In this document: positions 1-64,000 of the stretch, piece by piece
Layout of the letters: each line of letters begins with the position of its first letter
How positions within the stretch are numbered: position 1 is the stretch's first letter
Virus record (IMG/VR): IMGVR_UViG_3300011202_000010
Location: 114,589 to 178,588 of that record
Direction: 5' to 3' (one strand)
Origin: a virus
Taxonomy: Duplodnaviria; Heunggongvirae; Uroviricota; Caudoviricetes
DNA: 64,000 nucleotides
The notes under the pieces: generated by a model
What the model was told of the DNA's origin: nothing
What the model saw: the letters and a program-made list of their open reading frames with translations, nothing else
The model's database searches: none
Translations under genes and position numbers: made by a program

Positions 1-570
1 ATAAAACTCATCCGAATATTTTTCAATTTCAATATAATTATGTAAGAAATGAACATAATCCTGTATAAGCCAAAGATTAGGGCTAGGCCAAATTTCATTA
101 CAGTCAACTTCTTTTGTGTCTATCTCAATTAAATCCTTCTCTAAAGATTTTATAAATTTTTCATCCGCATGATTATTATTATTTTTTATCACATCAATAA
201 AACTTTTTAATTCTGCTTTCATTTCAGCACGACTTTTTTGATATGTTTTTTTAAATACTGACTTTAAAGAAATATCACGATTCATTTCTGTTGCATCAAC
301 TATACGTGATTTTATATAGGATATGTCATCTTTTATATTATTGGGATTAACTTCCTCTACAAACACATCAATATTACCATATTGATTTTTTATAAAAATA
401 TAACATAAATTTGAATCTTCATTAATGATGTATTTCACCTCTATATCTTTAATTTTTAATAGAGGAAATAAGGCTGAATGAGAAAAAAACTCATCACTTT
501 TATTTATTATTACGCTACGAAAATCGTTTTGTTTATTTATCGCATCATATAGGAAGTTAGTATTTTGCAT
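1..570 (-). CDS. Family-A paralogue, partial (3' end lies beyond the window start); hypothetical
   Basis: ATG at 570 on minus strand, open frame to position 1. N-terminus MQNTNFLYDAINKQNDF...DIEVKYI matches the N-termini of the 2071-3582 and 4317-5810 products (AINKxKxF, EIREVKY). Confidence 0.45.
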   Translation of the reverse strand, partial: MQNTNFLYDAINKQNDFRSVIINKSDEFFSHSALFPLLKIKDIEVKYIINEDSNLCYIFIKNQYGNIDVFVEEVNPNNIKDDISYIKSRIVDATEMNRDISLKSVFKKTYQKSRAEMKAELKSFIDVIKNNNNHADEKFIKSLEKDLIEIDTKEVDCNEIWPSPNLWLIQDYVHFLHNYIEIEKYSDEFY

Positions 571-677
571 TAGGTTAATATTCCTTAAATATTTTCATCA
601 GTATATCATGAAATTTGTATATCAATTAAAACAATAAAAACAGCCTCGTGGGAGACTTTTTTTATTATCTATATTTT

Positions 678-2051
678 TTAAACTTTATTAAATAACAATA
701 AATCTTCACAGAAATCTATTGCATTATTAAGAGCTTTCTCTCGCGTATCTCCTCCATCACAACTAAGTGGTAAAGGTTTTTTATCTTTCAATACGTTAAT
801 AAAATACTCAAGAGCATCTATCCATTCTTTATTTAAAACCCAATCTCTTTTTTGTTTATAGAATGATACTATCAATAACTTCTCTTCCTTGTCTATTACT
901 TCTGGCAGATCTTCAATATAGAGATTAGTTTGATGGTAAACAAATCCTTTTTCTTTTTCATCATAATCAAAACCACCACCATTTCTTAATAAAGCTGCTG
1001 AAATCATCTCAAATTTAGAACATGAGCATAGCGTATTCTGATAACGTAGCTGATAATCAAAAGATTTTATATTTTCAGGATAAACAATTTCATCCATTAA
1101 ACCTTCTTTTTCCAAAATATAAGCAACGGTGCTTAAAATAACTACAAACCCATTCATTAAACCTTTTTTATCTGCATGAACAACTTTACCATTTACACAT
1201 TTTAAAAGCATATTTTCAAATGGTCGCTCTTTCAAAGCACCTGATTTTATTTGTTCTATAAATTTCTTCTTACTCAATTTATTATTGTCTGAATAAATAT
1301 TAACACCATCTTTATCTAAAGTGATCCCATATCTCCAATCAAAATCTTGAATAAATAAAACATCATCTTTTACAAATGTTTCATAATGAAAAAACTGCGA
1401 CTTTGACGTTAAGACGGAAGATACTTTTTCCAATTTAATAGATAATCCCTTTAATGCTTTTTGAATAAAACCTAAATCTTCGGATATAGATTCTTCATAT
1501 AATGGCTCAATATAAAGTTCTTCTCCTGAAAATATACTTAACTCTTTATAAAAATTAGATGTCTTATCAATATAGTTAGAGCAATTAAATAAACATTTTT
1601 TTAATCCATCTTTCATGATAGCTGTTTTATTTTCATCTTCATTTCCATTACATTTATTATCAATTTCTTTTAATAATGCTTTAGGAGAAATTCCAATATT
1701 AAAATCAGCTTCAAAGATAGAAAATATAAAATCATGGTTGGATTCATATGAATCTAGTGGATTATCTAAAGAACCTTTTAATGTTTTAATATTAGGATTC
1801 TTATTAGCTTTCGTAGAGAAAATAGAAACCTTTCTTTTTTCTCTTTCTAAGATGATGATATATTTTTCTGAACCATTTCCTTTAAAGGATTTAATATTTT
1901 CTTCAATATCAATAACTTTATCGCTTGACCATAATTTAATAACGGCTCGACCAAGACTATTGTAATAATCTTCGTTATTTAATACTGTATTACGTAATAA
2001 GCTTTTTTCATTTAACCAAGATTCAATATTCATTTTTACCCTCTGTTCCAT
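678..2051 (-). CDS. Family-A paralogue 1, hypothetical (457 aa; true start may be MNIESW)
   Basis: Long ORF. Shares motifs GGGFDYDEKEKGFVYHQTNLYIEDL and SFDYQLRYQNT with the two neighbouring paralogues. Confidence 0.6.
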   Translation of the reverse strand: MEQRVKMNIESWLNEKSLLRNTVLNNEDYYNSLGRAVIKLWSSDKVIDIEENIKSFKGNGSEKYIIILEREKRKVSIFSTKANKNPNIKTLKGSLDNPLDSYESNHDFIFSIFEADFNIGISPKALLKEIDNKCNGNEDENKTAIMKDGLKKCLFNCSNYIDKTSNFYKELSIFSGEELYIEPLYEESISEDLGFIQKALKGLSIKLEKVSSVLTSKSQFFHYETFVKDDVLFIQDFDWRYGITLDKDGVNIYSDNNKLSKKKFIEQIKSGALKERPFENMLLKCVNGKVVHADKKGLMNGFVVILSTVAYILEKEGLMDEIVYPENIKSFDYQLRYQNTLCSCSKFEMISAALLRNGGGFDYDEKEKGFVYHQTNLYIEDLPEVIDKEEKLLIVSFYKQKRDWVLNKEWIDALEYFINVLKDKKPLPLSCDGGDTREKALNNAIDFCEDLLLFNKV

Positions 2052-2070
2052 GAACCCAATTTATACCATT

Positions 2071-3582
2071 TTATTTTTTAAGAGCTTTTAATTTCTTATT
2101 TAAGTATTTTACCATTAAGGTATATTCATTTTTCTGCCTTTCTTTATCATCATTAAAAGCTTGAGATAATACTTCATTCTCATTAAATATTTTAACTAAT
2201 TTCTCAAAAGCGTTTAACCATTCAGTGTTTAAATATGTTATTTTATCTAACATAAATTTTGCACCAGATAGAGTATAAACTTTGTCATCGAATTTATTAT
2301 CTATTCCCTTCTCTGTCTCCAAATCTTCAATATAAGAAACATCTCTATAACAAATATTACCTGTTTCTTGATTATAACTTTGACCTGCCCCAATTAATAA
2401 AAACGTATGGAATATAAAATCATTTTCTTTTGTTTTATACTTTGTGAAAAAATATTTTCTTTGATAATCATATTCTGTTATATCGGTTTTATAATCAGGA
2501 GATCCAAGACCTTCTTCTACCATAACGTAAGAAGAGCTTTCAACATCTGAAAGAAATACATTCATAGGAAGACCACCATCAGCATACTCAACCTCTCCAT
2601 CTTTAACAACAAGAATAGCGTGTTTGAAAAAATCTACACTGTTATTTTTTAATGCTGCCTTAAATCGTGCTTCTTCTTTACTTTCTTCAATATGAATAGT
2701 TTCAAGATAATATACAGTAAAATTATCTTTATCACCTACAAAGAATAATGTGCAGCCTTGATCGTCTAATACTAATACATCATCTTCCATCCAAACATGA
2801 TTATCTAGATCATTAAAAGTAAATGGTTGCTCTCTTGTAAATTTCTCTTTTTTACAAATAGATTGGAAAAACGCCCTTTTTACTTTTATATCTTCTAAAT
2901 GTTTAGATGCTTCATTTTTTGCTTCAACCATTAACTCTTTGAAGAAATCATCACTATACAATTTCATTCCAGTCATGGTATTTAAAAATTTGTTAAGACA
3001 TACAAGTTTATAAAGATAATAACAGACCTCAACATCTTTTGATGTTTCTTGTTTTTTCATTTCTGTAAAGTTTTCAAGCATTTTTTCTACATCTGCTGAA
3101 TCTTTACCTTCTTGTTCAAGTTTGTTAACGAAAGCCTCCATGAGGTTTATCATTTCATCAGAGAAAAAATTGTGAGTTGTTCTCTGATTGCTGATTACCA
3201 ATGGGAAACCATAAATTTTATTTTCCTTAGCTTTCAGATTACTCAATCCATAACTTAACAAGTATTCTACAGTCTCGTCTTTATCATCTTGTTTATGACG
3301 AACCATATAAGCTTTAATAGCATTCCCTTTATTTAACTTTTCCAGAACATAGATAAAGTCAGTAGTATCAAAATATTTAACTTCTCTGATTTCGTCAGAA
3401 TAAAGATTTGTCATGAGAGATTTGTCAAAAAGAGTATAGAGAGAACTAATCATATCATCTCTGAATGATTTTTCTTTATTGATAGCATTTTGAATAAAAT
3501 GAGTTTCTGACATTATAAGTTCCTTAAAGTTTATATTTTTTCTATTATATCTTAGACCTTTATGAGTAACAACAAAAACCAC
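2071..3582 (-). CDS. Family-A paralogue 2, hypothetical (503 aa)
   Basis: Motifs FNDLDNHVWMEDDVLVLDDQGCTLFFVGDKDNFTVYYLET and EYDYQRKYFFTKY are shared with 4317-5810. Confidence 0.65.
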   Translation of the reverse strand: MVFVVTHKGLRYNRKNINFKELIMSETHFIQNAINKEKSFRDDMISSLYTLFDKSLMTNLYSDEIREVKYFDTTDFIYVLEKLNKGNAIKAYMVRHKQDDKDETVEYLLSYGLSNLKAKENKIYGFPLVISNQRTTHNFFSDEMINLMEAFVNKLEQEGKDSADVEKMLENFTEMKKQETSKDVEVCYYLYKLVCLNKFLNTMTGMKLYSDDFFKELMVEAKNEASKHLEDIKVKRAFFQSICKKEKFTREQPFTFNDLDNHVWMEDDVLVLDDQGCTLFFVGDKDNFTVYYLETIHIEESKEEARFKAALKNNSVDFFKHAILVVKDGEVEYADGGLPMNVFLSDVESSSYVMVEEGLGSPDYKTDITEYDYQRKYFFTKYKTKENDFIFHTFLLIGAGQSYNQETGNICYRDVSYIEDLETEKGIDNKFDDKVYTLSGAKFMLDKITYLNTEWLNAFEKLVKIFNENEVLSQAFNDDKERQKNEYTLMVKYLNKKLKALKK

Positions 3583-3594
3583 CCGAAGGTGGCT

Positions 3595-3765
3595 TTAATC
3601 TTTATACTTCCATTTATCTGGAGTATAGTAAACATAACTTGTACCAGAAAACCAAAGGTTTCCGATTCGATATAATTCAGCTTCTTCTCCATGAGGAGAA
3701 ATCGTTTTTACTGTTACATTCTCTTCTGGTAATTCTTTACGTGGAGATTTCCAGTTATTAGCCAT
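3595..3765 (-). CDS. Small ORF (56 aa, MANNWKSPRKELPEENVTVKT...), hypothetical; absent from the ORF track because it is under 60 aa
   Basis: AAGAGG SD 5 nt upstream of ATG. Hairpin CCACCTTCGGGTGG plus T-run terminator follows. Fills an otherwise empty gap. Confidence 0.35.
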   Translation of the reverse strand: MANNWKSPRKELPEENVTVKTISPHGEEAELYRIGNLWFSGTSYVYYTPDKWKYKD

Positions 3766-3776
3766 ACAACCTCTTT

Positions 3777-4226
3777 TTAGTTTACTTTTTTATTATCTTT
3801 AAAAACGATGCTTGGATATTTTTTAGATTCAAATGAAAAAATAGGTTCAACATATTTAATACCATCTTCGCTGTATGAAGACTGACAAATACCTGAAATA
3901 TTATTTTCATTACAGAAAGAGAACATTTTTTCAATCAACGCTTTGGCAATACCTTGACCTCTTAATGAAGGTTCAACACCAATATTCATCATTGCCCACT
4001 GGCAATCAGAATTCCCACTCCATCCTTTTTCGTAATATGAAAGACAGAGTAGACCAACAGCTTTTTCTCCATCAATGACTGCAAAATACAAGTTTTCACC
4101 ATTAAAGGAAGCATCAAAGTAAGGGACTTTTTCGTTAAAAAGATCATCATATAACTCATAAGCTTCTTTTACATCGCCTTTGAAGGTCATTTTTAATGAT
4201 TTCGAAAAAACTTGTACGTTTAACAT
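3777..4226 (-). CDS. GNAT-family N-acetyltransferase
   Basis: Motif A R-G-Q-G-I-A-K-A-L (Q/RxxGxG/A) in VEPSLRGQGIAKALIEKMF; 149 aa. Sits inside the family-A array. A TTGTGC-N17-TATAAT promoter lies upstream. Confidence 0.7.
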   Translation of the reverse strand: MLNVQVFSKSLKMTFKGDVKEAYELYDDLFNEKVPYFDASFNGENLYFAVIDGEKAVGLLCLSYYEKGWSGNSDCQWAMMNIGVEPSLRGQGIAKALIEKMFSFCNENNISGICQSSYSEDGIKYVEPIFSFESKKYPSIVFKDNKKVN

Positions 4227-4257
4227 ATTTTTAAACTCTCTTGTTTACATTGATGCC

Positions 4258-4286
4258 ATTATAACAAAAACACACATCATGCACAA
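4258..4286 (-). promoter_or_regulatory. Promoter, TTGTGCAT -35, 17-nt spacer, TATAAT -10
   Basis: Minus strand reads TTGTGCATGATGTGTGTTTTTGTTATAATGGCA. Drives 3777-4226. Confidence 0.55.
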
Positions 4287-4316
4287 GTTTAAAAATCCAT
4301 CCTTGGATTGTTTTTC

Positions 4317-5810
4317 TTACATTAGATGGATGTTATTTTCAATCTCTTTCAACTTATCTAATGTTTGCTGTCTAGCAGCGATAGCTTTATCTTTTTCTTC
4401 ATAGAAAACTGAATAATAACTATTTTCTGAAAACATTTTTACAAGGTGTTTAAATGCTTCATACCAATCTTTATTCAATGTTTTTTCAACTTGTTCTATG
4501 CTAAGAAATTCTGGCTGATAAACAATTTTATGTGATGGCTTTTTATTGATACGACTATCTTCTTCTTTTTTTAAAGTTTTTAAATATTCAATATCGCTAT
4601 ATTCAAAACAACCTTTTTCGCTCTTATAATCAGCGCCACCACCTAAAGTTAGGAAGGTGCGCATAAGGAAACTTAACTCATTCATGCCATATTTAGTATA
4701 GAAATAGTCTCTTTGATATTCATAGCTATAAATATCTTTATCGTATTTAACTTCTTCTAACCCTTCATTTCTCATAGCTTCTACTGAATATCGGATGTCT
4801 AACTTAAATACATACATCAATGAACTATCAGAAGCATAAATCACTTTACCATCTTTAACATCAAGCACTGTATGTTCAAAAAATCCATCTTTTTTACCAT
4901 TAAGATAAGTATTTAACTTTATCATTTCATCTTCAACAGAACTATATTCAGTATGTAGGAAATAAACAGTGAAATTATTGTCATCGTTTCCTTCAAAATA
5001 AAAAGTACAGTTTTGATCATTAATAAATAAATTATTATCCTGAACCCATACATGATTATCTAAATCATTAAACTCAAATTTGTTTTCTTTTGTAAACCCA
5101 TGCACATCACACATTTTTTTCAAATAGTTTTTCTTAACGATCCAATCACTCAGATATTCGGCGTTGATTTTAGTTGGTTCGTCAGCTAAAGATAAATAAA
5201 AATCATGAGAATACTCTTTCATATCAACATATTTAGCTAACAATTTGTTATAACTTAAGATAGCATCAATACTTGAACTTGTAAGTAAAGCATTAGCAAG
5301 AAAATCATCACTATTATTTTTTGTATATTCAATAACTTGCTTAACTTTTTTTATCATTTCTTGATTATTTTCTGCTTCAAATCTTTCCAGCATAATATTA
5401 AATTGTTCAAGAATATCTTCTACACTATGATCTTGTTTGAAAAGATTAATAGTCATTACTTTTTCAAAAGAATAAATCTCATCCTTCTTTTCTTTCATAC
5501 ATTGAAGACCATAATAAAGATGCTCAAGATCTTTTTTATCTTTTTCAAAATCATGAATCATTTCCCAATATACATTGAGCACTTTTCCTTTTTTCTCAAA
5601 AATATAAAAATAGTCATTTTCAGGGAGACGAATATATTTTACTTCCCTAATTTCATCTTTATGAAGTGGGAATAATAGATGATCCGATTCAAAAAATTTA
5701 ATCGTTGCTTTTTTTACATCTTCACAGAAATCTTTATTTTTATTAATGGCTGTTTCTGTATAGTTAACTTTGTTCATCAGGACTCCTTTTAGATTATAAA
5801 ATATTGACAC
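4317..5810 (-). CDS. Family-A paralogue 3, hypothetical (497 aa)
   Basis: Motifs FEFNDLDNHVWVQDNNLFINDQNCTFYFEGNDDNNFTVYFLHT and SYEYQRDYFYTKYG. Confidence 0.65.
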   Translation of the reverse strand: MSIFYNLKGVLMNKVNYTETAINKNKDFCEDVKKATIKFFESDHLLFPLHKDEIREVKYIRLPENDYFYIFEKKGKVLNVYWEMIHDFEKDKKDLEHLYYGLQCMKEKKDEIYSFEKVMTINLFKQDHSVEDILEQFNIMLERFEAENNQEMIKKVKQVIEYTKNNSDDFLANALLTSSSIDAILSYNKLLAKYVDMKEYSHDFYLSLADEPTKINAEYLSDWIVKKNYLKKMCDVHGFTKENKFEFNDLDNHVWVQDNNLFINDQNCTFYFEGNDDNNFTVYFLHTEYSSVEDEMIKLNTYLNGKKDGFFEHTVLDVKDGKVIYASDSSLMYVFKLDIRYSVEAMRNEGLEEVKYDKDIYSYEYQRDYFYTKYGMNELSFLMRTFLTLGGGADYKSEKGCFEYSDIEYLKTLKKEEDSRINKKPSHKIVYQPEFLSIEQVEKTLNKDWYEAFKHLVKMFSENSYYSVFYEEKDKAIAARQQTLDKLKEIENNIHLM

Positions 5811-5958
5811 ATTATAACAGTTTTAAAAATGTTTTACTATATTTTTTTGTAACTATAACCGATTGATTTTAAAGATAATTTAAAAGCGTAAAAATTATAT
5901 TTAACTAGCTTTTCTATGCGAAAATATGGTAAAATACTTAAAACAATAGGAGAAAAAG

Positions 5959-6510
5959 ATGATAAATATTAAATTAATTTGCTCTCATTTAATTACGGTT
6001 GGTACTGTAGAAATGTTTGAAAAAGCACCTGATTGGGCAACTCATCTTGTTAGCTTTAATGGAAGTAAATATTTTACAGATACAGCCAATCCCGAACCTC
6101 TTACTCGTTATTCTAAAGCTGCTCATCCTTATAATGAAGGACACTTTAATGAGCATATGTTTAAGTCAAAACATAAATTTATTGTTGAAGCAGCTAGGAT
6201 TAATCAAAAACAAGATTCTTGGGATGGCGAAGGAAGACCTCAAGTTGGTCAAGTTTGTGTTTTAGATTCTGATATCAACGTTGTCATTCTTGGGAAAACT
6301 AAAGATATTTTCAATAGAACAGTTTACACTGTTCAGGATGTAGATAGTCATGAAATTTTCATCGCTCGCTCTGATGAGTTTATGCCTTATTATTCTGATA
6401 GTGATTTAAAAGATCGTGAAGTTCTTATAGGCATTTCTAATATTCTTAGAAAAAGTATTGATGATGAACAAGTTTTGAAAATGTTTAGACTTTTTAAGGA
6501 AAATTCTTGA
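5959..6510 (+). CDS. Hypothetical protein (183 aa)
   Basis: AGGAG SD before the ATG. Bidirectional terminator at 6572-6594. Confidence 0.55.
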   Translation: MINIKLICSHLITVGTVEMFEKAPDWATHLVSFNGSKYFTDTANPEPLTRYSKAAHPYNEGHFNEHMFKSKHKFIVEAARINQKQDSWDGEGRPQVGQVCVLDSDINVVILGKTKDIFNRTVYTVQDVDSHEIFIARSDEFMPYYSDSDLKDREVLIGISNILRKSIDDEQVLKMFRLFKENS

Positions 6511-6571
6511 TGACGGCTCCATGAGCCTGTTACTACTACTATTAATGTTTTCCTTTTATTAAATATAAAAA

Positions 6572-6594
6572 AAGCGGCTGGGCCGCTTTTTTAT
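6572..6594. terminator. Bidirectional intrinsic terminator
   Basis: Hairpin GCGGCTGGGCCGC with an A-run before and a T-run after. Confidence 0.6.
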
Positions 6595-6742
6595 TTAATT
6601 TTTTTACTTATTATTATTTTTTATTTCATCTTCTTTTTTACTTTCTTTTAAAAAATGATCATATAATCCAGAGCAATCTTCATTTCGCTGGGAATGTAAA
6701 CCAATCATTGGAAAATCCTCATTTTTCATTTTTTCATCCTCT

Positions 6743-7498
6743 TTAAAGTGTCGCATTTTGATGTTCCTCTTTTATTGGGTTAGTTTGAGATACTATTTTC
6801 TTAAACCTTTCTAAATCAACCTTATCATTCATTAAGTATCGATTTATATTGAATATATTAGCTGTTTTAACATTAACTGGCGCACTATATACACCAAAAC
6901 CAGCAATATAACTATTTTTCTTTAGAGCATCAATTAACTCTTTATTCTTTTTCCCATATGGATAAACATAAATAGGAACAAATTTTCCAGTGGTTCTTAT
7001 TATTTGAGCTTTACTTGTTTCTACATCATGTTCCGGGAATCCAAGAAAATCTTTAACAAAATGGGTATGCGAATGATTAACAAATGTAAAATTATCTGCT
7101 CCATAAGCTTCTATATCATCTCTTTGTAAATAAGTTCTATTTTTAAATGTCTGATATTCCGTTATTAGAGCAAACATTGCAGGAAAACTGTATTGTTTTA
7201 GTACTTCCATTGCTGCTTTTTGTGTAGCCCAACCATCATCAAATGTAATAACAACACTTTTGGGTGGTAAGCTTTCTCTCTTTTTTATAGCTTCTACTAA
7301 ATCCATAGCAGGAATAACATTATAATTCTTTTCATAAAGATATTTCATTTGCTGCTTAAATAACTCTGGCGTTGTATTCATATCGTTTTTATAATGCGCT
7401 ATCTGATGATACATTAAAACAACTGATACATCCTTAGCTTGAGAATACATTGAAGCACTTGCCAAACATCCAGCCAACATCCATTTTAAAATTTTCAT
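6743..7498 (-). CDS. Secreted polysaccharide deacetylase (NodB/CE4 family)
   Basis: N-terminal signal peptide MKILKWMLAGCLASASMYSQA. NodB motifs VVITFDDGW and NHSHTHF. Confidence 0.75.
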   Translation of the reverse strand: MKILKWMLAGCLASASMYSQAKDVSVVLMYHQIAHYKNDMNTTPELFKQQMKYLYEKNYNVIPAMDLVEAIKKRESLPPKSVVITFDDGWATQKAAMEVLKQYSFPAMFALITEYQTFKNRTYLQRDDIEAYGADNFTFVNHSHTHFVKDFLGFPEHDVETSKAQIIRTTGKFVPIYVYPYGKKNKELIDALKKNSYIAGFGVYSAPVNVKTANIFNINRYLMNDKVDLERFKKIVSQTNPIKEEHQNATL

Positions 7499-7519
7499 TT
7501 TTTTCCTTATATTTAATAA

Positions 7520-8653
7520 TTATTTGTAATAACCAATTCCGTTTTCACGACACCAAATAGAAAGAACATTTGCTTCATGAGGTTTTAAAGATCTGTTAGC
7601 AAAACCTCTAGCTTGAGAAACTGTATGATAGCTACTCACTTCTACTGTTGCTACTCTTTTTTCTTCTGCATAACCCCAAGGAGTATTTGGGCGAACCTTT
7701 AACGACCAAATAGAACAACTGTTATTGATACATTTAGAACGATAACTATAAACACAGTGATGCATTTTATTGCCTTCTTCTGCTAAGGCTTTACCTTGCA
7801 AAATTTGTGTAATTGTCCAAACTACTTCTTTACCTTGCTCATCTTTACGAATATATTCTCCATTAGGAATATCAAAACCTTTCCAAGAATAACCAGAGTG
7901 CTCTTTAATACGACGAAGCTCATAGTGCCAATCTTTAACTCTTTCTAATAACGTTTTAATAGTGAAGCCTTGACCAAAAATTGAAAACTCCCTGTTTTCA
8001 TTCTTTTTACTTTCTAAGAAATCTAAAATATCATCAAGTTGTTCAATACTTTCTGGAACATTAGTAGCGAAGAAACGAGCACAATCACGCCAAAATTCGT
8101 TATTTTTTGGTTTTTTACCAAGCTTAGATCTAGCTATACGGAACGCAATACCATCACCTGCACCAGCACAAAACGCCGTAGCATAATAAATAGCTTCATT
8201 AATGCTTAATGGTTTTATACATGACATAAAAACATGAGTTTCTTTTTTAGTCATAAAGTCTTTTAGATATTCTTTATGTAATGAACCTCCAGTTCCTGCG
8301 CAAATATACCAATCATGATATTCATTTTTTGCTATTTTTTGGGAGTTTTCACCATATCTTCTCTGAGGATTTTCTTGCTTATACCAAGCTTGCTCTAAAA
8401 TTTTTGGAACCGGATATTTTACAAATAGATGCTTAACCATTTCAAGACGTTGCTTGATACGGTCTGATGAACGAGTTTTAAGTTGAAAATCACATACAGG
8501 ACGTATGCATTTTACTAAGATTTCATTAGGGAAATCATGTTCTATAGGAACATTTTCTTTTCCTTTTTGTTTAAGCTTTTTTCCATGATGAGAAAGCATT
8601 GCAAGCTCTTGCTCTGCTTTAATAATTTTTTCAGCTTTTGTTAGCTTAGACAT
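7520..8653 (-). CDS. PcfJ-like protein (tentative), 377 aa
   Basis: C-terminal MHHCVYSY... region recalls PcfJ-like domain proteins of plasmids and phages. Motif recalled from memory, not searched. Confidence 0.35.
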   Translation of the reverse strand: MSKLTKAEKIIKAEQELAMLSHHGKKLKQKGKENVPIEHDFPNEILVKCIRPVCDFQLKTRSSDRIKQRLEMVKHLFVKYPVPKILEQAWYKQENPQRRYGENSQKIAKNEYHDWYICAGTGGSLHKEYLKDFMTKKETHVFMSCIKPLSINEAIYYATAFCAGAGDGIAFRIARSKLGKKPKNNEFWRDCARFFATNVPESIEQLDDILDFLESKKNENREFSIFGQGFTIKTLLERVKDWHYELRRIKEHSGYSWKGFDIPNGEYIRKDEQGKEVVWTITQILQGKALAEEGNKMHHCVYSYRSKCINNSCSIWSLKVRPNTPWGYAEEKRVATVEVSSYHTVSQARGFANRSLKPHEANVLSIWCRENGIGYYK

Positions 8654-8733
8654 TTCTTTTCCTCAAAGTTTTTATGCTCTCATAATACTCTTTATCTCTA
8701 TAAAAAACAATCTTTTTATATAAAGATATTAGG

Positions 8734-9015
8734 TTAACTTACTGAAAAATCATGCTGTTCATCACCTACACATGTATAATGCTCATAGTAAGATGTAACA
8801 TAATCACACACTACTGGAGCACCACATTCCTCACAAATCCAGTCTGGATTACTCCTTGAAAAATCTTTCGCTAATGCTTCTTCTATCTGTTTCGCTTTAT
8901 CTTTTAAATCTTGTCCAGACAAATGAGTTTCATTTTTCAATAAAATTTTTACAGCGTTATCTAAAAATTTTTTGTTTTTAGGATTTTCATTACAATAAAT
9001 TTCTACAATATTCAT
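8734..9015 (-). CDS. Small Cys-rich hypothetical protein (93 aa)
   Basis: CEECGAPVVCDY...HYTCVGDE: four or five Cys spaced like a zinc ribbon. Confidence 0.45.
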   Translation of the reverse strand: MNIVEIYCNENPKNKKFLDNAVKILLKNETHLSGQDLKDKAKQIEEALAKDFSRSNPDWICEECGAPVVCDYVTSYYEHYTCVGDEQHDFSVS

Positions 9016-9140
9016 TTTATCTCCTTTTATTTTTCAAAAATATTAACTTATTTCTTTATGGAAAACAATGTTATTTTATTGCGTTACTTGATACCTTTGT
9101 TATGATTAATTATAATAAAAACAAAGTAAGGAACCTGTAA

Positions 9141-9878
9141 TTGAAAACTGTCAAACTATATCACGATGATTGCTTAAAAATCATGGAAACTATTCCAACA
9201 GCAAGCGTTGATCTTATTTTATGTGATTTACCCTATGGAACAACTCAAAATGAATGGGACACTATAATTCCTTTTGATTTATTATGGGAACAATATATGC
9301 GTATTAGTAAAGGTGCTATCGTTCTCTTTGCAGCGCAACCTTTCACATCGCTTCTTATAAGCTCCAACTTAAAATACTTTAAATATGATTGGGTATGGGA
9401 AAAAACAAAGGCTACAGGCCATTTAAACGCTAAAAAACAGCCTTTACGAAATAAAGAAGATATTCTTGTATTTTATAAAAAACAACCTACCTATAATCCT
9501 CAAATGAGTAAAGGTGAACCTTATAAAAATAAAACAGGAAAAGATATTAATGGTTCGTCATCCATGACAGCATCTTATGGTAAATATACCAATAAAAGAA
9601 ATGAAAATACGGGTTTTAGATATCCAAAACAAATACTTAAATTTAACACTGTTCAAAGAAATACATTACACCCTACTGAAAAACCCGTTCCATTATTAGA
9701 ATATCTTATTAAAACTTATACTAATAAAGGGGATTTGGTTCTTGATAACTGCATGGGTTCTGGTAGCACTGGTGAAGCGGCTGTTAATCTTGATAGACAT
9801 TTTATTGGGATAGAACAAGAACTTAAGTTTTTTACTAAAGCTTTAATAAGAATAGATAATGCAAGATTAAAAAAATAA
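9141..9878 (+). CDS. N6-adenine DNA methyltransferase, beta-class (DPPY before FxGxG)
   Basis: LILCDLPYG (DPPY motif IV), HPTEKP, and C-terminal DNCMGSGSTGEAA (motif I). TTG start with AAGGAA SD. Confidence 0.8.
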   Translation: MKTVKLYHDDCLKIMETIPTASVDLILCDLPYGTTQNEWDTIIPFDLLWEQYMRISKGAIVLFAAQPFTSLLISSNLKYFKYDWVWEKTKATGHLNAKKQPLRNKEDILVFYKKQPTYNPQMSKGEPYKNKTGKDINGSSSMTASYGKYTNKRNENTGFRYPKQILKFNTVQRNTLHPTEKPVPLLEYLIKTYTNKGDLVLDNCMGSGSTGEAAVNLDRHFIGIEQELKFFTKALIRIDNARLKK

Positions 9879-9899
9879 AGCCCCGAAGGGCTTTATTTT
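9878..9899. terminator. Bidirectional intrinsic terminator
   Basis: Hairpin AGCCCCGAAGGGGCT with flanking A and T runs. Confidence 0.6.
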
Positions 9900-10122
9900 A
9901 TTTCTTTGATAATTTATCTCTTATAAATGCTTGTAGATTTAATCCTGCTTTATTCGCTTCATTTATTAGATATTGATATGTTTCTTCTGGCAATCTAACA
10001 CTTATGTTCACCATACCCAAAACTTTATCAATTTCTTTTACTTCTTTTTGTGATACGACTTCAATATATCTCTCATCGCATCCTAACTCTCTGCTTTCCC
10101 AAGGGCATAATTCTTTTTTCAT
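9898..10122 (-). CDS. Small protein with a ribbon-helix-helix-like C-terminus (likely start MKKELCPW, 74 aa)
   Basis: GAGGAG SD before the internal ATG. ISVRLPEETYQYLINEANKAGLNLQAFIRDKL resembles Arc/CopG RHH folds. Divergent from the methyltransferase gene. Confidence 0.45.
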   Translation of the reverse strand: MKKELCPWESRELGCDERYIEVVSQKEVKEIDKVLGMVNISVRLPEETYQYLINEANKAGLNLQAFIRDKLSKK

Positions 10123-10359
10123 AAATAACTCCTCTGTTATTGAGTATGTAAAGCTTTTAAAACTAACAGATTTTATGAATACCCTTAAAATCACTTCAAA
10201 ACCTACTATAACACCTTCCTTTATTAAATACAATCAAAATATGACAAAACGATATATTAACACTTTTGATAAATACAAACACGAGATATCTTTTTAAATT
10301 TTAATATATTTACTTCTTACCACGTTACTTCTCTAAATGTAGATGTTATTTAAAAATAA

Positions 10360-11361
10360 TCAAAACTTAATTCCAAAATGATCATTATAATATTTATCTT
10401 TTTCTTTAGTTTTCGTTCCTTTTAAAACGTCATATTTTTGACTTAATTGAACGATCTGATCAAAAGTGATATAGTTATTGTATGTAGATATACTATTACC
10501 TCCAAAATATGCATCACGATTTAAGTTTTCTAAAGGAATATCAATGATTAATTGGCTGAAACTATGACCAATTTTAAATATTTCTCTTAGTTTTTTAGTT
10601 TCTCCATTTTTATAATATACTTTCATTTGTTGTATTTGTTTATTGTAATTACCAATAATTTCATTTTCGTAAAATCTATTAGCTTGACTACGATTTTTTA
10701 TCTGCCTGTATTCTTTCCATAAGTTTTGATCTATAAAATACGTGTTTGGATCATATCCTTTTTCAGTTAATAACTTTCCTAAATTATTAAAAATAACATC
10801 TCCTGCATATACACTACCAAATTCAGAAGCATTAGAACTTAACATTAATACTGAATTTCTAAACTTATCAAAATCTTTTTTATCATTTGTTTTTATATCT
10901 TCATATAAATCTATTACTGATTTCTTTTTCACGGCATCACTTGCTGATAAACCCCTTGTGTTATAAGCAATACTTTCTAATGTTTTATTCGCATCAACAT
11001 ATCTATATTTCATTTGTAGCATACTATTTAATCCTTTATCTTCACTAAACAAATTATTAAAAGTGATATTTCCATCTTGCATATACATATTTCCAAATAG
11101 TCTTAAATCTTCTTTAAATTGACTATCTGTATAAGGAATCTCATCTATTTTATTTTTAAATGTTTTATAGTTTTCTAATTGACTATAATAACTTGTTTTA
11201 TATTCTATAGTGTTATTGACTTGTACTACTTGGCTTGCTACAACTGAAAGCTCCCATCCAGTAGCAAAAACAAAAGGAGTCATAAAAGCTAATAGGATAC
11301 TTTTTTTCAGTCCTCTATTTATTTTATGATTGGTTTTTATTTTATCTTTAGTTAGTATCAT
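10360..11361 (-). CDS. Family-B paralogue 1, membrane-anchored hypothetical (333 aa)
   Basis: Starts MILTKDK. N-terminal TM helix. C-terminal YYKNGETKKLREIFKIGHSFSQLIID is shared with the next two genes. Confidence 0.6.
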   Translation of the reverse strand: MILTKDKIKTNHKINRGLKKSILLAFMTPFVFATGWELSVVASQVVQVNNTIEYKTSYYSQLENYKTFKNKIDEIPYTDSQFKEDLRLFGNMYMQDGNITFNNLFSEDKGLNSMLQMKYRYVDANKTLESIAYNTRGLSASDAVKKKSVIDLYEDIKTNDKKDFDKFRNSVLMLSSNASEFGSVYAGDVIFNNLGKLLTEKGYDPNTYFIDQNLWKEYRQIKNRSQANRFYENEIIGNYNKQIQQMKVYYKNGETKKLREIFKIGHSFSQLIIDIPLENLNRDAYFGGNSISTYNNYITFDQIVQLSQKYDVLKGTKTKEKDKYYNDHFGIKF

Positions 11362-11385
11362 TATATTTTCTCTTTTATATTTTAT

Positions 11386-12450
11386 TTAAAACCAATAGAA
11401 TAAATTCATATTTTCATAGTATTGTCTATTTTCTTGATTTACTAAGCCTTGCATTTCACTGTATTTTAAAACAAATTCACTTGGATCTATATATCCACTA
11501 ATATAACCAGAAATACCTATATTCATATTATTAAAATATAACCCTTTTCTTTCGAGTGTAGGGGCGTTTTCTATCATTATCTTACTGTAAGCATTACCTA
11601 TTTTAAAAACCTCTCTAAGTTTGTTATAATCTTTATTTTTGTAATAATTTAATAGGGTTTTCATATTATATTCACCTATTCTCTTTTTTTCTTCAAAAAA
11701 CTTTTCTCTTGACTCTTTTGATTTTGCGAATTCGTTTTGCTCGTTATATATTTTTTCTTCTTCGAGGTTTTTACTTATTAAACTTGTTGGAACTGAATAT
11801 AAATCAGCAGAGAAACCTTTGCTTAGCGTGTATTGTCTAATATTATTTAATTCATCTTTTATTAAAGGATAATTTATAAGATTATTATTACTTCCCATCA
11901 TAAATGTAGAAGACAATATTCTATTAAACTTTACTACTCCCCCATTTTTCTCATTTAATAGTTCTTTATATATTCTTGCCTTTTGATACGGGTTATAGCC
12001 ATTATTATCTGAATAATTCATAGAACTTGTTTCTTTTAAAAATTGTGGGAAAAACTCTTGCCGATCTAAATATTTTAATTTCATTTCAGTAAAATTATAA
12101 AACCCTACTTCTTTTGTATTAAATACCTTATCTGAAACGGCATTATTATTAACATATAAATATTCAAATAATGATAAGTCCTTTTTAAAGTCAGCTTCGG
12201 TATAAGGAACAGCTTCCATAGCTTTATAAAAGTTATTATAACTGTTTAAATTGTTATAATATTCTATTTTTTCTTTTACCAAATTAGAGATTTTAACAAC
12301 ATCAGAAGAAAGTATTACTGTATTACCTGCAACAAATAATCCACTAACAATAGCTATGGCAAATAAAGTTTTCTTCATTTTGTTTAATGGGTTTTTATAA
12401 ATCTTTTTTATTTTTGAACTATTTATTGTTTTGTCTTTTGTTAATATCAT
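11386..12450 (-). CDS. Family-B paralogue 2 (354 aa)
   Basis: MILTKDK start, TM helix, YYKNKDYNKLREVFKIGNAYSKIMIENAP. Confidence 0.6.
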   Translation of the reverse strand: MILTKDKTINSSKIKKIYKNPLNKMKKTLFAIAIVSGLFVAGNTVILSSDVVKISNLVKEKIEYYNNLNSYNNFYKAMEAVPYTEADFKKDLSLFEYLYVNNNAVSDKVFNTKEVGFYNFTEMKLKYLDRQEFFPQFLKETSSMNYSDNNGYNPYQKARIYKELLNEKNGGVVKFNRILSSTFMMGSNNNLINYPLIKDELNNIRQYTLSKGFSADLYSVPTSLISKNLEEEKIYNEQNEFAKSKESREKFFEEKKRIGEYNMKTLLNYYKNKDYNKLREVFKIGNAYSKIMIENAPTLERKGLYFNNMNIGISGYISGYIDPSEFVLKYSEMQGLVNQENRQYYENMNLFYWF

Positions 12451-12507
12451 TTAAACCTCTAATATTTTCAGATTTTTTTATAAATTTTTATTTAATATAA
12501 TAATCTC

Positions 12508-13635
12508 TTAGTAATTAAATATTATAAATTCTTTCCCATCATAATATTTGCTTGATTCTTCATTATAAGTTCCTTTTAGCTTTGCCACCTTTTTGGCATC
12601 ATTCATATAATATCTTTTAAAAGATTCTGAACCTTCGTCCTTTTCATCTTCTATTAAACCTATGTCACGCAATCCTGCTTCAACTAATAATGATGGTCTT
12701 ATTCCGTATTCCTCAAACTTACCCTTATTGGAAATGTCATCAACAATAATGTAAGAAAAACCATTTAATACTTTAAATATTTCCCTAAGCTTTTCATAAT
12801 CCCCATTTTTATAATATTCTTTTATTTTCTCTAATGATTCTTTTCTTGCTCCTGTAAAATCATAATCAACCTTATCTAAAGCTTTTTCATAATCACTTTT
12901 ATTTTTATAAGATTTCTCATGACCAATTATTCCTGAAAGAGCTTTCATATATTCTTGGTGTTTATTTTTCCCTAAATATAATAAATCTTCTGAAAATCCA
13001 TTTTCTTTTATTAATTGACGTATATTTTCATATATTTTATCATCAATAAAAACAGCTTTACCAAGAACTCCATTAAGTCTTATTGATGCTGATCTATAAT
13101 CTAACTTTTGTTTTTCATTAACATTATAATTAAGACGAGTAAGATTAAAAAAATTAGAATATTTTTTATTATTATAAGAGTTATAATCTATACTATCATT
13201 TTTGAATCTATTTGCTTCACCTATTATAGGTTTGAATATTTCATCAATATTATGACTTTTTATTGTGGCTCTATCTACTATAAAATTTCTCATCTCATAG
13301 TTACCATATCTTATTTTCATAAGAGGTATATCGTTGTTTCCAAATATATACCCAAAAATTTTTAGGTCCCTTTTAAATTCTTCATCTGTATAAGGAATAC
13401 TGTTTATTTTTTCTTTAAAATTTTCATAGTTATCCAAACCAGAGAAATGTTTCATGCTGGTATCTATGCTGTTGGAAATATTTATACTATTTGTTAATGT
13501 AACAGAGACTTCCCAACTAAATATAGCGCTAAATAAAATAGCTCCACCTATTATACTTTTTTTTATCAAACTTCTTTTTTTTAATGAGGTTTTTTCATTG
13601 TTTTTAAATAGTGTTTTATTTTTAGTGAGTATCAT
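12508..13635 (-). CDS. Family-B paralogue 3 (375 aa)
   Basis: MILTKNK start, TM helix, YYKNGDYEKLREIFKVLNGFSYIIVDD. Confidence 0.6.
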   Translation of the reverse strand: MILTKNKTLFKNNEKTSLKKRSLIKKSIIGGAILFSAIFSWEVSVTLTNSINISNSIDTSMKHFSGLDNYENFKEKINSIPYTDEEFKRDLKIFGYIFGNNDIPLMKIRYGNYEMRNFIVDRATIKSHNIDEIFKPIIGEANRFKNDSIDYNSYNNKKYSNFFNLTRLNYNVNEKQKLDYRSASIRLNGVLGKAVFIDDKIYENIRQLIKENGFSEDLLYLGKNKHQEYMKALSGIIGHEKSYKNKSDYEKALDKVDYDFTGARKESLEKIKEYYKNGDYEKLREIFKVLNGFSYIIVDDISNKGKFEEYGIRPSLLVEAGLRDIGLIEDEKDEGSESFKRYYMNDAKKVAKLKGTYNEESSKYYDGKEFIIFNY

Positions 13636-13743
13636 AGCTTGTTCCTTTAATTTTATTAATATATGATACCTTAAGTCATCTTTTAACTACAAATTTTTGA
13701 TTACTTTAAATACAAAAAAAGACTGCTATGCAGTCTTTTAACC

Positions 13744-14034
13744 TTAACAATATTGAGATATCTTATATCCTAATTCCGTTAATCCATATGAATGTGGATT
13801 AGAGCTTTTATCAACTTTTAATAGATCTTTATCTTGCAGAATCTTAATAGCGATATTAAGTTCATCACAAGTTAAGTTACATGATTGAGAAAACTTCTTT
13901 TTGTTCCCAACATTAAAGCAAACACCTGTAGGTAAAGGATGAGCTGCTCCTTTTTCAAAATCGTATTTTTTATTATCCAAAAATCTCAATACTGATTTTT
14001 CACAAGGATTTAACTCAATATTTACTTTTTTCAT
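13744..14034 (-). CDS. Hypothetical protein (96 aa)
   Basis: ORF with a TTGTGC-N17-TATAAT promoter at 14066-14094. Confidence 0.5.
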   Translation of the reverse strand: MKKVNIELNPCEKSVLRFLDNKKYDFEKGAAHPLPTGVCFNVGNKKKFSQSCNLTCDELNIAIKILQDKDLLKVDKSSNPHSYGLTELGYKISQYC

Positions 14035-14065
14035 TTTATCTATCCATCATATTTTTATTGTACTC

Positions 14066-14094
14066 ATTATATAACAGATAGTAGTCATGCACAA
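14066..14094 (-). promoter_or_regulatory. Promoter TTGTGCAT-N-TATAAT (17-nt spacer)
   Basis: TTGTGCATGACTACTATCTGTTATATAAT; drives 13744-14034. Confidence 0.55.
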
Positions 14095-14102
14095 GAAAAT
14101 GT

Positions 14103-14294
14103 TTATTTTTTGATAAATACTGATTGTTCTGGAACAACTTTATTATCGATAGACTCTATTTCTCCAGAGATTAAAAGACCATTAACAAAGCGCCAAGCAT
14201 CACGATACTTTTTACATGTGTGTTTACTTTCACCATCTCTTTTTACATGATATTCTTGAGTTGTTTCGTTATATTCTAGTAGAGCTTGTTTCAT
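14103..14294 (-). CDS. Hypothetical small protein (63 aa)
   Basis: ORF overlaps the next gene by ATGA-style coupling. Confidence 0.4.
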   Translation of the reverse strand: MKQALLEYNETTQEYHVKRDGESKHTCKKYRDAWRFVNGLLISGEIESIDNKVVPEQSVFIKK

Positions 14295-14503
14295 ACTACT
14301 TCCTTTTTATTTACTTTTATTTTGTTTAAAACAATAGATACGAAAGCCATTATTGCTAATCCAGCTACTAATGATAGAGGATAACTATAGGAGTTTTTAT
14401 CAACTTGTTGACTTATAAATAACACTATTAATAAAATAGGAGCATAGATGAAAAACTTCTCCATCTCTCCAAGTTTTTTACTTAATGAAATTTTATTATC
14501 CAT
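14291..14503 (-). CDS. Small membrane protein (70 aa)
   Basis: Two predicted TM helices (FFIYAPILLIVLFI, LVAGLAIMAFVSIVL). Confidence 0.45.
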   Translation of the reverse strand: MDNKISLSKKLGEMEKFFIYAPILLIVLFISQQVDKNSYSYPLSLVAGLAIMAFVSIVLNKIKVNKKEVV

Positions 14504-14680
14504 ATTTTATCCTCTAATAAAAACCTACCGGAGTAGCTTATTTAAATGTTAACAGTAAACTCATAGCAACGACCATTGCAGAACAAAAACCAAATAGTAC
14601 ACCTAAAGCAAAATAGACCTCTGATTTTGTTGCTGTTCGATTAGCTTCTTTCAGAAATTTTTGAAACGTAGCATTCATAT

Positions 14681-15451
14681 TTATTCTCCATCCTCTGTAT
14701 CATGATAGCCTTTAATATATGCTACATCATAAAGATCATCTTCTTTATTGAAAAGATAAACATATTCATCTACTGGACGTTGAAGATTTAATTCCGAAAT
14801 AATATACTCCAACATTTCTTTCCATTTATCTAAATCATGGGTGTAATAGGTATAGCAATCCATCCATTTTCCACCACGATTAAAATGACCAATTACTTCG
14901 TCCTTATATGAAACTCTGGAAGTAATATCTCCATATTTGAAATCACTATCCGTTTTTTCATAAATTCGCTCAATCTTAACATTATCAAGATGCTTATCAT
15001 AAAGGTCACTTAACTCATATTTATCTATACCTGTATATTGGCAAATAGCATCTTTTAATTCTTCTAAAGATTCTACTTCTAATACATCGGCATCTAATAA
15101 TTCTTGGTAGGAACCAACCTTAAATTTCCAATCAGGGATTTCTGATACAGGAATTTTATAAATATCTTCTTTAAAAATATCTTTGTTTTCATCATTTAAA
15201 CTTTGATATCTTAAATTATCACCAAACGCTGCTCTGAATTGATTGAGAGATTTTAACTCTGAAGGTTCTACATCTTTATCAGAAAAGATATACAACAAAC
15301 AAGAATAAGGTTTATCTTGAGAATCATTGCTTATAATACCAGCATAAAAAAATGAATTATTATTTTTCCATCTATTGAAAGTTTTTCGACGCTGTTCATT
15401 ACTTGAATTAATATTATTCCATAGATAATCAATCACTTTCTGCTTATTCAT
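14681..15451 (-). CDS. Hypothetical protein (256 aa)
   Basis: Long ORF, co-directional. Confidence 0.55.
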   Translation of the reverse strand: MNKQKVIDYLWNNINSSNEQRRKTFNRWKNNNSFFYAGIISNDSQDKPYSCLLYIFSDKDVEPSELKSLNQFRAAFGDNLRYQSLNDENKDIFKEDIYKIPVSEIPDWKFKVGSYQELLDADVLEVESLEELKDAICQYTGIDKYELSDLYDKHLDNVKIERIYEKTDSDFKYGDITSRVSYKDEVIGHFNRGGKWMDCYTYYTHDLDKWKEMLEYIISELNLQRPVDEYVYLFNKEDDLYDVAYIKGYHDTEDGE

Positions 15452-15545
15452 TTTACTCTCCAGTATTAAATTAGGAATGATTGTAACAGTTATTAAAGTA
15501 AAAAACCAGCATTAGAATACTGGTTTTCTTTTATTTTTCTAATAT

Positions 15546-15896
15546 TTAAGCTACTTTCTCTACTTCTTTATACTTAATCGTTGGGATATGTTCTGGTTTA
15601 GTAATTGCATACCTTAAAAAGTCTTTCCAGTTATCTTTTAAATGAAGAACAACAGACCCATTTAAGCCTGATTTAATATCAGGACGAGTTTTCATGCTAT
15701 CTACTACATCACATGGAACAGCGAGCGTTCCTCGACCATTGTTATAATATTCCAAACTTTCTAATACTTTTTCCTCACTGTATCGACCAGCATCCTCTAC
15801 AACAAAAGTATAACCTTTATTGTTATCTGCCCATAAGAGGATGTAACTATCTGCCTTATAAGTATGTGAAACACTTAAGATATAGTATTCTTTCAT
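15546..15896 (-). CDS. Hypothetical protein (116 aa)
   Basis: ORF. Confidence 0.5.
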   Translation of the reverse strand: MKEYYILSVSHTYKADSYILLWADNNKGYTFVVEDAGRYSEEKVLESLEYYNNGRGTLAVPCDVVDSMKTRPDIKSGLNGSVVLHLKDNWKDFLRYAITKPEHIPTIKYKEVEKVA

Positions 15897-15907
15897 TTTA
15901 ATTTCTC

Positions 15908-16621
15908 TTATTTTTTAGCGTGTTTTTCAATATATTCACGCAATGTGATTTTATTTACCAGATTTTTAGCACTAGAGGGTTCTTCTTTTCCCTTAAAGAA
16001 GTCTTCAATAATACCAAATTTAACATCATCTTTAAGTTCTACACTCTTTTCAAGAGATTCAAACGTTAATAGAAGATTATTGTAATCTTGCAGGGCGTTA
16101 TTCCATTCTTTGAAATAGCTATTCAAAACACTAACAATACGGTCTGTTCTTTGTTTTTCTGTTTCAAGAACTTCTTCTTCTGGTAGCTTCTGCTTAATCA
16201 CAAATGAAGAACTTGTATTTTGACATTCAACAGTAAATGGTGAATTAGGATCAAAGTTTGCCCCATCCTTTGTTTTTTTAACTAGCTCAACAATTACTTC
16301 ACTAATGCTTTTTTGAAGTGGTTCATTGAACTCTTTTACACCATTAAAGTTCTTAGAATGTACTTCATGCGAGGTGAATGAGTGGAAATCTAATGATGAA
16401 TACACTTTTTTATCAAAGATATTTGATAAAATATATTCTTTCACATCATCAAACCTAATGAAAAAACTTAGATTATTTGATTTTTTAAATAGCTTTCTTG
16501 TAAAAGCGGCAGTTCCAGCAAGGGATACTCGCATAGAGGCTTTTTCAATAGATTCGGTATCATATTTAGGCATAGGACCAATATGATTGATTAAGCACAA
16601 CTCCATTTCATTTAAACTCAT
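15908..16621 (-). CDS. Hypothetical protein (237 aa)
   Basis: ORF. Confidence 0.55.
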   Translation of the reverse strand: MSLNEMELCLINHIGPMPKYDTESIEKASMRVSLAGTAAFTRKLFKKSNNLSFFIRFDDVKEYILSNIFDKKVYSSLDFHSFTSHEVHSKNFNGVKEFNEPLQKSISEVIVELVKKTKDGANFDPNSPFTVECQNTSSSFVIKQKLPEEEVLETEKQRTDRIVSVLNSYFKEWNNALQDYNNLLLTFESLEKSVELKDDVKFGIIEDFFKGKEEPSSAKNLVNKITLREYIEKHAKK

Positions 16622-16693
16622 AACTACCTCGTTTTAGATTAACATTCATTATTTTGTTGATTGTAACAGAAAAAAACGTTCGTAACAAGGAAT

Positions 16694-17284
16694 TTATACT
16701 TTTAGTTTTACAATCAGGTTTTCTTTGTCATGAATACCCAAACAAAAATCAACTTTTTTAAACCCTTGATGTATGTATTTTTTTACAATTTTATAACCAG
16801 TTTCAAAATTTAAACGAACATTCCAAATCTCGGCGGAGATATCTTCCTTTTTATTGTTATTTTCGATCTTATCGTCAATAACATCAATGATATGCTCACA
16901 AGAAGTTTTTAAATCCAAAGCCATAATCTCATTATTTATTTTTACTAATTCCTCTAATGAATGAAAATGGCTAAAATAATTAGATCCCTTATATGTTTTT
17001 TTGAACTTAGGATCAACTAATAAGGTAATATCTTGCTCCTTAAATTTAATATCAAAAAAACCTAAATTTTGATAAATCTTACGAATAACATCTTCACAAT
17101 ATTTATCAGCGATTAAAATATAATTTAACATGTATTCAATTTCGAATTGACCTTTTTCATTCAAAGCATAATATGATTCTTTTTTCTTTAGATTGGATAA
17201 TGTTTTTTCTAGGCAAGTATCTACGTATTCAATATGTTCTTTGATACAATCAATTTGCATTTTAGTGAGGGTTAACATGTTCAT
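16694..17284 (-). CDS. Hypothetical protein (196 aa)
   Basis: ORF. Confidence 0.5.
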   Translation of the reverse strand: MNMLTLTKMQIDCIKEHIEYVDTCLEKTLSNLKKKESYYALNEKGQFEIEYMLNYILIADKYCEDVIRKIYQNLGFFDIKFKEQDITLLVDPKFKKTYKGSNYFSHFHSLEELVKINNEIMALDLKTSCEHIIDVIDDKIENNNKKEDISAEIWNVRLNFETGYKIVKKYIHQGFKKVDFCLGIHDKENLIVKLKV

Positions 17285-17352
17285 TTACGATACCTTTCTA
17301 TTTTGGGTTATTTACTTTATTCTAGCAATTGTTAGCATCTAATGCAATGAAA

Positions 17353-17372
17353 AAGGCTCCGAAGAGCCTTAC
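17353..17372 (-). terminator. Intrinsic terminator (minus strand)
   Basis: GGCTCCGAAGAGCC hairpin; T-run on the minus strand. Confidence 0.55.
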
Positions 17373-18535
17373 ATTTTCAGCTTTAAACTTTCATATTTTT
17401 TAATAGATTCCTGAATTTCTTCTTTTGAAACTGGAATAATATTGTAGCTATCACCTTTATTATGATCGATAAAAATATATTCTCTGATATCTATTGTCAC
17501 TTTATCTTTTATAAACAACTCATAATCATTATAAAATAAGTTTTGATTAGGTCTAAAGTTTTGCCTTTGGCTTCTATTCCTTTCAATACCTCCTACGACT
17601 CCATTTCTTGCCCTAAAATAGTCATAAAACTCTCCTTTTTTAGGGTATTCATCAAGAACTTCTTTTTTCTTGATTACAAGTTTTTCTTTTAAACCACTTC
17701 TAATAAACAGCTTAACCAACTTAATAAAGGTTTCTTCATCCATTTCTTTACTTTGTTTCCATACAGCAAGTTCTGTTGCTAATAAACCCATTTTTTTATG
17801 ATCATTAATAACAATATTATCCATAGATAACATTTCTTCGATATAAGGTTTTGTAAATTCAAATCCTTTACGATTACCATACATTACTAAAGTTCGGAAA
17901 AAAACATCCCCAACATTTGCTTTATTTTTCATTAAAAAAACAATTGCTTCTAAATAATATACACATGAGTTAACATGTTTCTGAATCTGCCCCTTACTTT
18001 CTTCCCTATTATAATGCTTCTCAAGAACTACCATTTCATTTTTAAAATAATTAGATAAATTTGAAACGTATTCTGATACAGTTTTGATGGAATAATCAAC
18101 CCCGAAATTATATGCTTTATCACAACTTAATGTCTTACTTATGATAAAAATAAGTTCTTTGATTGTTTTTTCCTTAATACCCTTTGAGTTAATCTCATTA
18201 AAGGTCTTAACAACTGCCCACTCTCTTACATTTGGGAAATAATCTCTCCCATCTTTTTTAGGAAAAAGGGTTGTTTCACATTTTGATAGCACATATTCAA
18301 GAATTTTTCCTTTTTCTACCCATTCTGAATTATAAACTAATTCTATAACATTAGGATTATCTTTATAAATAGCAAAATGAACGGCTTCATTAGCCAGTCT
18401 TTGATGTGGTCTACCATTTTCTAGCCAATGAGAAATTCTTTCTAAATCATTTTCTGATACCCATTTCTCCACTACCTTACGGTTAAAATGAGGGACATCA
18501 GTTTCATATTGTGGATCATACTGTTTTTCGCTCAT
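17369..18535 (-). CDS. Hypothetical protein (388 aa)
   Basis: ORF. Confidence 0.55.
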   Translation of the reverse strand: MSEKQYDPQYETDVPHFNRKVVEKWVSENDLERISHWLENGRPHQRLANEAVHFAIYKDNPNVIELVYNSEWVEKGKILEYVLSKCETTLFPKKDGRDYFPNVREWAVVKTFNEINSKGIKEKTIKELIFIISKTLSCDKAYNFGVDYSIKTVSEYVSNLSNYFKNEMVVLEKHYNREESKGQIQKHVNSCVYYLEAIVFLMKNKANVGDVFFRTLVMYGNRKGFEFTKPYIEEMLSMDNIVINDHKKMGLLATELAVWKQSKEMDEETFIKLVKLFIRSGLKEKLVIKKKEVLDEYPKKGEFYDYFRARNGVVGGIERNRSQRQNFRPNQNLFYNDYELFIKDKVTIDIREYIFIDHNKGDSYNIIPVSKEEIQESIKKYESLKLKM

Positions 18536-18604
18536 ATGGCACCATTTAGTTATCTATTTTATGATGCCATTATAACATATTCACCTTATCGTAATCAATC
18601 AATT

Positions 18605-19177
18605 TCAGTTTTTAGGTGAGGTATTCATTATTTTATAAGCTAACATATACATGTATTTTTTTACTCCAGTATAACCATAAGAATATTTGCTTAATATATC
18701 TAACATATCTTTTTTATCCTGAAGTCTATCTTCTGGTATAGCATCTAATAATTTATTAAAAAACTGCTTATCCATAATGGATTTATCAAATGCTACATTT
18801 ATACTTAATAACATTAACTTCTTCAGCCTAAAACTCATAAAGAAATGAAGAATAGCGCCATTTATAACTGTAGCTAAACCATAATACTGTTTTAAATCTG
18901 GAAAGTTAGAAATGCTATATAATGGCATTATTAGTAGATGAGCTATAAAGCACCATAAAGCAAAGTTTAAAAAACTGTTGAACAATCTTTTATCTAGATA
19001 AATAAAAGGCTTTTGTCTTATTTCCATGAATAATTTATTATTTGATAACCAACGATATTTTTCTTCTTTTAGCATTTTTTCTATTTTTAAGAATAACAGA
19101 AAATATTTTTGAGATTCACTATTATCTTTCGATTTCTTTAAAAGTACTTCTTTAAAATTATTGCTATTATCTGACAT
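18605..19177 (-). CDS. Membrane hypothetical protein (190 aa)
   Basis: Predicted TM segments (LNFALWCFIAHLLIMPLY, GLATVINGAILHFFMSF). Confidence 0.5.
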   Translation of the reverse strand: MSDNSNNFKEVLLKKSKDNSESQKYFLLFLKIEKMLKEEKYRWLSNNKLFMEIRQKPFIYLDKRLFNSFLNFALWCFIAHLLIMPLYSISNFPDLKQYYGLATVINGAILHFFMSFRLKKLMLLSINVAFDKSIMDKQFFNKLLDAIPEDRLQDKKDMLDILSKYSYGYTGVKKYMYMLAYKIMNTSPKN

Positions 19178-19308
19178 ATCTACCTCATTTACTTAATATC
19201 ATACATCTAACATTACTCTTTTTTTGTAGTCTAGTAAAACTTATTTTAAATTTGCATAAAATATAGTTAAAAACATATAATTCATTAAATAATAAATGAG
19301 GGTGAAGC

Positions 19309-19890
19309 ATGAAAAACATTATATTTTTTACCATTAAAGATTCATATGTAAAACATCTTAAAAGCATTTTTGTTAGTGACTTTTGGGAACTCTTTTCAGA
19401 TAAAGAACATTATATGAAAGATACAATAAAAGTTTCAGAAAGATTAGATTCAAAACTGACGTATGATTTTGTTGTTAACGACTCTGGTTATACTTATTTT
19501 GAACCACATGGAAATGGGAAGTTTTTTGATTTATTCAAAGAAGGAAAAGTATCTGCAGAACAGGCGATATCAGATATGATTAGAGCATCCTATTCTTCTT
19601 TTGAGAAGATTAAAAATGAAGATGGTATTCACCTATTTGCCATGTATGAAGATGACATAGAGGCTTTTAGAGAAGATGATTTATTATTTAAAAAGCTCTC
19701 TAAAGTAATATCGTCTAATAAAAAAGATAATAAAATAGCTGATGGCGATATTATTAGTGCAAGACTTTTTAAAGAAAACGAATTGCCATTTACTTATTTA
19801 GCTTATATTCCTAAAGATAAAGCATTATGGATTGATGTATCTAATGATCTTATAACTTTCTTTGGTCAGAAAAATATAGACTACAAATAA
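19309..19890 (+). CDS. Hypothetical protein (193 aa)
   Basis: GAGGGTGA SD. First of a two-gene plus-strand module. Confidence 0.55.
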   Translation: MKNIIFFTIKDSYVKHLKSIFVSDFWELFSDKEHYMKDTIKVSERLDSKLTYDFVVNDSGYTYFEPHGNGKFFDLFKEGKVSAEQAISDMIRASYSSFEKIKNEDGIHLFAMYEDDIEAFREDDLLFKKLSKVISSNKKDNKIADGDIISARLFKENELPFTYLAYIPKDKALWIDVSNDLITFFGQKNIDYK

Positions 19891-19902
19891 GAGGAATAGT
19901 TA

Positions 19903-21399
19903 ATGTCTCTAAAAAACTTTATTTTTGATAAAGCTGATTCTTTTGGTTCGGTTTTATCTGATCCACAAAATAAAATAGCAGATAACAATATTATAAAGAA
20001 TCTTCATGCCTTTTTATACTCATATGGTTCTACAATTAATAATGATAATATAAGGTTATATTATAAACATTTTCCTAAACATATTTCTTTATTGTTAGAC
20101 AGTTATGTAGAGTCTAATATAATATCAAATAATATAGAAAAAATAAAATCAGATAATGAATATCATTTTTTTAAAGATATTTATAGATCCTATTATTTAT
20201 ATATGGAACGTAATAGAGATGATACGGAACAAAAGATAAACATATTAAATACTATAAATAATAATATACTTTCTTTAAATGTATTTAATATATCTATACA
20301 TTCCTATGAAGAAATTACAAATATTTTAACACGCTTGTTATATATTTCTTATGGGATTAATAAATTCGATATCTCTTACCATCTTAATCTTATTCATAAG
20401 TATCTTAAGTATGATAACTCTTTAACCGAAGAAGAACTTAACTATTTGAAATCTTTTCTTTCTGATACAAAAGAGATATTAATTAAAGAAAAAATAAGAA
20501 TCGCTAATAAAATAGATTATGAAGCTTTAGTTAAAACAGGAAATTTTCAATTCCTCTTAGATGAAGCAATACCTGATTTCTTCTATAAAATAGAAAAAGA
20601 AGAAGTTCTTAATCAAAAAGATTTTGAAGATATTCTTAAATTTTTAAATAATCATGAAAAGGATACAGAATCACTTTCTTCATCTTATATAGAATCTTGG
20701 AATAAATATTGCGAATCGGAATATATTAAAGAAAATAAAAATAAGGTTTTATCTTGGGATGAAAAAAACGAAATATTTATTGAATTAAATCATTATATTT
20801 GTAATCAACTTGAAAATAAAAAGTTCTTTATAAATCTTTTTAATAACATAATTTCTGTAGAAAATAGAGAAAATCCAGATAAAGATCTAATATTTTTTAC
20901 TCTTATACATAAAAGTATATTAGATTCATCAATAAAGAACGCGACTTATATGTTTGATACTTTTTATTCTAAAGGTATACTTCGTCATATATATAGACCA
21001 CTATCTCTTTATCCTGATACTTTTAGAAATAATTATTATGATTTATCACTATTTAATAAATATTGCTCTTTTTATGGTTTTGAATTTAATAAAGAACAAA
21101 TAACCCAAGATAATCATAAAGAACAAGAGCACTCTTCTTATTGTTGCTATATTTTAAATAAAGTTGAACATATTTTGCCTTTATATTTTGACGAGAAACT
21201 GATATATAATAAATACTCTCAACATTATTCAGTTATTAAAAACAATGATATTATTTTAAATAAAATTACACGTTATTGTAAAAATAAAAATATTGATTCT
21301 TTATATATGAGTGATTTATTTAAGGCTTTAGGAGAAAAAGATATTTCACAAGAGGATAAAAAGCTTTTTATTAATACATTAGAATATTTAGCTTCTTAA
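19903..21399 (+). CDS. Hypothetical protein (498 aa), Asn/Ile/Tyr-rich
   Basis: AGAGGA SD 8 nt upstream. Confidence 0.55.
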   Translation: MSLKNFIFDKADSFGSVLSDPQNKIADNNIIKNLHAFLYSYGSTINNDNIRLYYKHFPKHISLLLDSYVESNIISNNIEKIKSDNEYHFFKDIYRSYYLYMERNRDDTEQKINILNTINNNILSLNVFNISIHSYEEITNILTRLLYISYGINKFDISYHLNLIHKYLKYDNSLTEEELNYLKSFLSDTKEILIKEKIRIANKIDYEALVKTGNFQFLLDEAIPDFFYKIEKEEVLNQKDFEDILKFLNNHEKDTESLSSSYIESWNKYCESEYIKENKNKVLSWDEKNEIFIELNHYICNQLENKKFFINLFNNIISVENRENPDKDLIFFTLIHKSILDSSIKNATYMFDTFYSKGILRHIYRPLSLYPDTFRNNYYDLSLFNKYCSFYGFEFNKEQITQDNHKEQEHSSYCCYILNKVEHILPLYFDEKLIYNKYSQHYSVIKNNDIILNKITRYCKNKNIDSLYMSDLFKALGEKDISQEDKKLFINTLEYLAS

Positions 21400-21433
21400 A
21401 AAATAAGGCGATGCCAATCGCCTTATTTATATT

Positions 21434-22054
21434 TTATTTATTTCTATATTCTTCCTGTAGTTTTTTTACTCTTTCAATTTCTTCACTTGAGTGAACTACA
21501 CCACCTGTATTGAGATCAATATAAAACTGAATCAAATCACCATAATCTCTAATATCATAAATTTCGAAAAGGAAAGAATAACGGCGTATAGCAAATGGCG
21601 TTCCAGCTAAGCTATTTACATCATGAGTCTCATTAAAGATTTTAAAATCGCCCCTCATGAAAGATAAAACAGCCGTCATACGTTGAAGACCATCAACACA
21701 GACCATATCGAATCCATTCATTCCTGTAACTTTTGCATGATAATCAATAAAATTAGCACAGTTAAATTTGATATTAATAGGTGCTACTCCGCGAATCAAG
21801 TTCTCAATATAACTAATTTGCTTGTCTAACGACCATACATGACCACGCTGAAAATCTGGATTCATTCTTAACTCACCACCATCCTTTTTGGCTTCGTTAT
21901 CATAGCGTTCGAGCTGACGCTCAAGATGATGGAGTTCAATACTTACGGCGTAGTTTGAACTTTGCATAGGACGAACAAGGTGATAAAGAGATTTTGTCTT
22001 ATCATCCAGTTCACTCCATAAGTTTGAACTTAATCCATAATAACCTTTACTCAT
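21434..22054 (-). CDS. DUF262 / ParB-like nuclease-NTPase domain protein (GmrSD N-terminal-like), 206 aa
   Basis: Motifs DFQRGHVWS and VDGLQR (DGQQR-like), the hallmarks of the DUF262/ParB-Srx fold. Confidence 0.55.
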   Translation of the reverse strand: MSKGYYGLSSNLWSELDDKTKSLYHLVRPMQSSNYAVSIELHHLERQLERYDNEAKKDGGELRMNPDFQRGHVWSLDKQISYIENLIRGVAPINIKFNCANFIDYHAKVTGMNGFDMVCVDGLQRMTAVLSFMRGDFKIFNETHDVNSLAGTPFAIRRYSFLFEIYDIRDYGDLIQFYIDLNTGGVVHSSEEIERVKKLQEEYRNK

Positions 22055-22115
22055 TTTATCACCTTTTGATTTAATTTAATGACATTATTTTATATTATTC
22101 ACTTATCAAGTACAA

Positions 22116-22142
22116 GCAAAAAGACCGCTCTCGCGGTCTTTT
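22116..22142. terminator. Bidirectional intrinsic terminator
   Basis: AGACCGCTCTCGCGGTCT hairpin with flanking A and T runs. Confidence 0.6.
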
Positions 22143-22144
22143 AT

Positions 22145-22297
22145 TTAATACGCTTCTTCAAGTTCAAAAGCTTCTTTTCGCCCTCTGACGGTTTTATTAA
22201 GCTTTTTGTTATCTCGTTTTGTATTTGAGGCCAAAGCACGATTCTGTTTTTTAGAATTATCAAATTTTTCAACACGATTACCATTAGAACTTTGCAT
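22145..22297 (-). CDS. Small basic protein (50 aa, MQSSNGNRVEKFDNSKKQNRA...); paralogue of 25859-26002
   Basis: AAGGA SD before the ATG. Terminator immediately downstream. Conserved N-terminus MQxSxGxRVEKFD. Not in the ORF track. Confidence 0.45.
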   Translation of the reverse strand: MQSSNGNRVEKFDNSKKQNRALASNTKRDNKKLNKTVRGRKEAFELEEAY

Positions 22298-22420
22298 AAC
22301 TTTATCCTTATTCACTTATTAATTAAAAACTTACTACTCTTTAAGTCAGTGAAAACAGTATATCAATATGACTTTTTTATTACAACAACTTTTTTGTTAT
22401 TTTAGTTTAAATGGTTATTT

Positions 22421-22858
22421 TTACAGCATTTCTCGCTCAACGAAATCTCCAATTTTCATTTTTTTTGTTTTTCCTTTTACAAAATATACCAGACCTTTAT
22501 AACCAATCTCTTGAAGTTCTTCATCACCAAAAATAGAAAGGAATGTATCTTCATCTGAAAAGTTGGAAATAATCAAAGCATCTTCACCATCATATTCTCT
22601 TACTACTTTCTTTTTAGATAAAGCATCTTTTATATCTTTAATGGTTGTAACTTCATATTTTACATACGGTGTAACGAAACACATTTGATTAGGCTCTACT
22701 TGAGTAGAATTGTAATCTTCTTTGGTAATAATGATTTTTCCATCAAGTTTTTCAACATCATAAATCAAATCATCTGAAATATAATCAGGACTTTGATCAT
22801 CTACTAATGATACTGTATAACATACTTTTTGTTCATCAAACATTTTAAACCTCTTCAT
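22421..22858 (-). CDS. Hypothetical protein (145 aa)
   Basis: ORF. Confidence 0.5.
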   Translation of the reverse strand: MKRFKMFDEQKVCYTVSLVDDQSPDYISDDLIYDVEKLDGKIIITKEDYNSTQVEPNQMCFVTPYVKYEVTTIKDIKDALSKKKVVREYDGEDALIISNFSDEDTFLSIFGDEELQEIGYKGLVYFVKGKTKKMKIGDFVEREML

Positions 22859-22874
22859 ATGAAAGAAATATTTA

Positions 22875-23177
22875 TTAATCTTCTGGAAAAATCTCTTTTA
22901 AGGCATTAAAAAGTAAATGTATATTTAGCTTTTTAGTAACATAATGAGATGAGTAATCATCATATTCCCAAATATTATACAACTCTAGCCTTTTAAATTG
23001 AAGGAAGGTCATATCTGAACAAAAAAGTTCTAAAACGTCAAGGAACTCTTTAGGATCTTTTGGTTCTTCATTGCCAATCTCCCATGATTTTTGAATAGTT
23101 AGATGCTTATTGCTTAGATATTCTTTAATAATATCTTCAAACTCTCTACAATTCTTAAGTTTACTTAACTCTTTCAT
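22875..23177 (-). CDS. Hypothetical protein (100 aa)
   Basis: ORF. Confidence 0.45.
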   Translation of the reverse strand: MKELSKLKNCREFEDIIKEYLSNKHLTIQKSWEIGNEEPKDPKEFLDVLELFCSDMTFLQFKRLELYNIWEYDDYSSHYVTKKLNIHLLFNALKEIFPED

Positions 23178-23254
23178 TTATAATCCTCATGCAATAAAAA
23201 AGAAACCAATAAGACAACATCTTATCAGTTTCCTTTATGATCTACAATGATTAT

Positions 23255-23821
23255 TTATTGGAATGAGAATGTTATTGTACCATTTTCTCCTGATATCTTA
23301 TCACAAACATCAGCAGTATTGGATACGCTATAAGACACGCTAGCCATGTCATTTTTAGCCCAATAAGAACCTACAGCAATAATTTCCATAGTTGGACCAA
23401 CAGCAGTTATTAGTTTAACACAGACATCTTTAGGAACATTATCGTATTGAACGTTTGCGACTACTTTACCAAAAGATGCCCAATTTGTAGCACTTAATGT
23501 TACTTTACCTCCAAAACTATTAACAACACCTGTTACTGTATTTCCACTCTTCTGCAACATGTTATCAGGAAATATATTGGCATTTATTGCTATCGTGTTA
23601 TTTATATTCCCAGCTATTGTTGCTTGTGAGGCGTATAATGCTAATATTCCCGATCTTATTGTTGCTATATTTTTTGCCTCAGCATCCACTGCCTGAGATG
23701 TTCTTACTTTGGGATAAACAATAAAAGCTGCAACGATTAATGCTGCTATTATTCCTAATACCAATAATAATTCCAATAAAGAAAATCCCTTTCCTTTGTT
23801 CATTTTTAAAAATTTACTCAT
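23255..23821 (-). CDS. Type IV pilin / pseudopilin-like protein (prepilin-type N-terminus), about 188 aa
   Basis: N-terminus ...KGKGFSLLELLLVLGIIAALIVAAFIVYPKV has G-1, F+1, E+5 and a hydrophobic helix. Paralogue of 24038-24598 and 56743-57303. Confidence 0.8.
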   Translation of the reverse strand: MSKFLKMNKGKGFSLLELLLVLGIIAALIVAAFIVYPKVRTSQAVDAEAKNIATIRSGILALYASQATIAGNINNTIAINANIFPDNMLQKSGNTVTGVVNSFGGKVTLSATNWASFGKVVANVQYDNVPKDVCVKLITAVGPTMEIIAVGSYWAKNDMASVSYSVSNTADVCDKISGENGTITFSFQ

Positions 23822-24037
23822 TATCTTTCCTTTATTGTAGATTAATTGTTAAATTAGCTTTCTCTTAAGCTATTAATTAACCATAATAAATAAAAAACAG
23901 TTGCGCAATACTGATATAACGAAATTATAATAAAGATTTTTATCATTGAGCCATATTTTATGTAAAAATATCATAAATAAAGGATATATTCTTTTAATAT
24001 CTTATATTTAAATAGAAATATTTCTTTAACATTTATT

Positions 24038-24598
24038 TTATTCAAAATAGAAATTTATTACTGTATTATTGTCTGTTATTTGACCACAAGCTTTTGAAAC
24101 ATTTGCTACACTATAAGGAACTCCAACATTTTCATTTAAAGCCCAATATCCACCGGCTGTTACTAAAAACATATTAGAGCCTACTGCGGTAATTAACTTT
24201 GTACAAAGCTCTGTTGGAACATTATTATATTGTAAAGTAACTACTGTTTTTCCATACCATAAACCTGTAACTAAAATTACGTCCCCTCCAAAACTATTTA
24301 CAACTTTTGAAACAGCGCTTCCATTTTTTATAAGCATGTTGTCTGGAAATATTTGCGCCTGTATTGCTATTGAGTTATTTAATCCTCCTGATATTGTTGC
24401 TTGAGAGGCATATAAAGCTAATATTCCTGATCTTATTGTTGCAATATTCTTTGCCTCGGCATCTATTGATTGAGAGTTTCTTACTTTTGGATAAACAATA
24501 AATGCTCCTACTATAAGAGCTGCTATAATTCCTAGTACTAATAATAACTCTAATAAAGAAAATCCTTTTTCTTTTTTAACTCTATAAAAAATATTCAT
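24038..24598 (-). CDS. Type IV pilin-like protein, 186 aa
   Basis: KEKGFSLLELLLVLGIIAALIVGAFIVYPKV. Shares AEAKNIATIRSGILALYASQATI with 23255-23821. Confidence 0.8.
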   Translation of the reverse strand: MNIFYRVKKEKGFSLLELLLVLGIIAALIVGAFIVYPKVRNSQSIDAEAKNIATIRSGILALYASQATISGGLNNSIAIQAQIFPDNMLIKNGSAVSKVVNSFGGDVILVTGLWYGKTVVTLQYNNVPTELCTKLITAVGSNMFLVTAGGYWALNENVGVPYSVANVSKACGQITDNNTVINFYFE

Positions 24599-24722
24599 TA
24601 TTTTTCCTTATGTTATTGTTTTAAATATCGCCATTTTTTGGCTATATTTTTAACATAATCAATAAATACACTTCAATCAATATTAACATATTTATATTAA
24701 TATTTTTTTGTATACTTTATGT

Positions 24723-24749
24723 AGACTTTTATATCCCATATAAGTCTTT
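24723..24749. promoter_or_regulatory. Imperfect inverted repeat upstream of pilin gene 24038-24598
   Basis: AGACTTTTATAT-CCC-ATATAAGTCT palindrome in the long AT-rich leader region. Confidence 0.3.
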
Positions 24750-24943
24750 TAAAAAATAGGAAAAAATCTTTTATATGTCTTTCTTTACATATTGAATTTA
24801 TTAAATATTATTTATATATATTATTTATTGAAAATAACATTTATAATACTTTTCATTAATTTATGGGTTGAAATAAACTTATTATGGTTAAAATAAATAA
24901 CCCAAAAGATAGGATAAGTGGAGGATTTACAAGGATACACTTA

Positions 24944-24972
24944 CAAAAAAGCCTCGGTGAACGAGGCTCAGT
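24944..24972. terminator. Bidirectional intrinsic terminator
   Basis: GCCTCGGTGAACGAGGC hairpin with an A-run before and a T-run after. Confidence 0.6.
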
Positions 24973-24975
24973 TTT

Positions 24976-25344
24976 TTATTTTACGGAAACAATCAATTTA
25001 TATTCTGTTTCGGATTCAGCAGGAGTATAGCCACCACCTCTATTAGGCTGACCAGTATAAGGAACTAGTTCCTCATGTGATTCTTGTTCAATATTAAATC
25101 CGGCATCACTATAAACTGCTTTTAGTTTTTCTAATGTTTCTTGATCTACAGGCTCTTTATGAAGATATACTGTAATTTTAAGATTATCATCTACACCTTT
25201 TAAATTTTTCAATTTAGCGCTAATATCTTCTTCAATTTTGGAAAAAGCTTTTTCAAAAGATGTGTGATTTTTTTCATGAATATCTTTTTTTAAAGTTTCA
25301 CTACGAGAAATGAGTTCTTTAGCATTAATTTTAGGAGTTAACAT
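24976..25344 (-). CDS. Hypothetical protein (122 aa)
   Basis: ORF. Confidence 0.5.
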   Translation of the reverse strand: MLTPKINAKELISRSETLKKDIHEKNHTSFEKAFSKIEEDISAKLKNLKGVDDNLKITVYLHKEPVDQETLEKLKAVYSDAGFNIEQESHEELVPYTGQPNRGGGYTPAESETEYKLIVSVK

Positions 25345-25355
25345 TTTAACCTCTC

Positions 25356-25775
25356 TTACACTTCGCCTTTATGAAAACAAATAGCGTTTTCTTCTACTTG
25401 TTTTGTTGAATATGAATTTATACTTCTTCCGAAAAAGAAATCATGGGCATACATACCATTTCCAATATTAAATAAAAAAAGGTATTTACTCTTATCACCT
25501 TTTTTAAGACGGAAAACAACAGCATCTGCACAAGTTATATTACCAGTATCAAAGCTATCAGATTTAAAGTAATTTAAATCAAACAACCAACCTGAATAAT
25601 CTTCTTCGTCTAACTGATTACTATTTTCTGCTTGATTAATGAGGTCATCAACAGATTCATTATCTTTTATATACCATCCAAAATCTTCACAGCACTGGAA
25701 TCTTAAATCGAAACCAACAAAGATATCATTTTCATCAATAAAGTTAATTGAATGGGCAAACTCTACTTTAATCAT
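25356..25775 (-). CDS. Hypothetical protein (139 aa)
   Basis: ORF. Confidence 0.5.
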   Translation of the reverse strand: MIKVEFAHSINFIDENDIFVGFDLRFQCCEDFGWYIKDNESVDDLINQAENSNQLDEEDYSGWLFDLNYFKSDSFDTGNITCADAVVFRLKKGDKSKYLFLFNIGNGMYAHDFFFGRSINSYSTKQVEENAICFHKGEV

Positions 25776-25858
25776 TTTATTTTCCTCAATAGTTTAAATA
25801 CACCGATTTTCTCTATTAAGGAAATGAGCTATGGTACGCACATAGCTCATATTACATC

Positions 25859-26002
25859 TTATACGCCTTCATACTCATCTTCAGGGCGTTTACCACGCTT
25901 TACTTTACCTTTTTTACGGTTGTCTTGCTTACCGCCAAACTCATTACGATTAGCACGTTTATCTTTATCAAACTTTTCAACACGACCAAAAGAGCCTTGC
26001 AT
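25859..26002 (-). CDS. Small basic protein (47 aa, MQGSFGRVEKFDKDKRANRNE...); paralogue of 22145-22297
   Basis: GAGGA SD. N-terminus is conserved with 22145-22297. Not in the ORF track; the plus-strand ORF 25752-26024 is its antisense artefact. Confidence 0.45.
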   Translation of the reverse strand: MQGSFGRVEKFDKDKRANRNEFGGKQDNRKKGKVKRGKRPEDEYEGV

Positions 26003-26185
26003 TTTTCATATCCTCATTTATTAAGTATTTTTTAAATTCAGGTTAGTCATCTAACCTACAAGAGAAGTATAACATTTCATAAAATCAACATCAACAATTA
26101 TTTTCGCCATTCAATATTTTTGAAGTACACCATCAAAAATAACCTATTGCATTATTTCATAAGTTATTATATTATGTATTTACTT

Positions 26186-26201
26186 TGTGATGTGGATCAC
26201 A
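26186..26201 (+). promoter_or_regulatory. CRP/FNR-type palindromic operator TGTGA-N6-TCACA
   Basis: Perfect TGTGATGTGGATCACA, about 30 nt upstream of the ATG of 26232-26435 and overlapping the likely -35 region. Confidence 0.5.
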
Positions 26202-26231
26202 AAATATAAATTAACTAAAAGGAAAAATATT

Positions 26232-26435
26232 ATGAAAAATACAAAAGTTGCTTTACCATTATTACTTGTTTCATTGTTTGTTGGTTCATTTTCTGTTCAA
26301 GCATCTGAAACTGGAAACGGTCCAGAAAACGTAGAACATACACAAAGTTATAAAAGCTTCATTAGCCATCAAGCAGTAGGTGGTCAGGTTCAAAGTGATG
26401 ATAGCGTGTTCCAACAACACGATAGTAACAACTAA
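26232..26435 (+). CDS. Small secreted protein (67 aa) with signal peptide
   Basis: AAGGAAAAA SD. MKNTKVALPLLLVSLFVGSFSVQASE signal. Terminator at 26441-26466. Confidence 0.55.
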   Translation: MKNTKVALPLLLVSLFVGSFSVQASETGNGPENVEHTQSYKSFISHQAVGGQVQSDDSVFQQHDSNN

Positions 26436-26440
26436 TAATA

Positions 26441-26466
26441 AAAAAAGGGAGCTAGGCTCCCTTTTT
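26441..26466. terminator. Bidirectional intrinsic terminator
   Basis: GGGAGCTAGGCTCCC hairpin with flanking A and T runs. Confidence 0.6.
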
Positions 26467-26470
26467 CTTA

Positions 26471-27094
26471 TCAAACATTTTCTTCTATTTTTAAACTATT
26501 AAACATTTCTTGGTTAATCACATCCCACAACACTTTAGATGTACCAATATTGAATCTTTCACTTTCTGGTGAACGACGTTCAAAATAAATTAAGTCCATT
26601 TTTTCAAGCTTATTAACTAATTCACGTTCCTTTTTATTTAACTCTGATTCAATAATAGACCCACCATTAAGCACAGCATAATGGATTTTATCAAATGTAG
26701 TTTTATTAACAGAGAAAGAACTTCCTGTTAACTCTTTACAGGTTTTAGCTCCTGATTGTGGATCAATACTCGATTTAGCAACATAGGTATCATAAAGAGT
26801 TTTAACAATAACATTCCATAAAGTCTCGTTAATTTCAACAAAATAAAAACCAACACAACCTTTAGCACGACCAAATTTAATCAACCCAACATCATTCATT
26901 TCTTTTAGAATATCTTTTTCTTCTTGATTAAGATTATTTCCATTCATTAATTTTTCATTAGCGAAACAGTTTTGAATAAACGGGAGTAAACGTAGTTCTC
27001 GTTGTGTTAGATTTCTACCAGTTACTTCTTTATAGATATTTACATCAGCATTTTCAAGCTTTCCACGAGGATTTAAAATAAACTCTTTAGACAT
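26471..27094 (-). CDS. Hypothetical protein (207 aa)
   Basis: ORF. Confidence 0.55.
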   Translation of the reverse strand: MSKEFILNPRGKLENADVNIYKEVTGRNLTQRELRLLPFIQNCFANEKLMNGNNLNQEEKDILKEMNDVGLIKFGRAKGCVGFYFVEINETLWNVIVKTLYDTYVAKSSIDPQSGAKTCKELTGSSFSVNKTTFDKIHYAVLNGGSIIESELNKKERELVNKLEKMDLIYFERRSPESERFNIGTSKVLWDVINQEMFNSLKIEENV

Positions 27095-27156
27095 AATGGC
27101 CTCTTAATGTTATTTATTGATGATTTAAGTATAGCAAAATCCCTTATTACATACTA

Positions 27157-27663
27157 TTAAATTGTGTATACTACTTCATTTTTATCCAAAAAATGCATTA
27201 ACTCAACTTTTGTTGTTCCAGCAAAATTATTTGTCAAAAAACGAGACACTGTTTTTTCGTCAATCACTACGGCACAAAGCCCTTGCATTTCTTCTTCTGA
27301 ATGCTGCCCTTTTTCAAACCATGTTCCCATGATATATCTGACTTCGTTTTGTGGGAGCTTCAGAATAAAACTATCAATTTCTTGACCTTTAGCTGATGTG
27401 GTACTAATAAAAGGCTTTATCTCACTTTTATAAGGTGTTAGATCATATCCAATTTCTTCTTTCACTTCACGAATAACAGCATCAAATGAAGATTCGCTAT
27501 CCTTAGCCACACCACCAATAAATCCATATCCACCATTCCAACGTGAACTCATTAGCACTCTAAGTTTTTCAGTGGAAAAACCTTCACAATACATTAAAAT
27601 GAAACCAGCCTTATTCATTATTTCTTTATTTCCTAATATCTTATAATAGAGGTTATTCCACAT
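27157..27663 (-). CDS. Nudix hydrolase
   Basis: Nudix box GVAKDSE-SSFDAVI-REVKEEIGY fits Gx5Ex7REVxEExGY. Confidence 0.75.
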   Translation of the reverse strand: MWNNLYYKILGNKEIMNKAGFILMYCEGFSTEKLRVLMSSRWNGGYGFIGGVAKDSESSFDAVIREVKEEIGYDLTPYKSEIKPFISTTSAKGQEIDSFILKLPQNEVRYIMGTWFEKGQHSEEEMQGLCAVVIDEKTVSRFLTNNFAGTTKVELMHFLDKNEVVYTI

Positions 27664-27696
27664 AACCTCTTCTTAATGCACAAGTATTAAATATAC

Positions 27697-28596
27697 TTAA
27701 AACACACCTTCTTCCATAAATTTAGAAAGACGTTTATTTTCATCATAGAAGTATAAATCCATATCTTCTAATGGCTTACCTTCATATTTTTTAATGAATT
27801 CTGCCATAACTGATGTTGGGACCATTTTAAACTCACGGCTACCATTTACACCTTCTTTTACAAAATATGCTTTTTCAAATGGTTTCACTAAATCAAACTT
27901 TTCAACCCTGACTTGATAGCCTAAGTCAGATGCTAATTTTTGAATATCTTCAATATCGTAATCCTTATCTTCGAAAAATACTTCATCAGAAGAAAGGCTA
28001 TAAATATCCTCTTCTTTTACACCTTTGTTGAAAACAGAGAAGATAATTTGTTCCATCATGTATTTTTGAACCTGTTGCTGACGAGCAGCAGATAAACCAC
28101 CAAAAATAACCTGTCTTGAGATCTTACTTTCCAGTAATACTTCATTAAAATTTCGACTTTTAGCAAAACTATTAAAGTCTTTAAAACCATCAAAAATTTC
28201 AGGCATAACAAACATAAATGATTGAAAGTTAGCTTTTACCAGATCGATACTAATATAACGCTTACCCTCATTACCTGTAACATACAGATCTTTGCTCTTA
28301 ATATTAAGTTTCTTGTTAAAGCGAGACATATCCATTTTAGAAAATGCTTGATACTCTGGTTTCGCTGCTAAATACTGCAGCGTTTCATTAAGCTTTTGCG
28401 AGTTATGCTTAAATAAACCTTCACCATATTTTTGATAAACTTGTTTAAAAATTTCATATTTACGTACTGTATCAAAATAAGGATTTAACAGATTTAAAAA
28501 ATAGGTAAAGTATGGCTCTTTATCAACAGCGATAGGCAACTTGAAGTTGCGAATAAAATTTTTATTAAACCGTTGCTGTTCTAATGTGTTCATCAT
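27697..28596 (-). CDS. Hypothetical protein (300 aa from MMNTLEQQ)
   Basis: AAGGAG SD before the internal ATGATG. A TTGTGC-N17-TATAAT promoter sits 19 nt upstream of that start, which supports it over the longer ORF. Confidence 0.55.
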   Translation of the reverse strand: MMNTLEQQRFNKNFIRNFKLPIAVDKEPYFTYFLNLLNPYFDTVRKYEIFKQVYQKYGEGLFKHNSQKLNETLQYLAAKPEYQAFSKMDMSRFNKKLNIKSKDLYVTGNEGKRYISIDLVKANFQSFMFVMPEIFDGFKDFNSFAKSRNFNEVLLESKISRQVIFGGLSAARQQQVQKYMMEQIIFSVFNKGVKEEDIYSLSSDEVFFEDKDYDIEDIQKLASDLGYQVRVEKFDLVKPFEKAYFVKEGVNGSREFKMVPTSVMAEFIKKYEGKPLEDMDLYFYDENKRLSKFMEEGVF

Positions 28597-28621
28597 TATA
28601 CTCCTTTTAAAATATGTTGTC

Positions 28622-28650
28622 ATTATACATTGTTTTTTTATGATGCACAA
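28622..28650 (-). promoter_or_regulatory. Promoter TTGTGCAT-N-TATAAT (17-nt spacer)
   Basis: TTGTGCATCATAAAAAAACAATGTATAATGACAACA; drives 27697-28596. Confidence 0.55.
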
Positions 28651-28729
28651 CCGTTTTTCATTGTTATATTTGTTTTTTTTACATATAATGAATTGATATA
28701 TTTCAATTATTTTTATAAAAGGTTTTTAT

Positions 28730-29272
28730 ATGAAAGATACAGAAAAAGAATTAAGAGAAAAACTTGGTATTACAGATCCGTTACAATTACTTCCAGCGGA
28801 TGGTAATATTATTCCAACAGAAAAAATTCAAAGAGATTTTACGTCTAAAATTTCTGATGATTTTCTAGCAGAACTTATGAAGGATAGAAAGTTAAGCACT
28901 GAGCAACAGCAACAAGTGTTAAATTCAGTTAAAGATGATAAAGTTGCTGTTATTGAAGGTTACCCATCAATTAATAACTCTATCGTAACAAAAAATATAA
29001 CAAAAGAAGAAGCTGAAAAACTATATTCTCAAAAACAAAAAATAGATTATCATAATGATTTATCTAGGCTTCCTCCTGTTGATATTCCAAGTCCAAAAAT
29101 AACACATCATACGACACCTATACAAATTATTAGGAAAGATCTACCATCAATTAATTCAAGTGATAAAAAAGAAACATTTTCTGAACGTTTTAAAGATGCT
29201 CAAAGAAGGATTCAATTAGAAGAAACTCATAAAGTGATATCTGTAAATAATCCTGTAGTGAAATTAAAATAA
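28730..29272 (+). CDS. Hypothetical protein (180 aa)
   Basis: ORF; weak SD. Confidence 0.45.
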   Translation: MKDTEKELREKLGITDPLQLLPADGNIIPTEKIQRDFTSKISDDFLAELMKDRKLSTEQQQQVLNSVKDDKVAVIEGYPSINNSIVTKNITKEEAEKLYSQKQKIDYHNDLSRLPPVDIPSPKITHHTTPIQIIRKDLPSINSSDKKETFSERFKDAQRRIQLEETHKVISVNNPVVKLK

Positions 29273-29316
29273 CTAACAAAATGATAAATAATAGCAGACG
29301 CCTCTGCTATTATTTT

Positions 29317-29766
29317 TTATACTTTAGGTTTTCTGGATTTCTTAGGCTCTACAATATATGGTTTAAAAAGAGCTTGCCCTTCTTTGGTTAAAGTTTCACT
29401 TACAACAAGGTTCTTTTTAAACTTTTCCTTTACTACTGATAACAACTGATTGCCATAACCTTTCATTCTTTCTTCTTGTTTTGTATAAGCTGTCACGATG
29501 ACATTATTTTCAACATTTCTTTTAGCATCTTTTAAATAAACTACTATTGCGCTAACAGGTTTATCATCTTTGTATAACAAAAAGCGATGTGAATATTCTG
29601 ATTTACATATTTTTATTCCATTACCAAGATCTTTTACTTTTTCATTCATATACAGTCTGAAAGCAGCTATTGAGTTAGGTTCAGCAAGTATAGATATACC
29701 TGATCCTTCATTAAATCCTGTTTCATCTATTGGTAAGTTATTTCTTATTGGTAGTCCATCATTCAT
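29317..29766 (-). CDS. Hypothetical protein (149 aa)
   Basis: ORF. Confidence 0.5.
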   Translation of the reverse strand: MNDGLPIRNNLPIDETGFNEGSGISILAEPNSIAAFRLYMNEKVKDLGNGIKICKSEYSHRFLLYKDDKPVSAIVVYLKDAKRNVENNVIVTAYTKQEERMKGYGNQLLSVVKEKFKKNLVVSETLTKEGQALFKPYIVEPKKSRKPKV

Positions 29767-29819
29767 ATATTTCCCCCTATTTTCTATATTATCTTAAATA
29801 TTCGTAATTTGGTCAAACA

Positions 29820-29850
29820 AAAAAGGCCACTCTAAAGTGACCTTTTATTT
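29820..29850. terminator. Intrinsic terminator
   Basis: GGCCACTCTAAAGTGACC hairpin followed by TTTTATTTTTT. Confidence 0.5.
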
Positions 29851-29861
29851 TTTATTTTCTT

Positions 29862-30317
29862 TTAACTCATTTTTAATTCAAACTTATTACCATCTTCATC
29901 ATAATAAAAAGCTCTTAAAAACTTCATTCCAGCAAAATAACGCTCATCTTCAGTTGGCATTCCCATATCAAACTCATACCAAATATCATATTCTTTACCG
30001 TTTTTTGTAAAGGTTATTACTTCGTTACTATCATCTACTTGAATATCTTCAAACTCTTCAATGTATTCTTTTTTTTCTTCCAGATAAAGCTGATTGTAAG
30101 GAATGCCATAACCCTTTCTTGATTCTTCAATTTCTTTTTCACAAATAGAAAAACAACGAATTATAATTTCTACATCTTCTTTACTAACATCTTCATAAGT
30201 CATAGGAGATGTATTAATCCAAGAATCATGTTCATTAACATCTGTATGAGCTTTTTGATAAAAAATCTCAAGAAAATTTTTAGGATTTTTTGAATCTAAT
30301 GGAATAAACTCAATCAT
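29862..30317 (-). CDS. Hypothetical protein (151 aa)
   Basis: ORF. Confidence 0.5.
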   Translation of the reverse strand: MIEFIPLDSKNPKNFLEIFYQKAHTDVNEHDSWINTSPMTYEDVSKEDVEIIIRCFSICEKEIEESRKGYGIPYNQLYLEEKKEYIEEFEDIQVDDSNEVITFTKNGKEYDIWYEFDMGMPTEDERYFAGMKFLRAFYYDEDGNKFELKMS

Positions 30318-30604
30318 TTTGCTTCCTTATTTTTTTCCATTTCAGCAATTTCTTCTTTTGTAGCAAGGCGGCGAATACCAAATCCACTCAAAATAGTTAC
30401 AGGTTGTTTTTTCTTCCATTTACTTACAACATTTTCACCAAAACGTTTAGGCGCATTACCGTTCCATGAAGCAATAACGTGATTTTCATGAACTTCAATG
30501 ATTTTAACCGGATAAATAGAAATAGTTTTTAAAGTGGTATTACCCATTTTTGTTTTTGCTACGTTGAAAACAAGATCGCCGGGTTTGAGAGAAGTTAATT
30601 TCAT
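30314..30604 (-). CDS. Hypothetical protein (96 aa)
   Basis: ORF overlapping the downstream gene by 4 nt. Confidence 0.5.
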   Translation of the reverse strand: MKLTSLKPGDLVFNVAKTKMGNTTLKTISIYPVKIIEVHENHVIASWNGNAPKRFGENVVSKWKKKQPVTILSGFGIRRLATKEEIAEMEKNKEAK

Positions 30605-30630
30605 TTTATAGTTTCCTATATTTTAGATGA

Positions 30631-30782
30631 AGAAATGGTTGTGGTTTCATTGACTATTTACCCGTACACTCTTTCGCCTCTGACAACGAAATACAGCGAA
30701 TGACTCTGTTCTCCCGGCTCATCGTCCAGTGTGCTTTTATTCAGAATTCCCATTCTCGGTAATCAACGAACCACAACCATCT
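30631..30782. ncRNA. Candidate structured RNA (strand undetermined) inside a 300-bp GC-enriched intergenic island
   Basis: A 14/15-bp long-range inverted repeat, GAAATGGTTGTGGTT ... AACCACAACCATCTC, encloses about 120 nt at roughly 45% GC. Flanking sequence is about 30% GC. No credible ORF. Confidence 0.35.
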
Positions 30783-30918
30783 CAAAAATCTGGCCTTGTC
30801 TTTATATATCCTGCTCTTGGGCTAGGAGGCTTTCACCCGACATTGACACCCGTTTAAAACGTTCCAGTCTGTGCCAACAAAACCATTCTAATACATCTTT
30901 CTATCAAATGCAAACACT

Positions 30919-31419
30919 TTATATATGACAATCTAAAATAATTATCTCTGTACTTTCAGGTAGTTCTTCAAACATTTTTTCAAAGTCTATTACCCATTGA
31001 GCATCTGATCCTGATCTTTTTGCATCATACCATTCACCATCTTTAAGGAAAGCAGAAGGAAGTCTGTATTCTTTACATCTTTTCTCAATATACTCTTCTT
31101 TTGTTAAGTATTCTCCTAATGTTCTTTTGACCATTCTTTTAAACTTTTCTTCTGATAAGCCTTCCATGTTTTCGAAGAAAGAATATTCAATTTCTGCTGT
31201 TTCTTTCATTTCACTTTTCATCGCTTCAAAATCAATATCACTTATTTTTACAGCAAAAGTACTTACACCATCTTTTCTAATAAAAAATTTTGCAAATCTT
31301 CTCCCTACGCCAAAATTATCCCATTTTGCTATAGGGTAATGATTATCTTCTGTTTCTTTATATTTCTCCATTTGTTCTTTTATATCTTTTGTTAAAATCG
31401 TCATAAGAGCATAATGCAT
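30919..31419 (-). CDS. Hypothetical protein (166 aa) ending in ...DCHI; C-terminal domain paralogous to 33656-34648
   Basis: Shared segments ISDIDFEAM / IKDIDFEGI and P[SF]AF[LV]KDG[EQ]W, plus an identical DCHI C-terminus. Confidence 0.55.
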   Translation of the reverse strand: MHYALMTILTKDIKEQMEKYKETEDNHYPIAKWDNFGVGRRFAKFFIRKDGVSTFAVKISDIDFEAMKSEMKETAEIEYSFFENMEGLSEEKFKRMVKRTLGEYLTKEEYIEKRCKEYRLPSAFLKDGEWYDAKRSGSDAQWVIDFEKMFEELPESTEIIILDCHI

Positions 31420-31555
31420 TTTTTAAGATTCCTTATTTTGTTTTAAATATAGAATAGCATATTTCTATTCGATTTAACAATATTAAAAATAAGTTGTAAT
31501 ACTCTATATTTTTAAGATAGAATATATCCTTAACATTTAATAATTAGGAGTTTTA

Positions 31556-32461
31556 ATGAAAATTTTAAAAGATGAGAAAGTTAACTTAAGCGCATCATAC
31601 TTAGGTGTAATTCTTACAGTATTATGTGTCGCTATTGCTGTTTATTCTGGCCTTAATGTTATTTCTGGAACTCAATATAGCGGTTGGAATGAAACAGCAT
31701 CGAATGTCTATTCTTATTGGGCTATTGCTGGCGTTGTGTCTTTTTCTATTGCTTCACTTATATTTTTCTTTAATAGCTTTATTGTTGTTTCACCTAATGA
31801 AAAAGTAGTTGTTAGCTTTTTAGGAAAATATAGAGGAACCATTAATGATGAAGGTGTTTCTTTAGTTAATCCTTTTTTCTCTTTTGAAAAAATAAGCACT
31901 AAAATTTCCACATTTGAAACTCAAGAAACAAAAATCAATGATAGAGAAGGTATTCCTCTTAATGTTTCTATGGTTGTTAACTATCGTGTAGAAATGGCGG
32001 CTCCTTATCATTATAATGCCGAAAAACCTGCTGAAATCATATTAAACACAAGTGAAAGCGAACTAAGAAAAATCGTTACACAACATGTTTTTGATAGTGA
32101 TGATGAAAATGAAGAAACATTAAGCAAAAACTTAGAAAACTTTTCTAAAGAGTTGGTAAATAATATAAATAATAAGATTCATGATATCGGTGTAGTTATT
32201 ATTAGCGCTAACATTACTAAGATATCTTATGCTCCAGAAATCGCTCATTCGATGCTACAGCGTCAACAAGCTAAGAAGGTAGGGGAAAGCCGTAAGGAAA
32301 TAGTTAAAGCTGCTGTATCGACTGTTAGGGACGCTATTAACGATCTTGAAAGAGAAGTTAATGTTAAGTTTGATGAAAAAGATAAAAAAGATTTACTTAA
32401 AAATCTAATGTTGGTTATTGTTTCTGAAAAATCAACAACACCTGTTATTCATCTTGATTAA
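31556..32461 (+). CDS. SPFH / band-7 (stomatin-prohibitin-like) membrane protein
   Basis: AGGAG SD. Two N-terminal TM helices, then SPNEKVVVSFLGKYRGT... a band-7-like core. Confidence 0.6.
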   Translation: MKILKDEKVNLSASYLGVILTVLCVAIAVYSGLNVISGTQYSGWNETASNVYSYWAIAGVVSFSIASLIFFFNSFIVVSPNEKVVVSFLGKYRGTINDEGVSLVNPFFSFEKISTKISTFETQETKINDREGIPLNVSMVVNYRVEMAAPYHYNAEKPAEIILNTSESELRKIVTQHVFDSDDENEETLSKNLENFSKELVNNINNKIHDIGVVIISANITKISYAPEIAHSMLQRQQAKKVGESRKEIVKAAVSTVRDAINDLEREVNVKFDEKDKKDLLKNLMLVIVSEKSTTPVIHLD

Positions 32462-32483
32462 ATATTTTTATTCTTAATATAAT

Positions 32484-32512
32484 AAAAAAGCCTCATCAGA
32501 GGCTTTTTATTT
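32484..32512. terminator. Bidirectional intrinsic terminator
   Basis: AGCCTCATCAGAGGCT hairpin with an A-run before and a T-run after. Confidence 0.6.
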
Positions 32513-33587
32513 ATTTGTTTAAAATATGAAGTGGTAAAACTTTATTAGAGAAAAAATCTGCTAAATATTCATAATATTCATTTTTCTCCCAATCTTCCGA
32601 TTCAATTATAATTTTATCTTTACCTTCTATCATCTTAGCAAAATATAAATATTCCTCATCATTTAAATGATTATAACATTGTTTAATCATTTTTTGTAGA
32701 TCTGAAAGATTTACTTCTTGCCAATGTAAACTTAACTTATTTGTGGGTAATGTATCATCCCATTTTTCTGGAATATTTTCAACAGCAGAAGCAATTCTTC
32801 TCATAAAATTAACTTCACTTTCTAAATCTCCGTCTTGTCCTGACGTTCTTACTGGACGTAACATCAGATTATAACAATACATACTGATTAGAAATTTATC
32901 TGTTTCTAAAGCTGCTCTCTCTATTTTTTTACTATCTATATTTAAATTCAATTTTTTTGCTAACTGTTTCATTCCCATAGTAGGCTCTTCTGAATATGCT
33001 ATAGGTTGTAAGTTGAAAAATCTTTTTTCAATGATAGAGAAATGATTGTCTGTCTTATCAATTTTATTATTTGATAATTCATTTTCAATCTGTTCATTTG
33101 AACCGATCATCACCTGATATACATTTTCATGAACAGCAAAAACAGCGACAAAAGGAAGATTGCTTTTATCTCTATTATAACTACCATTTAAAAATAAACG
33201 CCCACTATTAATCATGTCTTGAATTTTACCCCAAGATAAGTCATTTACTTTTACATCCATATGATCATGGAATTCGTTATATTCTTGTCCTTTTTCTGAA
33301 ACATTTTCAACATAATTAGTAGTAATGAAATCATGAATATAAAGGGCCTCAATAGATTTTTCATCAAAATCGTAAGAACCATAATCAACATAAGTCGCTG
33401 GAATAGAAACGCCACCAATTATTGTAAAATCATCCCAAGGATAACATTGTCCTCCTTTATTAATCGAATCTCTTTGTGGATCAAACTTATAACTAAATTG
33501 GTTTGAAAGTAAAAAGAATAGACGAACTTTATCTCCATCTCTAATAGAGGCATGGCTAACTGCACAAGTAGTATTAAACGATCCCAT
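32511..33587 (-). CDS. Hypothetical protein (358 aa)
   Basis: ORF. Confidence 0.55.
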   Translation of the reverse strand: MGSFNTTCAVSHASIRDGDKVRLFFLLSNQFSYKFDPQRDSINKGGQCYPWDDFTIIGGVSIPATYVDYGSYDFDEKSIEALYIHDFITTNYVENVSEKGQEYNEFHDHMDVKVNDLSWGKIQDMINSGRLFLNGSYNRDKSNLPFVAVFAVHENVYQVMIGSNEQIENELSNNKIDKTDNHFSIIEKRFFNLQPIAYSEEPTMGMKQLAKKLNLNIDSKKIERAALETDKFLISMYCYNLMLRPVRTSGQDGDLESEVNFMRRIASAVENIPEKWDDTLPTNKLSLHWQEVNLSDLQKMIKQCYNHLNDEEYLYFAKMIEGKDKIIIESEDWEKNEYYEYLADFFSNKVLPLHILNK

Positions 33588-33617
33588 TTATATCACCTTT
33601 ATTTGTTTAAATTAATA

Positions 33618-33640
33618 AATCCCCTCGAAAGGGGATTTTA
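33618..33640 (-). terminator. Intrinsic terminator
   Basis: ATCCCCTCGAAAGGGGAT hairpin followed by TTTTA. Confidence 0.5.
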
Positions 33641-33655
33641 TTACTATTTATTTTA

Positions 33656-34648
33656 TTAGATATGACAATCTACAACAGTTAGCAGAGTATCTTCTGGAAG
33701 AGATTTAATCATGTCATAAAACTCTTTGTTCCAATCATTTTGTTCTTTCTCATTACTTGTCATACCAAACCAACCCATTTCACCTTTCTCTACCCACTGA
33801 CCATCTTTAACAAAGGCGAATGGAACAATTGCTCCTACTCGGCGTTTTTCAACATATTCCTCTCTTGAAGCAGCATATTCATCATAAAAATCACCCCAAA
33901 TATAGAATTTGGCTTCGTCAAAATCTTTCACCACTTCATGGTTACGATACTCTTCTCTTGCAGCATCAATTTTTTCACCATGCTTTTCTAGAATTTCTGT
34001 CCAAGATGGATATTTCCTTCCTTTTAAAATGGACTCAATCTTATCATATACTTTATTTGCGTCTTGAATTGCTTCTTGCTCAATACCTTCAAAATCAATA
34101 TCTTTAATCCTGATTCTGTCATAATAACCTTTTTTTGCTGATGGTGTCATTAATCCCGGAGAGCCAGCAGAACCTTTAGCCGCTGCCTTACCTTTAAAGA
34201 AACCTGTCCAACCACCACCAATTTCATACCAATCCCATTTAGCATTAGGATTTTCCCAATAACCGTAAGCACCTTGAGATTCGTCATACTCATGTCCACA
34301 ATATTCTGATAAATAATCCTCAAAAGTAGGATATAGAATACTTAAAGAACCTTCATACTCTTTAGATCCTTCTGGAAGTTCTAAAACTTTTTCTCCAAAA
34401 ATATCTTTGGGATTTACATACTTTTCATACTTACGAATTTCACTACTGTAACGACTGTAATTAATTCCATTTAGTTCAACAATGGCGGTTTTACCTGTTT
34501 TATAATCTTCTTGAGCTTCTTTATCGTCGTTTTTATTTACAAATACACAAAAACCACTTTCTTTTGGATCAGAGGGACTTTCTTGGAATGGAGCAAGAGT
34601 TTGCTTAAGATTTTCTTCACCGACTACAACAACGACGAAATGTGACAT
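33656..34648 (-). CDS. Hypothetical protein (330 aa), DCHI-ending; paralogous C-terminal domain
   Basis: See 30919-31419. Confidence 0.55.
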   Translation of the reverse strand: MSHFVVVVVGEENLKQTLAPFQESPSDPKESGFCVFVNKNDDKEAQEDYKTGKTAIVELNGINYSRYSSEIRKYEKYVNPKDIFGEKVLELPEGSKEYEGSLSILYPTFEDYLSEYCGHEYDESQGAYGYWENPNAKWDWYEIGGGWTGFFKGKAAAKGSAGSPGLMTPSAKKGYYDRIRIKDIDFEGIEQEAIQDANKVYDKIESILKGRKYPSWTEILEKHGEKIDAAREEYRNHEVVKDFDEAKFYIWGDFYDEYAASREEYVEKRRVGAIVPFAFVKDGQWVEKGEMGWFGMTSNEKEQNDWNKEFYDMIKSLPEDTLLTVVDCHI

Positions 34649-34861
34649 ATTTTTTCCTCTTTTTATTTAAATGACATATTTATAAATTATCTAATTAAGG
34701 TTTTGATTATATCGTACTCACCCATGCTTCTCAAGAACTTATTCCTTTTCTTTCTTTTTTCTCCTGATTATTCAAATCTATCATTAAATGTTAAATTTCT
34801 TTTGCGTTATCTTTATTTTTTTGTTATTTCGTGCTATTTTTTTTAAAACATAGGAGGCAGT

Positions 34862-35965
34862 ATGAAATTTTTAAAAGATATTTCTGTTAGAACACTTATT
34901 TGTTTTATTCTTTTTTCGTTTTCAGTTTATTGTTTTATTCCTTTATTGCTATATTTTTCTGAATATAAGCCCATTGCAATGAAATTTTTTATATCCATTC
35001 CTTTTTTATTATTATTTATAACTTTTTTTATATATACCTACATGACTATTTATTTAGTTAGACCTATTAATAAAATTCAAGGTGCTCTCAAAGAAATAAC
35101 ATTAGGTAAAATAAATACACCTATAGACTTATTTGGAATGAACTGTGCTGGTAAACTTATACCTCAAATTAAGGATATGCAAAACTCAATTATTAATATT
35201 GTTAATGTTATAAATCAATCAGCAAAAGATATTTCTATTGAAGTAAATAATTTACAAAAAGGTAATGATGAACTTTCAGTTAGAACAGAGCAAGAACATC
35301 GCTCTATCCAAAATACTGCTGATAATATTAAAAACTTATACTCTTTCTCTCATCAAAATGAAAATGAGGCAAAAGAAGTTTATAATCACACCCAGCATAC
35401 TTTGGAAAGCATTTCAGAAACATTAGATAATACAAAAACGTTAACCTTATCTATAAATAATATTAGTGAACAATCTTCAGAGATAAATAAGATATCAGAC
35501 TTTATTAGTGAGATGGCATTTAAAACTAATATACTTTCTTTAAATGCTTCAATAGAAGCAGCAAGAGCGGGTTCTTATGGACAAGGTTTTTCTGTTGTGG
35601 CATCTGAAATAAGAAATTTAGCTCAAAGCTGTGCAGCATCAGCAAAAGATATTAAAAAATTAGTTGAGAACTCTTCAGGCCAAATTAAAAAGGCTGTTTC
35701 ATTAAATGATAAAAATGAAGAATATATAAAAGAGGTTTCTATTATGATTGAGAGAATCAATGATTCTTTATCTAAAATTAGTCAGGCATCTTTTTACCAG
35801 AGGGAAAAAATAGAAAATATTAATGTTTCTATTGATGAAATTAATATCATTGTTCAACAAAACTCTAATTTATCTATTAATACTGTAAGACTTTCTGATA
35901 ATATTAAAAATAAAGTATCTTTTTTAAATCATACTATTTCAAAATTCGATATTAATCAAAAATAA
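34862..35965 (+). CDS. Methyl-accepting chemotaxis protein: two TM helices, HAMP, and the methyl-accepting signalling domain; no periplasmic sensor domain
   Basis: AGGAGG SD. Highly conserved LSLNASIEAARAGSYGQGFSVVASEIRNLA signalling core. Only about 10 residues separate the two TM helices. Confidence 0.85.
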   Translation: MKFLKDISVRTLICFILFSFSVYCFIPLLLYFSEYKPIAMKFFISIPFLLLFITFFIYTYMTIYLVRPINKIQGALKEITLGKINTPIDLFGMNCAGKLIPQIKDMQNSIINIVNVINQSAKDISIEVNNLQKGNDELSVRTEQEHRSIQNTADNIKNLYSFSHQNENEAKEVYNHTQHTLESISETLDNTKTLTLSINNISEQSSEINKISDFISEMAFKTNILSLNASIEAARAGSYGQGFSVVASEIRNLAQSCAASAKDIKKLVENSSGQIKKAVSLNDKNEEYIKEVSIMIERINDSLSKISQASFYQREKIENINVSIDEINIIVQQNSNLSINTVRLSDNIKNKVSFLNHTISKFDINQK

Positions 35966-35992
35966 AAAGCACCCGGAGGTGCTTTTTTCTTA
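35964..35992. terminator. Bidirectional intrinsic terminator
   Basis: AGCACCCGGAGGTGCT hairpin with flanking A and T runs. Confidence 0.6.
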
Positions 35993-35998
35993 TTTGGT

Positions 35999-36307
35999 CT
36001 AGTAATTGTAATTCTGGCTATTTCGACACTGTTTTACATGAACTTCCTGAATATCACCATTATCTAAACGTTGTTTAGATACTTTTACAATACAACCATC
36101 AGAATCTTGATATGTAACTTCACGATTGTTTTGATATTGAGAGTTTTGATTACTATTATTATCTCCCATAGCGCTTTTAATCGCATAACCAGCAACTGCG
36201 CCTGCTGCTAACCAAGCAAGGTTTTTACTCGTTGATGATTTAGCCTGAGCACACATGGAGGACGCAATCAGAGCGATGCTCAGTAAAGCTACAGTGATTT
36301 TTTTCAT
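35999..36307 (-). CDS. Small secreted protein (102 aa)
   Basis: Signal peptide MKKITVALLSIALIASSMCAQA. TTGTGC-N17-TATAAT promoter at 36350-36378. Confidence 0.55.
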   Translation of the reverse strand: MKKITVALLSIALIASSMCAQAKSSTSKNLAWLAAGAVAGYAIKSAMGDNNSNQNSQYQNNREVTYQDSDGCIVKVSKQRLDNGDIQEVHVKQCRNSQNYNY

Positions 36308-36349
36308 TTTTTAGATCCTGTTAAGTAGGTTGTTTGTTTCTATGAAGCT

Positions 36350-36378
36350 ATTATACTACCTTCTTTTATCATGCACAA
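36350..36378 (-). promoter_or_regulatory. Promoter TTGTGCAT-N-TATAAT (17-nt spacer)
   Basis: TTGTGCATGATAAAAGAAGGTAGTATAAT; drives 35999-36307. Confidence 0.55.
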
Positions 36379-36392
36379 CAAAAACTTAATTA

Positions 36393-36791
36393 TTAATAAC
36401 TAAAAGTACCAAGTCTATCGAAAGACTCTTTACCTCTATTTTTTAGTTCAAGGATAACCACTTTTTTCTTATTCTTACCATATACTCTTTTTGCTGCTTC
36501 ATCATCAAAATATGGATTGCGCAGCTCCCATTCTCTTTTAGAGGCATACTCCTTTGCTTCTTCTTTTAGTTTTATCATAATATCTTCTGGAAGATCATCG
36601 AAACTTTTACGATTTTTCATTTCTTCGAACACCAGATTTTTAAAGATAGAATCAGCGCACTCTTTAAATAACAGGGTTTCCTCTACGTTTGAAGAAACTT
36701 TCTGATAATCACCAACAAAACCATTCCATACAAGGATTTCTGGATCTCCATTGATTTCATTTAATTTTTTGATCAGTTCACTTTTCTTCAT
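36393..36791 (-). CDS. Hypothetical protein (132 aa)
   Basis: ORF. Confidence 0.5.
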   Translation of the reverse strand: MKKSELIKKLNEINGDPEILVWNGFVGDYQKVSSNVEETLLFKECADSIFKNLVFEEMKNRKSFDDLPEDIMIKLKEEAKEYASKREWELRNPYFDDEAAKRVYGKNKKKVVILELKNRGKESFDRLGTFSY

Positions 36792-36815
36792 TTTATTTAC
36801 CTATTTTTAAAATAA

Positions 36816-36845
36816 AAAAGGCTGCTTGGCAGCCTTGTGTTTTTA
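36816..36845. terminator. Intrinsic terminator
   Basis: GGCTGCTTGGCAGCC hairpin followed by TTGTGTTTTT. Confidence 0.55.
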
Positions 36846-37298
36846 AGATTTTTGGAACAATTGAGCAACTTCTTTACCATTGTAACGGCCTTGGTAATTA
36901 GCTGACATAAATGACATAAAATCACGCATTGCTACACCATTTGATTTTTGTTCTGTAACCAATGCCTGTAGTTCTTCTGTTGACAAAGGAGGGAAGAAAG
37001 CAGTCTGGATATATTTCAGTTCTGCCTCTGCCTGTTCTTTTCGTTCTTTATCACCACGTTTTTCAAATACTTCAATAGCATTGGTGATGTTTTTAAGCAA
37101 TTTACCAATGTTATTTTCAATAAACTCTGATTCTGTAGCTGGAACTTTTTTACCATCTTTTTCAATAACCAAACCTTCTTCTTTCATAGATTGGGTTTGA
37201 AGTTCGCCAAGAACTCCGCTAACAACGTTAGACATTGCTTTGTTCTTTGTTTTCATTGCTTCAATTTTTTGAGCTTTAAGGAATTCTACTGTAATCAT
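36843..37298 (-). CDS. GatB/YqeY-domain protein (start at MITVEF, 151 aa)
   Basis: GGAGA SD before the internal ATG. LKAQKIEAMKTKNKAMSNVVSGVLGEL resembles the YqeY N-terminus. Confidence 0.5.
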   Translation of the reverse strand: MITVEFLKAQKIEAMKTKNKAMSNVVSGVLGELQTQSMKEEGLVIEKDGKKVPATESEFIENNIGKLLKNITNAIEVFEKRGDKERKEQAEAELKYIQTAFFPPLSTEELQALVTEQKSNGVAMRDFMSFMSANYQGRYNGKEVAQLFQKS

Positions 37299-37433
37299 GT
37301 TTATTCTCCATTTATTAACATTTTCATTAAGGACAACATTATATCTAAGCATTTTGTAAGATGCAAGCTATTTTTTTCAAAAAAAAAGCTATACCTGAAA
37401 AGTATAGCTTTGCTTTTTTTATCTTATCTTATC

Positions 37434-38801
37434 TTACAAACCATATTGAGACACTATATTATTACCAACTCGATATATTACTTTTCTATTTTTATTATCA
37501 AGAGCTAATGAAGATCTTTCTCCTGTCGTGCAACTCCATACCACACGAGCCGCAGGAGAGAAAGGAACATTGTAATATAACCTTCTAAACTCATTCATTA
37601 TTGTTGGGAAATTGGCAGAGCCTAATATATGATCATTTAATTCACTATATACTTTTGCATTCGTTAATGTTTTAGGTATTCTAAACATATTTCCAATTCC
37701 AGCAGTAGCATAATCACCTAAATCACAATATGTAGCATGAGAAGAGCAAGCTAATTTACCTGTCCCCCAACTATAACCTGTTTTTAATACATAGTATCTA
37801 TCACTTAATATATTTGACATTTGAATAGCATTTACATGAGGTAAAGTTGTTAGTATCGTAGCTGGCATATTATATTGGTAATGTTCAAAACTACAAGTAC
37901 CTGTTGTAGTTTTATATTCATACCATTCTTCTACACCATCTAGACCACCATCACTTACATAGTACATACTTTTACTGGTCATCACCGCATCTATATTATT
38001 GGCAGCAGATGCTGATATACTGTTTGATATACTAACACTTGTTGATACACTTTTTGAAGCAGAAGCAGAGGCGCTTATACTTGATGAAATGCTTGAACTT
38101 ATAGATTTACTTGTTGAAATACTTTTAGATGCTGATGTTGAAGCACTTACACTCGCACTCACTGAGGCACTAACAGAAGTAGATACTGATGTACTTACAC
38201 TTTTAGATGTTGATACACTCGTAGATACTGAGGTGCTTATGCTCGTCGAAACGCTTGTTGAAACACTCGCTTTATAAACAGTATCTCCTTCATAATAACT
38301 TGAAAATATAATTCCTTCATTTAGCGAATTTTTACAAAATGTAACTATATCTGGAATAGATGAATCGCTATTTATTGTTTTTGAATCAGATTTTCTTATT
38401 ACACTTTTAAATAATGGTCTTGATCTTCCTACAAGGTCTGGACAGGATTTTTCTGTCACTTTATAATAAGTAATGTCATAAAATTCATTTGTTCCATCAT
38501 GATCTGTTATTGTTATTTCACCACCCCAAGGATTAACTAATCTATTCCCTTGCTTCATATTACTAGGCAGTAAATTACCTCCTAGAATCATATTTCTCCC
38601 TTCTTCAACACTTGAATACGATCCTTCTATCTTGTTCATAGCTTGCTGAATATACCCTAAGCCTTTTATTGCTGTACTTACTTTTTGCCTTTCTGACATA
38701 ACGTTAAATACCCAAAAAATAACAGCCATCAATGCTACTATAGCTCCTAAAGAGAGCATCATTTCCATTAAAGAAAATCCTTTACTTTTCCTTTTAAACA
38801 T
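37434..38801 (-). CDS. Large prepilin-type protein (455 aa) with a central Ser-rich dipeptide-repeat region
   Basis: N-terminus [32 protein letters not shown] (G/F/E prepilin motif). About 90 aa of (S-x)n: [27 protein letters not shown]... Globular domains on both sides. Confidence 0.75.
   Translation of the reverse strand: MFKRKSKGFSLMEMMLSLGAIVALMAVIFWVFNVMSERQKVSTAIKGLGYIQQAMNKIEGSYSSVEEGRNMILGGNLLPSNMKQGNRLVNPWGGEITITDHDGTNEFYDITYYKVTEKSCPDLVGRSRPLFKSVIRKSDSKTINSDSSIPDIVTFCKNSLNEGIIFSSYYEGDTVYKASVSTSVSTSISTSVSTSVSTSKSVSTSVSTSVSASVSASVSASTSASKSISTSKSISSSISSSISASASASKSVSTSVSISNSISASAANNIDAVMTSKSMYYVSDGGLDGVEEWYEYKTTTGTCSFEHYQYNMPATILTTLPHVNAIQMSNILSDRYYVLKTGYSWGTGKLACSSHATYCDLGDYATAGIGNMFRIPKTLTNAKVYSELNDHILGSANFPTIMNEFRRLYYNVPFSPAARVVWSCTTGERSSLALDNKNRKVIYRVGNNIVSQYGL
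38000..38270. repeat. Tandem degenerate hexanucleotide repeat encoding the SRR segment of 37434-38801
   Basis: AGT/ACT/AGA-rich repeats on the plus strand. The Leu/Asp/Glu-rich antisense ORF 37999-38277 is an artefact of this region. Confidence 0.7.
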
Positions 38802-38904
38802 AAACTAAAAACTCCTAAATAATTTTACAGAACATTCTTAATTACAATAGCCTGTTATTTTTAAAAGATCAAATAAATACAAATAATAATTATTATCATT
38901 TAAA

Positions 38905-38930
38905 AAAGGCTACCGGAGTAGCCTTTGATT
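38905..38930 (-). terminator. Intrinsic terminator
   Basis: GGCTACCGGAGTAGCC hairpin flanked by A and T runs. Confidence 0.55.
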
Positions 38931-38946
38931 CATTATAATTTTTAAC

Positions 38947-49387: not shown

Positions 49388-50308
49388 TCATAAAAATTGA
49401 CCACATGCTGATTTTATTTCTGCTCCTGATGAATGTTGGATTTTCATCTTAGGTATGAAAGTTTTTAAATCACTCACAATTTCTTTCAATTTGATGCTTT
49501 CTTTAGTGCCATTATCAGGAGCGTTATAGCGCAATATACGAAATTCTGTGGCTACATCTATATTTTTGCTTAACAAATCTTTTAGAGAGCGAATATCAGA
49601 AATATTATCATTCACATTATTGATAAACATATGATGAACAATGAAATCTACATTATTAGTTTTACACCATTCTGATATAGCACTCATCGCTTTATCTGGA
49701 GATCGTGAGTTTGGTATTAAGTTTTCTCTTGTCGTATTTGAAGCACTATGTAAAGAATAAAAAAGACGTAAAGCACTACCATTATGCTTTGGATTTAATT
49801 CTATGTTATTAAGCGTTTTATTTAGCTCAGAAAAATCTTTTTTCCATTTATTTGTTTTAGGATAAGTTGTTGCGATATCTACACCATCTAATCCTACAGC
49901 AAGTTTCTGTTCTAAAACTTGTTTAACGATTTCTTTTGTTGCTTCTTTGACTTTTTCACTATATGTTAATGGTTCACCCGACCCCATCCAACATAATTTA
50001 ATAAACTTATTTTTTATTTCTGGTGTGAGTTCAGCTTGTTTTTTAATAGCTTCCATTACATTAGATATAATTTGTTCCGTTGATAGTTCTTTATGTTCTA
50101 TATTATTGGTTGTAATATGACAAAACTTACATGACATTAAGCAACCTACACTTCCAGAAATCACTATGCTGTATTTATTGTTATCTTTATGTTGTAAATT
50201 TAAGTTTTCATCATATTGACCTGATAAGGCTAACTTGATTGATGTTTCAGCACCATTATCATGAAGGTATTTTGTTACTTTTTTATCTTGGGTTTGAATA
50301 TGTTTCAT
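49388..50308 (-). CDS. RlmN/Cfr-family radical SAM RNA methyltransferase-like protein (306 aa from MKHIQ), N-terminally short
   Basis: GGAGCA SD before the internal ATG. Radical SAM CLMSCKFC (Cx3Cx2C). C-terminal ...SACGQFL matches the RlmN/Cfr catalytic-Cys motif (AACGQL). Confidence 0.6.
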   Translation of the reverse strand: MKHIQTQDKKVTKYLHDNGAETSIKLALSGQYDENLNLQHKDNNKYSIVISGSVGCLMSCKFCHITTNNIEHKELSTEQIISNVMEAIKKQAELTPEIKNKFIKLCWMGSGEPLTYSEKVKEATKEIVKQVLEQKLAVGLDGVDIATTYPKTNKWKKDFSELNKTLNNIELNPKHNGSALRLFYSLHSASNTTRENLIPNSRSPDKAMSAISEWCKTNNVDFIVHHMFINNVNDNISDIRSLKDLLSKNIDVATEFRILRYNAPDNGTKESIKLKEIVSDLKTFIPKMKIQHSSGAEIKSACGQFL

Positions 50309-50410
50309 TGATTTGCTCCAAATATTGAGGGGGATAATATATAATAAATCGCCTGTATATATTAACAATATCTGAATGAGGCAGTGTTGATTTCGATCAA
50401 TCTTTTACAC

Positions 50411-50440
50411 AAATAAAAAAGAGGATTTCTCCTCTTTTTA
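50411..50440 (-). terminator. Intrinsic terminator
   Basis: AGAGGATTTCTCCTCT hairpin followed by TTTTAC. Confidence 0.55.
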
Positions 50441-50445
50441 CTATT

Positions 50446-50841
50446 TTAATAACGGTGTGCTAAAATGATAGAATCTAAAATTAGCTTCTTGTTATTAGAA
50501 TTTATTTTATATGCTTTATATTTCGACCATAGCCATAAAAATATACTATTATTAGCGACAACTTCTTCACCACTTGTTATTTTTAGGCCGACAGGTCTAA
50601 AAAATGAATAATTGCCAAATTTAATATGATTCCCTTTTTCATCTTCAAGAAGAAAATTAAGAGACAGTTCAAAATCTGAAATTTCCTTGATTTTAAACTC
50701 ATGCCCTACTTGAAATGTAATAACATCTATTTCTGCCGAAGGGCTTTTTACTGTTATTGGATAAATAAGATAAACCTTATCACCTACTTTGTAGTCCGTT
50801 TCTTCTACTGACCAAAATTTAATATCTTTATTAATATTCAT
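50446..50841 (-). CDS. Hypothetical protein (131 aa)
   Basis: ORF. Confidence 0.5.
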   Translation of the reverse strand: MNINKDIKFWSVEETDYKVGDKVYLIYPITVKSPSAEIDVITFQVGHEFKIKEISDFELSLNFLLEDEKGNHIKFGNYSFFRPVGLKITSGEEVVANNSIFLWLWSKYKAYKINSNNKKLILDSIILAHRY

Positions 50842-50882
50842 GGATTCTCCAATTTCTAATAAAAATTATAAATACAAAGCTC

Positions 50883-51230
50883 TTAACCAAATACACAAGG
50901 AAAATCAGGATGATTAAGTCCGGGAACTTTATCTTCTGTTAAACCAACAGCTTTAGCCAGAACAGTACAGGCATGAGCAACATCAACTTCATTAGAGGAG
51001 GTAAACTCTACCATCAACCAATCATTAGAATTACCCTGAATGAACGGTTTAGCTCCAGAACAATCATGAATTTTAAGGGCAACAAAAATCTCGGTTTTTT
51101 GTTCTTCTGTTAAGCCTTGAAACTGGATATTGGTTAACTTATCGCAATACTCAAGACGACCAAAAACAGCAGCATGAGGCTGACCAACAACAACAGCAGA
51201 AGGACGAATCAACTTTTCCATTTTTATCAC
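50883..51230 (-). CDS. Hypothetical protein (115 aa)
   Basis: ORF. Confidence 0.5.
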   Translation of the reverse strand: MIKMEKLIRPSAVVVGQPHAAVFGRLEYCDKLTNIQFQGLTEEQKTEIFVALKIHDCSGAKPFIQGNSNDWLMVEFTSSNEVDVAHACTVLAKAVGLTEDKVPGLNHPDFPCVFG

Positions 51231-51281
51231 CTATATTTATTTATTGTTGTCATTATAAAAGAAAGCTTTATCTAAATCAAG

Positions 51282-51476
51282 TTAAACTTTATGCTCTTTT
51301 ATTGAAGGGCAAAAAGCTGAAACAACAATAAAAAATGCTGCATAAATAAAACTTAGCATCGCTAATAAAAAAGATAGCATATGAGGAATAACATTTTCGG
51401 TTGGGCGAACAAAAGGCAAGTCCGTATTATACATGAAGATGGCTAGGTACATCACTGACAATAAGAAAAGCTTCAT
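51282..51476 (-). CDS. Small membrane protein (64 aa)
   Basis: Two TM helices. TTGTGC-N17-TATAAT promoter at 51505-51533. Confidence 0.45.
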   Translation of the reverse strand: MKLFLLSVMYLAIFMYNTDLPFVRPTENVIPHMLSFLLAMLSFIYAAFFIVVSAFCPSIKEHKV

Positions 51477-51504
51477 TTTATGTCTCCAAAAGGTTTATGA
51501 AGCT

Positions 51505-51533
51505 ATTATACTATGATGTTTTGTTATGCACAA
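51505..51533 (-). promoter_or_regulatory. Promoter TTGTGCAT-N-TATAAT (17-nt spacer)
   Basis: TTGTGCATAACAAAACATCATAGTATAAT; drives 51282-51476. Confidence 0.55.
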
Positions 51534-51535
51534 GT

Positions 51536-51772
51536 TTATTCGATGATGATTGAAACTCTTTCAGAATGGAATGTTAAAAGATATTGAACTCGTTTATCGT
51601 TTAGATTAAGCTCTTTACCATTTTTAACTTCTTCATAAAACTGTCCATTCATTCCGGGATGAGCTTCACCAGCATCATAACCAAATTGTTCATAATAATC
51701 TTCGTTTGAACGAATAAAACTTTCAATTTGTTCAAGTAATTCTTTTTTGTTTGCGCGTAACTTTATACTCAT
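51536..51772 (-). CDS. Hypothetical protein (78 aa)
   Basis: ORF. Confidence 0.45.
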   Translation of the reverse strand: MSIKLRANKKELLEQIESFIRSNEDYYEQFGYDAGEAHPGMNGQFYEEVKNGKELNLNDKRVQYLLTFHSERVSIIIE

Positions 51773-51788
51773 TTTTGTTATCCTTATT

Positions 51789-51822
51789 ATTAAAAAAGCT
51801 ACCCGTAAGTAGCTCTATATTT
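51789..51822. terminator. Intrinsic terminator
   Basis: AGCTACCCGTAAGTAGCT hairpin flanked by A and T runs. Confidence 0.55.
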
Positions 51823-51825
51823 TTA

Positions 51826-52077
51826 TTATTCTCTTCTTCCGATAAACAATTCTACACGACCATAGTAAGGTTTATCTTTGAAATAATCAGAAGTATAACT
51901 TACCACTTCAAATGTTTCATCGTAAGCACCTTCTTTCGATGGTTTGACCATCATATCGACAACCTCAATATTACCACCTTGATCGTAATGCCCTGATCCA
52001 CTAGTATGGCTAATACAAGTAACAACAGCTTCTTGAGGCTGTGTCTTCAACCATTCAATCAATTCCGCAACTGTCAT
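51826..52077 (-). CDS. Hypothetical protein (83 aa from MTVAELIEWLK)
   Basis: GAGGTAA SD before the internal ATG. A promoter at 52112-52140 places the TSS downstream of the longer ORF's start. Confidence 0.5.
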   Translation of the reverse strand: MTVAELIEWLKTQPQEAVVTCISHTSGSGHYDQGGNIEVVDMMVKPSKEGAYDETFEVVSYTSDYFKDKPYYGRVELFIGRRE

Positions 52078-52111
52078 TTTGATTACCTCACTATGCAAAT
52101 TTTATAAGATC

Positions 52112-52140
52112 AGTATAGCAGGAATAGATATAATGCACAA
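52112..52140 (-). promoter_or_regulatory. Promoter TTGTGCAT-N-TATACT (17-nt spacer)
   Basis: TTGTGCATTATATCTATTCCTGCTATACT; drives 51826-52077. Confidence 0.5.
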
Positions 52141-52154
52141 CTTATTGTTATATA

Positions 52155-52295
52155 TTATTTTGTTAATTTTGCTAAAGCATTATCACGACGAACTTGGGCG
52201 CGAATTTGATCTCCATAGCTTTTTGAAGATTTCACATCTTCATCATATTGATCAAGGATTTCTTTTTTTGTTAAAACTGTTTTATTTTCTGACAT
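52155..52295 (-). CDS. Small protein (46 aa, MSENKTVLTKKEILDQYDEDVKSSKSYGDQIRAQVRRDNALAKLTK)
   Basis: GAGGAAATAAAT-ATG. Paralogue of 52362-52538 (SYG..R..RRD.AL.KL). Not in the ORF track. Confidence 0.45.
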   Translation of the reverse strand: MSENKTVLTKKEILDQYDEDVKSSKSYGDQIRAQVRRDNALAKLTK

Positions 52296-52361
52296 ATTTA
52301 TTTCCTCATTAAATTGTTTAAGTATGGTTATGGTGCATTATTTATATATTAGTACAATATT

Positions 52362-52538
52362 TTATTTAGAGCGTTGGTAAGATGGAAGCTTTTTCAATGC
52401 TTCATCTCTACGATGTTTTGCCCAATGTTCTTCACCATAAGATTTTGCCTTAACTGATTCTTCCATATATTTATTATGGATTTTTCTTTCTTCTGGTGTG
52501 TATGGAGCACGATAATCTCCGGTAGCATCATAAAACAT
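52362..52538 (-). CDS. Small protein (58 aa, MFYDATGDYRAPYTPEERKIHNKYMEESVKAKSYGEEHWAKHRRDEALKKLPSYQRSK)
   Basis: Paralogue of 52155-52295. Not in the ORF track. Confidence 0.4.
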   Translation of the reverse strand: MFYDATGDYRAPYTPEERKIHNKYMEESVKAKSYGEEHWAKHRRDEALKKLPSYQRSK

Positions 52539-52550
52539 ATATACCCCTCT

Positions 52551-52596
52551 GATTTATTCCAATGATTTATTCCAATGATTTATTCCAATGATTTTT
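52551..52596. repeat. 13-bp tandem direct repeat (GATTTATTCCAAT x3.5)
   Basis: Read directly. Lies in the 5' leader and promoter region of sORF 52362-52538. Confidence 0.8.
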
Positions 52597-52679
52597 CTCA
52601 TTTTATCAAAATTTATTGCTTATATTTTTACCTTAAAGCAATTTTTTATTGATTATATAATTTTATGCCATCAGTTACA

Positions 52680-52710
52680 ATAAAAAAGCCTCCGAAGAGG
52701 CTTCTATTAT
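52680..52710. terminator. Intrinsic terminator
   Basis: AGCCTCCGAAGAGGCT hairpin with an A-run before and T-rich sequence after. Confidence 0.55.
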
Positions 52711-54593
52711 TTATATTTTTTATACAACTCTATATGCTGACTTAAAAAATCATCTTGATACATGATTTCCACATCATTTCCTTTATCTACCAAAATAGGT
52801 GTCATGAATCCCATAACATTAGCTAATCCCAAGCTGCTTACACGCTCTAATACTTCTTTATGCACTAATGGGTTAACTTTAGTTCCATATGCTTCTACAA
52901 GCTTTTTAGCCGCTTCAAAATCGCCTTCTGATTTAATACGCTGAATCTCAGATAAAAGAACTCCAACAAGTGTTCTTACATATTCAAGATCGTTAACTTC
53001 AATATAAAAGCGACCATCTTTTGTAACCATTGCCATTTTATCTTTTTCAGCATGATCTAACAGCCATGTTGAAATAATTTGACGATTCCTAAAATGCGCT
53101 TGCGTTAGATCATTCCCTAACTTGATTCTTCTTAGCTGACCAATAGCACCATTTGTAAAATATGCGATATATTTAGCTAGAGCTGCATCTTTTACATCCA
53201 CATCTTGAGCAAACACACCGATTTCTTTCAATTTCTCATCAGGAATATAATAAAGTGCTACTAGATCTGCTCGACATTCTTCAATTACAGAATAATAGGT
53301 TGAAAGAACATCGGTATTAACACCATCTAACACTTTGCCCGACCCATGACCCGCAATTTCATGTAGATCTGTATGAAGAACACCTGTTTCATTACCATAA
53401 CGCTTAATTAAAGCTTGATACTTATCAAGATAAAGCGCCTTCATTAATGGAACATCATAAGTATTCCTTGAAGAATCAACATTAGCTAACGTAACTGATT
53501 TAGATCCATGTTTTTTGCGAATCCAATCACTGTTTGGTAAATTAATGCCAAGAGGTAATACAGGAGATGGATCACCTGCCATTGAAATAACATTAATAGA
53601 ACTTGCCGATAAACCAACAGCTTTATCTTTTTTAAATTTACTATCAAATGGCAAGTTATTTTCAAACCATTGAATATTTTCAATAATCTTTTCAACTTTT
53701 GCCGTTTGTGATGGATCTTTAAATGCAACTATGCTTTCAAAATTACAAGCAATACCTAAAGGATCTTTATAGGACTCAATCAAGCCATTTACAAAATAAA
53801 TAGAACTTTCTTTATCTTTTGTCCATGCTACACAATGTTTATCAAAATCAGCAGCATCACCCGTTTTATAAAATTGAATTAGTGTTTCAATTGATTCTTT
53901 TTGTTGTTCATTCTCACTATAGAAAAGTGCTTTTTCAAGCTCTTTAATAATTTTTCCAACATAATGAGCATAAAGACCAACAGAACTAATTACTTGACGA
54001 TCAATTGAACCATCACTATTTTTTACGAGTCTTTCATTAAATCCATAAGGAGGAATTTCATCACCCTCTACTTTTGGATAGACCTCCTCACGGAACTGCT
54101 TCACTTCATCAGTTGTTAGACCTACATAAAAGTTAGCACCAGATTCTTTAACAACATCGACACCATCTTTTTGAACTGTTCTATAGTGAGGCATTAGATC
54201 TTTGCTAAATAGAATTTCTTCTACAGCTTTAGCAGCAGTAAAAGTTTCAATTGTATCTTTGATTTTCCTAAGTTCTTCCAACTGAATTGGAAAATCAAGA
54301 CGCTCACCTGTTGTTGTATGGTAAACACCACCATGAGCAAAAAATGTGAAAAGAGTATCTCGCAACTGTTCCCATACTTTTTCTTCATGATTAACTTCTT
54401 CAAATAGAAAAATCAGATTATCAAGTAGACGAATATTATAAGCTGACGCTTGGTGAAGAGAAATAACCTTACCCCACATACCTGCTTCTGATAGATGATA
54501 TACCAGCTTTTTCTTTTTCAAATCCATATCAGAAAAACCTGTAGTATCTAGTTTTACAATTGCAATATCATTTAAACGTTCTGAATAAGTCAT
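52707..54593 (-). CDS. M49-family zinc metallopeptidase (dipeptidyl-peptidase III-like), 628 aa
   Basis: HEIAGHGSG (the HExxGH variant characteristic of DPP III) and downstream EECRADL (the EECRAE second zinc-ligand motif). Confidence 0.65.
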   Translation of the reverse strand: MTYSERLNDIAIVKLDTTGFSDMDLKKKKLVYHLSEAGMWGKVISLHQASAYNIRLLDNLIFLFEEVNHEEKVWEQLRDTLFTFFAHGGVYHTTTGERLDFPIQLEELRKIKDTIETFTAAKAVEEILFSKDLMPHYRTVQKDGVDVVKESGANFYVGLTTDEVKQFREEVYPKVEGDEIPPYGFNERLVKNSDGSIDRQVISSVGLYAHYVGKIIKELEKALFYSENEQQKESIETLIQFYKTGDAADFDKHCVAWTKDKESSIYFVNGLIESYKDPLGIACNFESIVAFKDPSQTAKVEKIIENIQWFENNLPFDSKFKKDKAVGLSASSINVISMAGDPSPVLPLGINLPNSDWIRKKHGSKSVTLANVDSSRNTYDVPLMKALYLDKYQALIKRYGNETGVLHTDLHEIAGHGSGKVLDGVNTDVLSTYYSVIEECRADLVALYYIPDEKLKEIGVFAQDVDVKDAALAKYIAYFTNGAIGQLRRIKLGNDLTQAHFRNRQIISTWLLDHAEKDKMAMVTKDGRFYIEVNDLEYVRTLVGVLLSEIQRIKSEGDFEAAKKLVEAYGTKVNPLVHKEVLERVSSLGLANVMGFMTPILVDKGNDVEIMYQDDFLSQHIELYKKYK

Positions 54594-54729
54594 ACTTTCT
54601 CCTTTAAAATTTAGTTAAATATACCATAAAGACCTTTTAATGAAAACCTTTTTTTATTCATATATTATGTTGATTTTCATTACTAATTTTATCTATAATG
54701 TAGATATCTTTCATTTCATAAGGAAACAT

Positions 54730-55098
54730 ATGTCTAGACCTTATAGAGCAGTAAGTTTTAGAGGCTTAAAAATTGTTGCCTATGGCAATAAACCTATGTC
54801 TATTAATGACAGTCCGATGTTTGTTGACGGGGAATATGTTGACAATAATTTAAATATCTATGACTCATATGTAGATAGGCATGGTTCAAGTAGAGTAAGA
54901 TGTTATAGCTCTTGGTCTCAAGCAGAATCTGTAGCAGATTCATGGAATGATGCCTATGAAGAAAACGAAAGGGAAGAACGCATTAAACAAGAGCAGCGAA
55001 GAAAAGCTTATGAAGCAGCAAAAGCTGAAAGAAAACGAAAAATCAAAGCTTTTATTTCAAAGATTAGGAATATATTTAAGAATAAAAGAGCGGCCTAA
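54730..55098 (+). CDS. Hypothetical protein (122 aa from MSRPYRAV), basic KR-rich C-terminus
   Basis: AAGGAAACAT-ATG SD. Terminator at 55084-55110. Confidence 0.5.
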   Translation: MSRPYRAVSFRGLKIVAYGNKPMSINDSPMFVDGEYVDNNLNIYDSYVDRHGSSRVRCYSSWSQAESVADSWNDAYEENEREERIKQEQRRKAYEAAKAERKRKIKAFISKIRNIFKNKRAA

Positions 55099-55110
55099 CC
55101 GCTCTTTTAT
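55084..55110. terminator. Bidirectional intrinsic terminator
   Basis: AGAGCGGCCTAACCGCTCT hairpin. Confidence 0.6.
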
Positions 55111-55114
55111 TAAT

Positions 55115-55297
55115 TTAATAATTATCTATATCTATCCATTCATCAATTAAAATTTGAGTTGTATTACTATCAAATCCTTTTCCTGACATAGAATATTGGG
55201 GACTACTTACCAAATCTAGATCTATATTTTCATCTTGTTTTTTAGATTTTATGTTGCAGGACGAACCTGCCTCACACTCTCCCCATAAATCAATCAT
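55115..55297 (-). CDS. Small acidic hypothetical protein (60 aa)
   Basis: ORF only. Confidence 0.3.
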   Translation of the reverse strand: MIDLWGECEAGSSCNIKSKKQDENIDLDLVSSPQYSMSGKGFDSNTTQILIDEWIDIDNY

Positions 55298-55422
55298 ATG
55301 AATCTCCTATTTTAAGATTATAGATATTTTATCTTTATAGCTTTTTATAATCAACAAAAATATTTAAAATTTGCCTAACAACTTTTGTATGTATATATTA
55401 AAAACAAAAACGGAGGGATTTT

Positions 55423-56376
55423 ATGTTTAATCTTACAGATATATTACAAATCATGGATAATCGTAGCAGAGAGTTTGAAGGTCTTAGAGAAGATCAGGTA
55501 TTTATGTTTGATGCTTCTGCAGAAGAAATTATTAACAGGATGAAAAAGAGAACATTATTTGGATTAAAGAAACCAGCACTATTGGATTTTAACGTAAAAA
55601 CCAATAGTGGATTTACTCCTTTTATGAAAACAGATGAACTTGAAAAAATTAAACTTTTTATTGAGAATGATGCCAATATCAACTCACTTGATATGAATGG
55701 TGAAAATGCTTTATTTCATCATACCCACAGTATTGATAATACTTCTTATTTATTAGAAAAAGGTATAAATGTTAATCAAAGTAATAAGAATAGAAAAAAT
55801 ATTTTAGATAAACATCACTTTACTTTTGATGATGATGAAAGAATAGCTGAACTTTATGTAAAATACGGAATAGATATTCATAGAGTTAATTCTAAAACTC
55901 AAAGAAATGCACTATTTACATTAGATTATAAAAAAGGCTTATTTCTGGTTAAACATGGTATAAATATTCATCAAGTAGATAAGCATGGAAGAAATATGCT
56001 TTTTTATTTAGACAGCAATGATAAAGATGGAAGTCTAGAATTAATGAATACTCTCATTGAAAAAGGTATAAATGTTAATCAGGTAGATGAATGTGGACGA
56101 AATGCTTTATTTGGTGCTGGTGCTGATTTAGAAAAAGCTAAATTACTTATAGCAGCAGGTATAAATATTCATCAGATTGATAACGAAGGTAAAAGTGCTC
56201 TAGAATATACGTATTGGGATGATAATGAAAGATTGTTATTTTCACATGGCATAAAAGATAGAGAATATGATGAAACGTTTACTAAAGCTAAAATGGCTCC
56301 ATTTATGAGAGGTCATAGGTCTGGTAATTATGAGAAGCTTTTTCATCAAGAACCCAAACTTAGTTTTAACTATTAA
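55423..56376 (+). CDS. Ankyrin-repeat protein (317 aa, about 6 repeats)
   Basis: ACGGAGGG SD. Repeated G-x-NALF-x(n)-LIEKGINVNQ units, e.g. GRNALFGAGADLEKAKLLIAAGINIHQIDNEGKSALEY. Confidence 0.6.
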   Translation: MFNLTDILQIMDNRSREFEGLREDQVFMFDASAEEIINRMKKRTLFGLKKPALLDFNVKTNSGFTPFMKTDELEKIKLFIENDANINSLDMNGENALFHHTHSIDNTSYLLEKGINVNQSNKNRKNILDKHHFTFDDDERIAELYVKYGIDIHRVNSKTQRNALFTLDYKKGLFLVKHGINIHQVDKHGRNMLFYLDSNDKDGSLELMNTLIEKGINVNQVDECGRNALFGAGADLEKAKLLIAAGINIHQIDNEGKSALEYTYWDDNERLLFSHGIKDREYDETFTKAKMAPFMRGHRSGNYEKLFHQEPKLSFNY

Positions 56377-56381
56377 ATAAA

Positions 56382-56457
56382 TGGTGCATTCGGTAGGATT
56401 TGAACCTACGACACCCGGATCTTCAATCCAGTGCTCTACCAACTGAGCTACAAATGC
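56382..56457 (-). tRNA. tRNA-Phe (anticodon GAA), 76 nt with encoded CCA
   Basis: Cloverleaf read by hand: acceptor GCATTTG/CGAATGC, anticodon stem CTGGA/TCCGG with loop TTGAAGA, T-arm GTAGGTTCAAATCCTAC. Confidence 0.8.
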
Positions 56458-56591
56458 ATTAGGCTTACTAGGTCAGGTGTTGTATCGGCCCACCTCTTAA
56501 ACGATAATAGGAAAGTCTGGTTTTTCTCCAAACGTGCTATTACCTTTTACGCCCACTCTTAGTCATCGGGCGCGACCTAATAAGTTTCATG

Positions 56592-56667
56592 TGGTTTCTG
56601 TAGGACTTGAACCTACACTCATAGCGGAACCCTGCCGCTACTGCTCTACCAATTGAGCCAAGAAACC
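56592..56667 (-). tRNA. Atypical tRNA or tRNA-like; nominal anticodon GGG (Pro) but non-canonical loop
   Basis: Perfect acceptor GGTTTCT/AGAAACC and T-arm GTAGGTTCAAGTCCTAC. The anticodon hairpin AGCGG-CAGGGTT-CCGCT has A33 and U37. Three extra nt between the D and anticodon stems. No encoded CCA. Confidence 0.45.
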
Positions 56668-56742
56668 AAAATATCTTATAACATCTTCTTTGTTAACGAG
56701 ATAAAGATAATAACAATATTTTTTATGATAAACAACTCTTTT

Positions 56743-57303
56743 TTAATAAAAAGAGAAAGAAATCGTTGAGCTTACACCAGCAGAATTACATGCTGTAGCA
56801 GCATTCGCTATATTCCAATCTATATTCGATATATCGCTTTTCACTATGCTTCCGCCAATATTGATTATTGACATACTTGGAGCAACTGCAGCAACAAGTT
56901 TTACGCAAGCATCTTGAGGGACATTCGCATAACCTATATTAAATACAACCTTTCCATATGAAGCATAGTTAGTTGCTGATAGAGTTACTTTACCTTTAAA
57001 ACCATTAACAACATCTACTACAGAGCTTCCACTCTTCACTAACATATTATCAGGAAATATTTGTGCATTGATTCCTACTGTATTGTTAACCGTTGTTATA
57101 TCTGTTGTTGCTGAATATAATGATAACAAGCCTCCCCTTATTGTAGCTATGTTTTTAGATTCAGCATCCACTATTTGAGAGGTTCTTACTTTGGGATAAA
57201 CTATAAAAGCGGCAACAATTAAAGCAGCTATTATACCTAAAACAAGCAATAACTCTAATAATGAAAAACCCTTTCTTCTTTTTATTTCTGAAATCTTACT
57301 CAT
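56743..57303 (-). CDS. Type IV pilin-like protein (186 aa)
   Basis: MSKISEIKRRKGFSLLELLLVLGIIAALIVAAFIVYPKV. Paralogue of 23255-23821. Confidence 0.8.
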   Translation of the reverse strand: MSKISEIKRRKGFSLLELLLVLGIIAALIVAAFIVYPKVRTSQIVDAESKNIATIRGGLLSLYSATTDITTVNNTVGINAQIFPDNMLVKSGSSVVDVVNGFKGKVTLSATNYASYGKVVFNIGYANVPQDACVKLVAAVAPSMSIINIGGSIVKSDISNIDWNIANAATACNSAGVSSTISFSFY

Positions 57304-57526
57304 ATTATTTAGCGCTCCTTATTATTAATTTTAGTAACAGTTAAGTTACAAAGTTACAACAATAAGGAAATAATAAAAGTTTTATGCCAACAAAAAATTG
57401 TTTCTGGATGTTTTTTGACATTTTTTGATCAAAAATAAATTTTATAGATCATTTCACCTTTTATATATGTATACTTAAAATACATTTTTATTTGTGGTAT
57501 AATGTATGTTTTATTGAGAGGCCAAA

Positions 57527-57766
57527 ATGAGAAATATACAAATCAAAAAACAAGATTTTAAACATACATCAATTTTACATTATCTGTTAGATAAAGGTGT
57601 TATTGTTAATTTTCATTGTCTCGATGGATTTTGTGGAACTTGCCATAGCAAATTAATTTCTGGTGAGGTTTTATTCATTAAAGACGAAATTGGTTTTAAA
57701 GCTAAAGAAGAGTTTTTACTTTGTTGTGCCGTTCCTAAAACAGATATTGAGATATCTATTTACTAA
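57527..57766 (+). CDS. YfaE-like [2Fe-2S] ferredoxin (79 aa)
   Basis: CLDGFCGTC (CxxGxCGxC), ...LCCAVPKTDIEISIY. Collinear with E. coli YfaE (CREGYCGSC ... PCCCRAKGDIEIEM). Confidence 0.65.
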   Translation: MRNIQIKKQDFKHTSILHYLLDKGVIVNFHCLDGFCGTCHSKLISGEVLFIKDEIGFKAKEEFLLCCAVPKTDIEISIY

Positions 57767-57770
57767 TTTT

Positions 57771-57845
57771 TGGTGTCCCGTGCAGGAATCGAACCTGCAA
57801 CTACTTCTTAGGAGGAAGTCGTTATATCCATTTAACTAACAGGAC
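57771..57845 (-). tRNA. tRNA-Arg (anticodon CCU), 75 nt with CCA
   Basis: Acceptor GTCCTGT/ACGGGAC, anticodon stem ACTTC/GAAGT with loop CTCCTAA, T-arm GCAGGTTCGATTCCTGC. Confidence 0.7.
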
Positions 57846-57877
57846 ATTAGCACCAATCTCTTGATGCTATTTTGTTT

Positions 57878-58198
57878 TTATTTGATAAATACACACTCTG
57901 ATTTATCAACTTTAGCAAAGATCATGGATGTAGCTTCTGGAACCATTGTTAACTCAACCAGATCGCCCATAACATCAAGAACAATAACGGACTTGAAATC
58001 AACCGCATTAATATTGCTACTTAAGTTGATTTGAGATAAAACATCAGTAATCTTCTGACTTTCTTCCCTTAGATCGTCATCATTACTATCATTCGCATCT
58101 TCTGTTCGAGAAACATATGCCGATTGAACAGCCGTTGTAAAAAAGTTTTTAAAAAAATGAGTAAGTTTTTCGTTATGAATTAATTTCTGAACCATCAT
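57878..58198 (-). CDS. Hypothetical protein (106 aa)
   Basis: ORF overlapping the upstream gene by 4 nt. Confidence 0.5.
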   Translation of the reverse strand: MMVQKLIHNEKLTHFFKNFFTTAVQSAYVSRTEDANDSNDDDLREESQKITDVLSQINLSSNINAVDFKSVIVLDVMGDLVELTMVPEATSMIFAKVDKSECVFIK

Positions 58199-58590
58199 GC
58201 TTTACTCCCACTTTTAGTTTGAGATTCTTTCCATTCTTTATATTGTAACTCAATGATGCTAAGACCACGCTCAAAAGTATCTTTCATATGATTAATAACT
58301 TCTTCTGGAATATCTGCCTTTTTCATACTGGCAATAAAAGAATCGTTATGCTTTTTGATTTCAATAATATCATCACTTGAAGCCATAATGCTTTGACTTA
58401 CTTCAAAAGATTCTGTTTTATTAGTGTTATAGAAATTCATAACTTTAACAGCCATCCAAGACATAAAGCCAGCATGGTTATAACCGATATTACGACATAA
58501 CATACCTGAAACATAATCATCTTTTCTACGTTTAATCTGATCAACAACATTTGATTCAACGTTAATGCTTGTGATTTCAATAGTATTCAT
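58195..58590 (-). CDS. Hypothetical protein (131 aa)
   Basis: ORF. TTGTGC-N17-TATAAT promoter at 58622-58650. Confidence 0.55.
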   Translation of the reverse strand: MNTIEITSINVESNVVDQIKRRKDDYVSGMLCRNIGYNHAGFMSWMAVKVMNFYNTNKTESFEVSQSIMASSDDIIEIKKHNDSFIASMKKADIPEEVINHMKDTFERGLSIIELQYKEWKESQTKSGSKA

Positions 58591-58621
58591 AATAAAGGTT
58601 CTCTCATTAAGTTAGGTTGTC

Positions 58622-58650
58622 ATTATAACAATTTATTCAGTTATGCACAA
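58622..58650 (-). promoter_or_regulatory. Promoter TTGTGCAT-N-TATAAT (17-nt spacer, TGT-extended -10)
   Basis: TTGTGCATAACTGAATAAATTGTTATAATGACAAC; drives 58195-58590. Confidence 0.55.
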
Positions 58651-58656
58651 GCTTTT

Positions 58657-59049
58657 TTAGATAATTTTGTTCTGACGTAGTTCCTTGAACACGTTGTTAA
58701 CCATTTCTTGTTTGTTTTTGAGTTCTTTATTATAGTATTTTTCATAATCGCTTTCTTCATGACCAACCAGACCGATTTTTTCTAATGAAGAAAGATAATT
58801 ACTACAGTATCCTAATACTTTTTTAAAGGTGATAGAATCTTGCTTAGAAAAAGAAATATCTTCACCATTGACTTTTTTGATTAGATTTTCAAAAAGAGTT
58901 CCTGTTTTTTCGGATTTTTCATTTGCTTTACGAATTTCTTCTTTAGCAAGATCTTCAGGGAAAATAACAGATACATCAATCTTATGCTTTTCAATGTTAT
59001 GAGCATAAAGAGTTTTCATCAGATTTAAGCCTTCAATAACATTTTTCAT
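58657..59049 (-). CDS. Hypothetical protein (130 aa from MKNVIEGL)
   Basis: Upstream cassette TATAAT ... AAAAAAAGAGGTTTTTAAA-ATG is identical to the one before 59097-59498. Confidence 0.5.
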   Translation of the reverse strand: MKNVIEGLNLMKTLYAHNIEKHKIDVSVIFPEDLAKEEIRKANEKSEKTGTLFENLIKKVNGEDISFSKQDSITFKKVLGYCSNYLSSLEKIGLVGHEESDYEKYYNKELKNKQEMVNNVFKELRQNKII

Positions 59050-59096
59050 TTTAAAAACCTCTTTTTTTAGAGCCTTTATTATACAACAAAGCATTC

Positions 59097-59498
59097 TTAA
59101 TGTGTAGAGAAAGGTACTTTTTTTATAGAAATAGTATGAATTGTATTAGAAAAGAAGCCAGCCTGATAAAATTTAAAGGCTATTTCTGGTGAAATAATTT
59201 TACTATATGAACCAGCATTACTGTAATGACACTTAAAATACTTTTTCAAGTTCTTCTCTAAATGTTTACATTGATCTCTAATCATCATTTCTTTAGACAT
59301 TTGATGGGAAGAGAGAAATACCATTAAGATGGTAGTTAAAATATGACCAATTTTACCAATAAAAGAGGCTTTTTTGAAAAGTCGTTTTTTGAAAGCTTTG
59401 TCTTCAGCATAAGATTGATTTTCTCTAATAATACACATAAGAAATTCTTTCGCTACGAGGTTGTTCTGGTGAACTTGTTGAATGGTCAGAATACTCAT
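59097..59498 (-). CDS. Hypothetical protein (133 aa), one predicted TM helix
   Basis: Same promoter/RBS cassette (TGCTATAATGACAAC ... AAAAAAAGAGGTTTTTAAA-ATG). Confidence 0.5.
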   Translation of the reverse strand: MSILTIQQVHQNNLVAKEFLMCIIRENQSYAEDKAFKKRLFKKASFIGKIGHILTTILMVFLSSHQMSKEMMIRDQCKHLEKNLKKYFKCHYSNAGSYSKIISPEIAFKFYQAGFFSNTIHTISIKKVPFSTH

Positions 59499-59589
59499 TT
59501 TAAAAACCTCTTTTTTTACTTAATGTTGTCATTATAGCAAAAAGCCTTCTTTGAAGAAAGCTTTTTGTTTAGAGATTTTTACTTAGTTT

Positions 59590-59799
59590 TTAATGCATCA
59601 CCATCATACCGACTGTATGGCAAATACAAGTACAAAGTTTTATCTTTTGAAGATTTTTTCTTATTACTTTATTTTGAGGTTCATCAACTAAAACTTTATA
59701 TTTACCTTCACCATATATTTCATCAAGCCCCTCTTTATTTAAACTTCCATCTACGTTTAGATACTTTCTGTAACATAAATCACAACATGCCATTACCAT
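59590..59799 (-). CDS. Small Cys-rich protein (69 aa); paralogue of 59810-60148
   Basis: MVMACCDLCYRKYLN...CTCICHTVGMMVMH: 7 Cys plus His, shared N- and C-terminal Cys motifs. Confidence 0.55.
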   Translation of the reverse strand: MVMACCDLCYRKYLNVDGSLNKEGLDEIYGEGKYKVLVDEPQNKVIRKNLQKIKLCTCICHTVGMMVMH

Positions 59800-59809
59800 T
59801 ATAATCTCC

Positions 59810-60148
59810 TTAATGAAGGACTGTCATGCCAATTATATGACAATCGCAACCACATAATTCTTGTTCTTTATTATCTATTTTAACTTTATATTTATACTCA
59901 AACTCTTTATCAAGTCCTTTTATATTATGGATATATTTACTTCCATTAGGTTTTACACCTCCTTCAACAAAAGAGTAATTATTTTCTCCATATATTTGAT
60001 CCATTATTGCTTTCTTATTGTAAGGTTTTTTCTCAATGATTAATTGATATTTATTTTTACCAAATATTTCGTCTAAACATTTTTTTGATACTTCGCCATC
60101 TTTATTTAAATATTTTTTATAACATAAGTTACAACAAGCCATTACCAT
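59810..60148 (-). CDS. Small Cys-rich protein (112 aa); paralogue of 59590-59799
   Basis: MVMACCNLCYKKYLN...CGCDCHIIGMTVLH. Confidence 0.55.
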   Translation of the reverse strand: MVMACCNLCYKKYLNKDGEVSKKCLDEIFGKNKYQLIIEKKPYNKKAIMDQIYGENNYSFVEGGVKPNGSKYIHNIKGLDKEFEYKYKVKIDNKEQELCGCDCHIIGMTVLH

Positions 60149-60195
60149 GATTATCTCCTCTTTTTGTTTATTATATCTTTAAAAAAATATAAAAA

Positions 60196-60222
60196 CAAAA
60201 AAAGAACCATCTCTGGTTCTTT
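60196..60222 (-). terminator. Intrinsic terminator
   Basis: AGAACCATCTCTGGTTCT hairpin flanked by A and T runs. Confidence 0.55.
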
Positions 60223-60225
60223 TTG

Positions 60226-60300
60226 TGGTGCCTAATGCAGGATTCGAACCCGCGACAAAGAATTTTAGGGACTCCCGTTCTACCGCTGAACTAATTAGGC
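60226..60300 (-). tRNA. tRNA with anticodon CUA (amber-reading/suppressor-type), class I, 75 nt with CCA
   Basis: Perfect acceptor GCCTAAT/ATTAGGC, D-arm GTTC-AGCGGTA-GAAC, anticodon stem GGAGT/ATTCT (two G-U pairs) with loop CCCTAAA (C33 is unusual), T-arm GCGGGTTCGAATCCTGC. Confidence 0.55.
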
Positions 60301-60381
60301 TTTTTAATTAACACCAGTGATCATACCTCAACAGGCGGTACTCAACACATGTCCCCATCCAGAGCCGCACTGGTATTAATT

Positions 60382-60457
60382 TGGTGGCCCTTGTTGGATT
60401 TGAACCAACGACCAATCGATTATGAGTCGACTGCTCTAACCACTGAGCTAAGGGGCC
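60382..60457 (-). tRNA. tRNA-Met (anticodon CAU), 76 nt with CCA
   Basis: Acceptor GGCCCCT/AAGGGCC (one C-A mismatch), anticodon stem GTCGA/TCGAT with loop CTCATAA, T-arm GTTGGTTCAAATCCAAC. Confidence 0.7.
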
Positions 60458-60460
60458 ATT

Positions 60461-60557
60461 CGGCGTACATAGGACTTGAACCTACAATCATCCGGTGGAT
60501 TAACAAGGTAATGAAACCTATACCGTTGGAATCGACTTCTTAAACAGTCGTGATACG
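60461..60557 (-). ncRNA. tRNA-like element, unresolved (about 97 nt)
   Basis: Canonical T-arm GTAGGTTCAAGTCCTAT and a 6-bp acceptor pairing (GCGTAT/GTACGC), but no clean D/anticodon fold and about 10 nt too long for a standard tRNA. Confidence 0.3.
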
Positions 60558-60559
60558 CA

Positions 60560-60646
60560 TGGTGCCTGAAGTGGGATTCGAACCCACAAGCCCTATATGG
60601 GCGGGAGATTTTAAGTCTCCTGTGTATACCATTCCACCATTCAGGC
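60560..60646 (-). tRNA. tRNA-Leu (anticodon UAA), class II with long variable arm, 87 nt with CCA
   Basis: Acceptor GCCTGAA/TTCAGGC, anticodon stem GGAGA/TCTCC with loop CTTAAAA, variable hairpin GCCC-ATATA-GGGC, T-arm GTGGGTTCGAATCCCAC. Confidence 0.75.
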
Positions 60647-60737
60647 ATAAAAGAGTGGGAGAACACTCTTTAATTAAATGAAAACTTTTAGCAGTACTTT
60701 TATTCACAATCACAACAACGCATATAGGAGACTATGC

Positions 60738-60814
60738 TGGTGGCCCTTGCTGGACTTGAACCAGCGACCAATCGATTATGAGTCGACTGCTCTGACCAAC
60801 TGAGCTAAAGGGCC
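60738..60814 (-). tRNA. tRNA-Met (anticodon CAU), second copy, 77 nt with CCA
   Basis: Acceptor GGCCCTT/AAGGGCC perfect. Anticodon arm identical to the 60382-60457 copy. T-arm GCTGGTTCAAGTCCAGC. Confidence 0.75.
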
Positions 60815-61032
60815 ATCTATTTACTTATTTTACTACTATTTTTTTTACAGTACAAGCTCTTTTTTACTTTATTTTAAAACAAGTTATTGATTTATAAAAC
60901 CTTATCTCGTTTCGATGAATATATAATACCAAATCAGATCTTGAAGTACAACTTTTTTTTCATCTTTTTTGTTTGTTTGATCGCTTTTTAAGCATAAAAT
61001 AAAAAACCACCTCGGAAGATGGCTTTATATTA

Positions 61033-61500
61033 TTATTTTACGAAAATAAGGTCTGATTCTTTGATATCAGCAATCATCGAGCCAGCGGCATATTGGAATT
61101 TAGATACTTGATCTACATATTCTTTTGAGCCATATTGAAGATTTCCAGAGTTTAACAGCGTTCTAGCTTCTTCTTGCTCTTTATACGCTTCCATACGAAG
61201 AGATAAATCATATACACACTCACCAGCATTGTTATGATGCTGACGAACTACGAAAGCTCGCATACCTTCATATTTCTTATTTAGGGGAGCAATATCAAAA
61301 ATTGCAAGCATTTCATCTTTGATTTCACCTACTTCAACTAAACTTCCAATACTAATTTTATGTATTTTTTTAATAGCTTTCGTTTCGGTTGATACTAAAA
61401 TGCCGTTTTCATATTTAGCAGTAATCATGTGTTCCATTTTTAGTCCTATATATGTTTCTTCAGAGAAGTTTATTATGACAACATATACTGTTAATTTCAA
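61033..61500 (-). CDS. Hypothetical protein (155 aa; start may be the internal MEHMITAKY)
   Basis: ORF overlapping the upstream gene by 4 nt. Confidence 0.5.
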   Translation of the reverse strand: MKLTVYVVIINFSEETYIGLKMEHMITAKYENGILVSTETKAIKKIHKISIGSLVEVGEIKDEMLAIFDIAPLNKKYEGMRAFVVRQHHNNAGECVYDLSLRMEAYKEQEEARTLLNSGNLQYGSKEYVDQVSKFQYAAGSMIADIKESDLIFVK

Positions 61501-62318
61501 GCTTTTTCTTCTGACATTAGTTCTTTTATTACTTTTTCAGAAATATCATCATACATATTACTAACTTCTTCTGTTTGCCAAAATGGGCGAAAATCTAACC
61601 CTTTTTGATCAAGAACTTTTGTCATTGCTACAATATAATCCAGATATTCAGGCATATTATAGGCAAATACTTTTTTAAGCTCTGGATTATTTTTTTGTTC
61701 TGGATCAGAGAGCATACGTAAATATTTACGGTTTCCTTCCAAATAATTTTTAGTGGATGTTCCATTAAGTTTCAACTTACGACCAAAACCAAAGGCATAG
61801 CTGTTATGCATTGTGCTTACAATGTTATTTCCCATTTCATGTGGTGCTTCTCCGCCTTTTTTTACTTCGCCATCTTCTGTGTAGAATACAGAAGTATGAT
61901 GATTCATAACTGTTGAATGTGATACATCAACAAAGCCAAAGAAAACATAGGAGTGAAGACCATTAATCAATGAAGGGACTTCAAGAAACATTATTTCTGA
62001 AATAATATCACTGCTGAAAATAGATTTATACAATTGTAATTCATTATTTCCTAAAATACCTTTTAAATCAGAATCGTTTAGGAATGAAAGATTTGGATTA
62101 TTGTAATGATCATAAGATGGTGTTAAAGTAATCTGATCACTGATTTCGATATCTGAAATGCTGTTATCAACATCAGACACTGAAATAGTTAAAGTGCTTT
62201 TAGAATAATTAGGAATAGCTAAAGATGAGGTAAAATGACCTAAAATAGCGGTATTGCGCTGACAAAGCACTGATGGATCAACAAAGAAGAGTTCAACCTG
62301 CTTAGCAATACTTTTCAT
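61497..62318 (-). CDS. Hypothetical protein (273 aa)
   Basis: ORF. Promoter TTGTGC-N17-TAGAAT at 62358-62386. Confidence 0.55.
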   Translation of the reverse strand: MKSIAKQVELFFVDPSVLCQRNTAILGHFTSSLAIPNYSKSTLTISVSDVDNSISDIEISDQITLTPSYDHYNNPNLSFLNDSDLKGILGNNELQLYKSIFSSDIISEIMFLEVPSLINGLHSYVFFGFVDVSHSTVMNHHTSVFYTEDGEVKKGGEAPHEMGNNIVSTMHNSYAFGFGRKLKLNGTSTKNYLEGNRKYLRMLSDPEQKNNPELKKVFAYNMPEYLDYIVAMTKVLDQKGLDFRPFWQTEEVSNMYDDISEKVIKELMSEEKA

Positions 62319-62357
62319 TTTTTAGCCTCATTAATCATATTTGATTTCAATAAAGCT

Positions 62358-62386
62358 ATTCTAGCAGAAAACATAGTTATGCACAA
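62358..62386 (-). promoter_or_regulatory. Promoter TTGTGCAT-N-TAGAAT (17-nt spacer)
   Basis: TTGTGCATAACTATGTTTTCTGCTAGAAT; drives 61497-62318. Confidence 0.5.
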
Positions 62387-62410
62387 GGATTTTAATGCTT
62401 AATCAAGATT

Positions 62411-62440
62411 AAAAAAGAGCACTCCGGGAAGTGCTCTTTC
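62411..62440. terminator. Intrinsic terminator
   Basis: AGAGCACTCCGGGAAGTGCTCT hairpin followed by TTCATT. Confidence 0.5.
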
Positions 62441-62459
62441 ATTAGAATAATAACTATTT

Positions 62460-62777
62460 TTATACTGCTTCTTTTACATCAATCCAGCTCAAACCTTCTT
62501 CTTCACTTACAGCTTTCATGAACGCTTTAAGGAAAGCATCGCTCTTTTCTTTTGAATCCATGTTGCAAGGCCATTCCATTCCAGTAAGCTTTTGAGCTAA
62601 TATCTCCTGAAACATTTCACGTTCTGCGGTATCAATACCATCAATTTCTATCATGCTTTTTTTAGCATATGAACCTTCAAGTAAATCATTAAGATAATCA
62701 TCGGTAGCTTTAATCTGCATCTTACCAAGGATTTTGTTCAGTTCATTAATCAATTTTGGTGATAGTTTTTTGCTCAT
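62460..62777 (-). CDS. Hypothetical protein (105 aa)
   Basis: ORF. Confidence 0.5.
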   Translation of the reverse strand: MSKKLSPKLINELNKILGKMQIKATDDYLNDLLEGSYAKKSMIEIDGIDTAEREMFQEILAQKLTGMEWPCNMDSKEKSDAFLKAFMKAVSEEEGLSWIDVKEAV

Positions 62778-62801
62778 AATATTCTCTTTTTGATAGGTTT
62801 A

Positions 62802-63431
62802 TTATTTATTCCAACGCTTAGCTACTTTTAAACATGCTTTACACGTCACTTCACTTACATACTGACCTTCATCATCGCCGGATGTTCTTTTTAGATCTAC
62901 CCATTCCTTACCATTGGTTCCCTTTTCTGTCGTACACAAAAAAGAACCTGATTTACGCTTAAAAGAACCTTCATGAATATCTTCTTCAAGCAATACATGA
63001 ATAACAGAACGACGATTAGTTCCATTACAATTGCTGTTCTCTGTTAATCCAGAGATTACTGATTTAAAACCACTCGTCCATTTTACAGGAATATGAAGCT
63101 TTTCATTAGCTTGCTTCGCCTTTTCTCTTACTGCTTTTTCTCTGGATTTTCTTTCAGCTTCTTCTTTTAAGCAAGATTTTTTAATAGCTGCTTCTCGTTC
63201 AACTTTTTCCTTTTCAACTTCTTCTTCTGTTTTACCTACTAAATGATAACTTCCCGGAATGATGATAACTTTTGTTCCAATGACTGGAAGTTCACCCTCA
63301 AGAAGATTTAATGTATCAATAGAGGTTTTCACTGTATTTTCAGAAATTACTTCTCCTTCTACAGCATCTCCTCTTACCTTAGAAGAAAACCAAAAAGGAC
63401 TTGGGAAAGCAGGCCATTTTAGAAGAAACAT
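62802..63431 (-). CDS. Hypothetical protein (209 aa), Cys-containing basic C-terminus
   Basis: ORF. Confidence 0.5.
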   Translation of the reverse strand: MFLLKWPAFPSPFWFSSKVRGDAVEGEVISENTVKTSIDTLNLLEGELPVIGTKVIIIPGSYHLVGKTEEEVEKEKVEREAAIKKSCLKEEAERKSREKAVREKAKQANEKLHIPVKWTSGFKSVISGLTENSNCNGTNRRSVIHVLLEEDIHEGSFKRKSGSFLCTTEKGTNGKEWVDLKRTSGDDEGQYVSEVTCKACLKVAKRWNK

Positions 63432-63480
63432 AATCTCACCTCATACCGTTATTATGACAATATGATATCATAAGAAGATG

Positions 63481-63510
63481 TAAAAAGCCACCCGAAGATG
63501 GCTTTTTATT
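63481..63510. terminator. Intrinsic terminator
   Basis: AGCCACCCGAAGATGGCT hairpin followed by TTTTATTTAATTT. Confidence 0.55.
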
Positions 63511-63517
63511 TAATTTA

Positions 63518-63928
63518 TTATTCTTCCTCACTAGGATTATCAATGGCATCTCTCGCGCCATCAGGAACCTTATTTTCCATCAACTGAAACTCTTTAAGTG
63601 GAGGAACGACAAAAGAGCTGCTCCCTTCTGCTTCATCAACATTAGCAATGAAATACATTCCACCAAATGTACTAAAGGCATAACCACCTTTATCCAAATC
63701 AAAGATATCAATATCACCAATATCGTCATGACCATGTTTTATATCAGACAGAAGCGCATGAGCTTCTTTGGAAATAGCAACACAACCTACATCAGCAACA
63801 ACATAACCAAGAGAACCTGTATCAAATGGCGTTGTTACAATATCATTACTTTCTTTCGTTTTATATTCTACTACGATGTGATTCTTATAAGTTGTTACTT
63901 CAGCATAGATAGGTTTAGTCATTATCAT
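63518..63928 (-). CDS. Hypothetical acidic protein (136 aa)
   Basis: ORF. Confidence 0.5.
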   Translation of the reverse strand: MIMTKPIYAEVTTYKNHIVVEYKTKESNDIVTTPFDTGSLGYVVADVGCVAISKEAHALLSDIKHGHDDIGDIDIFDLDKGGYAFSTFGGMYFIANVDEAEGSSSFVVPPLKEFQLMENKVPDGARDAIDNPSEEE

Positions 63929-64000
63929 CTCCAGTTTTTAAATTTAGAACCATATTTTAACAATAAGCGTAATCATAATCAATAAAAAAGGCTCTTAGGA

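Follow-up and report, generated by a model that had tools for sequence, protein, structure and literature searches.

A radical SAM gene in a very large phage genome raises the question of whether it is a mobile relative of the antibiotic resistance gene cfr, a copy of the housekeeping gene rlmN, or something else. The gene considered here lies in a 64,000 nt stretch (hereafter the window) of a Caudoviricetes virus, IMG/VR record IMGVR_UViG_3300011202_000010 (positions 114,589 to 178,588). A preliminary description, made from the sequence alone, had raised both a Cfr-like resistance enzyme and an RlmN-like enzyme acting on tRNA. RlmN and Cfr are the textbook case of methylation by an S-methylcysteine radical, a chemistry defined by two cysteines. 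To our knowledge, no class A radical SAM methylase characterised so far can do without the resolving one. In Cfr this residue, C105, resolves the covalent enzyme-RNA intermediate. Its RlmN counterpart, C118, is needed for methylation (m2A formation) and resolves the covalent enzyme-RNA adduct, and the C118A variant traps a covalent RNA adduct in vivo and in vitro (PMC5130265).

The gene and its place in the RlmN/Cfr superfamily

The gene and its flanking signals are:
49388..50308, minus strand: RlmN/Cfr-like radical SAM gene, 306 aa, from ATG 50308 to TGA 49390..49388
50316..50319, minus strand: GGAG ribosome-binding site, 7 nt 5' of the ATG, read from the sequence
50416..50439, minus strand: terminator-like hairpin ending the upstream gene, from a consensus scan only

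The ORF was confirmed as a genuine, intact gene, and its 306 aa agree with the length first given. Homologues share its start Met (ATG 50308), and the alternative start upstream, a TTG at 50368, is without support. The cysteine triad had been placed about 75 residues from the N-terminus. It begins at residue 56, and would be at residue 76 only if the TTG were used. As the first cluster cysteine is C125 in RlmN and C112 in Cfr, the N-terminus is approximately 56–69 residues shorter than theirs, a shortening that had been recognized earlier but underestimated. With the hairpin at 50416..50439 upstream, the gene looks like a transcription unit of its own. Comparison with a 93% identical relative (locus L003) gave a dN/dS of 0.12, indicating that the gene is under purifying selection. 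Pfam searches with the products of the immediate neighbours, including 48723..49301, 50446..50841 and 50883..51230, returned no match. When positions 40000-60000 of the window were used to query 50,697 phage records, nothing was found; at the DNA level, the phage is new.

Residues 23–305 of the protein align with positions 81–342 of the 355 in the NCBIfam RlmN model (TIGR00048; E 3.6e-19), but the score of 68.9 bits is well below the equivalog cutoff of 290. Scores with the Cfr models NF000424, TIGR04432 and NF011024 were 55.9, 49.1 and 48.0 bits, against cutoffs of 530, 550 and 468, respectively. HMMER searches of PDB sequences returned RlmN (approximately 1e-7) and Cfr (4e-6), in alignments that include both the cluster motif region and the CGQ near the C-terminus. 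The AlphaFold (AF2) model (pLDDT 92.4, pTM 0.91) has the partial-barrel radical SAM fold of Escherichia coli RlmN (b2517; PDB 3RF9/3RFA/5HR7; Foldseek 1e-13 to 1e-14, TM ~0.68). The top Foldseek matches in the PDB, 6fz6, 5hr7, 3rf9 and 4pl1, had E values of 7e-16 to 1e-11 and TM scores of ~0.65-0.68 (RlmN), followed by Cfr (3e-8), then PFL-AE and viperin (2e-7 or weaker). In BFVD, the best fold matches were a COG0820 phage protein and gp434 of phage 201phi2-1 (TM 0.74-0.75). The homology to RlmN/Cfr in sequence and fold thus extends over the full protein, and the C-terminal CGQ is not coincidental. This bears out the initial assignment of the CLMSCKFC and SACGQF motifs to RlmN/Cfr and disposes of the concern that another radical SAM subfamily was involved. 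The protein is an RlmN/Cfr superfamily homologue with the class A radical SAM methyl-synthase fold.

Viperin, PFL-AE, QueE and MiaB-type identities were also considered and rejected. Their sequence scores were at background (E 1e-4 to 1e-3), far under the cutoffs, and their fold matches were more than five orders of magnitude weaker than those of RlmN.

In a small neighbour-joining tree with a small RlmN/Cfr sample, the family of the window protein separated from RlmN, Cfr and other phage clades with 85% bootstrap support, and RlmN, Cfr and a Vibrio phage protein formed a 99% clade that did not include it. The window protein is a member of neither the RlmN nor the Cfr family. A search of the available literature on phage RlmN-like enzymes found no study of its family.

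Cysteines and other conserved residues

The relevant parts of the protein are:
50120..50143, minus strand: CLMSCKFC, the CX3CX2C [4Fe-4S]/SAM cluster motif, residues 56-63 (C56, C60, C63)
49394..49411, minus strand: SACGQF C-terminal loop, residues 300-305, with Cys302 equivalent to RlmN C355 and Cfr C338
50162..50164, minus strand: Val49, at the RlmN C118/Cfr C105 position in a gapless HMMER alignment
49991..49993, minus strand: Cys106, in the strand before MGSGEP
50162..50308, minus strand: N-terminal extension of residues 1-49, all-beta in the AF2 model by DSSP

C56, C60 and C63 align with C125, C129 and C132 of RlmN and with C112, C116 and C119 of Cfr, while C302 aligns with the S-methylated C355 in the AACGQL of RlmN and with C338 in the ACGQ of Cfr. 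The triad and the C355-equivalent cysteine are 100% conserved in 119 aligned family members. A 46-sequence alignment of relatives has C56, C60, C63, C302, G303 and F305 invariant, together with G109, G111, S185, N233, D234 and N262. Overall identity to RlmN is only ~18%, but the CX3CX2C, 'MGxGEP', 'SLH', 'VND' and '(Y/W)N' strand motifs are common to both; the MGSGEP of the window protein is a retained GGE-type SAM-binding motif. Family-invariant residues also include H16, K45, D141, D144, Y184, H225, R257, R260 and N262, among which D141, D144, Y184, H225 and R257 are new relative to RlmN.

The second cysteine is missing. Its place, seven residues ahead of C56, is taken by Val49, and no member of the family (0/119) has Cys in this column. 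The residue at this position in 235 relatives is Phe in 158, Val in 33, Ile in 23, Leu in 7, Tyr in 6, Cys in 4, Met in 3 and Ser in 1, and all four relatives with Cys fall outside the family by tree or motif listing. This is a widespread phage family under purifying selection in which the methyl-carrier cysteine is always present and the resolving cysteine never. The family-wide absence, which the preliminary description did not mention, is the most unusual feature of the protein.

A search of the 119 members for a universal substitute cysteine found none, and the candidate sites are partly conserved and confounded with phylogeny. A cysteine equivalent to Cys106, which aligns with V174 of RlmN, is present in 82 of the 119, one in an 'RYNxC' loop in 64 and one four residues before the cluster (-4) in 23. 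The C106-type and/or 'RYNxC' cysteine is found in 115 members, and four have neither. Cys106 is the sole plausible candidate to substitute for the second cysteine in the window protein. Some extra cysteines are expected by chance alone.

Ahead of residue 64, DSSP assigns the AF2 model six strands, all short, and not one helix, and the helical, RNA-contacting N-terminal accessory domain of RlmN/Cfr is absent. A family-specific insert of ~25 residues (KW..F..LN...NP) is not found in RlmN, and charges differ at the active-site strands, where RlmN KRR is replaced by LDG and a Thr of RlmN by D144.

Distribution and gene neighbourhoods

P0001, a protein to which the window protein is 95% identical, matches the A1 family profile with 420 bits; the alignment behind this profile takes in the window protein itself and gp104 of Klebsiella phage 05F01. 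The window protein has the full-length similarity, the length (~300-350 aa) and the invariant columns of the phage family. Among 1.84 billion searched, the A1 profile returned 145 representatives at E<=1e-30. IMG/VR holds 25 family loci on contigs of 5-543 kb; copies 95% identical to the window protein are on contigs of up to 539 kb, and an 84% identical relative is on one of 541 kb. Only two MAG contigs with a family gene were found among 185,579 species genomes. The 72,556 plasmids in PLSDB include no family member, the best match (27% identity) being an ordinary rlmN. Of the mobile or phage-like background first proposed, the phage part stands. The family is phage-borne, and its carriers are large lytic-type phage genomes, not resistance elements. 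Domain fusions were sought in the longer relatives P0181, P0197, P0208 and P0211, where the N-terminal extensions resemble mis-called starts. P0197 carries a 110-aa C-terminal tail.

The sole cultured-phage member of the family is Klebsiella phage 05F01 gp104 (BBK09218.1, annotated 'radical SAM protein'), which is 42.9% identical over the full length, has the same architecture and has no Cys at the C118 position. It differs in an extra Cys at -4 ('LSCSHGC') and a C-terminal SSCGMF, and its gene is adjacent to those for an ADP-ribosylation protein and an anaerobic ribonucleotide reductase, not to tRNAs. A second phage clade consists of the jumbo-phage 'Fe-S-cluster redox domain-containing' proteins of PHROG 27142, found in 201phi2-1 (gp434), Psa21 (gp398), Phabio, CcrColossus/CcrPW (gp289) and Brevundimonas phages; the PHROG profile aligns positions 41-299 of 300 with residues 46-306 of the window protein (E 3.6e-24). 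They share the length (~290-310 aa), the N-terminal truncation, a structural TM of 0.75, the loss of the C118-equivalent Cys (Tyr there), the retained C-terminal ASCG(T/M)F and, often, a location beside tRNA arrays. However, the cultured members are only 20-24% identical to the window protein, form a separate clade with 100% support, and have Asn at the C106 position and 'NFMARGEP' where the family has 'CWMGxGEP'. Tunturiibacter phage Tunturi_5 gp170, Vibrio phage 166E36-1 gp0171 and P0247 are likewise phage-borne, have a short N-terminus and carry CG(Q/M) near the C-terminus, but they keep Cys at the C118 position and lie outside the family in the tree, where the Vibrio phage protein groups with RlmN and Cfr (99%) and the Tunturi-like proteins stand in a clade of their own with 100% support. 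As they retain the second cysteine, these short phage proteins probably act as conventional methyl synthases.

Two features of the window provide context:
56382..60814, minus strand: phage tRNA island, 7 tRNAs including one with a CUA anticodon, 6 kb from the gene
57527..57766, plus strand: 79-aa [2Fe-2S] ferredoxin-like ORF within the tRNA island

The L003 orthologue of the ferredoxin-like ORF matches PF00111, and the 79-aa protein is a possible electron donor for the radical SAM enzyme. The window's own island lends no support to the idea that the enzyme modifies A37 of its tRNAs. The island's tRNAs with A37 are Arg-CCU, two Met, Leu-UAA and the CUA suppressor, which are not among the kinds known to be methylated by E. 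coli RlmN. In other phages, circumstantial support is found. The gene is inside a tRNA array at L017/L019, L012/13/18, L024, L081 and L110, and in the 201phi2-1/Psa21-like group a tRNA is ~450 nt away. RtcB adjoins the RlmN-like gene in the Psa21 lineage, a CCA-adding enzyme gene is 2.5-3 kb off in CcrPW and Gurke, with another near L033, and a gene for RlaP is near L025/L029, L108 and L120. Neighbours of these kinds, tRNAs or RNA-repair genes, are seen repeatedly in both phage clades and in several independent lineages. A tRNA is within 6 kb at 10 of the 27 loci of the family and at 22 of the 80 loci of the jumbo clade, proportions to be read against a background rate that is an estimate only, and approximately two thirds of loci have no tRNA inside 6 kb. 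The tRNA arrays may be mere accessory-gene hot spots. A search for a tRNA-proximity control with another window protein (PHROG 10079) yielded just 9 loci, mostly in smaller phages.

All-against-all clustering of the ORFs at 30 loci revealed no conserved partner gene common across lineages, and no conserved DNA-hypermodification cluster beside the gene. The commonest neighbour is present at 8 loci in two lineages, and its sole copy with a Pfam match has GIY-YIG/NUMOD3 homing-endonuclease motifs. Genes of DNA metabolism (Dam, UDG and anaerobic RNR) are found among the neighbours at some loci.

Proposed activity and alternatives

The probable target of the window protein is tRNA or some other nucleic acid, modified through an altered chemistry. 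On balance, we favour a minimal, phage-specific RlmN-type methyl synthase that probably acts on tRNA and would have to resolve the covalent intermediate by a non-canonical route. One SAM would methylate C302, and a second would be cleaved at the [4Fe-4S] cluster to a 5'-deoxyadenosyl radical that would take a hydrogen from S-methyl-C302. The resulting thiomethylene radical would add to an sp2 carbon of the nucleobase, and the covalent adduct would then be released non-canonically, with C106 as the candidate residue in the window protein. Elsewhere in the family, the Cys at -4 or in the 'RYNxC' loop could be the resolving residue, and H225, Y184, D141 and D144, family-invariant and not in RlmN, are further candidates for release. 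The substrate would be RNA, most probably a tRNA of phage or host, given that the gene is found in or beside tRNA arrays and the genes for RtcB, RlaP and the CCA-adding enzyme. With the N-terminal domain lost, recognition should either follow a different mode from that of RlmN or involve a smaller element.

In favour of a functional orthologue of housekeeping RlmN, making m2A at 23S A2503 and tRNA A37 to boost or replace the host activity, RlmN scores highest among the curated families and also heads the fold matches; some databases call relatives 'adenine C2-methylase RlmN', and the Psa21 copy is annotated RlmN. Yet the score is 68.9 bits where 290 are called for, the N-terminal domain is absent, the family stands apart from the RlmN and Cfr clade (85% and 99% bootstrap), and the C118 equivalent, required for m2A (PMC5130265), is missing family-wide. 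We consider such an orthologue very unlikely. The chance that the gene specifies a mobile Cfr-like enzyme conferring PhLOPSA resistance through m8A2503 is close to negligible. Apart from superfamily motifs, the resemblance is confined to an 'LRYN' strand like the 'IRYN' of Cfr (Staphylococcus aureus plasmid cfr; PDB 9P0P), and the Foldseek match is weaker than that to RlmN. Against it are scores of 48-56 bits with cutoffs of 468-550, Val49 in place of C105, a position outside the Cfr clade, and carriage by large lytic-type phages with no plasmid or transposon involved. The gene product lacks both the second catalytic cysteine and the N-terminal domain, so the gene does not count as a Cfr resistance gene; the resistance reading is without support, and the alarm it raised was false.

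Loss of the RNA-binding N-terminal domain would also fit an RlmN scaffold turned to a non-RNA substrate, such as the bases of phage DNA, a nucleotide in free form or a protein, in a reaction that possibly involves no methyl transfer. The basic-to-acidic changes near the active site (KRR to LDG, and D144) could point the same way, as could the new invariant H225 and Y184 and the DNA-metabolism neighbours at some loci. We regard this as unlikely, since the CGQ-loop C302, whose sole known role is to carry the S-methyl group for nucleobase methylation, is strictly kept, tRNA and RNA-repair genes recur beside both clades, and no conserved DNA-hypermodification cluster accompanies the gene. A highly improbable reading is that, lacking a resolving cysteine, the protein works in nature as a single-turnover crosslinker, joined by a C302-CH2-adenine bridge to a specific host RNA (tRNA or rRNA) that it inactivates or marks during infection. 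RlmN C118A behaves in this way in vivo and in vitro (PMC5130265; titles of PDB 5hr6/5hr7), two phage clades lack this cysteine and have only hydrophobic residues (F/V/I/L/Y) there, and there is no universal replacement. However, such action is stoichiometric and hence costly, and the Cys at one or other of two recurring sites in 115 of 119 members fits a relocated resolving residue.

The broader proposal, that the two clades without the cysteine represent either a new completion route (through an external thiol, a cysteine relocated elsewhere, or His/Tyr/Asp as general base) or natural 'C118A-like' enzymes that covalently trap one specific RNA of host or phage during infection, is one we hold to be decidedly unlikely. 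The family is nevertheless a natural test of whether a covalent enzyme-RNA intermediate can be released by other means or is not released at all, and RNA trapping, if true, would represent a novel sort of phage weapon or marker that acts on the translation apparatus. The favoured methyl synthase would extend the tRNA and tRNA-repair toolkits that large phages carry by a candidate RNA-modifying enzyme, and may bear on how they tune or protect tRNAs. For phage proteins of this kind, labels such as 'rRNA large subunit methyltransferase N' are too specific. Test systems that can be cultured exist for Klebsiella phage 05F01 gp104 and for the jumbo-phage genes of Pseudomonas.

The radical SAM gene and its superfamily

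The radical SAM gene lies on the minus strand, and its main features are:

49388..50308, minus strand: radical SAM ORF of 306 codons, with ATG at 50308 and TGA at 49390..49388
7 nt upstream of ATG 50308, minus strand: GGAG, which supports the ATG start
50439..50416, minus strand: terminator-like hairpin of the upstream gene, which precedes the ATG

In a mechanical ORF list the gene is extended to an alternative start, TTG at 50368. We prefer ATG 50308 because of the GGAG, the preceding hairpin and the homologues that start at the same Met. In the 306-aa protein, CLMSCKFC is residues 56–63 and SACGQF is residues 300–305, with only one residue after it. The cysteine triad begins at residue 56; in E. 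coli RlmN its first cysteine is residue 125, in S. aureus Cfr residue 112. The position of about 75 given in the preliminary description is true only with the TTG start. A related metagenomic contig has a copy with 93% DNA and 95% protein identity to the window gene, and as dN/dS between the two is 0.12, we conclude that the gene is functional. Directly upstream is an indel hot spot (window 50535..50858, corresponding to 8399..9773 in the metagenomic contig L003), where L003 has an IS605 OrfB/TnpB (Cas12f-like) gene at the site of part of the window's 131-aa orphan ORF (50446..50841).

Pfam detected only the generic Radical_SAM domain. The NCBIfam RlmN model matched residues 23–305 at model positions 81–342 of 355 (E 3.6e-19); next came four Cfr/RlmN-type models, and unrelated radical SAM families reached E ~1e-5 or weaker. 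When PDB sequences were searched with HMMER, RlmN (1.6e-7) and Cfr (4e-6) were found, in alignments that cover the cluster region as well as the ACGQ near the C-terminus. An AlphaFold2 model based on 46 relatives (pLDDT 92.4, pTM 0.91) best matched RlmN structures (7e-16 to 1e-11) and then Cfr (3e-8), with PFL-activase and viperin at 2e-7 or weaker. As all three approaches point to RlmN/Cfr, the C-terminal CGQ is homologous rather than coincidental, and the original RlmN/Cfr-like assignment holds at the superfamily level.

The protein nevertheless falls outside RlmN and Cfr proper, scoring 68.9 bits against the curated RlmN model (cutoff 290) and 48–56 bits against the Cfr models (cutoffs 468–550). 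The N-terminal region is shortened, as had been noted: there is no helical N-terminal domain, the match to the RlmN model starts only at position 81, and residues 1–49 form six short beta strands in the AlphaFold2 model. In a neighbour-joining tree (277 columns, 100 bootstraps), built by a simple method with a small bacterial sample, bootstrap support is 85% for the split between the window protein's family and all other sequences, 99% for a clade of RlmN, Cfr and a Vibrio phage protein, and 100% each for the Tunturi-like proteins and the clade of jumbo phage proteins. This tree shows the separateness of the clades, not the order of events. The window protein is a minimal offshoot, specific to phages, of the RlmN/Cfr methyl-synthase superfamily. 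Existing labels vary, with 'radical SAM protein' at one end and an over-specific 'RlmN' at the other; among the papers searched, no study of the family was found.

The missing second cysteine

In RlmN, C355 first receives a methyl group, and the 5'-deoxyadenosyl radical converts it to a thiomethylene radical that adds to adenine (PMC5130265). The conserved C118 resolves the covalent enzyme–RNA adduct, and a C118A enzyme forms no m2A and remains crosslinked to RNA (PMC5130265; PDB 5hr6/5hr7). C118 is exactly 7 residues ahead of the first cluster cysteine (TLCVSSQVGC); SIVISGSVGC of the window protein aligns with this segment without gaps, placing Val49 at the C118 position. An alignment of 119 full-length relatives also took in E. 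coli RlmN and a Cfr sequence that matches annotated cfr genes at 100% identity. All 119 keep the cluster triad and the C355 equivalent, while none of them has a cysteine in the column of C118 and its Cfr counterpart C105, where Phe is found in 61%. A cluster motif could be recognised in 235 relatives, whose −7 residue is Phe (158), Val (33), Ile (23), Leu (7), Tyr (6), Cys (4), Met (3) or Ser (1). The four with Cys are all outside the family, three in the Tunturi_5-like clade and one (P0222) apart in the tree. What makes the family interesting is chiefly that it lacks throughout a residue that neither characterised enzyme, RlmN or Cfr, can do without.

No universal replacement cysteine was found among the 119 members. 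A C106-type Cys in the strand just ahead of the SAM-binding motif MGSGEP is present in 82, including the window protein, and 64 have a Cys two residues past the invariant RYN asparagine (sometimes His; Pro264 in the window protein); only four lack both. Further recurring sites are position −4 relative to the cluster (23 members, among them that of Klebsiella phage 05F01) and the N-terminal beta extension (46 members). A relocated cysteine is only a lead from these sequences, because the patterns track sub-clades and chance alone should produce a few extra cysteines. D141 and D144 (KRR..T in RlmN), along with Y184, H225 and R257, are invariant in the family and absent from RlmN and Cfr, and the active site has therefore been remodelled. 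Three further cysteines (alignment columns 132/228/440), in the N-terminal beta extension, the pre-GGE strand and the RYNxC loop, co-occur in 21/119 members, the window protein not among them, and could be an auxiliary metal site of one sub-clade.

A second group, the jumbo-phage proteins of PHROG 27142 (201phi2-1 gp434, Psa21 gp398 and proteins of Phabio, CcrColossus, CcrPW and Brevundimonas phages), shares only 20–24% identity with the window protein but is its closest viral fold (TM 0.75). Like it, these proteins have a short N-terminus and have lost C118, here replaced by Tyr, and they retain a C-terminal ASCG(T/M)F. Relatives are encoded by at least 86 IMG/VR stretches, on contigs up to 465 kb. 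In contrast, the short phage homologues Tunturi_5 gp170, Vibrio phage 166E36-1 and P0247 keep the second cysteine.

Host phage and distribution

No close DNA relative of the window was found among 50,697 phage records, and orphans make up the majority of its ORFs. Strong matches to PHROG families of unknown function (E 1e-63 to 1e-69) were obtained for several, one of which is ~30% identical (tblastn) to proteins of cultured phages, jumbo phages included. The window, which also has a tRNA island, is collinear with metagenomic contigs at 92–98% identity, copies of the radical SAM protein are on contigs up to 541 kb, and the window comes from a very large phage. In a set of 1.84 billion representative proteins, 145 belong to the family at E<=1e-30, and IMG/VR has 25 family loci on contigs of 5–543 kb. 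Its sole cultured member is Klebsiella phage 05F01 gp104 (43% identity). Among 185,579 species-representative genomes there were two matches, both MAG contigs (54 and 197 kb), and on 72,556 plasmids there were none.

Few window ORFs have a family match; one (7520..8653, minus) has a C-terminal PcfJ-like domain (PF14284; PHROG 3169). Three paralogous type IVb pilin-like genes (47241..47786 and 48128..48691, plus; 56743..57303, minus), each with a prepilin N-terminal methylation motif and PilS/Bundlin domains, are present, and two of them flank the region adjoining the radical SAM gene. Two tandem membrane proteins of ~530 aa (43821..45431 and 45448..47043, plus) have L003 counterparts with PF14264 (Glucos_trans_II), suggesting that the phage encodes glucosylation of a surface polymer. 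Genes for a 628-aa Peptidase_M49 (dipeptidyl-peptidase III-like; 52707..54593, minus) and an ankyrin-repeat protein (55423..56376, plus), both unusual phage cargo, are situated between the radical SAM gene and the island of tRNAs.

tRNA neighbourhood and possible substrates

While no neighbour gene is conserved across family loci, tRNA and tRNA-repair genes recur. There are tRNAs within 6 kb of the gene at 10/27 family loci and 22/80 jumbo-clade loci, frequencies several-fold above chance if an array plus 12 kb makes up an estimated ~6–7% of a 300-kb genome. In several mutually divergent lineages (35–45% identity) the gene is inside a tRNA array: a tRNA ends 11–15 nt ahead of the ORF in L017/L019, and tRNAs are on both sides in L012/13/18, L024, L081 and L110. 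At several loci of the 201phi2-1/Psa21-like group, an array of five to eight tRNAs ends ~450 nt upstream. In the Psa21 lineage RtcB is found 1 kb downstream of the gene, and in CcrPW and Gurke a CCA-adding enzyme is found 2.5–3 kb downstream; another is near the L033 gene. RlaP-type RNA-repair nucleotidyltransferases are near the genes of L025/L029, L108 and L120, and L025/L029 also have a YqeY-like gene directly upstream.

A tRNA substrate is plausible in general. The proposed pairing with the window's own tRNA island, 6 kb away, is not supported, since the A37 tRNAs there (5/7) are kinds that normally bear t6A or i6A derivatives, not m2A. We lean towards a reading in which the S-methyl-C302 radical would act on a nucleobase, probably of tRNA, and the covalent adduct would be released by a non-canonical route. 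A substrate other than RNA is unlikely. Compared with RlmN, the window protein lacks the helical N-terminal domain and C118 and scores far below the cutoff, and a housekeeping RlmN function is distinctly improbable. That the enzyme is a natural covalent RNA trap, remaining bound to its substrate, is more doubtful still. The suggested Cfr-type resistance is scarcely credible, having failed several defining tests: scores are under the cutoffs, the second cysteine is missing and no copy was found on 72,556 plasmids.

The tRNA island and its surroundings include:

60226..60300, minus strand: CUA-anticodon tRNA (amber-suppressor type; 'Pyl' according to ARAGORN)
56591..56667, minus strand: odd tRNA with A33, read as Pro-GGG
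57527..57766, plus strand: 79-aa [2Fe-2S] ferredoxin-like ORF in the tRNA island (CLDGFCGTC...C; PF00111 on the L003 orthologue)

As a speculation, the ferredoxin-like product could donate electrons to the radical SAM enzyme. The A33 tRNA is read with a 4-base 'aggg' anticodon in L003, which is 96% identical, and the phage tRNA-Phe(GAA) has G37, not A37. In L024, a 141-kb IMG/VR phage contig, ARAGORN found a tmRNA-like gene (8534..8929) in the tRNA array adjoining the radical SAM gene.

Follow-up and report, generated by a model that had tools for sequence, protein, structure and literature searches.

A predicted UAG-reading tRNA and candidate tRNA mimics in a phage-type tRNA island of a pMEGA-like megaplasmid

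Results

We analyzed a 64-kb stretch of DNA (the window) and found that its minus strand carries exactly seven tRNAs called by ARAGORN and the Rfam tRNA model (56–75 bits; gathering score, 29), which upholds seven of the "seven or eight" tRNA-like genes described there in a first-pass annotation. A five-gene unit begins with a tRNA-Ile2-type gene (CAU, copy a, 60738–60814; 74.7 bits) and continues with a class II tRNA-Leu(UAA) with a long variable arm (60560–60646; 60 bits), an allele-specific tRNA-like element (60458–60559), a second tRNA-Ile2-type gene (CAU, copy b, 60382–60457), an 81-nt hairpin-forming spacer (60301–60381) and a CUA-anticodon tRNA predicted to read UAG (60226–60300; 60.4 bits), directly 3′ of which lies an intrinsic terminator with an 11-bp stem, a 4-nt loop and a U-run (60199–60224). 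Upstream of the first tRNA, a consensus scan located a promoter-like site (60871–60898; TTTATA-16-TAAAAT, 9 of 12 matches), which is weak evidence since such sites are no more frequent in the region than in shuffles. The same strand also encodes tRNA-Arg(CCU), which reads AGG (57771–57845; 64.4 bits), a long-stem tRNA-like RNA called as tRNA-Pro(GGG) (56591–56667), a structured RNA of a family termed R1 (56462–56584) and tRNA-Phe(GAA) (56382–56457; 71.6 bits). tRNA-Arg(CCU) occupies the equivalent position in loci L028, L038, L039 and L040, and the order of long-stem RNA and R1 RNA followed by tRNA-Phe(GAA) recurs in L028, L038 and L040. The phage-tRNA-island layout recognized at first pass is borne out by homologues of the CUA tRNA, the 133-nt RNA and a 106-nt RNA of another allele in islands of large Enterobacterales phages, as is the interspersion of structured non-tRNA RNAs among the tRNAs, like that in T4.

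The replicon is a pMEGA-like megaplasmid of gut Enterobacteriaceae with 29% GC and the standard genetic code; a phage identity was rejected on the match to the 1.3-Mb, 29% GC pMEGA megaplasmids of Enterobacteriaceae. The window locus is also found on infant-gut contigs of up to 1.32 Mb, and proteins related to those of the window occur on contigs reaching 1.37 Mb, some of which bear Shigella or Enterobacter labels. In the available passages of the pMEGA preprint, clade-2 plasmids are 1.33–1.37 Mb long with 29.4% GC and ~200 tRNAs, and the sample of locus L006 appears (Guitor et al., bioRxiv 10.1101/2025.09.30.679422).

Five of the island genes are ordinary decoders, namely the two tRNA-Ile2(CAU) genes for AUA, tRNA-Leu(UAA), tRNA-Arg(CCU) and tRNA-Phe(GAA), and would supply codons used far more by the AT-rich replicon than by its ~51% GC hosts. 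Per 1000 codons the window contains 27.6 AUA, 38.4 UUA and 3.1 AGG; UUA makes up 47% of its leucine codons, and CCC only 5% of its proline codons. The CAU pair had been read as duplicated tRNA-Met but is instead a duplicated tRNA-Ile2 type reading AUA, a common codon in the window. Copy a matches E. coli genes annotated tRNA-Ile, and copy b has 3 mismatches over 76 positions to a chromosomal E. coli gene so annotated and retains C4-G69, C5-G68 and G27-U43, which we take to be TilS determinants. From their sequences, the CAU anticodons of both genes are expected to be lysidine-modified to read AUA, as in E. coli tRNA-Ile2 (ileX/ileY), from which the window genes differ in being plasmid-borne and in forming two diverged copies.

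The CUA anticodon proposed at 60226–60300 was called by both ARAGORN and Rfam. This tRNA has an encoded CCA, A73, all stems intact and A37-A38 retained, and in the Rfam alignment its 7-nt anticodon loop reads CCCUAAA, which confirms C33 as real; no better register of the anticodon stem was found. Its sequence is identical in nine metagenome loci, an invariance that is uninformative because the adjacent tRNA-Ile2 copy a and its spacer are also invariant. Further copies occur in the diverged pMEGA-like contigs L040 and L039, and in the RaK2-like jumbo phages Cronobacter GAP32, Pectobacterium CBB, Serratia BF, Yersinia fHe-Yen9-04 and Erwinia pEa_SNUABM_12, where they are annotated tRNA-Sup-CTA, tRNA-Pyl or tRNA-OTHER. 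The window copy is 92.9% identical to that of GAP32 over 56 nt and 84% over the full length, and the CUA tRNA has no close sense-codon paralogue among the other GAP32 tRNAs (≤66% identity). In an alignment of seven family members, 94.6% of cells are paired and 11 of 21 stem pairs carry compensatory changes, a score reached in 0 of 500 shuffles, and CUA, A37, G1-C72, C2-G71 and A73 are invariant. The unusual C33 is not a trait of the family: all six relatives have U33, which makes C33 derived and specific to this plasmid lineage. This tRNA was not found in the L028/L038 lineage (in the 8-kb locus of L028 or within 10 kb of the M49 gene in L038), and so may be dispensable. On these comparisons, we consider it a genuine, selectively maintained tRNA predicted to read UAG, of a family common to RaK2-like jumbo phages.

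Two further RNAs of the island resemble tRNAs. The RNA at 56591–56667, which the first-pass annotation had called an atypical GGG tRNA, has normal acceptor, D and T arms and is indeed atypical: Rfam aligns 11 nt in place of its 7-nt anticodon loop, and these extend the anticodon stem to 7 bp and form a loop CAGGGUU with A33. Homologues, among them one from a viral contig of 259 kb, keep the 7-bp stem, in which two pairs show compensatory changes, and have loops reading CAGGGU, CAGGGG and GAGAAU. The 7-bp stem and variable 6–7-nt loop led us to reject a proline decoder, and the long-stem RNA is a conserved, predicted non-decoding tRNA mimic. Adjoining it, the spacer at 56458–56590 (133 nt) is ORF-free, as first described, and strongly structured (fold z = −4.4 against shuffles). 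Its R1 RNA forms a cloverleaf with an acceptor-like closing stem, a 6-bp hairpin with a 12–13-nt loop, a variable hairpin, the linker CGUUUAAG and a 5-bp hairpin with the loop GGCCGAUACAA, and most phage copies are followed by NCCA. Several phage groups carry homologues in their tRNA arrays; in the family alignment 98.9% of cells are paired and 11 of 18 pairs are compensatory, a result matched by 0 of 500 shuffles, and the R1 covariance model matches at 114.7 bits. No Rfam family for R1 was found. Structure and covariation point to the 123-nt R1 RNA being a conserved non-decoding tRNA mimic.

The element at 60458–60559 was credited at first pass with a perfect T-arm and acceptor in a molecule that does not fold as a tRNA. 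The T-arm stands, the acceptor-like stem has 6 bp, and a 5-bp D-like hairpin and an aberrant middle complete the element; neither ARAGORN nor Rfam (E ≤ 1) calls it, and it folds no more stably than shuffled sequences (z = −0.85). The element belongs to a single allele, seen in the window and L002 only, and other plasmid variants carry the unrelated 106-nt RNA in its place. It is possibly a degenerate class II tRNA. The neighboring 81-nt spacer folds into a hairpin with a 14-bp closing stem (−25.9 kcal/mol by RNAfold, z = −2.95), in which a G70/A70 variant difference preserves the pair with U7 (G-U to A-U); part of this spacer is matched beside a tRNA in Morganella phage vB_Mm5.

We surveyed stop codons in the window and ~59 kb of related loci (~120 kb together; the direct survey covered ~5% of the plasmid). 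The window is 86–87% coding under table 11, and its stops are TAA (72–76), TGA (11) and TAG (3, one of them ending a spurious ORF over the tRNAs). TAG thus ends 2 of ~85 real window genes, with backup stops 2–4 codons on, and is internal to no real window gene. TAG-ending genes of the related loci likewise have nearby stops (0–20-codon extensions), and the first 50 kb of GAP32 contains ordinary TAG stops only, with more TAGs just downstream. The CUA tRNA had been suggested to suppress amber stops or to signal stop-codon reassignment; across the window and the related loci there is no gene requiring UAG read-through and no sign of reassignment, which is unsupported given the lack of internal TAGs, the rarity of TAG ends and the backup stops that follow them.

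Discussion

We favor, with a probability of roughly 55%, a reading in which a phage-type island on a pMEGA-like plasmid contains a maintained UAG-reading tRNA, with no dedicated target seen, and two tRNA mimics. One transcript would run from the promoter-like site through Ile2, Leu, the tRNA-like element, Ile2, the hairpin and the CUA tRNA to the intrinsic terminator, and the long-stem and R1 RNAs would probably be released from tRNA precursors by tRNA-processing enzymes. Competition of the processed and charged CUA tRNA with release factor 1 would then give a low level of UAG read-through; by E. coli identity rules the A73 and U35 of this tRNA would favor mischarging with Lys or Gln, and the derived U33C change probably weakens decoding, although it could just as well have abolished function. 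Plasmid proteins would be insulated from read-through because TAG ends are almost absent and backup stops lie within 2–4 codons.

An unlikely alternative is that the CUA tRNA is becoming a pseudogene in this lineage, disabled by U33C and persisting only by virtue of its place within a transcribed tRNA operon. Position 33 is a near-universal U whose mutation reduces decoding efficiency and degrades translation (PMC11122139; PMC3664417), C33 is limited to the window lineage against U33 in six relatives, the L028/L038 lineage lacks the tRNA in the DNA examined, and no window gene needs UAG read-through. However, the stems are all intact, the gene encodes CCA and retains A37-A38, nine independent copies have no further lesions, and some natural tRNAs, the eukaryotic initiators, tolerate C33 (PMC11122139). 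It is also doubtful, and we think quite unlikely, that the CUA tRNA and mimics have their main role not in decoding but in conflicts over tRNA, where they would decoy tRNA-targeting nucleases and toxins of the host or of rivals or stand in as resistant substitutes. Evasion of such defenses by phage tRNAs is known, a counter-defense role of tRNA diversity is proposed in the available pMEGA preprint passages (bioRxiv 10.1101/2025.09.30.679422), and at least two conserved RNAs have tRNA-like acceptor and T-like parts without a usable anticodon loop, recur in virulent phages and, in most phage R1 copies, precede N-CCA. Yet a decoy role does not account for why CUA-A37 is strictly conserved between deeply diverged relatives, no known nuclease is tied to these RNAs, and no defense genes were identified beside the island.

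A long-conserved UAG reader in standard-code elements calls for a selective reason, which could be that one or a few plasmid or host genes outside the window undergo programmed read-through, the inspected share of the plasmid being ~5%. We regard this as very unlikely: the window and ~59 kb of related loci offer no candidate, their TAG-ending genes have nearby stops, and the GAP32 scan shows only ordinary TAG stops. Least probable, to the point of being hardly credible, is that UAG is a sense codon elsewhere in the replicon (code-15-like, as in Lak and crAss-like phages) with the CUA tRNA as the switch. The tRNA itself and the co-occurrence of suppressor tRNAs with Met and Leu tRNAs in recoded gut phages (PMC10879173) would fit, but table 11 gives a high coding density, internal TAGs are absent from the window and the related loci, a clade-1 relative has a gene for an RF1-like factor, and the cultured jumbo phages with homologous tRNAs have dense, ordinary ORFs in their deposited annotation. 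In addition, the available preprint passages report 1,681 ORFs called in 1.33 Mb under the standard code and nowhere mention recoding (bioRxiv 10.1101/2025.09.30.679422).

The reading of a maintained UAG reader places the island closest to those of RaK2-like phages, which share the low-GC Enterobacterales setting, the standard code, the CUA-A37-A38 loop with G1-C72, C2-G71 and A73, and a set of Arg, Sup-CTA, Leu(UAA) and Met/Ile2(CAU) tRNAs interleaved with small ORFs, though not all four in every phage. The window copy differs in C33, in its lower acceptor stem and in its encoded CCA, and resides on a resident megaplasmid whereas theirs are on virulent phages; the phage papers only list these CUA tRNAs. 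Recoded Lak and crAss-like phages similarly cluster an amber-reading tRNA with Met-type and Leu tRNAs on a mobile element (PMC10879173), but the window has no in-frame TAG and normal coding density under table 11, its hosts are Enterobacteriaceae rather than Bacteroidota or Bacillota, and an Rfam scan found no HDV-like ribozyme adjoining island tRNAs, comparable to the theta ribozymes of recoded phages. The T4 cluster also interleaves tRNAs with small ORFs and ~120–140-nt structured non-tRNA RNAs (rnaC, species 1, which carries a tRNA-type T-arm, and rnaD, species 2). Unlike the window, T4 has no natural CUA tRNA, and the suggested analogy to species 1 and 2 is positional only: there is no detectable homology, and the R1 covariance model has no match in the rnaC/rnaD region at E ≤ 1. 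The pMEGA tRNA arrays are of the same replicon type and have tRNA blocks, for which codon compensation and counter-defense are proposed; the available passages mention no CUA or suppressor tRNA, stop codons or tRNA-like RNAs (bioRxiv 10.1101/2025.09.30.679422). They also describe an over-representation of ATG tRNAs, with ATA unrepresented, a pattern that fits CAU tRNA-Ile2 genes having been counted as Met.

Identity and conservation of the CUA tRNA

Analysis of the 64-kb window with ARAGORN identified seven tRNA genes, all on the minus strand within 56382–60814, and each is backed by the Rfam tRNA model RF00005 (56–75 bits against a gathering score of 29) at exactly the coordinates assigned in the first-pass annotation. 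The CUA tRNA at 60226–60300 (minus strand) is called by ARAGORN and scores 60.4 bits against the Rfam threshold of 29. Alignment to the Rfam model defines a 7-nt anticodon loop, CCCUAAA, comprising C32, C33, the anticodon C34-U35-A36 and A37-A38, carried on a 5-bp anticodon stem (GGAGU/AUUCU); the 7-bp acceptor stem pairs perfectly, position 73 is A and the gene encodes its own CCA. The CUA anticodon and the unusual C33 initially read from the sequence were thereby confirmed, with no better alternative register found, and the description of a phage-type tRNA island with a genuine amber-reading tRNA stands. ARAGORN labels the gene tRNA-Pyl, a tRNA whose hallmarks are a 6-bp anticodon stem, a 3-nt variable loop, a small D-loop and pyl genes nearby; the 5-bp anticodon stem and 5-nt variable loop rule out this identity, and no Pyl-related Pfam match occurs among the ORFs neighboring the CUA tRNA. 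The available part of the supplement to a preprint on pMEGA megaplasmids of Enterobacteriaceae lists a PylRS/SerRS-like fold for the clade-1 plasmid pMEGA4 only (bioRxiv 10.1101/2025.09.30.679422). The U33 of canonical elongator tRNAs is replaced by C33 in the window and in identical copies from nine independent contigs. U33 is almost universal and its mutation reduces decoding efficiency (PMC11122139; PMC3664417), and a literature search on C33 suppressors and on stable RNAs of tRNA clusters returned general statements only.

Sensitive BLAST searches with the 75-nt CUA gene recovered homologs in RaK2-like jumbo phages of Enterobacterales, including Cronobacter phage GAP32 (92.9% identity over 56 nt, E = 5e-15), Pectobacterium phage CBB, Serratia phage BF, Yersinia phage fHe-Yen9-04 and Erwinia phage pEa_SNUABM_12. 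These homologs are annotated as tRNA-Sup-CTA, tRNA-Pyl or tRNA-OTHER, and the phage papers merely list the Sup-CTA/Pyl-type tRNA without discussion. Like the window island, the RaK2-like phage islands draw on Arg, Sup-CTA, Leu-TAA and Met-CAT tRNAs, although some phages do not carry all four, and have small ORFs between the tRNAs. Among diverged pMEGA-like contigs, which we fetched through homologs of the neighboring M49 peptidase, the CUA tRNA is present in L040 (peptidase 92% identical) and L039 (79%) and was not found in L038 (73%) within 10 kb of its M49 gene.

Family alignments of the jumbo-phage and pMEGA CUA ('Sup-CTA') tRNAs (A3 and A9) show homology over the tRNA body together with an invariant CUA. 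Across seven distinct sequences, 94.6% of cells fall in standard pairs and compensatory substitutions have changed both sides of 11 of 21 pairs; none of 500 column shuffles scored as high, and slid registers paired at 30–52%. Positions C34-U35-A36-A37, G1-C72, C2-G71 and A73 are invariant. When IMG/VR and JGI metagenomes were scanned with degenerate patterns (N at positions 33–36 or 34–36), only CUA copies came back and none with another anticodon, and GAP32 has no sense-codon parent of the gene, its other tRNAs being at most 66% identical. The pairing, covariation and invariant CUA-A37 are what is expected of a tRNA that selection maintains as a putative UAG reader. All six relatives carry the loop CUCUAAA with U33, and the C33 confined to the window lineage is thus a recent, lineage-specific substitution. 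The CUA tRNA is a new member of a family already annotated but unstudied, and the new details are the lineage-specific C33 and the R1 RNA family and long-stem tRNA mimic described below. The CUA tRNAs of phages CBB, fHe-Yen9-04 and pEa_SNUABM_12 (1494–1569 of loci L008–L010) share two acceptor-stem mismatches, U4-C69 and U5-U68 (GCCUUUG versus CAUCGGC), at positions that pair perfectly in the GAP32 and plasmid copies; these mismatches are either a tolerated defect or a common functional feature.

The replicon and its codon usage

The window has a GC content of 29% and is 86–87% coding under table 11, and most of the 30 ORFs tested lack a Pfam or PHROG match; the ORFs with matches include type IVb (PilS) pilins, an ankyrin-repeat protein, a ferredoxin, an M49 peptidase and GtrII glucosyltransferases. 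Among 50,697 phage records, PLSDB plasmids and 5,426 complete E. coli genomes, megablast with the window found matches to the tRNAs only, and a phage origin of the window was rejected. Relatives of the M49 peptidase were found neither in GTDB representative genomes nor in IMG/VR. By exact-protein look-up, the locus recurs on contigs from infant-gut metagenomes that range in length from 90 kb to 1.32 Mb, and cluster members of the window proteins lie on contigs of up to 1.37 Mb; contigs with the same genes include 0.98–1.37-Mb examples from infant-gut studies, and a few NCBI copies of cluster members are labeled Shigella flexneri or Enterobacter hormaechei. The pMEGA preprint describes a class of about 1.3–1.6 Mb with 26–30% GC, mostly novel proteins and many tRNAs, found with Enterobacteriaceae in infant guts, of which clade 2 spans 1.33–1.37 Mb with 29.4–29.6% GC and ~200 tRNAs, and its table includes the source sample of related locus L006 (bioRxiv 10.1101/2025.09.30.679422). 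Because GC, size range, infant-gut contigs and the L006 sample all fit this class, in a comparison made by description and sample listing, the element is a megaplasmid of pMEGA type and not a phage, and its initial assignment as a virus was not borne out. Suppressor tRNAs, stop codons and the genetic code receive no mention in the main text of the preprint as available, and no CTA or Sup tRNA is listed in the available part of its supplement (bioRxiv 10.1101/2025.09.30.679422).

Several diverged PilS/bundlin-type type IVb pilin genes are scattered about the island, at 56743–57303 (−), 47241–47786 (+) and 48128–48691 (+), with further copies in related loci L001–L006; near them lie the ankyrin-repeat protein (55423–56376), a 2Fe-2S ferredoxin (57527–57766) and the M49/DPP3-family peptidase (52707–54593). 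An Rfam match at 30766–30878 (−) to sraL, an enterobacterial Hfq-binding sRNA (46.7 bits, gathering score 39), marks a candidate sRNA gene of host type on this megaplasmid of 29% GC. In one plasmid variant an IS605-family OrfB/TnpB (Cas12f-like) gene (L003:16387–17535) is inserted between genes adjacent in other variants. Structure-based assignments in the supplementary table for pMEGA4 include an RF1-like release factor, a PylRS/SerRS-like class II synthetase domain, PSTK-like, AlaRS-, TrpRS-, ProRS- and HisRS-like proteins, a CCA-adding enzyme, SmpB and Pnkp (bioRxiv 10.1101/2025.09.30.679422).

Both CAU tRNAs of the island (60738–60814 and 60382–60457, minus strand) match E. coli chromosomal genes annotated tRNA-Ile. 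The copy at 60382–60457 differs from one such gene at 3 of 76 positions and keeps the pairs C4-G69, C5-G68 and G27-U43, which we take to be TilS determinants. Because of these matches, the few differences and the retained pairs, both genes are tRNA-Ile2-type, expected to carry lysidine and to read AUA; the duplicated CAU pair of the first-pass annotation is thus real, and its tRNA-Met identity falls. Per 1000 codons, the window uses AUA 27.6 times (34% of Ile), UUA 38.4 times (47% of Leu), AGG 3.1 times and UUU/UUC together 55 times. Since AUA, UUA and AGG are rare in Enterobacteriaceae, the two Ile2 copies, Leu(UAA) (60560–60646), Arg(CCU) (57771–57845) and Phe(GAA) (56382–56457) fit codon compensation. 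The pMEGA preprint reports ATG tRNAs as over-represented and ATA as 'not represented' in pMEGA4 (bioRxiv 10.1101/2025.09.30.679422), presumably because CAU tRNA-Ile2 genes were counted as Met, and part of this anomaly is probably an annotation artefact. Recognition that the CAU tRNAs include AUA-reading tRNA-Ile2 corrects the tRNA bookkeeping for pMEGA plasmids.

Structured RNAs among the tRNA genes

The 133-nt spacer at 56458–56590 folds into a four-way junction (−44 kcal/mol, z = −4.4) and contains a structured RNA, R1, at 56462–56584 between two tRNA-type genes. BLAST revealed unannotated R1 homologs in Klebsiella Stephanstirmvirinae phages (85.6% over 111 nt, E = 5e-28) and Erwinia Henunavirus phages, in both cases inside the tRNA arrays, and one beside the tRNA array of Shewanella phage 1/4, under a small annotated ORF; pattern scans added three IMG/VR lineages. 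R1 comprises a 7-bp closing stem, a 6-bp hairpin with a 12–13-nt loop and a 5-bp hairpin with loop GGCCGAUACAA. In ten sequences these three helices are 98.9% paired and both sides have changed in 11 of 18 pairs, a level reached by none of 500 shuffles, and slid controls pair at 31–42%. The closing stem is followed by N-CCA, resembling a tRNA acceptor end, in the Klebsiella and Erwinia phages and viral contig L031; the Shewanella and L032 copies are without CCA, and the plasmid and L028 copies have a longer closing stem with no CCA after it. A covariance model of R1 finds all full-length members at 74–115 bits, plus copies in L038 and L040, and R1 has no match in Rfam 15 even at E ≤ 5. The first-pass annotation had compared another element of this island, 60461–60557, with the T4 stable RNAs. 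R1 is like T4 species 1 and 2 RNAs (rnaC and rnaD) in being a structured non-tRNA RNA within a tRNA cluster, a likeness of position; no homology was detected, as cmsearch with the R1 model found no match in the T4 rnaC/rnaD tRNA region at E ≤ 1, nor in the jumbo-phage loci examined.

R1 lies within a module of long-stem RNA, R1 and tRNA-Phe, with Arg(CCU) upstream, that is kept in the plasmid, L040, L038 and a 259-kb viral contig. The long-stem RNA (56591–56667, minus strand), initially described as an atypical GGG tRNA, has 11 nt in place of the 7-nt anticodon loop in the Rfam alignment and folds with a 7-bp anticodon stem (GUAGCGG/CCGCUAU), loop CAGGGUU and A33. In the other plasmid allele the stem is UUAGUGG/CCACUAU and the loop, CAGGGU, has 6 nt; the loop of L040 is CAGGGG, and L028 and L038 share stem UUGGCGG/CCGCUGA with loop GAGAAU. 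The four distinct sequences form pairs in 98.9% of cells and show two compensatory pairs in the long stem; 16 of 500 shuffles reach this covariation score, so the support is modest. The atypical character is therefore real, whereas a GGG-decoding tRNA-Pro is ruled out by the 7-bp stem, A33, the variable 6–7-nt loop and the non-conserved GGG; CCC is the rarest Pro codon in the window (1.3 per 1000). Judged from these folds, the long-stem RNA is a conserved, tRNA-shaped RNA whose 'anticodon' is neither conserved nor set in a decoding loop. Neither R1, backed by strong covariation, nor the long-stem mimic, with weaker support, has an Rfam family, and several phage genomes carry them without annotation; the two give a fresh approach to a long-standing puzzle, the role of the stable non-tRNA RNAs in phage tRNA clusters.

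A further tRNA-like element at 60458–60559 (minus strand) combines a 6-bp acceptor-like stem, a D-like hairpin and a T-arm with an aberrant 47-nt core. Neither ARAGORN nor Rfam calls it and its fold is no better than shuffles, in agreement with the initial observation that 60461–60557 does not fold as a tRNA; it is present only in the window and the L002 allele, and may be a degenerate class-II tRNA. In other plasmid variants this position is taken by a different RNA of 106 nt (L001:7065–7170, z = −2.76), whose 13-bp closing stem directly precedes ACCA and which has 78% identical homologs in the 350-kb Klebsiella jumbo phages RCIP0023 and OU509535. Ahead of the CUA tRNA, the 81-nt spacer forms a hairpin with a 14-bp closing stem (z = −2.95), in which one variant substitution, G-U to A-U, preserves the pair, and which may be a processing site. 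The island spacers have no known RNA family in Rfam at E ≤ 1 or E ≤ 5, contain no repeat families and are all single copy. HDV-like (theta) ribozymes adjoin suppressor tRNAs in recoded gut phages (PMC10879173); beside the island tRNAs we found no Rfam HDV-type match at E ≤ 1, and a crude home-made strict descriptor, uncalibrated on known ribozymes, gave 0 matches on both strands and 0 in 30 shuffles.

Plasmid DNA just past the right end of the window (L001:1994–2162; L005:358–441 and ~445–580) holds more non-canonical tRNA-like genes: one 'Leu(AAG)' with a 9-nt anticodon loop, one 75-nt 'Leu(AAG)' without a long variable arm, and an 84-nt 'Pro(GGG)' with an extended, internally looped anticodon arm and an adjoining ~130-nt element with a T-arm. 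Over-long tRNA calls also occur in related phage islands, including a 127-nt 'tRNA-Lys' with a ~50-nt insert in GAP32 (L036:28084–28210), a 110-nt 'tRNA-Val' in CBB (L008:1872–1981) and a 108-nt 'tRNA-TERM sup(tca)' in Erwinia Henunavirus phages (L020:363–470; L021:338–445) that scores 38–39 bits on the tRNA-Sec model (threshold 47).

Readings of the CUA tRNA

A CUA tRNA might signal reassignment of UAG in the replicon, as the first-pass annotation had raised. The ~85 non-overlapping ORFs of the window close mostly with TAA, as initially observed (72–76 TAA, 11 TGA and 3 TAG), and one of the three TAG-ended ORFs is spurious because it overlaps tRNA genes. In the two genuine TAG-ended genes, a TAA is reached after 2 and 4 codons of read-through. 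No in-frame TAG occurs inside real genes of the window, and each TAG within a long TAA/TGA-delimited frame precedes the start codon, marks the end of the gene itself or falls in a frame other than that of the called gene. Roughly 59 kb of L038–L040 and the L001/L005 flanks show the same pattern with no sign of recoding, and in the window and these relatives no gene shows a need for UAG read-through. A survey of the first 50 kb of GAP32 yielded few candidates, which are ordinary TAG stops with more TAGs just downstream. The pMEGA preprint reports 1,681 ORFs in 1.33 Mb, which indicate normal coding density, and an RF1-like factor encoded by a clade-1 relative (bioRxiv 10.1101/2025.09.30.679422). 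Because in-frame TAG is absent, read-through is short, density is normal and a relative encodes an RF1-like factor, reassignment is very unlikely; the window, 86–87% coding under table 11 and free of internal TAG in real genes, does not behave as a code-15 element, nor do the ~59 kb of relatives, and recoding is the least credible explanation of the tRNA. A programmed read-through target may lie elsewhere on the 1.3-Mb plasmid, of which ~5% is in view; we regard such a target as highly improbable.

We favor, at a probability of roughly 0.55, a weak but real suppressor without a dedicated target. The CUA tRNA would most likely be the last member of an Ile2–Leu–(tRNA-like)–Ile2–hairpin–CUA precursor, a run preceded by a promoter-like site (60898–60871, minus strand), a weak match since shuffles contain such sites at least as often, and followed by a strong intrinsic terminator (60224–60199, minus strand). 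After processing and charging, the tRNA would be a competitor of RF1 at UAG codons. E. coli identity rules suggest that A73 with U35 favors Lys, or Gln mischarging, and the GCC...GGC-A acceptor end resembles those of Thr and Phe tRNAs. Because the plasmid avoids TAG stops, it is host or other UAG-ended genes that would be affected. On this reading, the U33C change in a resident plasmid may plausibly be an attenuation, but it could just as well mark the onset of decay; decay of the CUA tRNA is an unlikely account, and a role in tRNA-centered conflicts is somewhat less probable again. A broader proposal is that large AT-rich Enterobacterales elements, from virulent jumbo and ~145-kb phages to megabase plasmids, share a toolkit of UAG-reading tRNA, long-stem mimic and CCA-tailed R1 that manipulates host termination or disarms tRNA-targeting immunity, with U33C as an adaptive attenuation sparing the host; we hold this tentatively and consider it doubtful.

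Natural amber-reading tRNAs are usually discussed alongside phages with recoded stop codons, and here one is conserved in standard-code elements of E. coli and its relatives, the best host for genetic suppression tests. If the weak suppressor is active, a resident megaplasmid would extend host proteins from UAG-ended genes and leave its own TAA-ended genes untouched, and comparison of U33 and C33 forms would show whether the plasmid has tuned suppressor activity down.

Directly downstream of the CUA-tRNA terminator lie two paralogous small Cys-rich ORFs, at 59810–60148 (−; 112 aa) and 59590–59799 (−; 69 aa), with no Pfam match and no significant PHROG match. Both begin MVMACC.LCY.KYLN and finish C.C.CH..GM.V.H, and their products may bind zinc.
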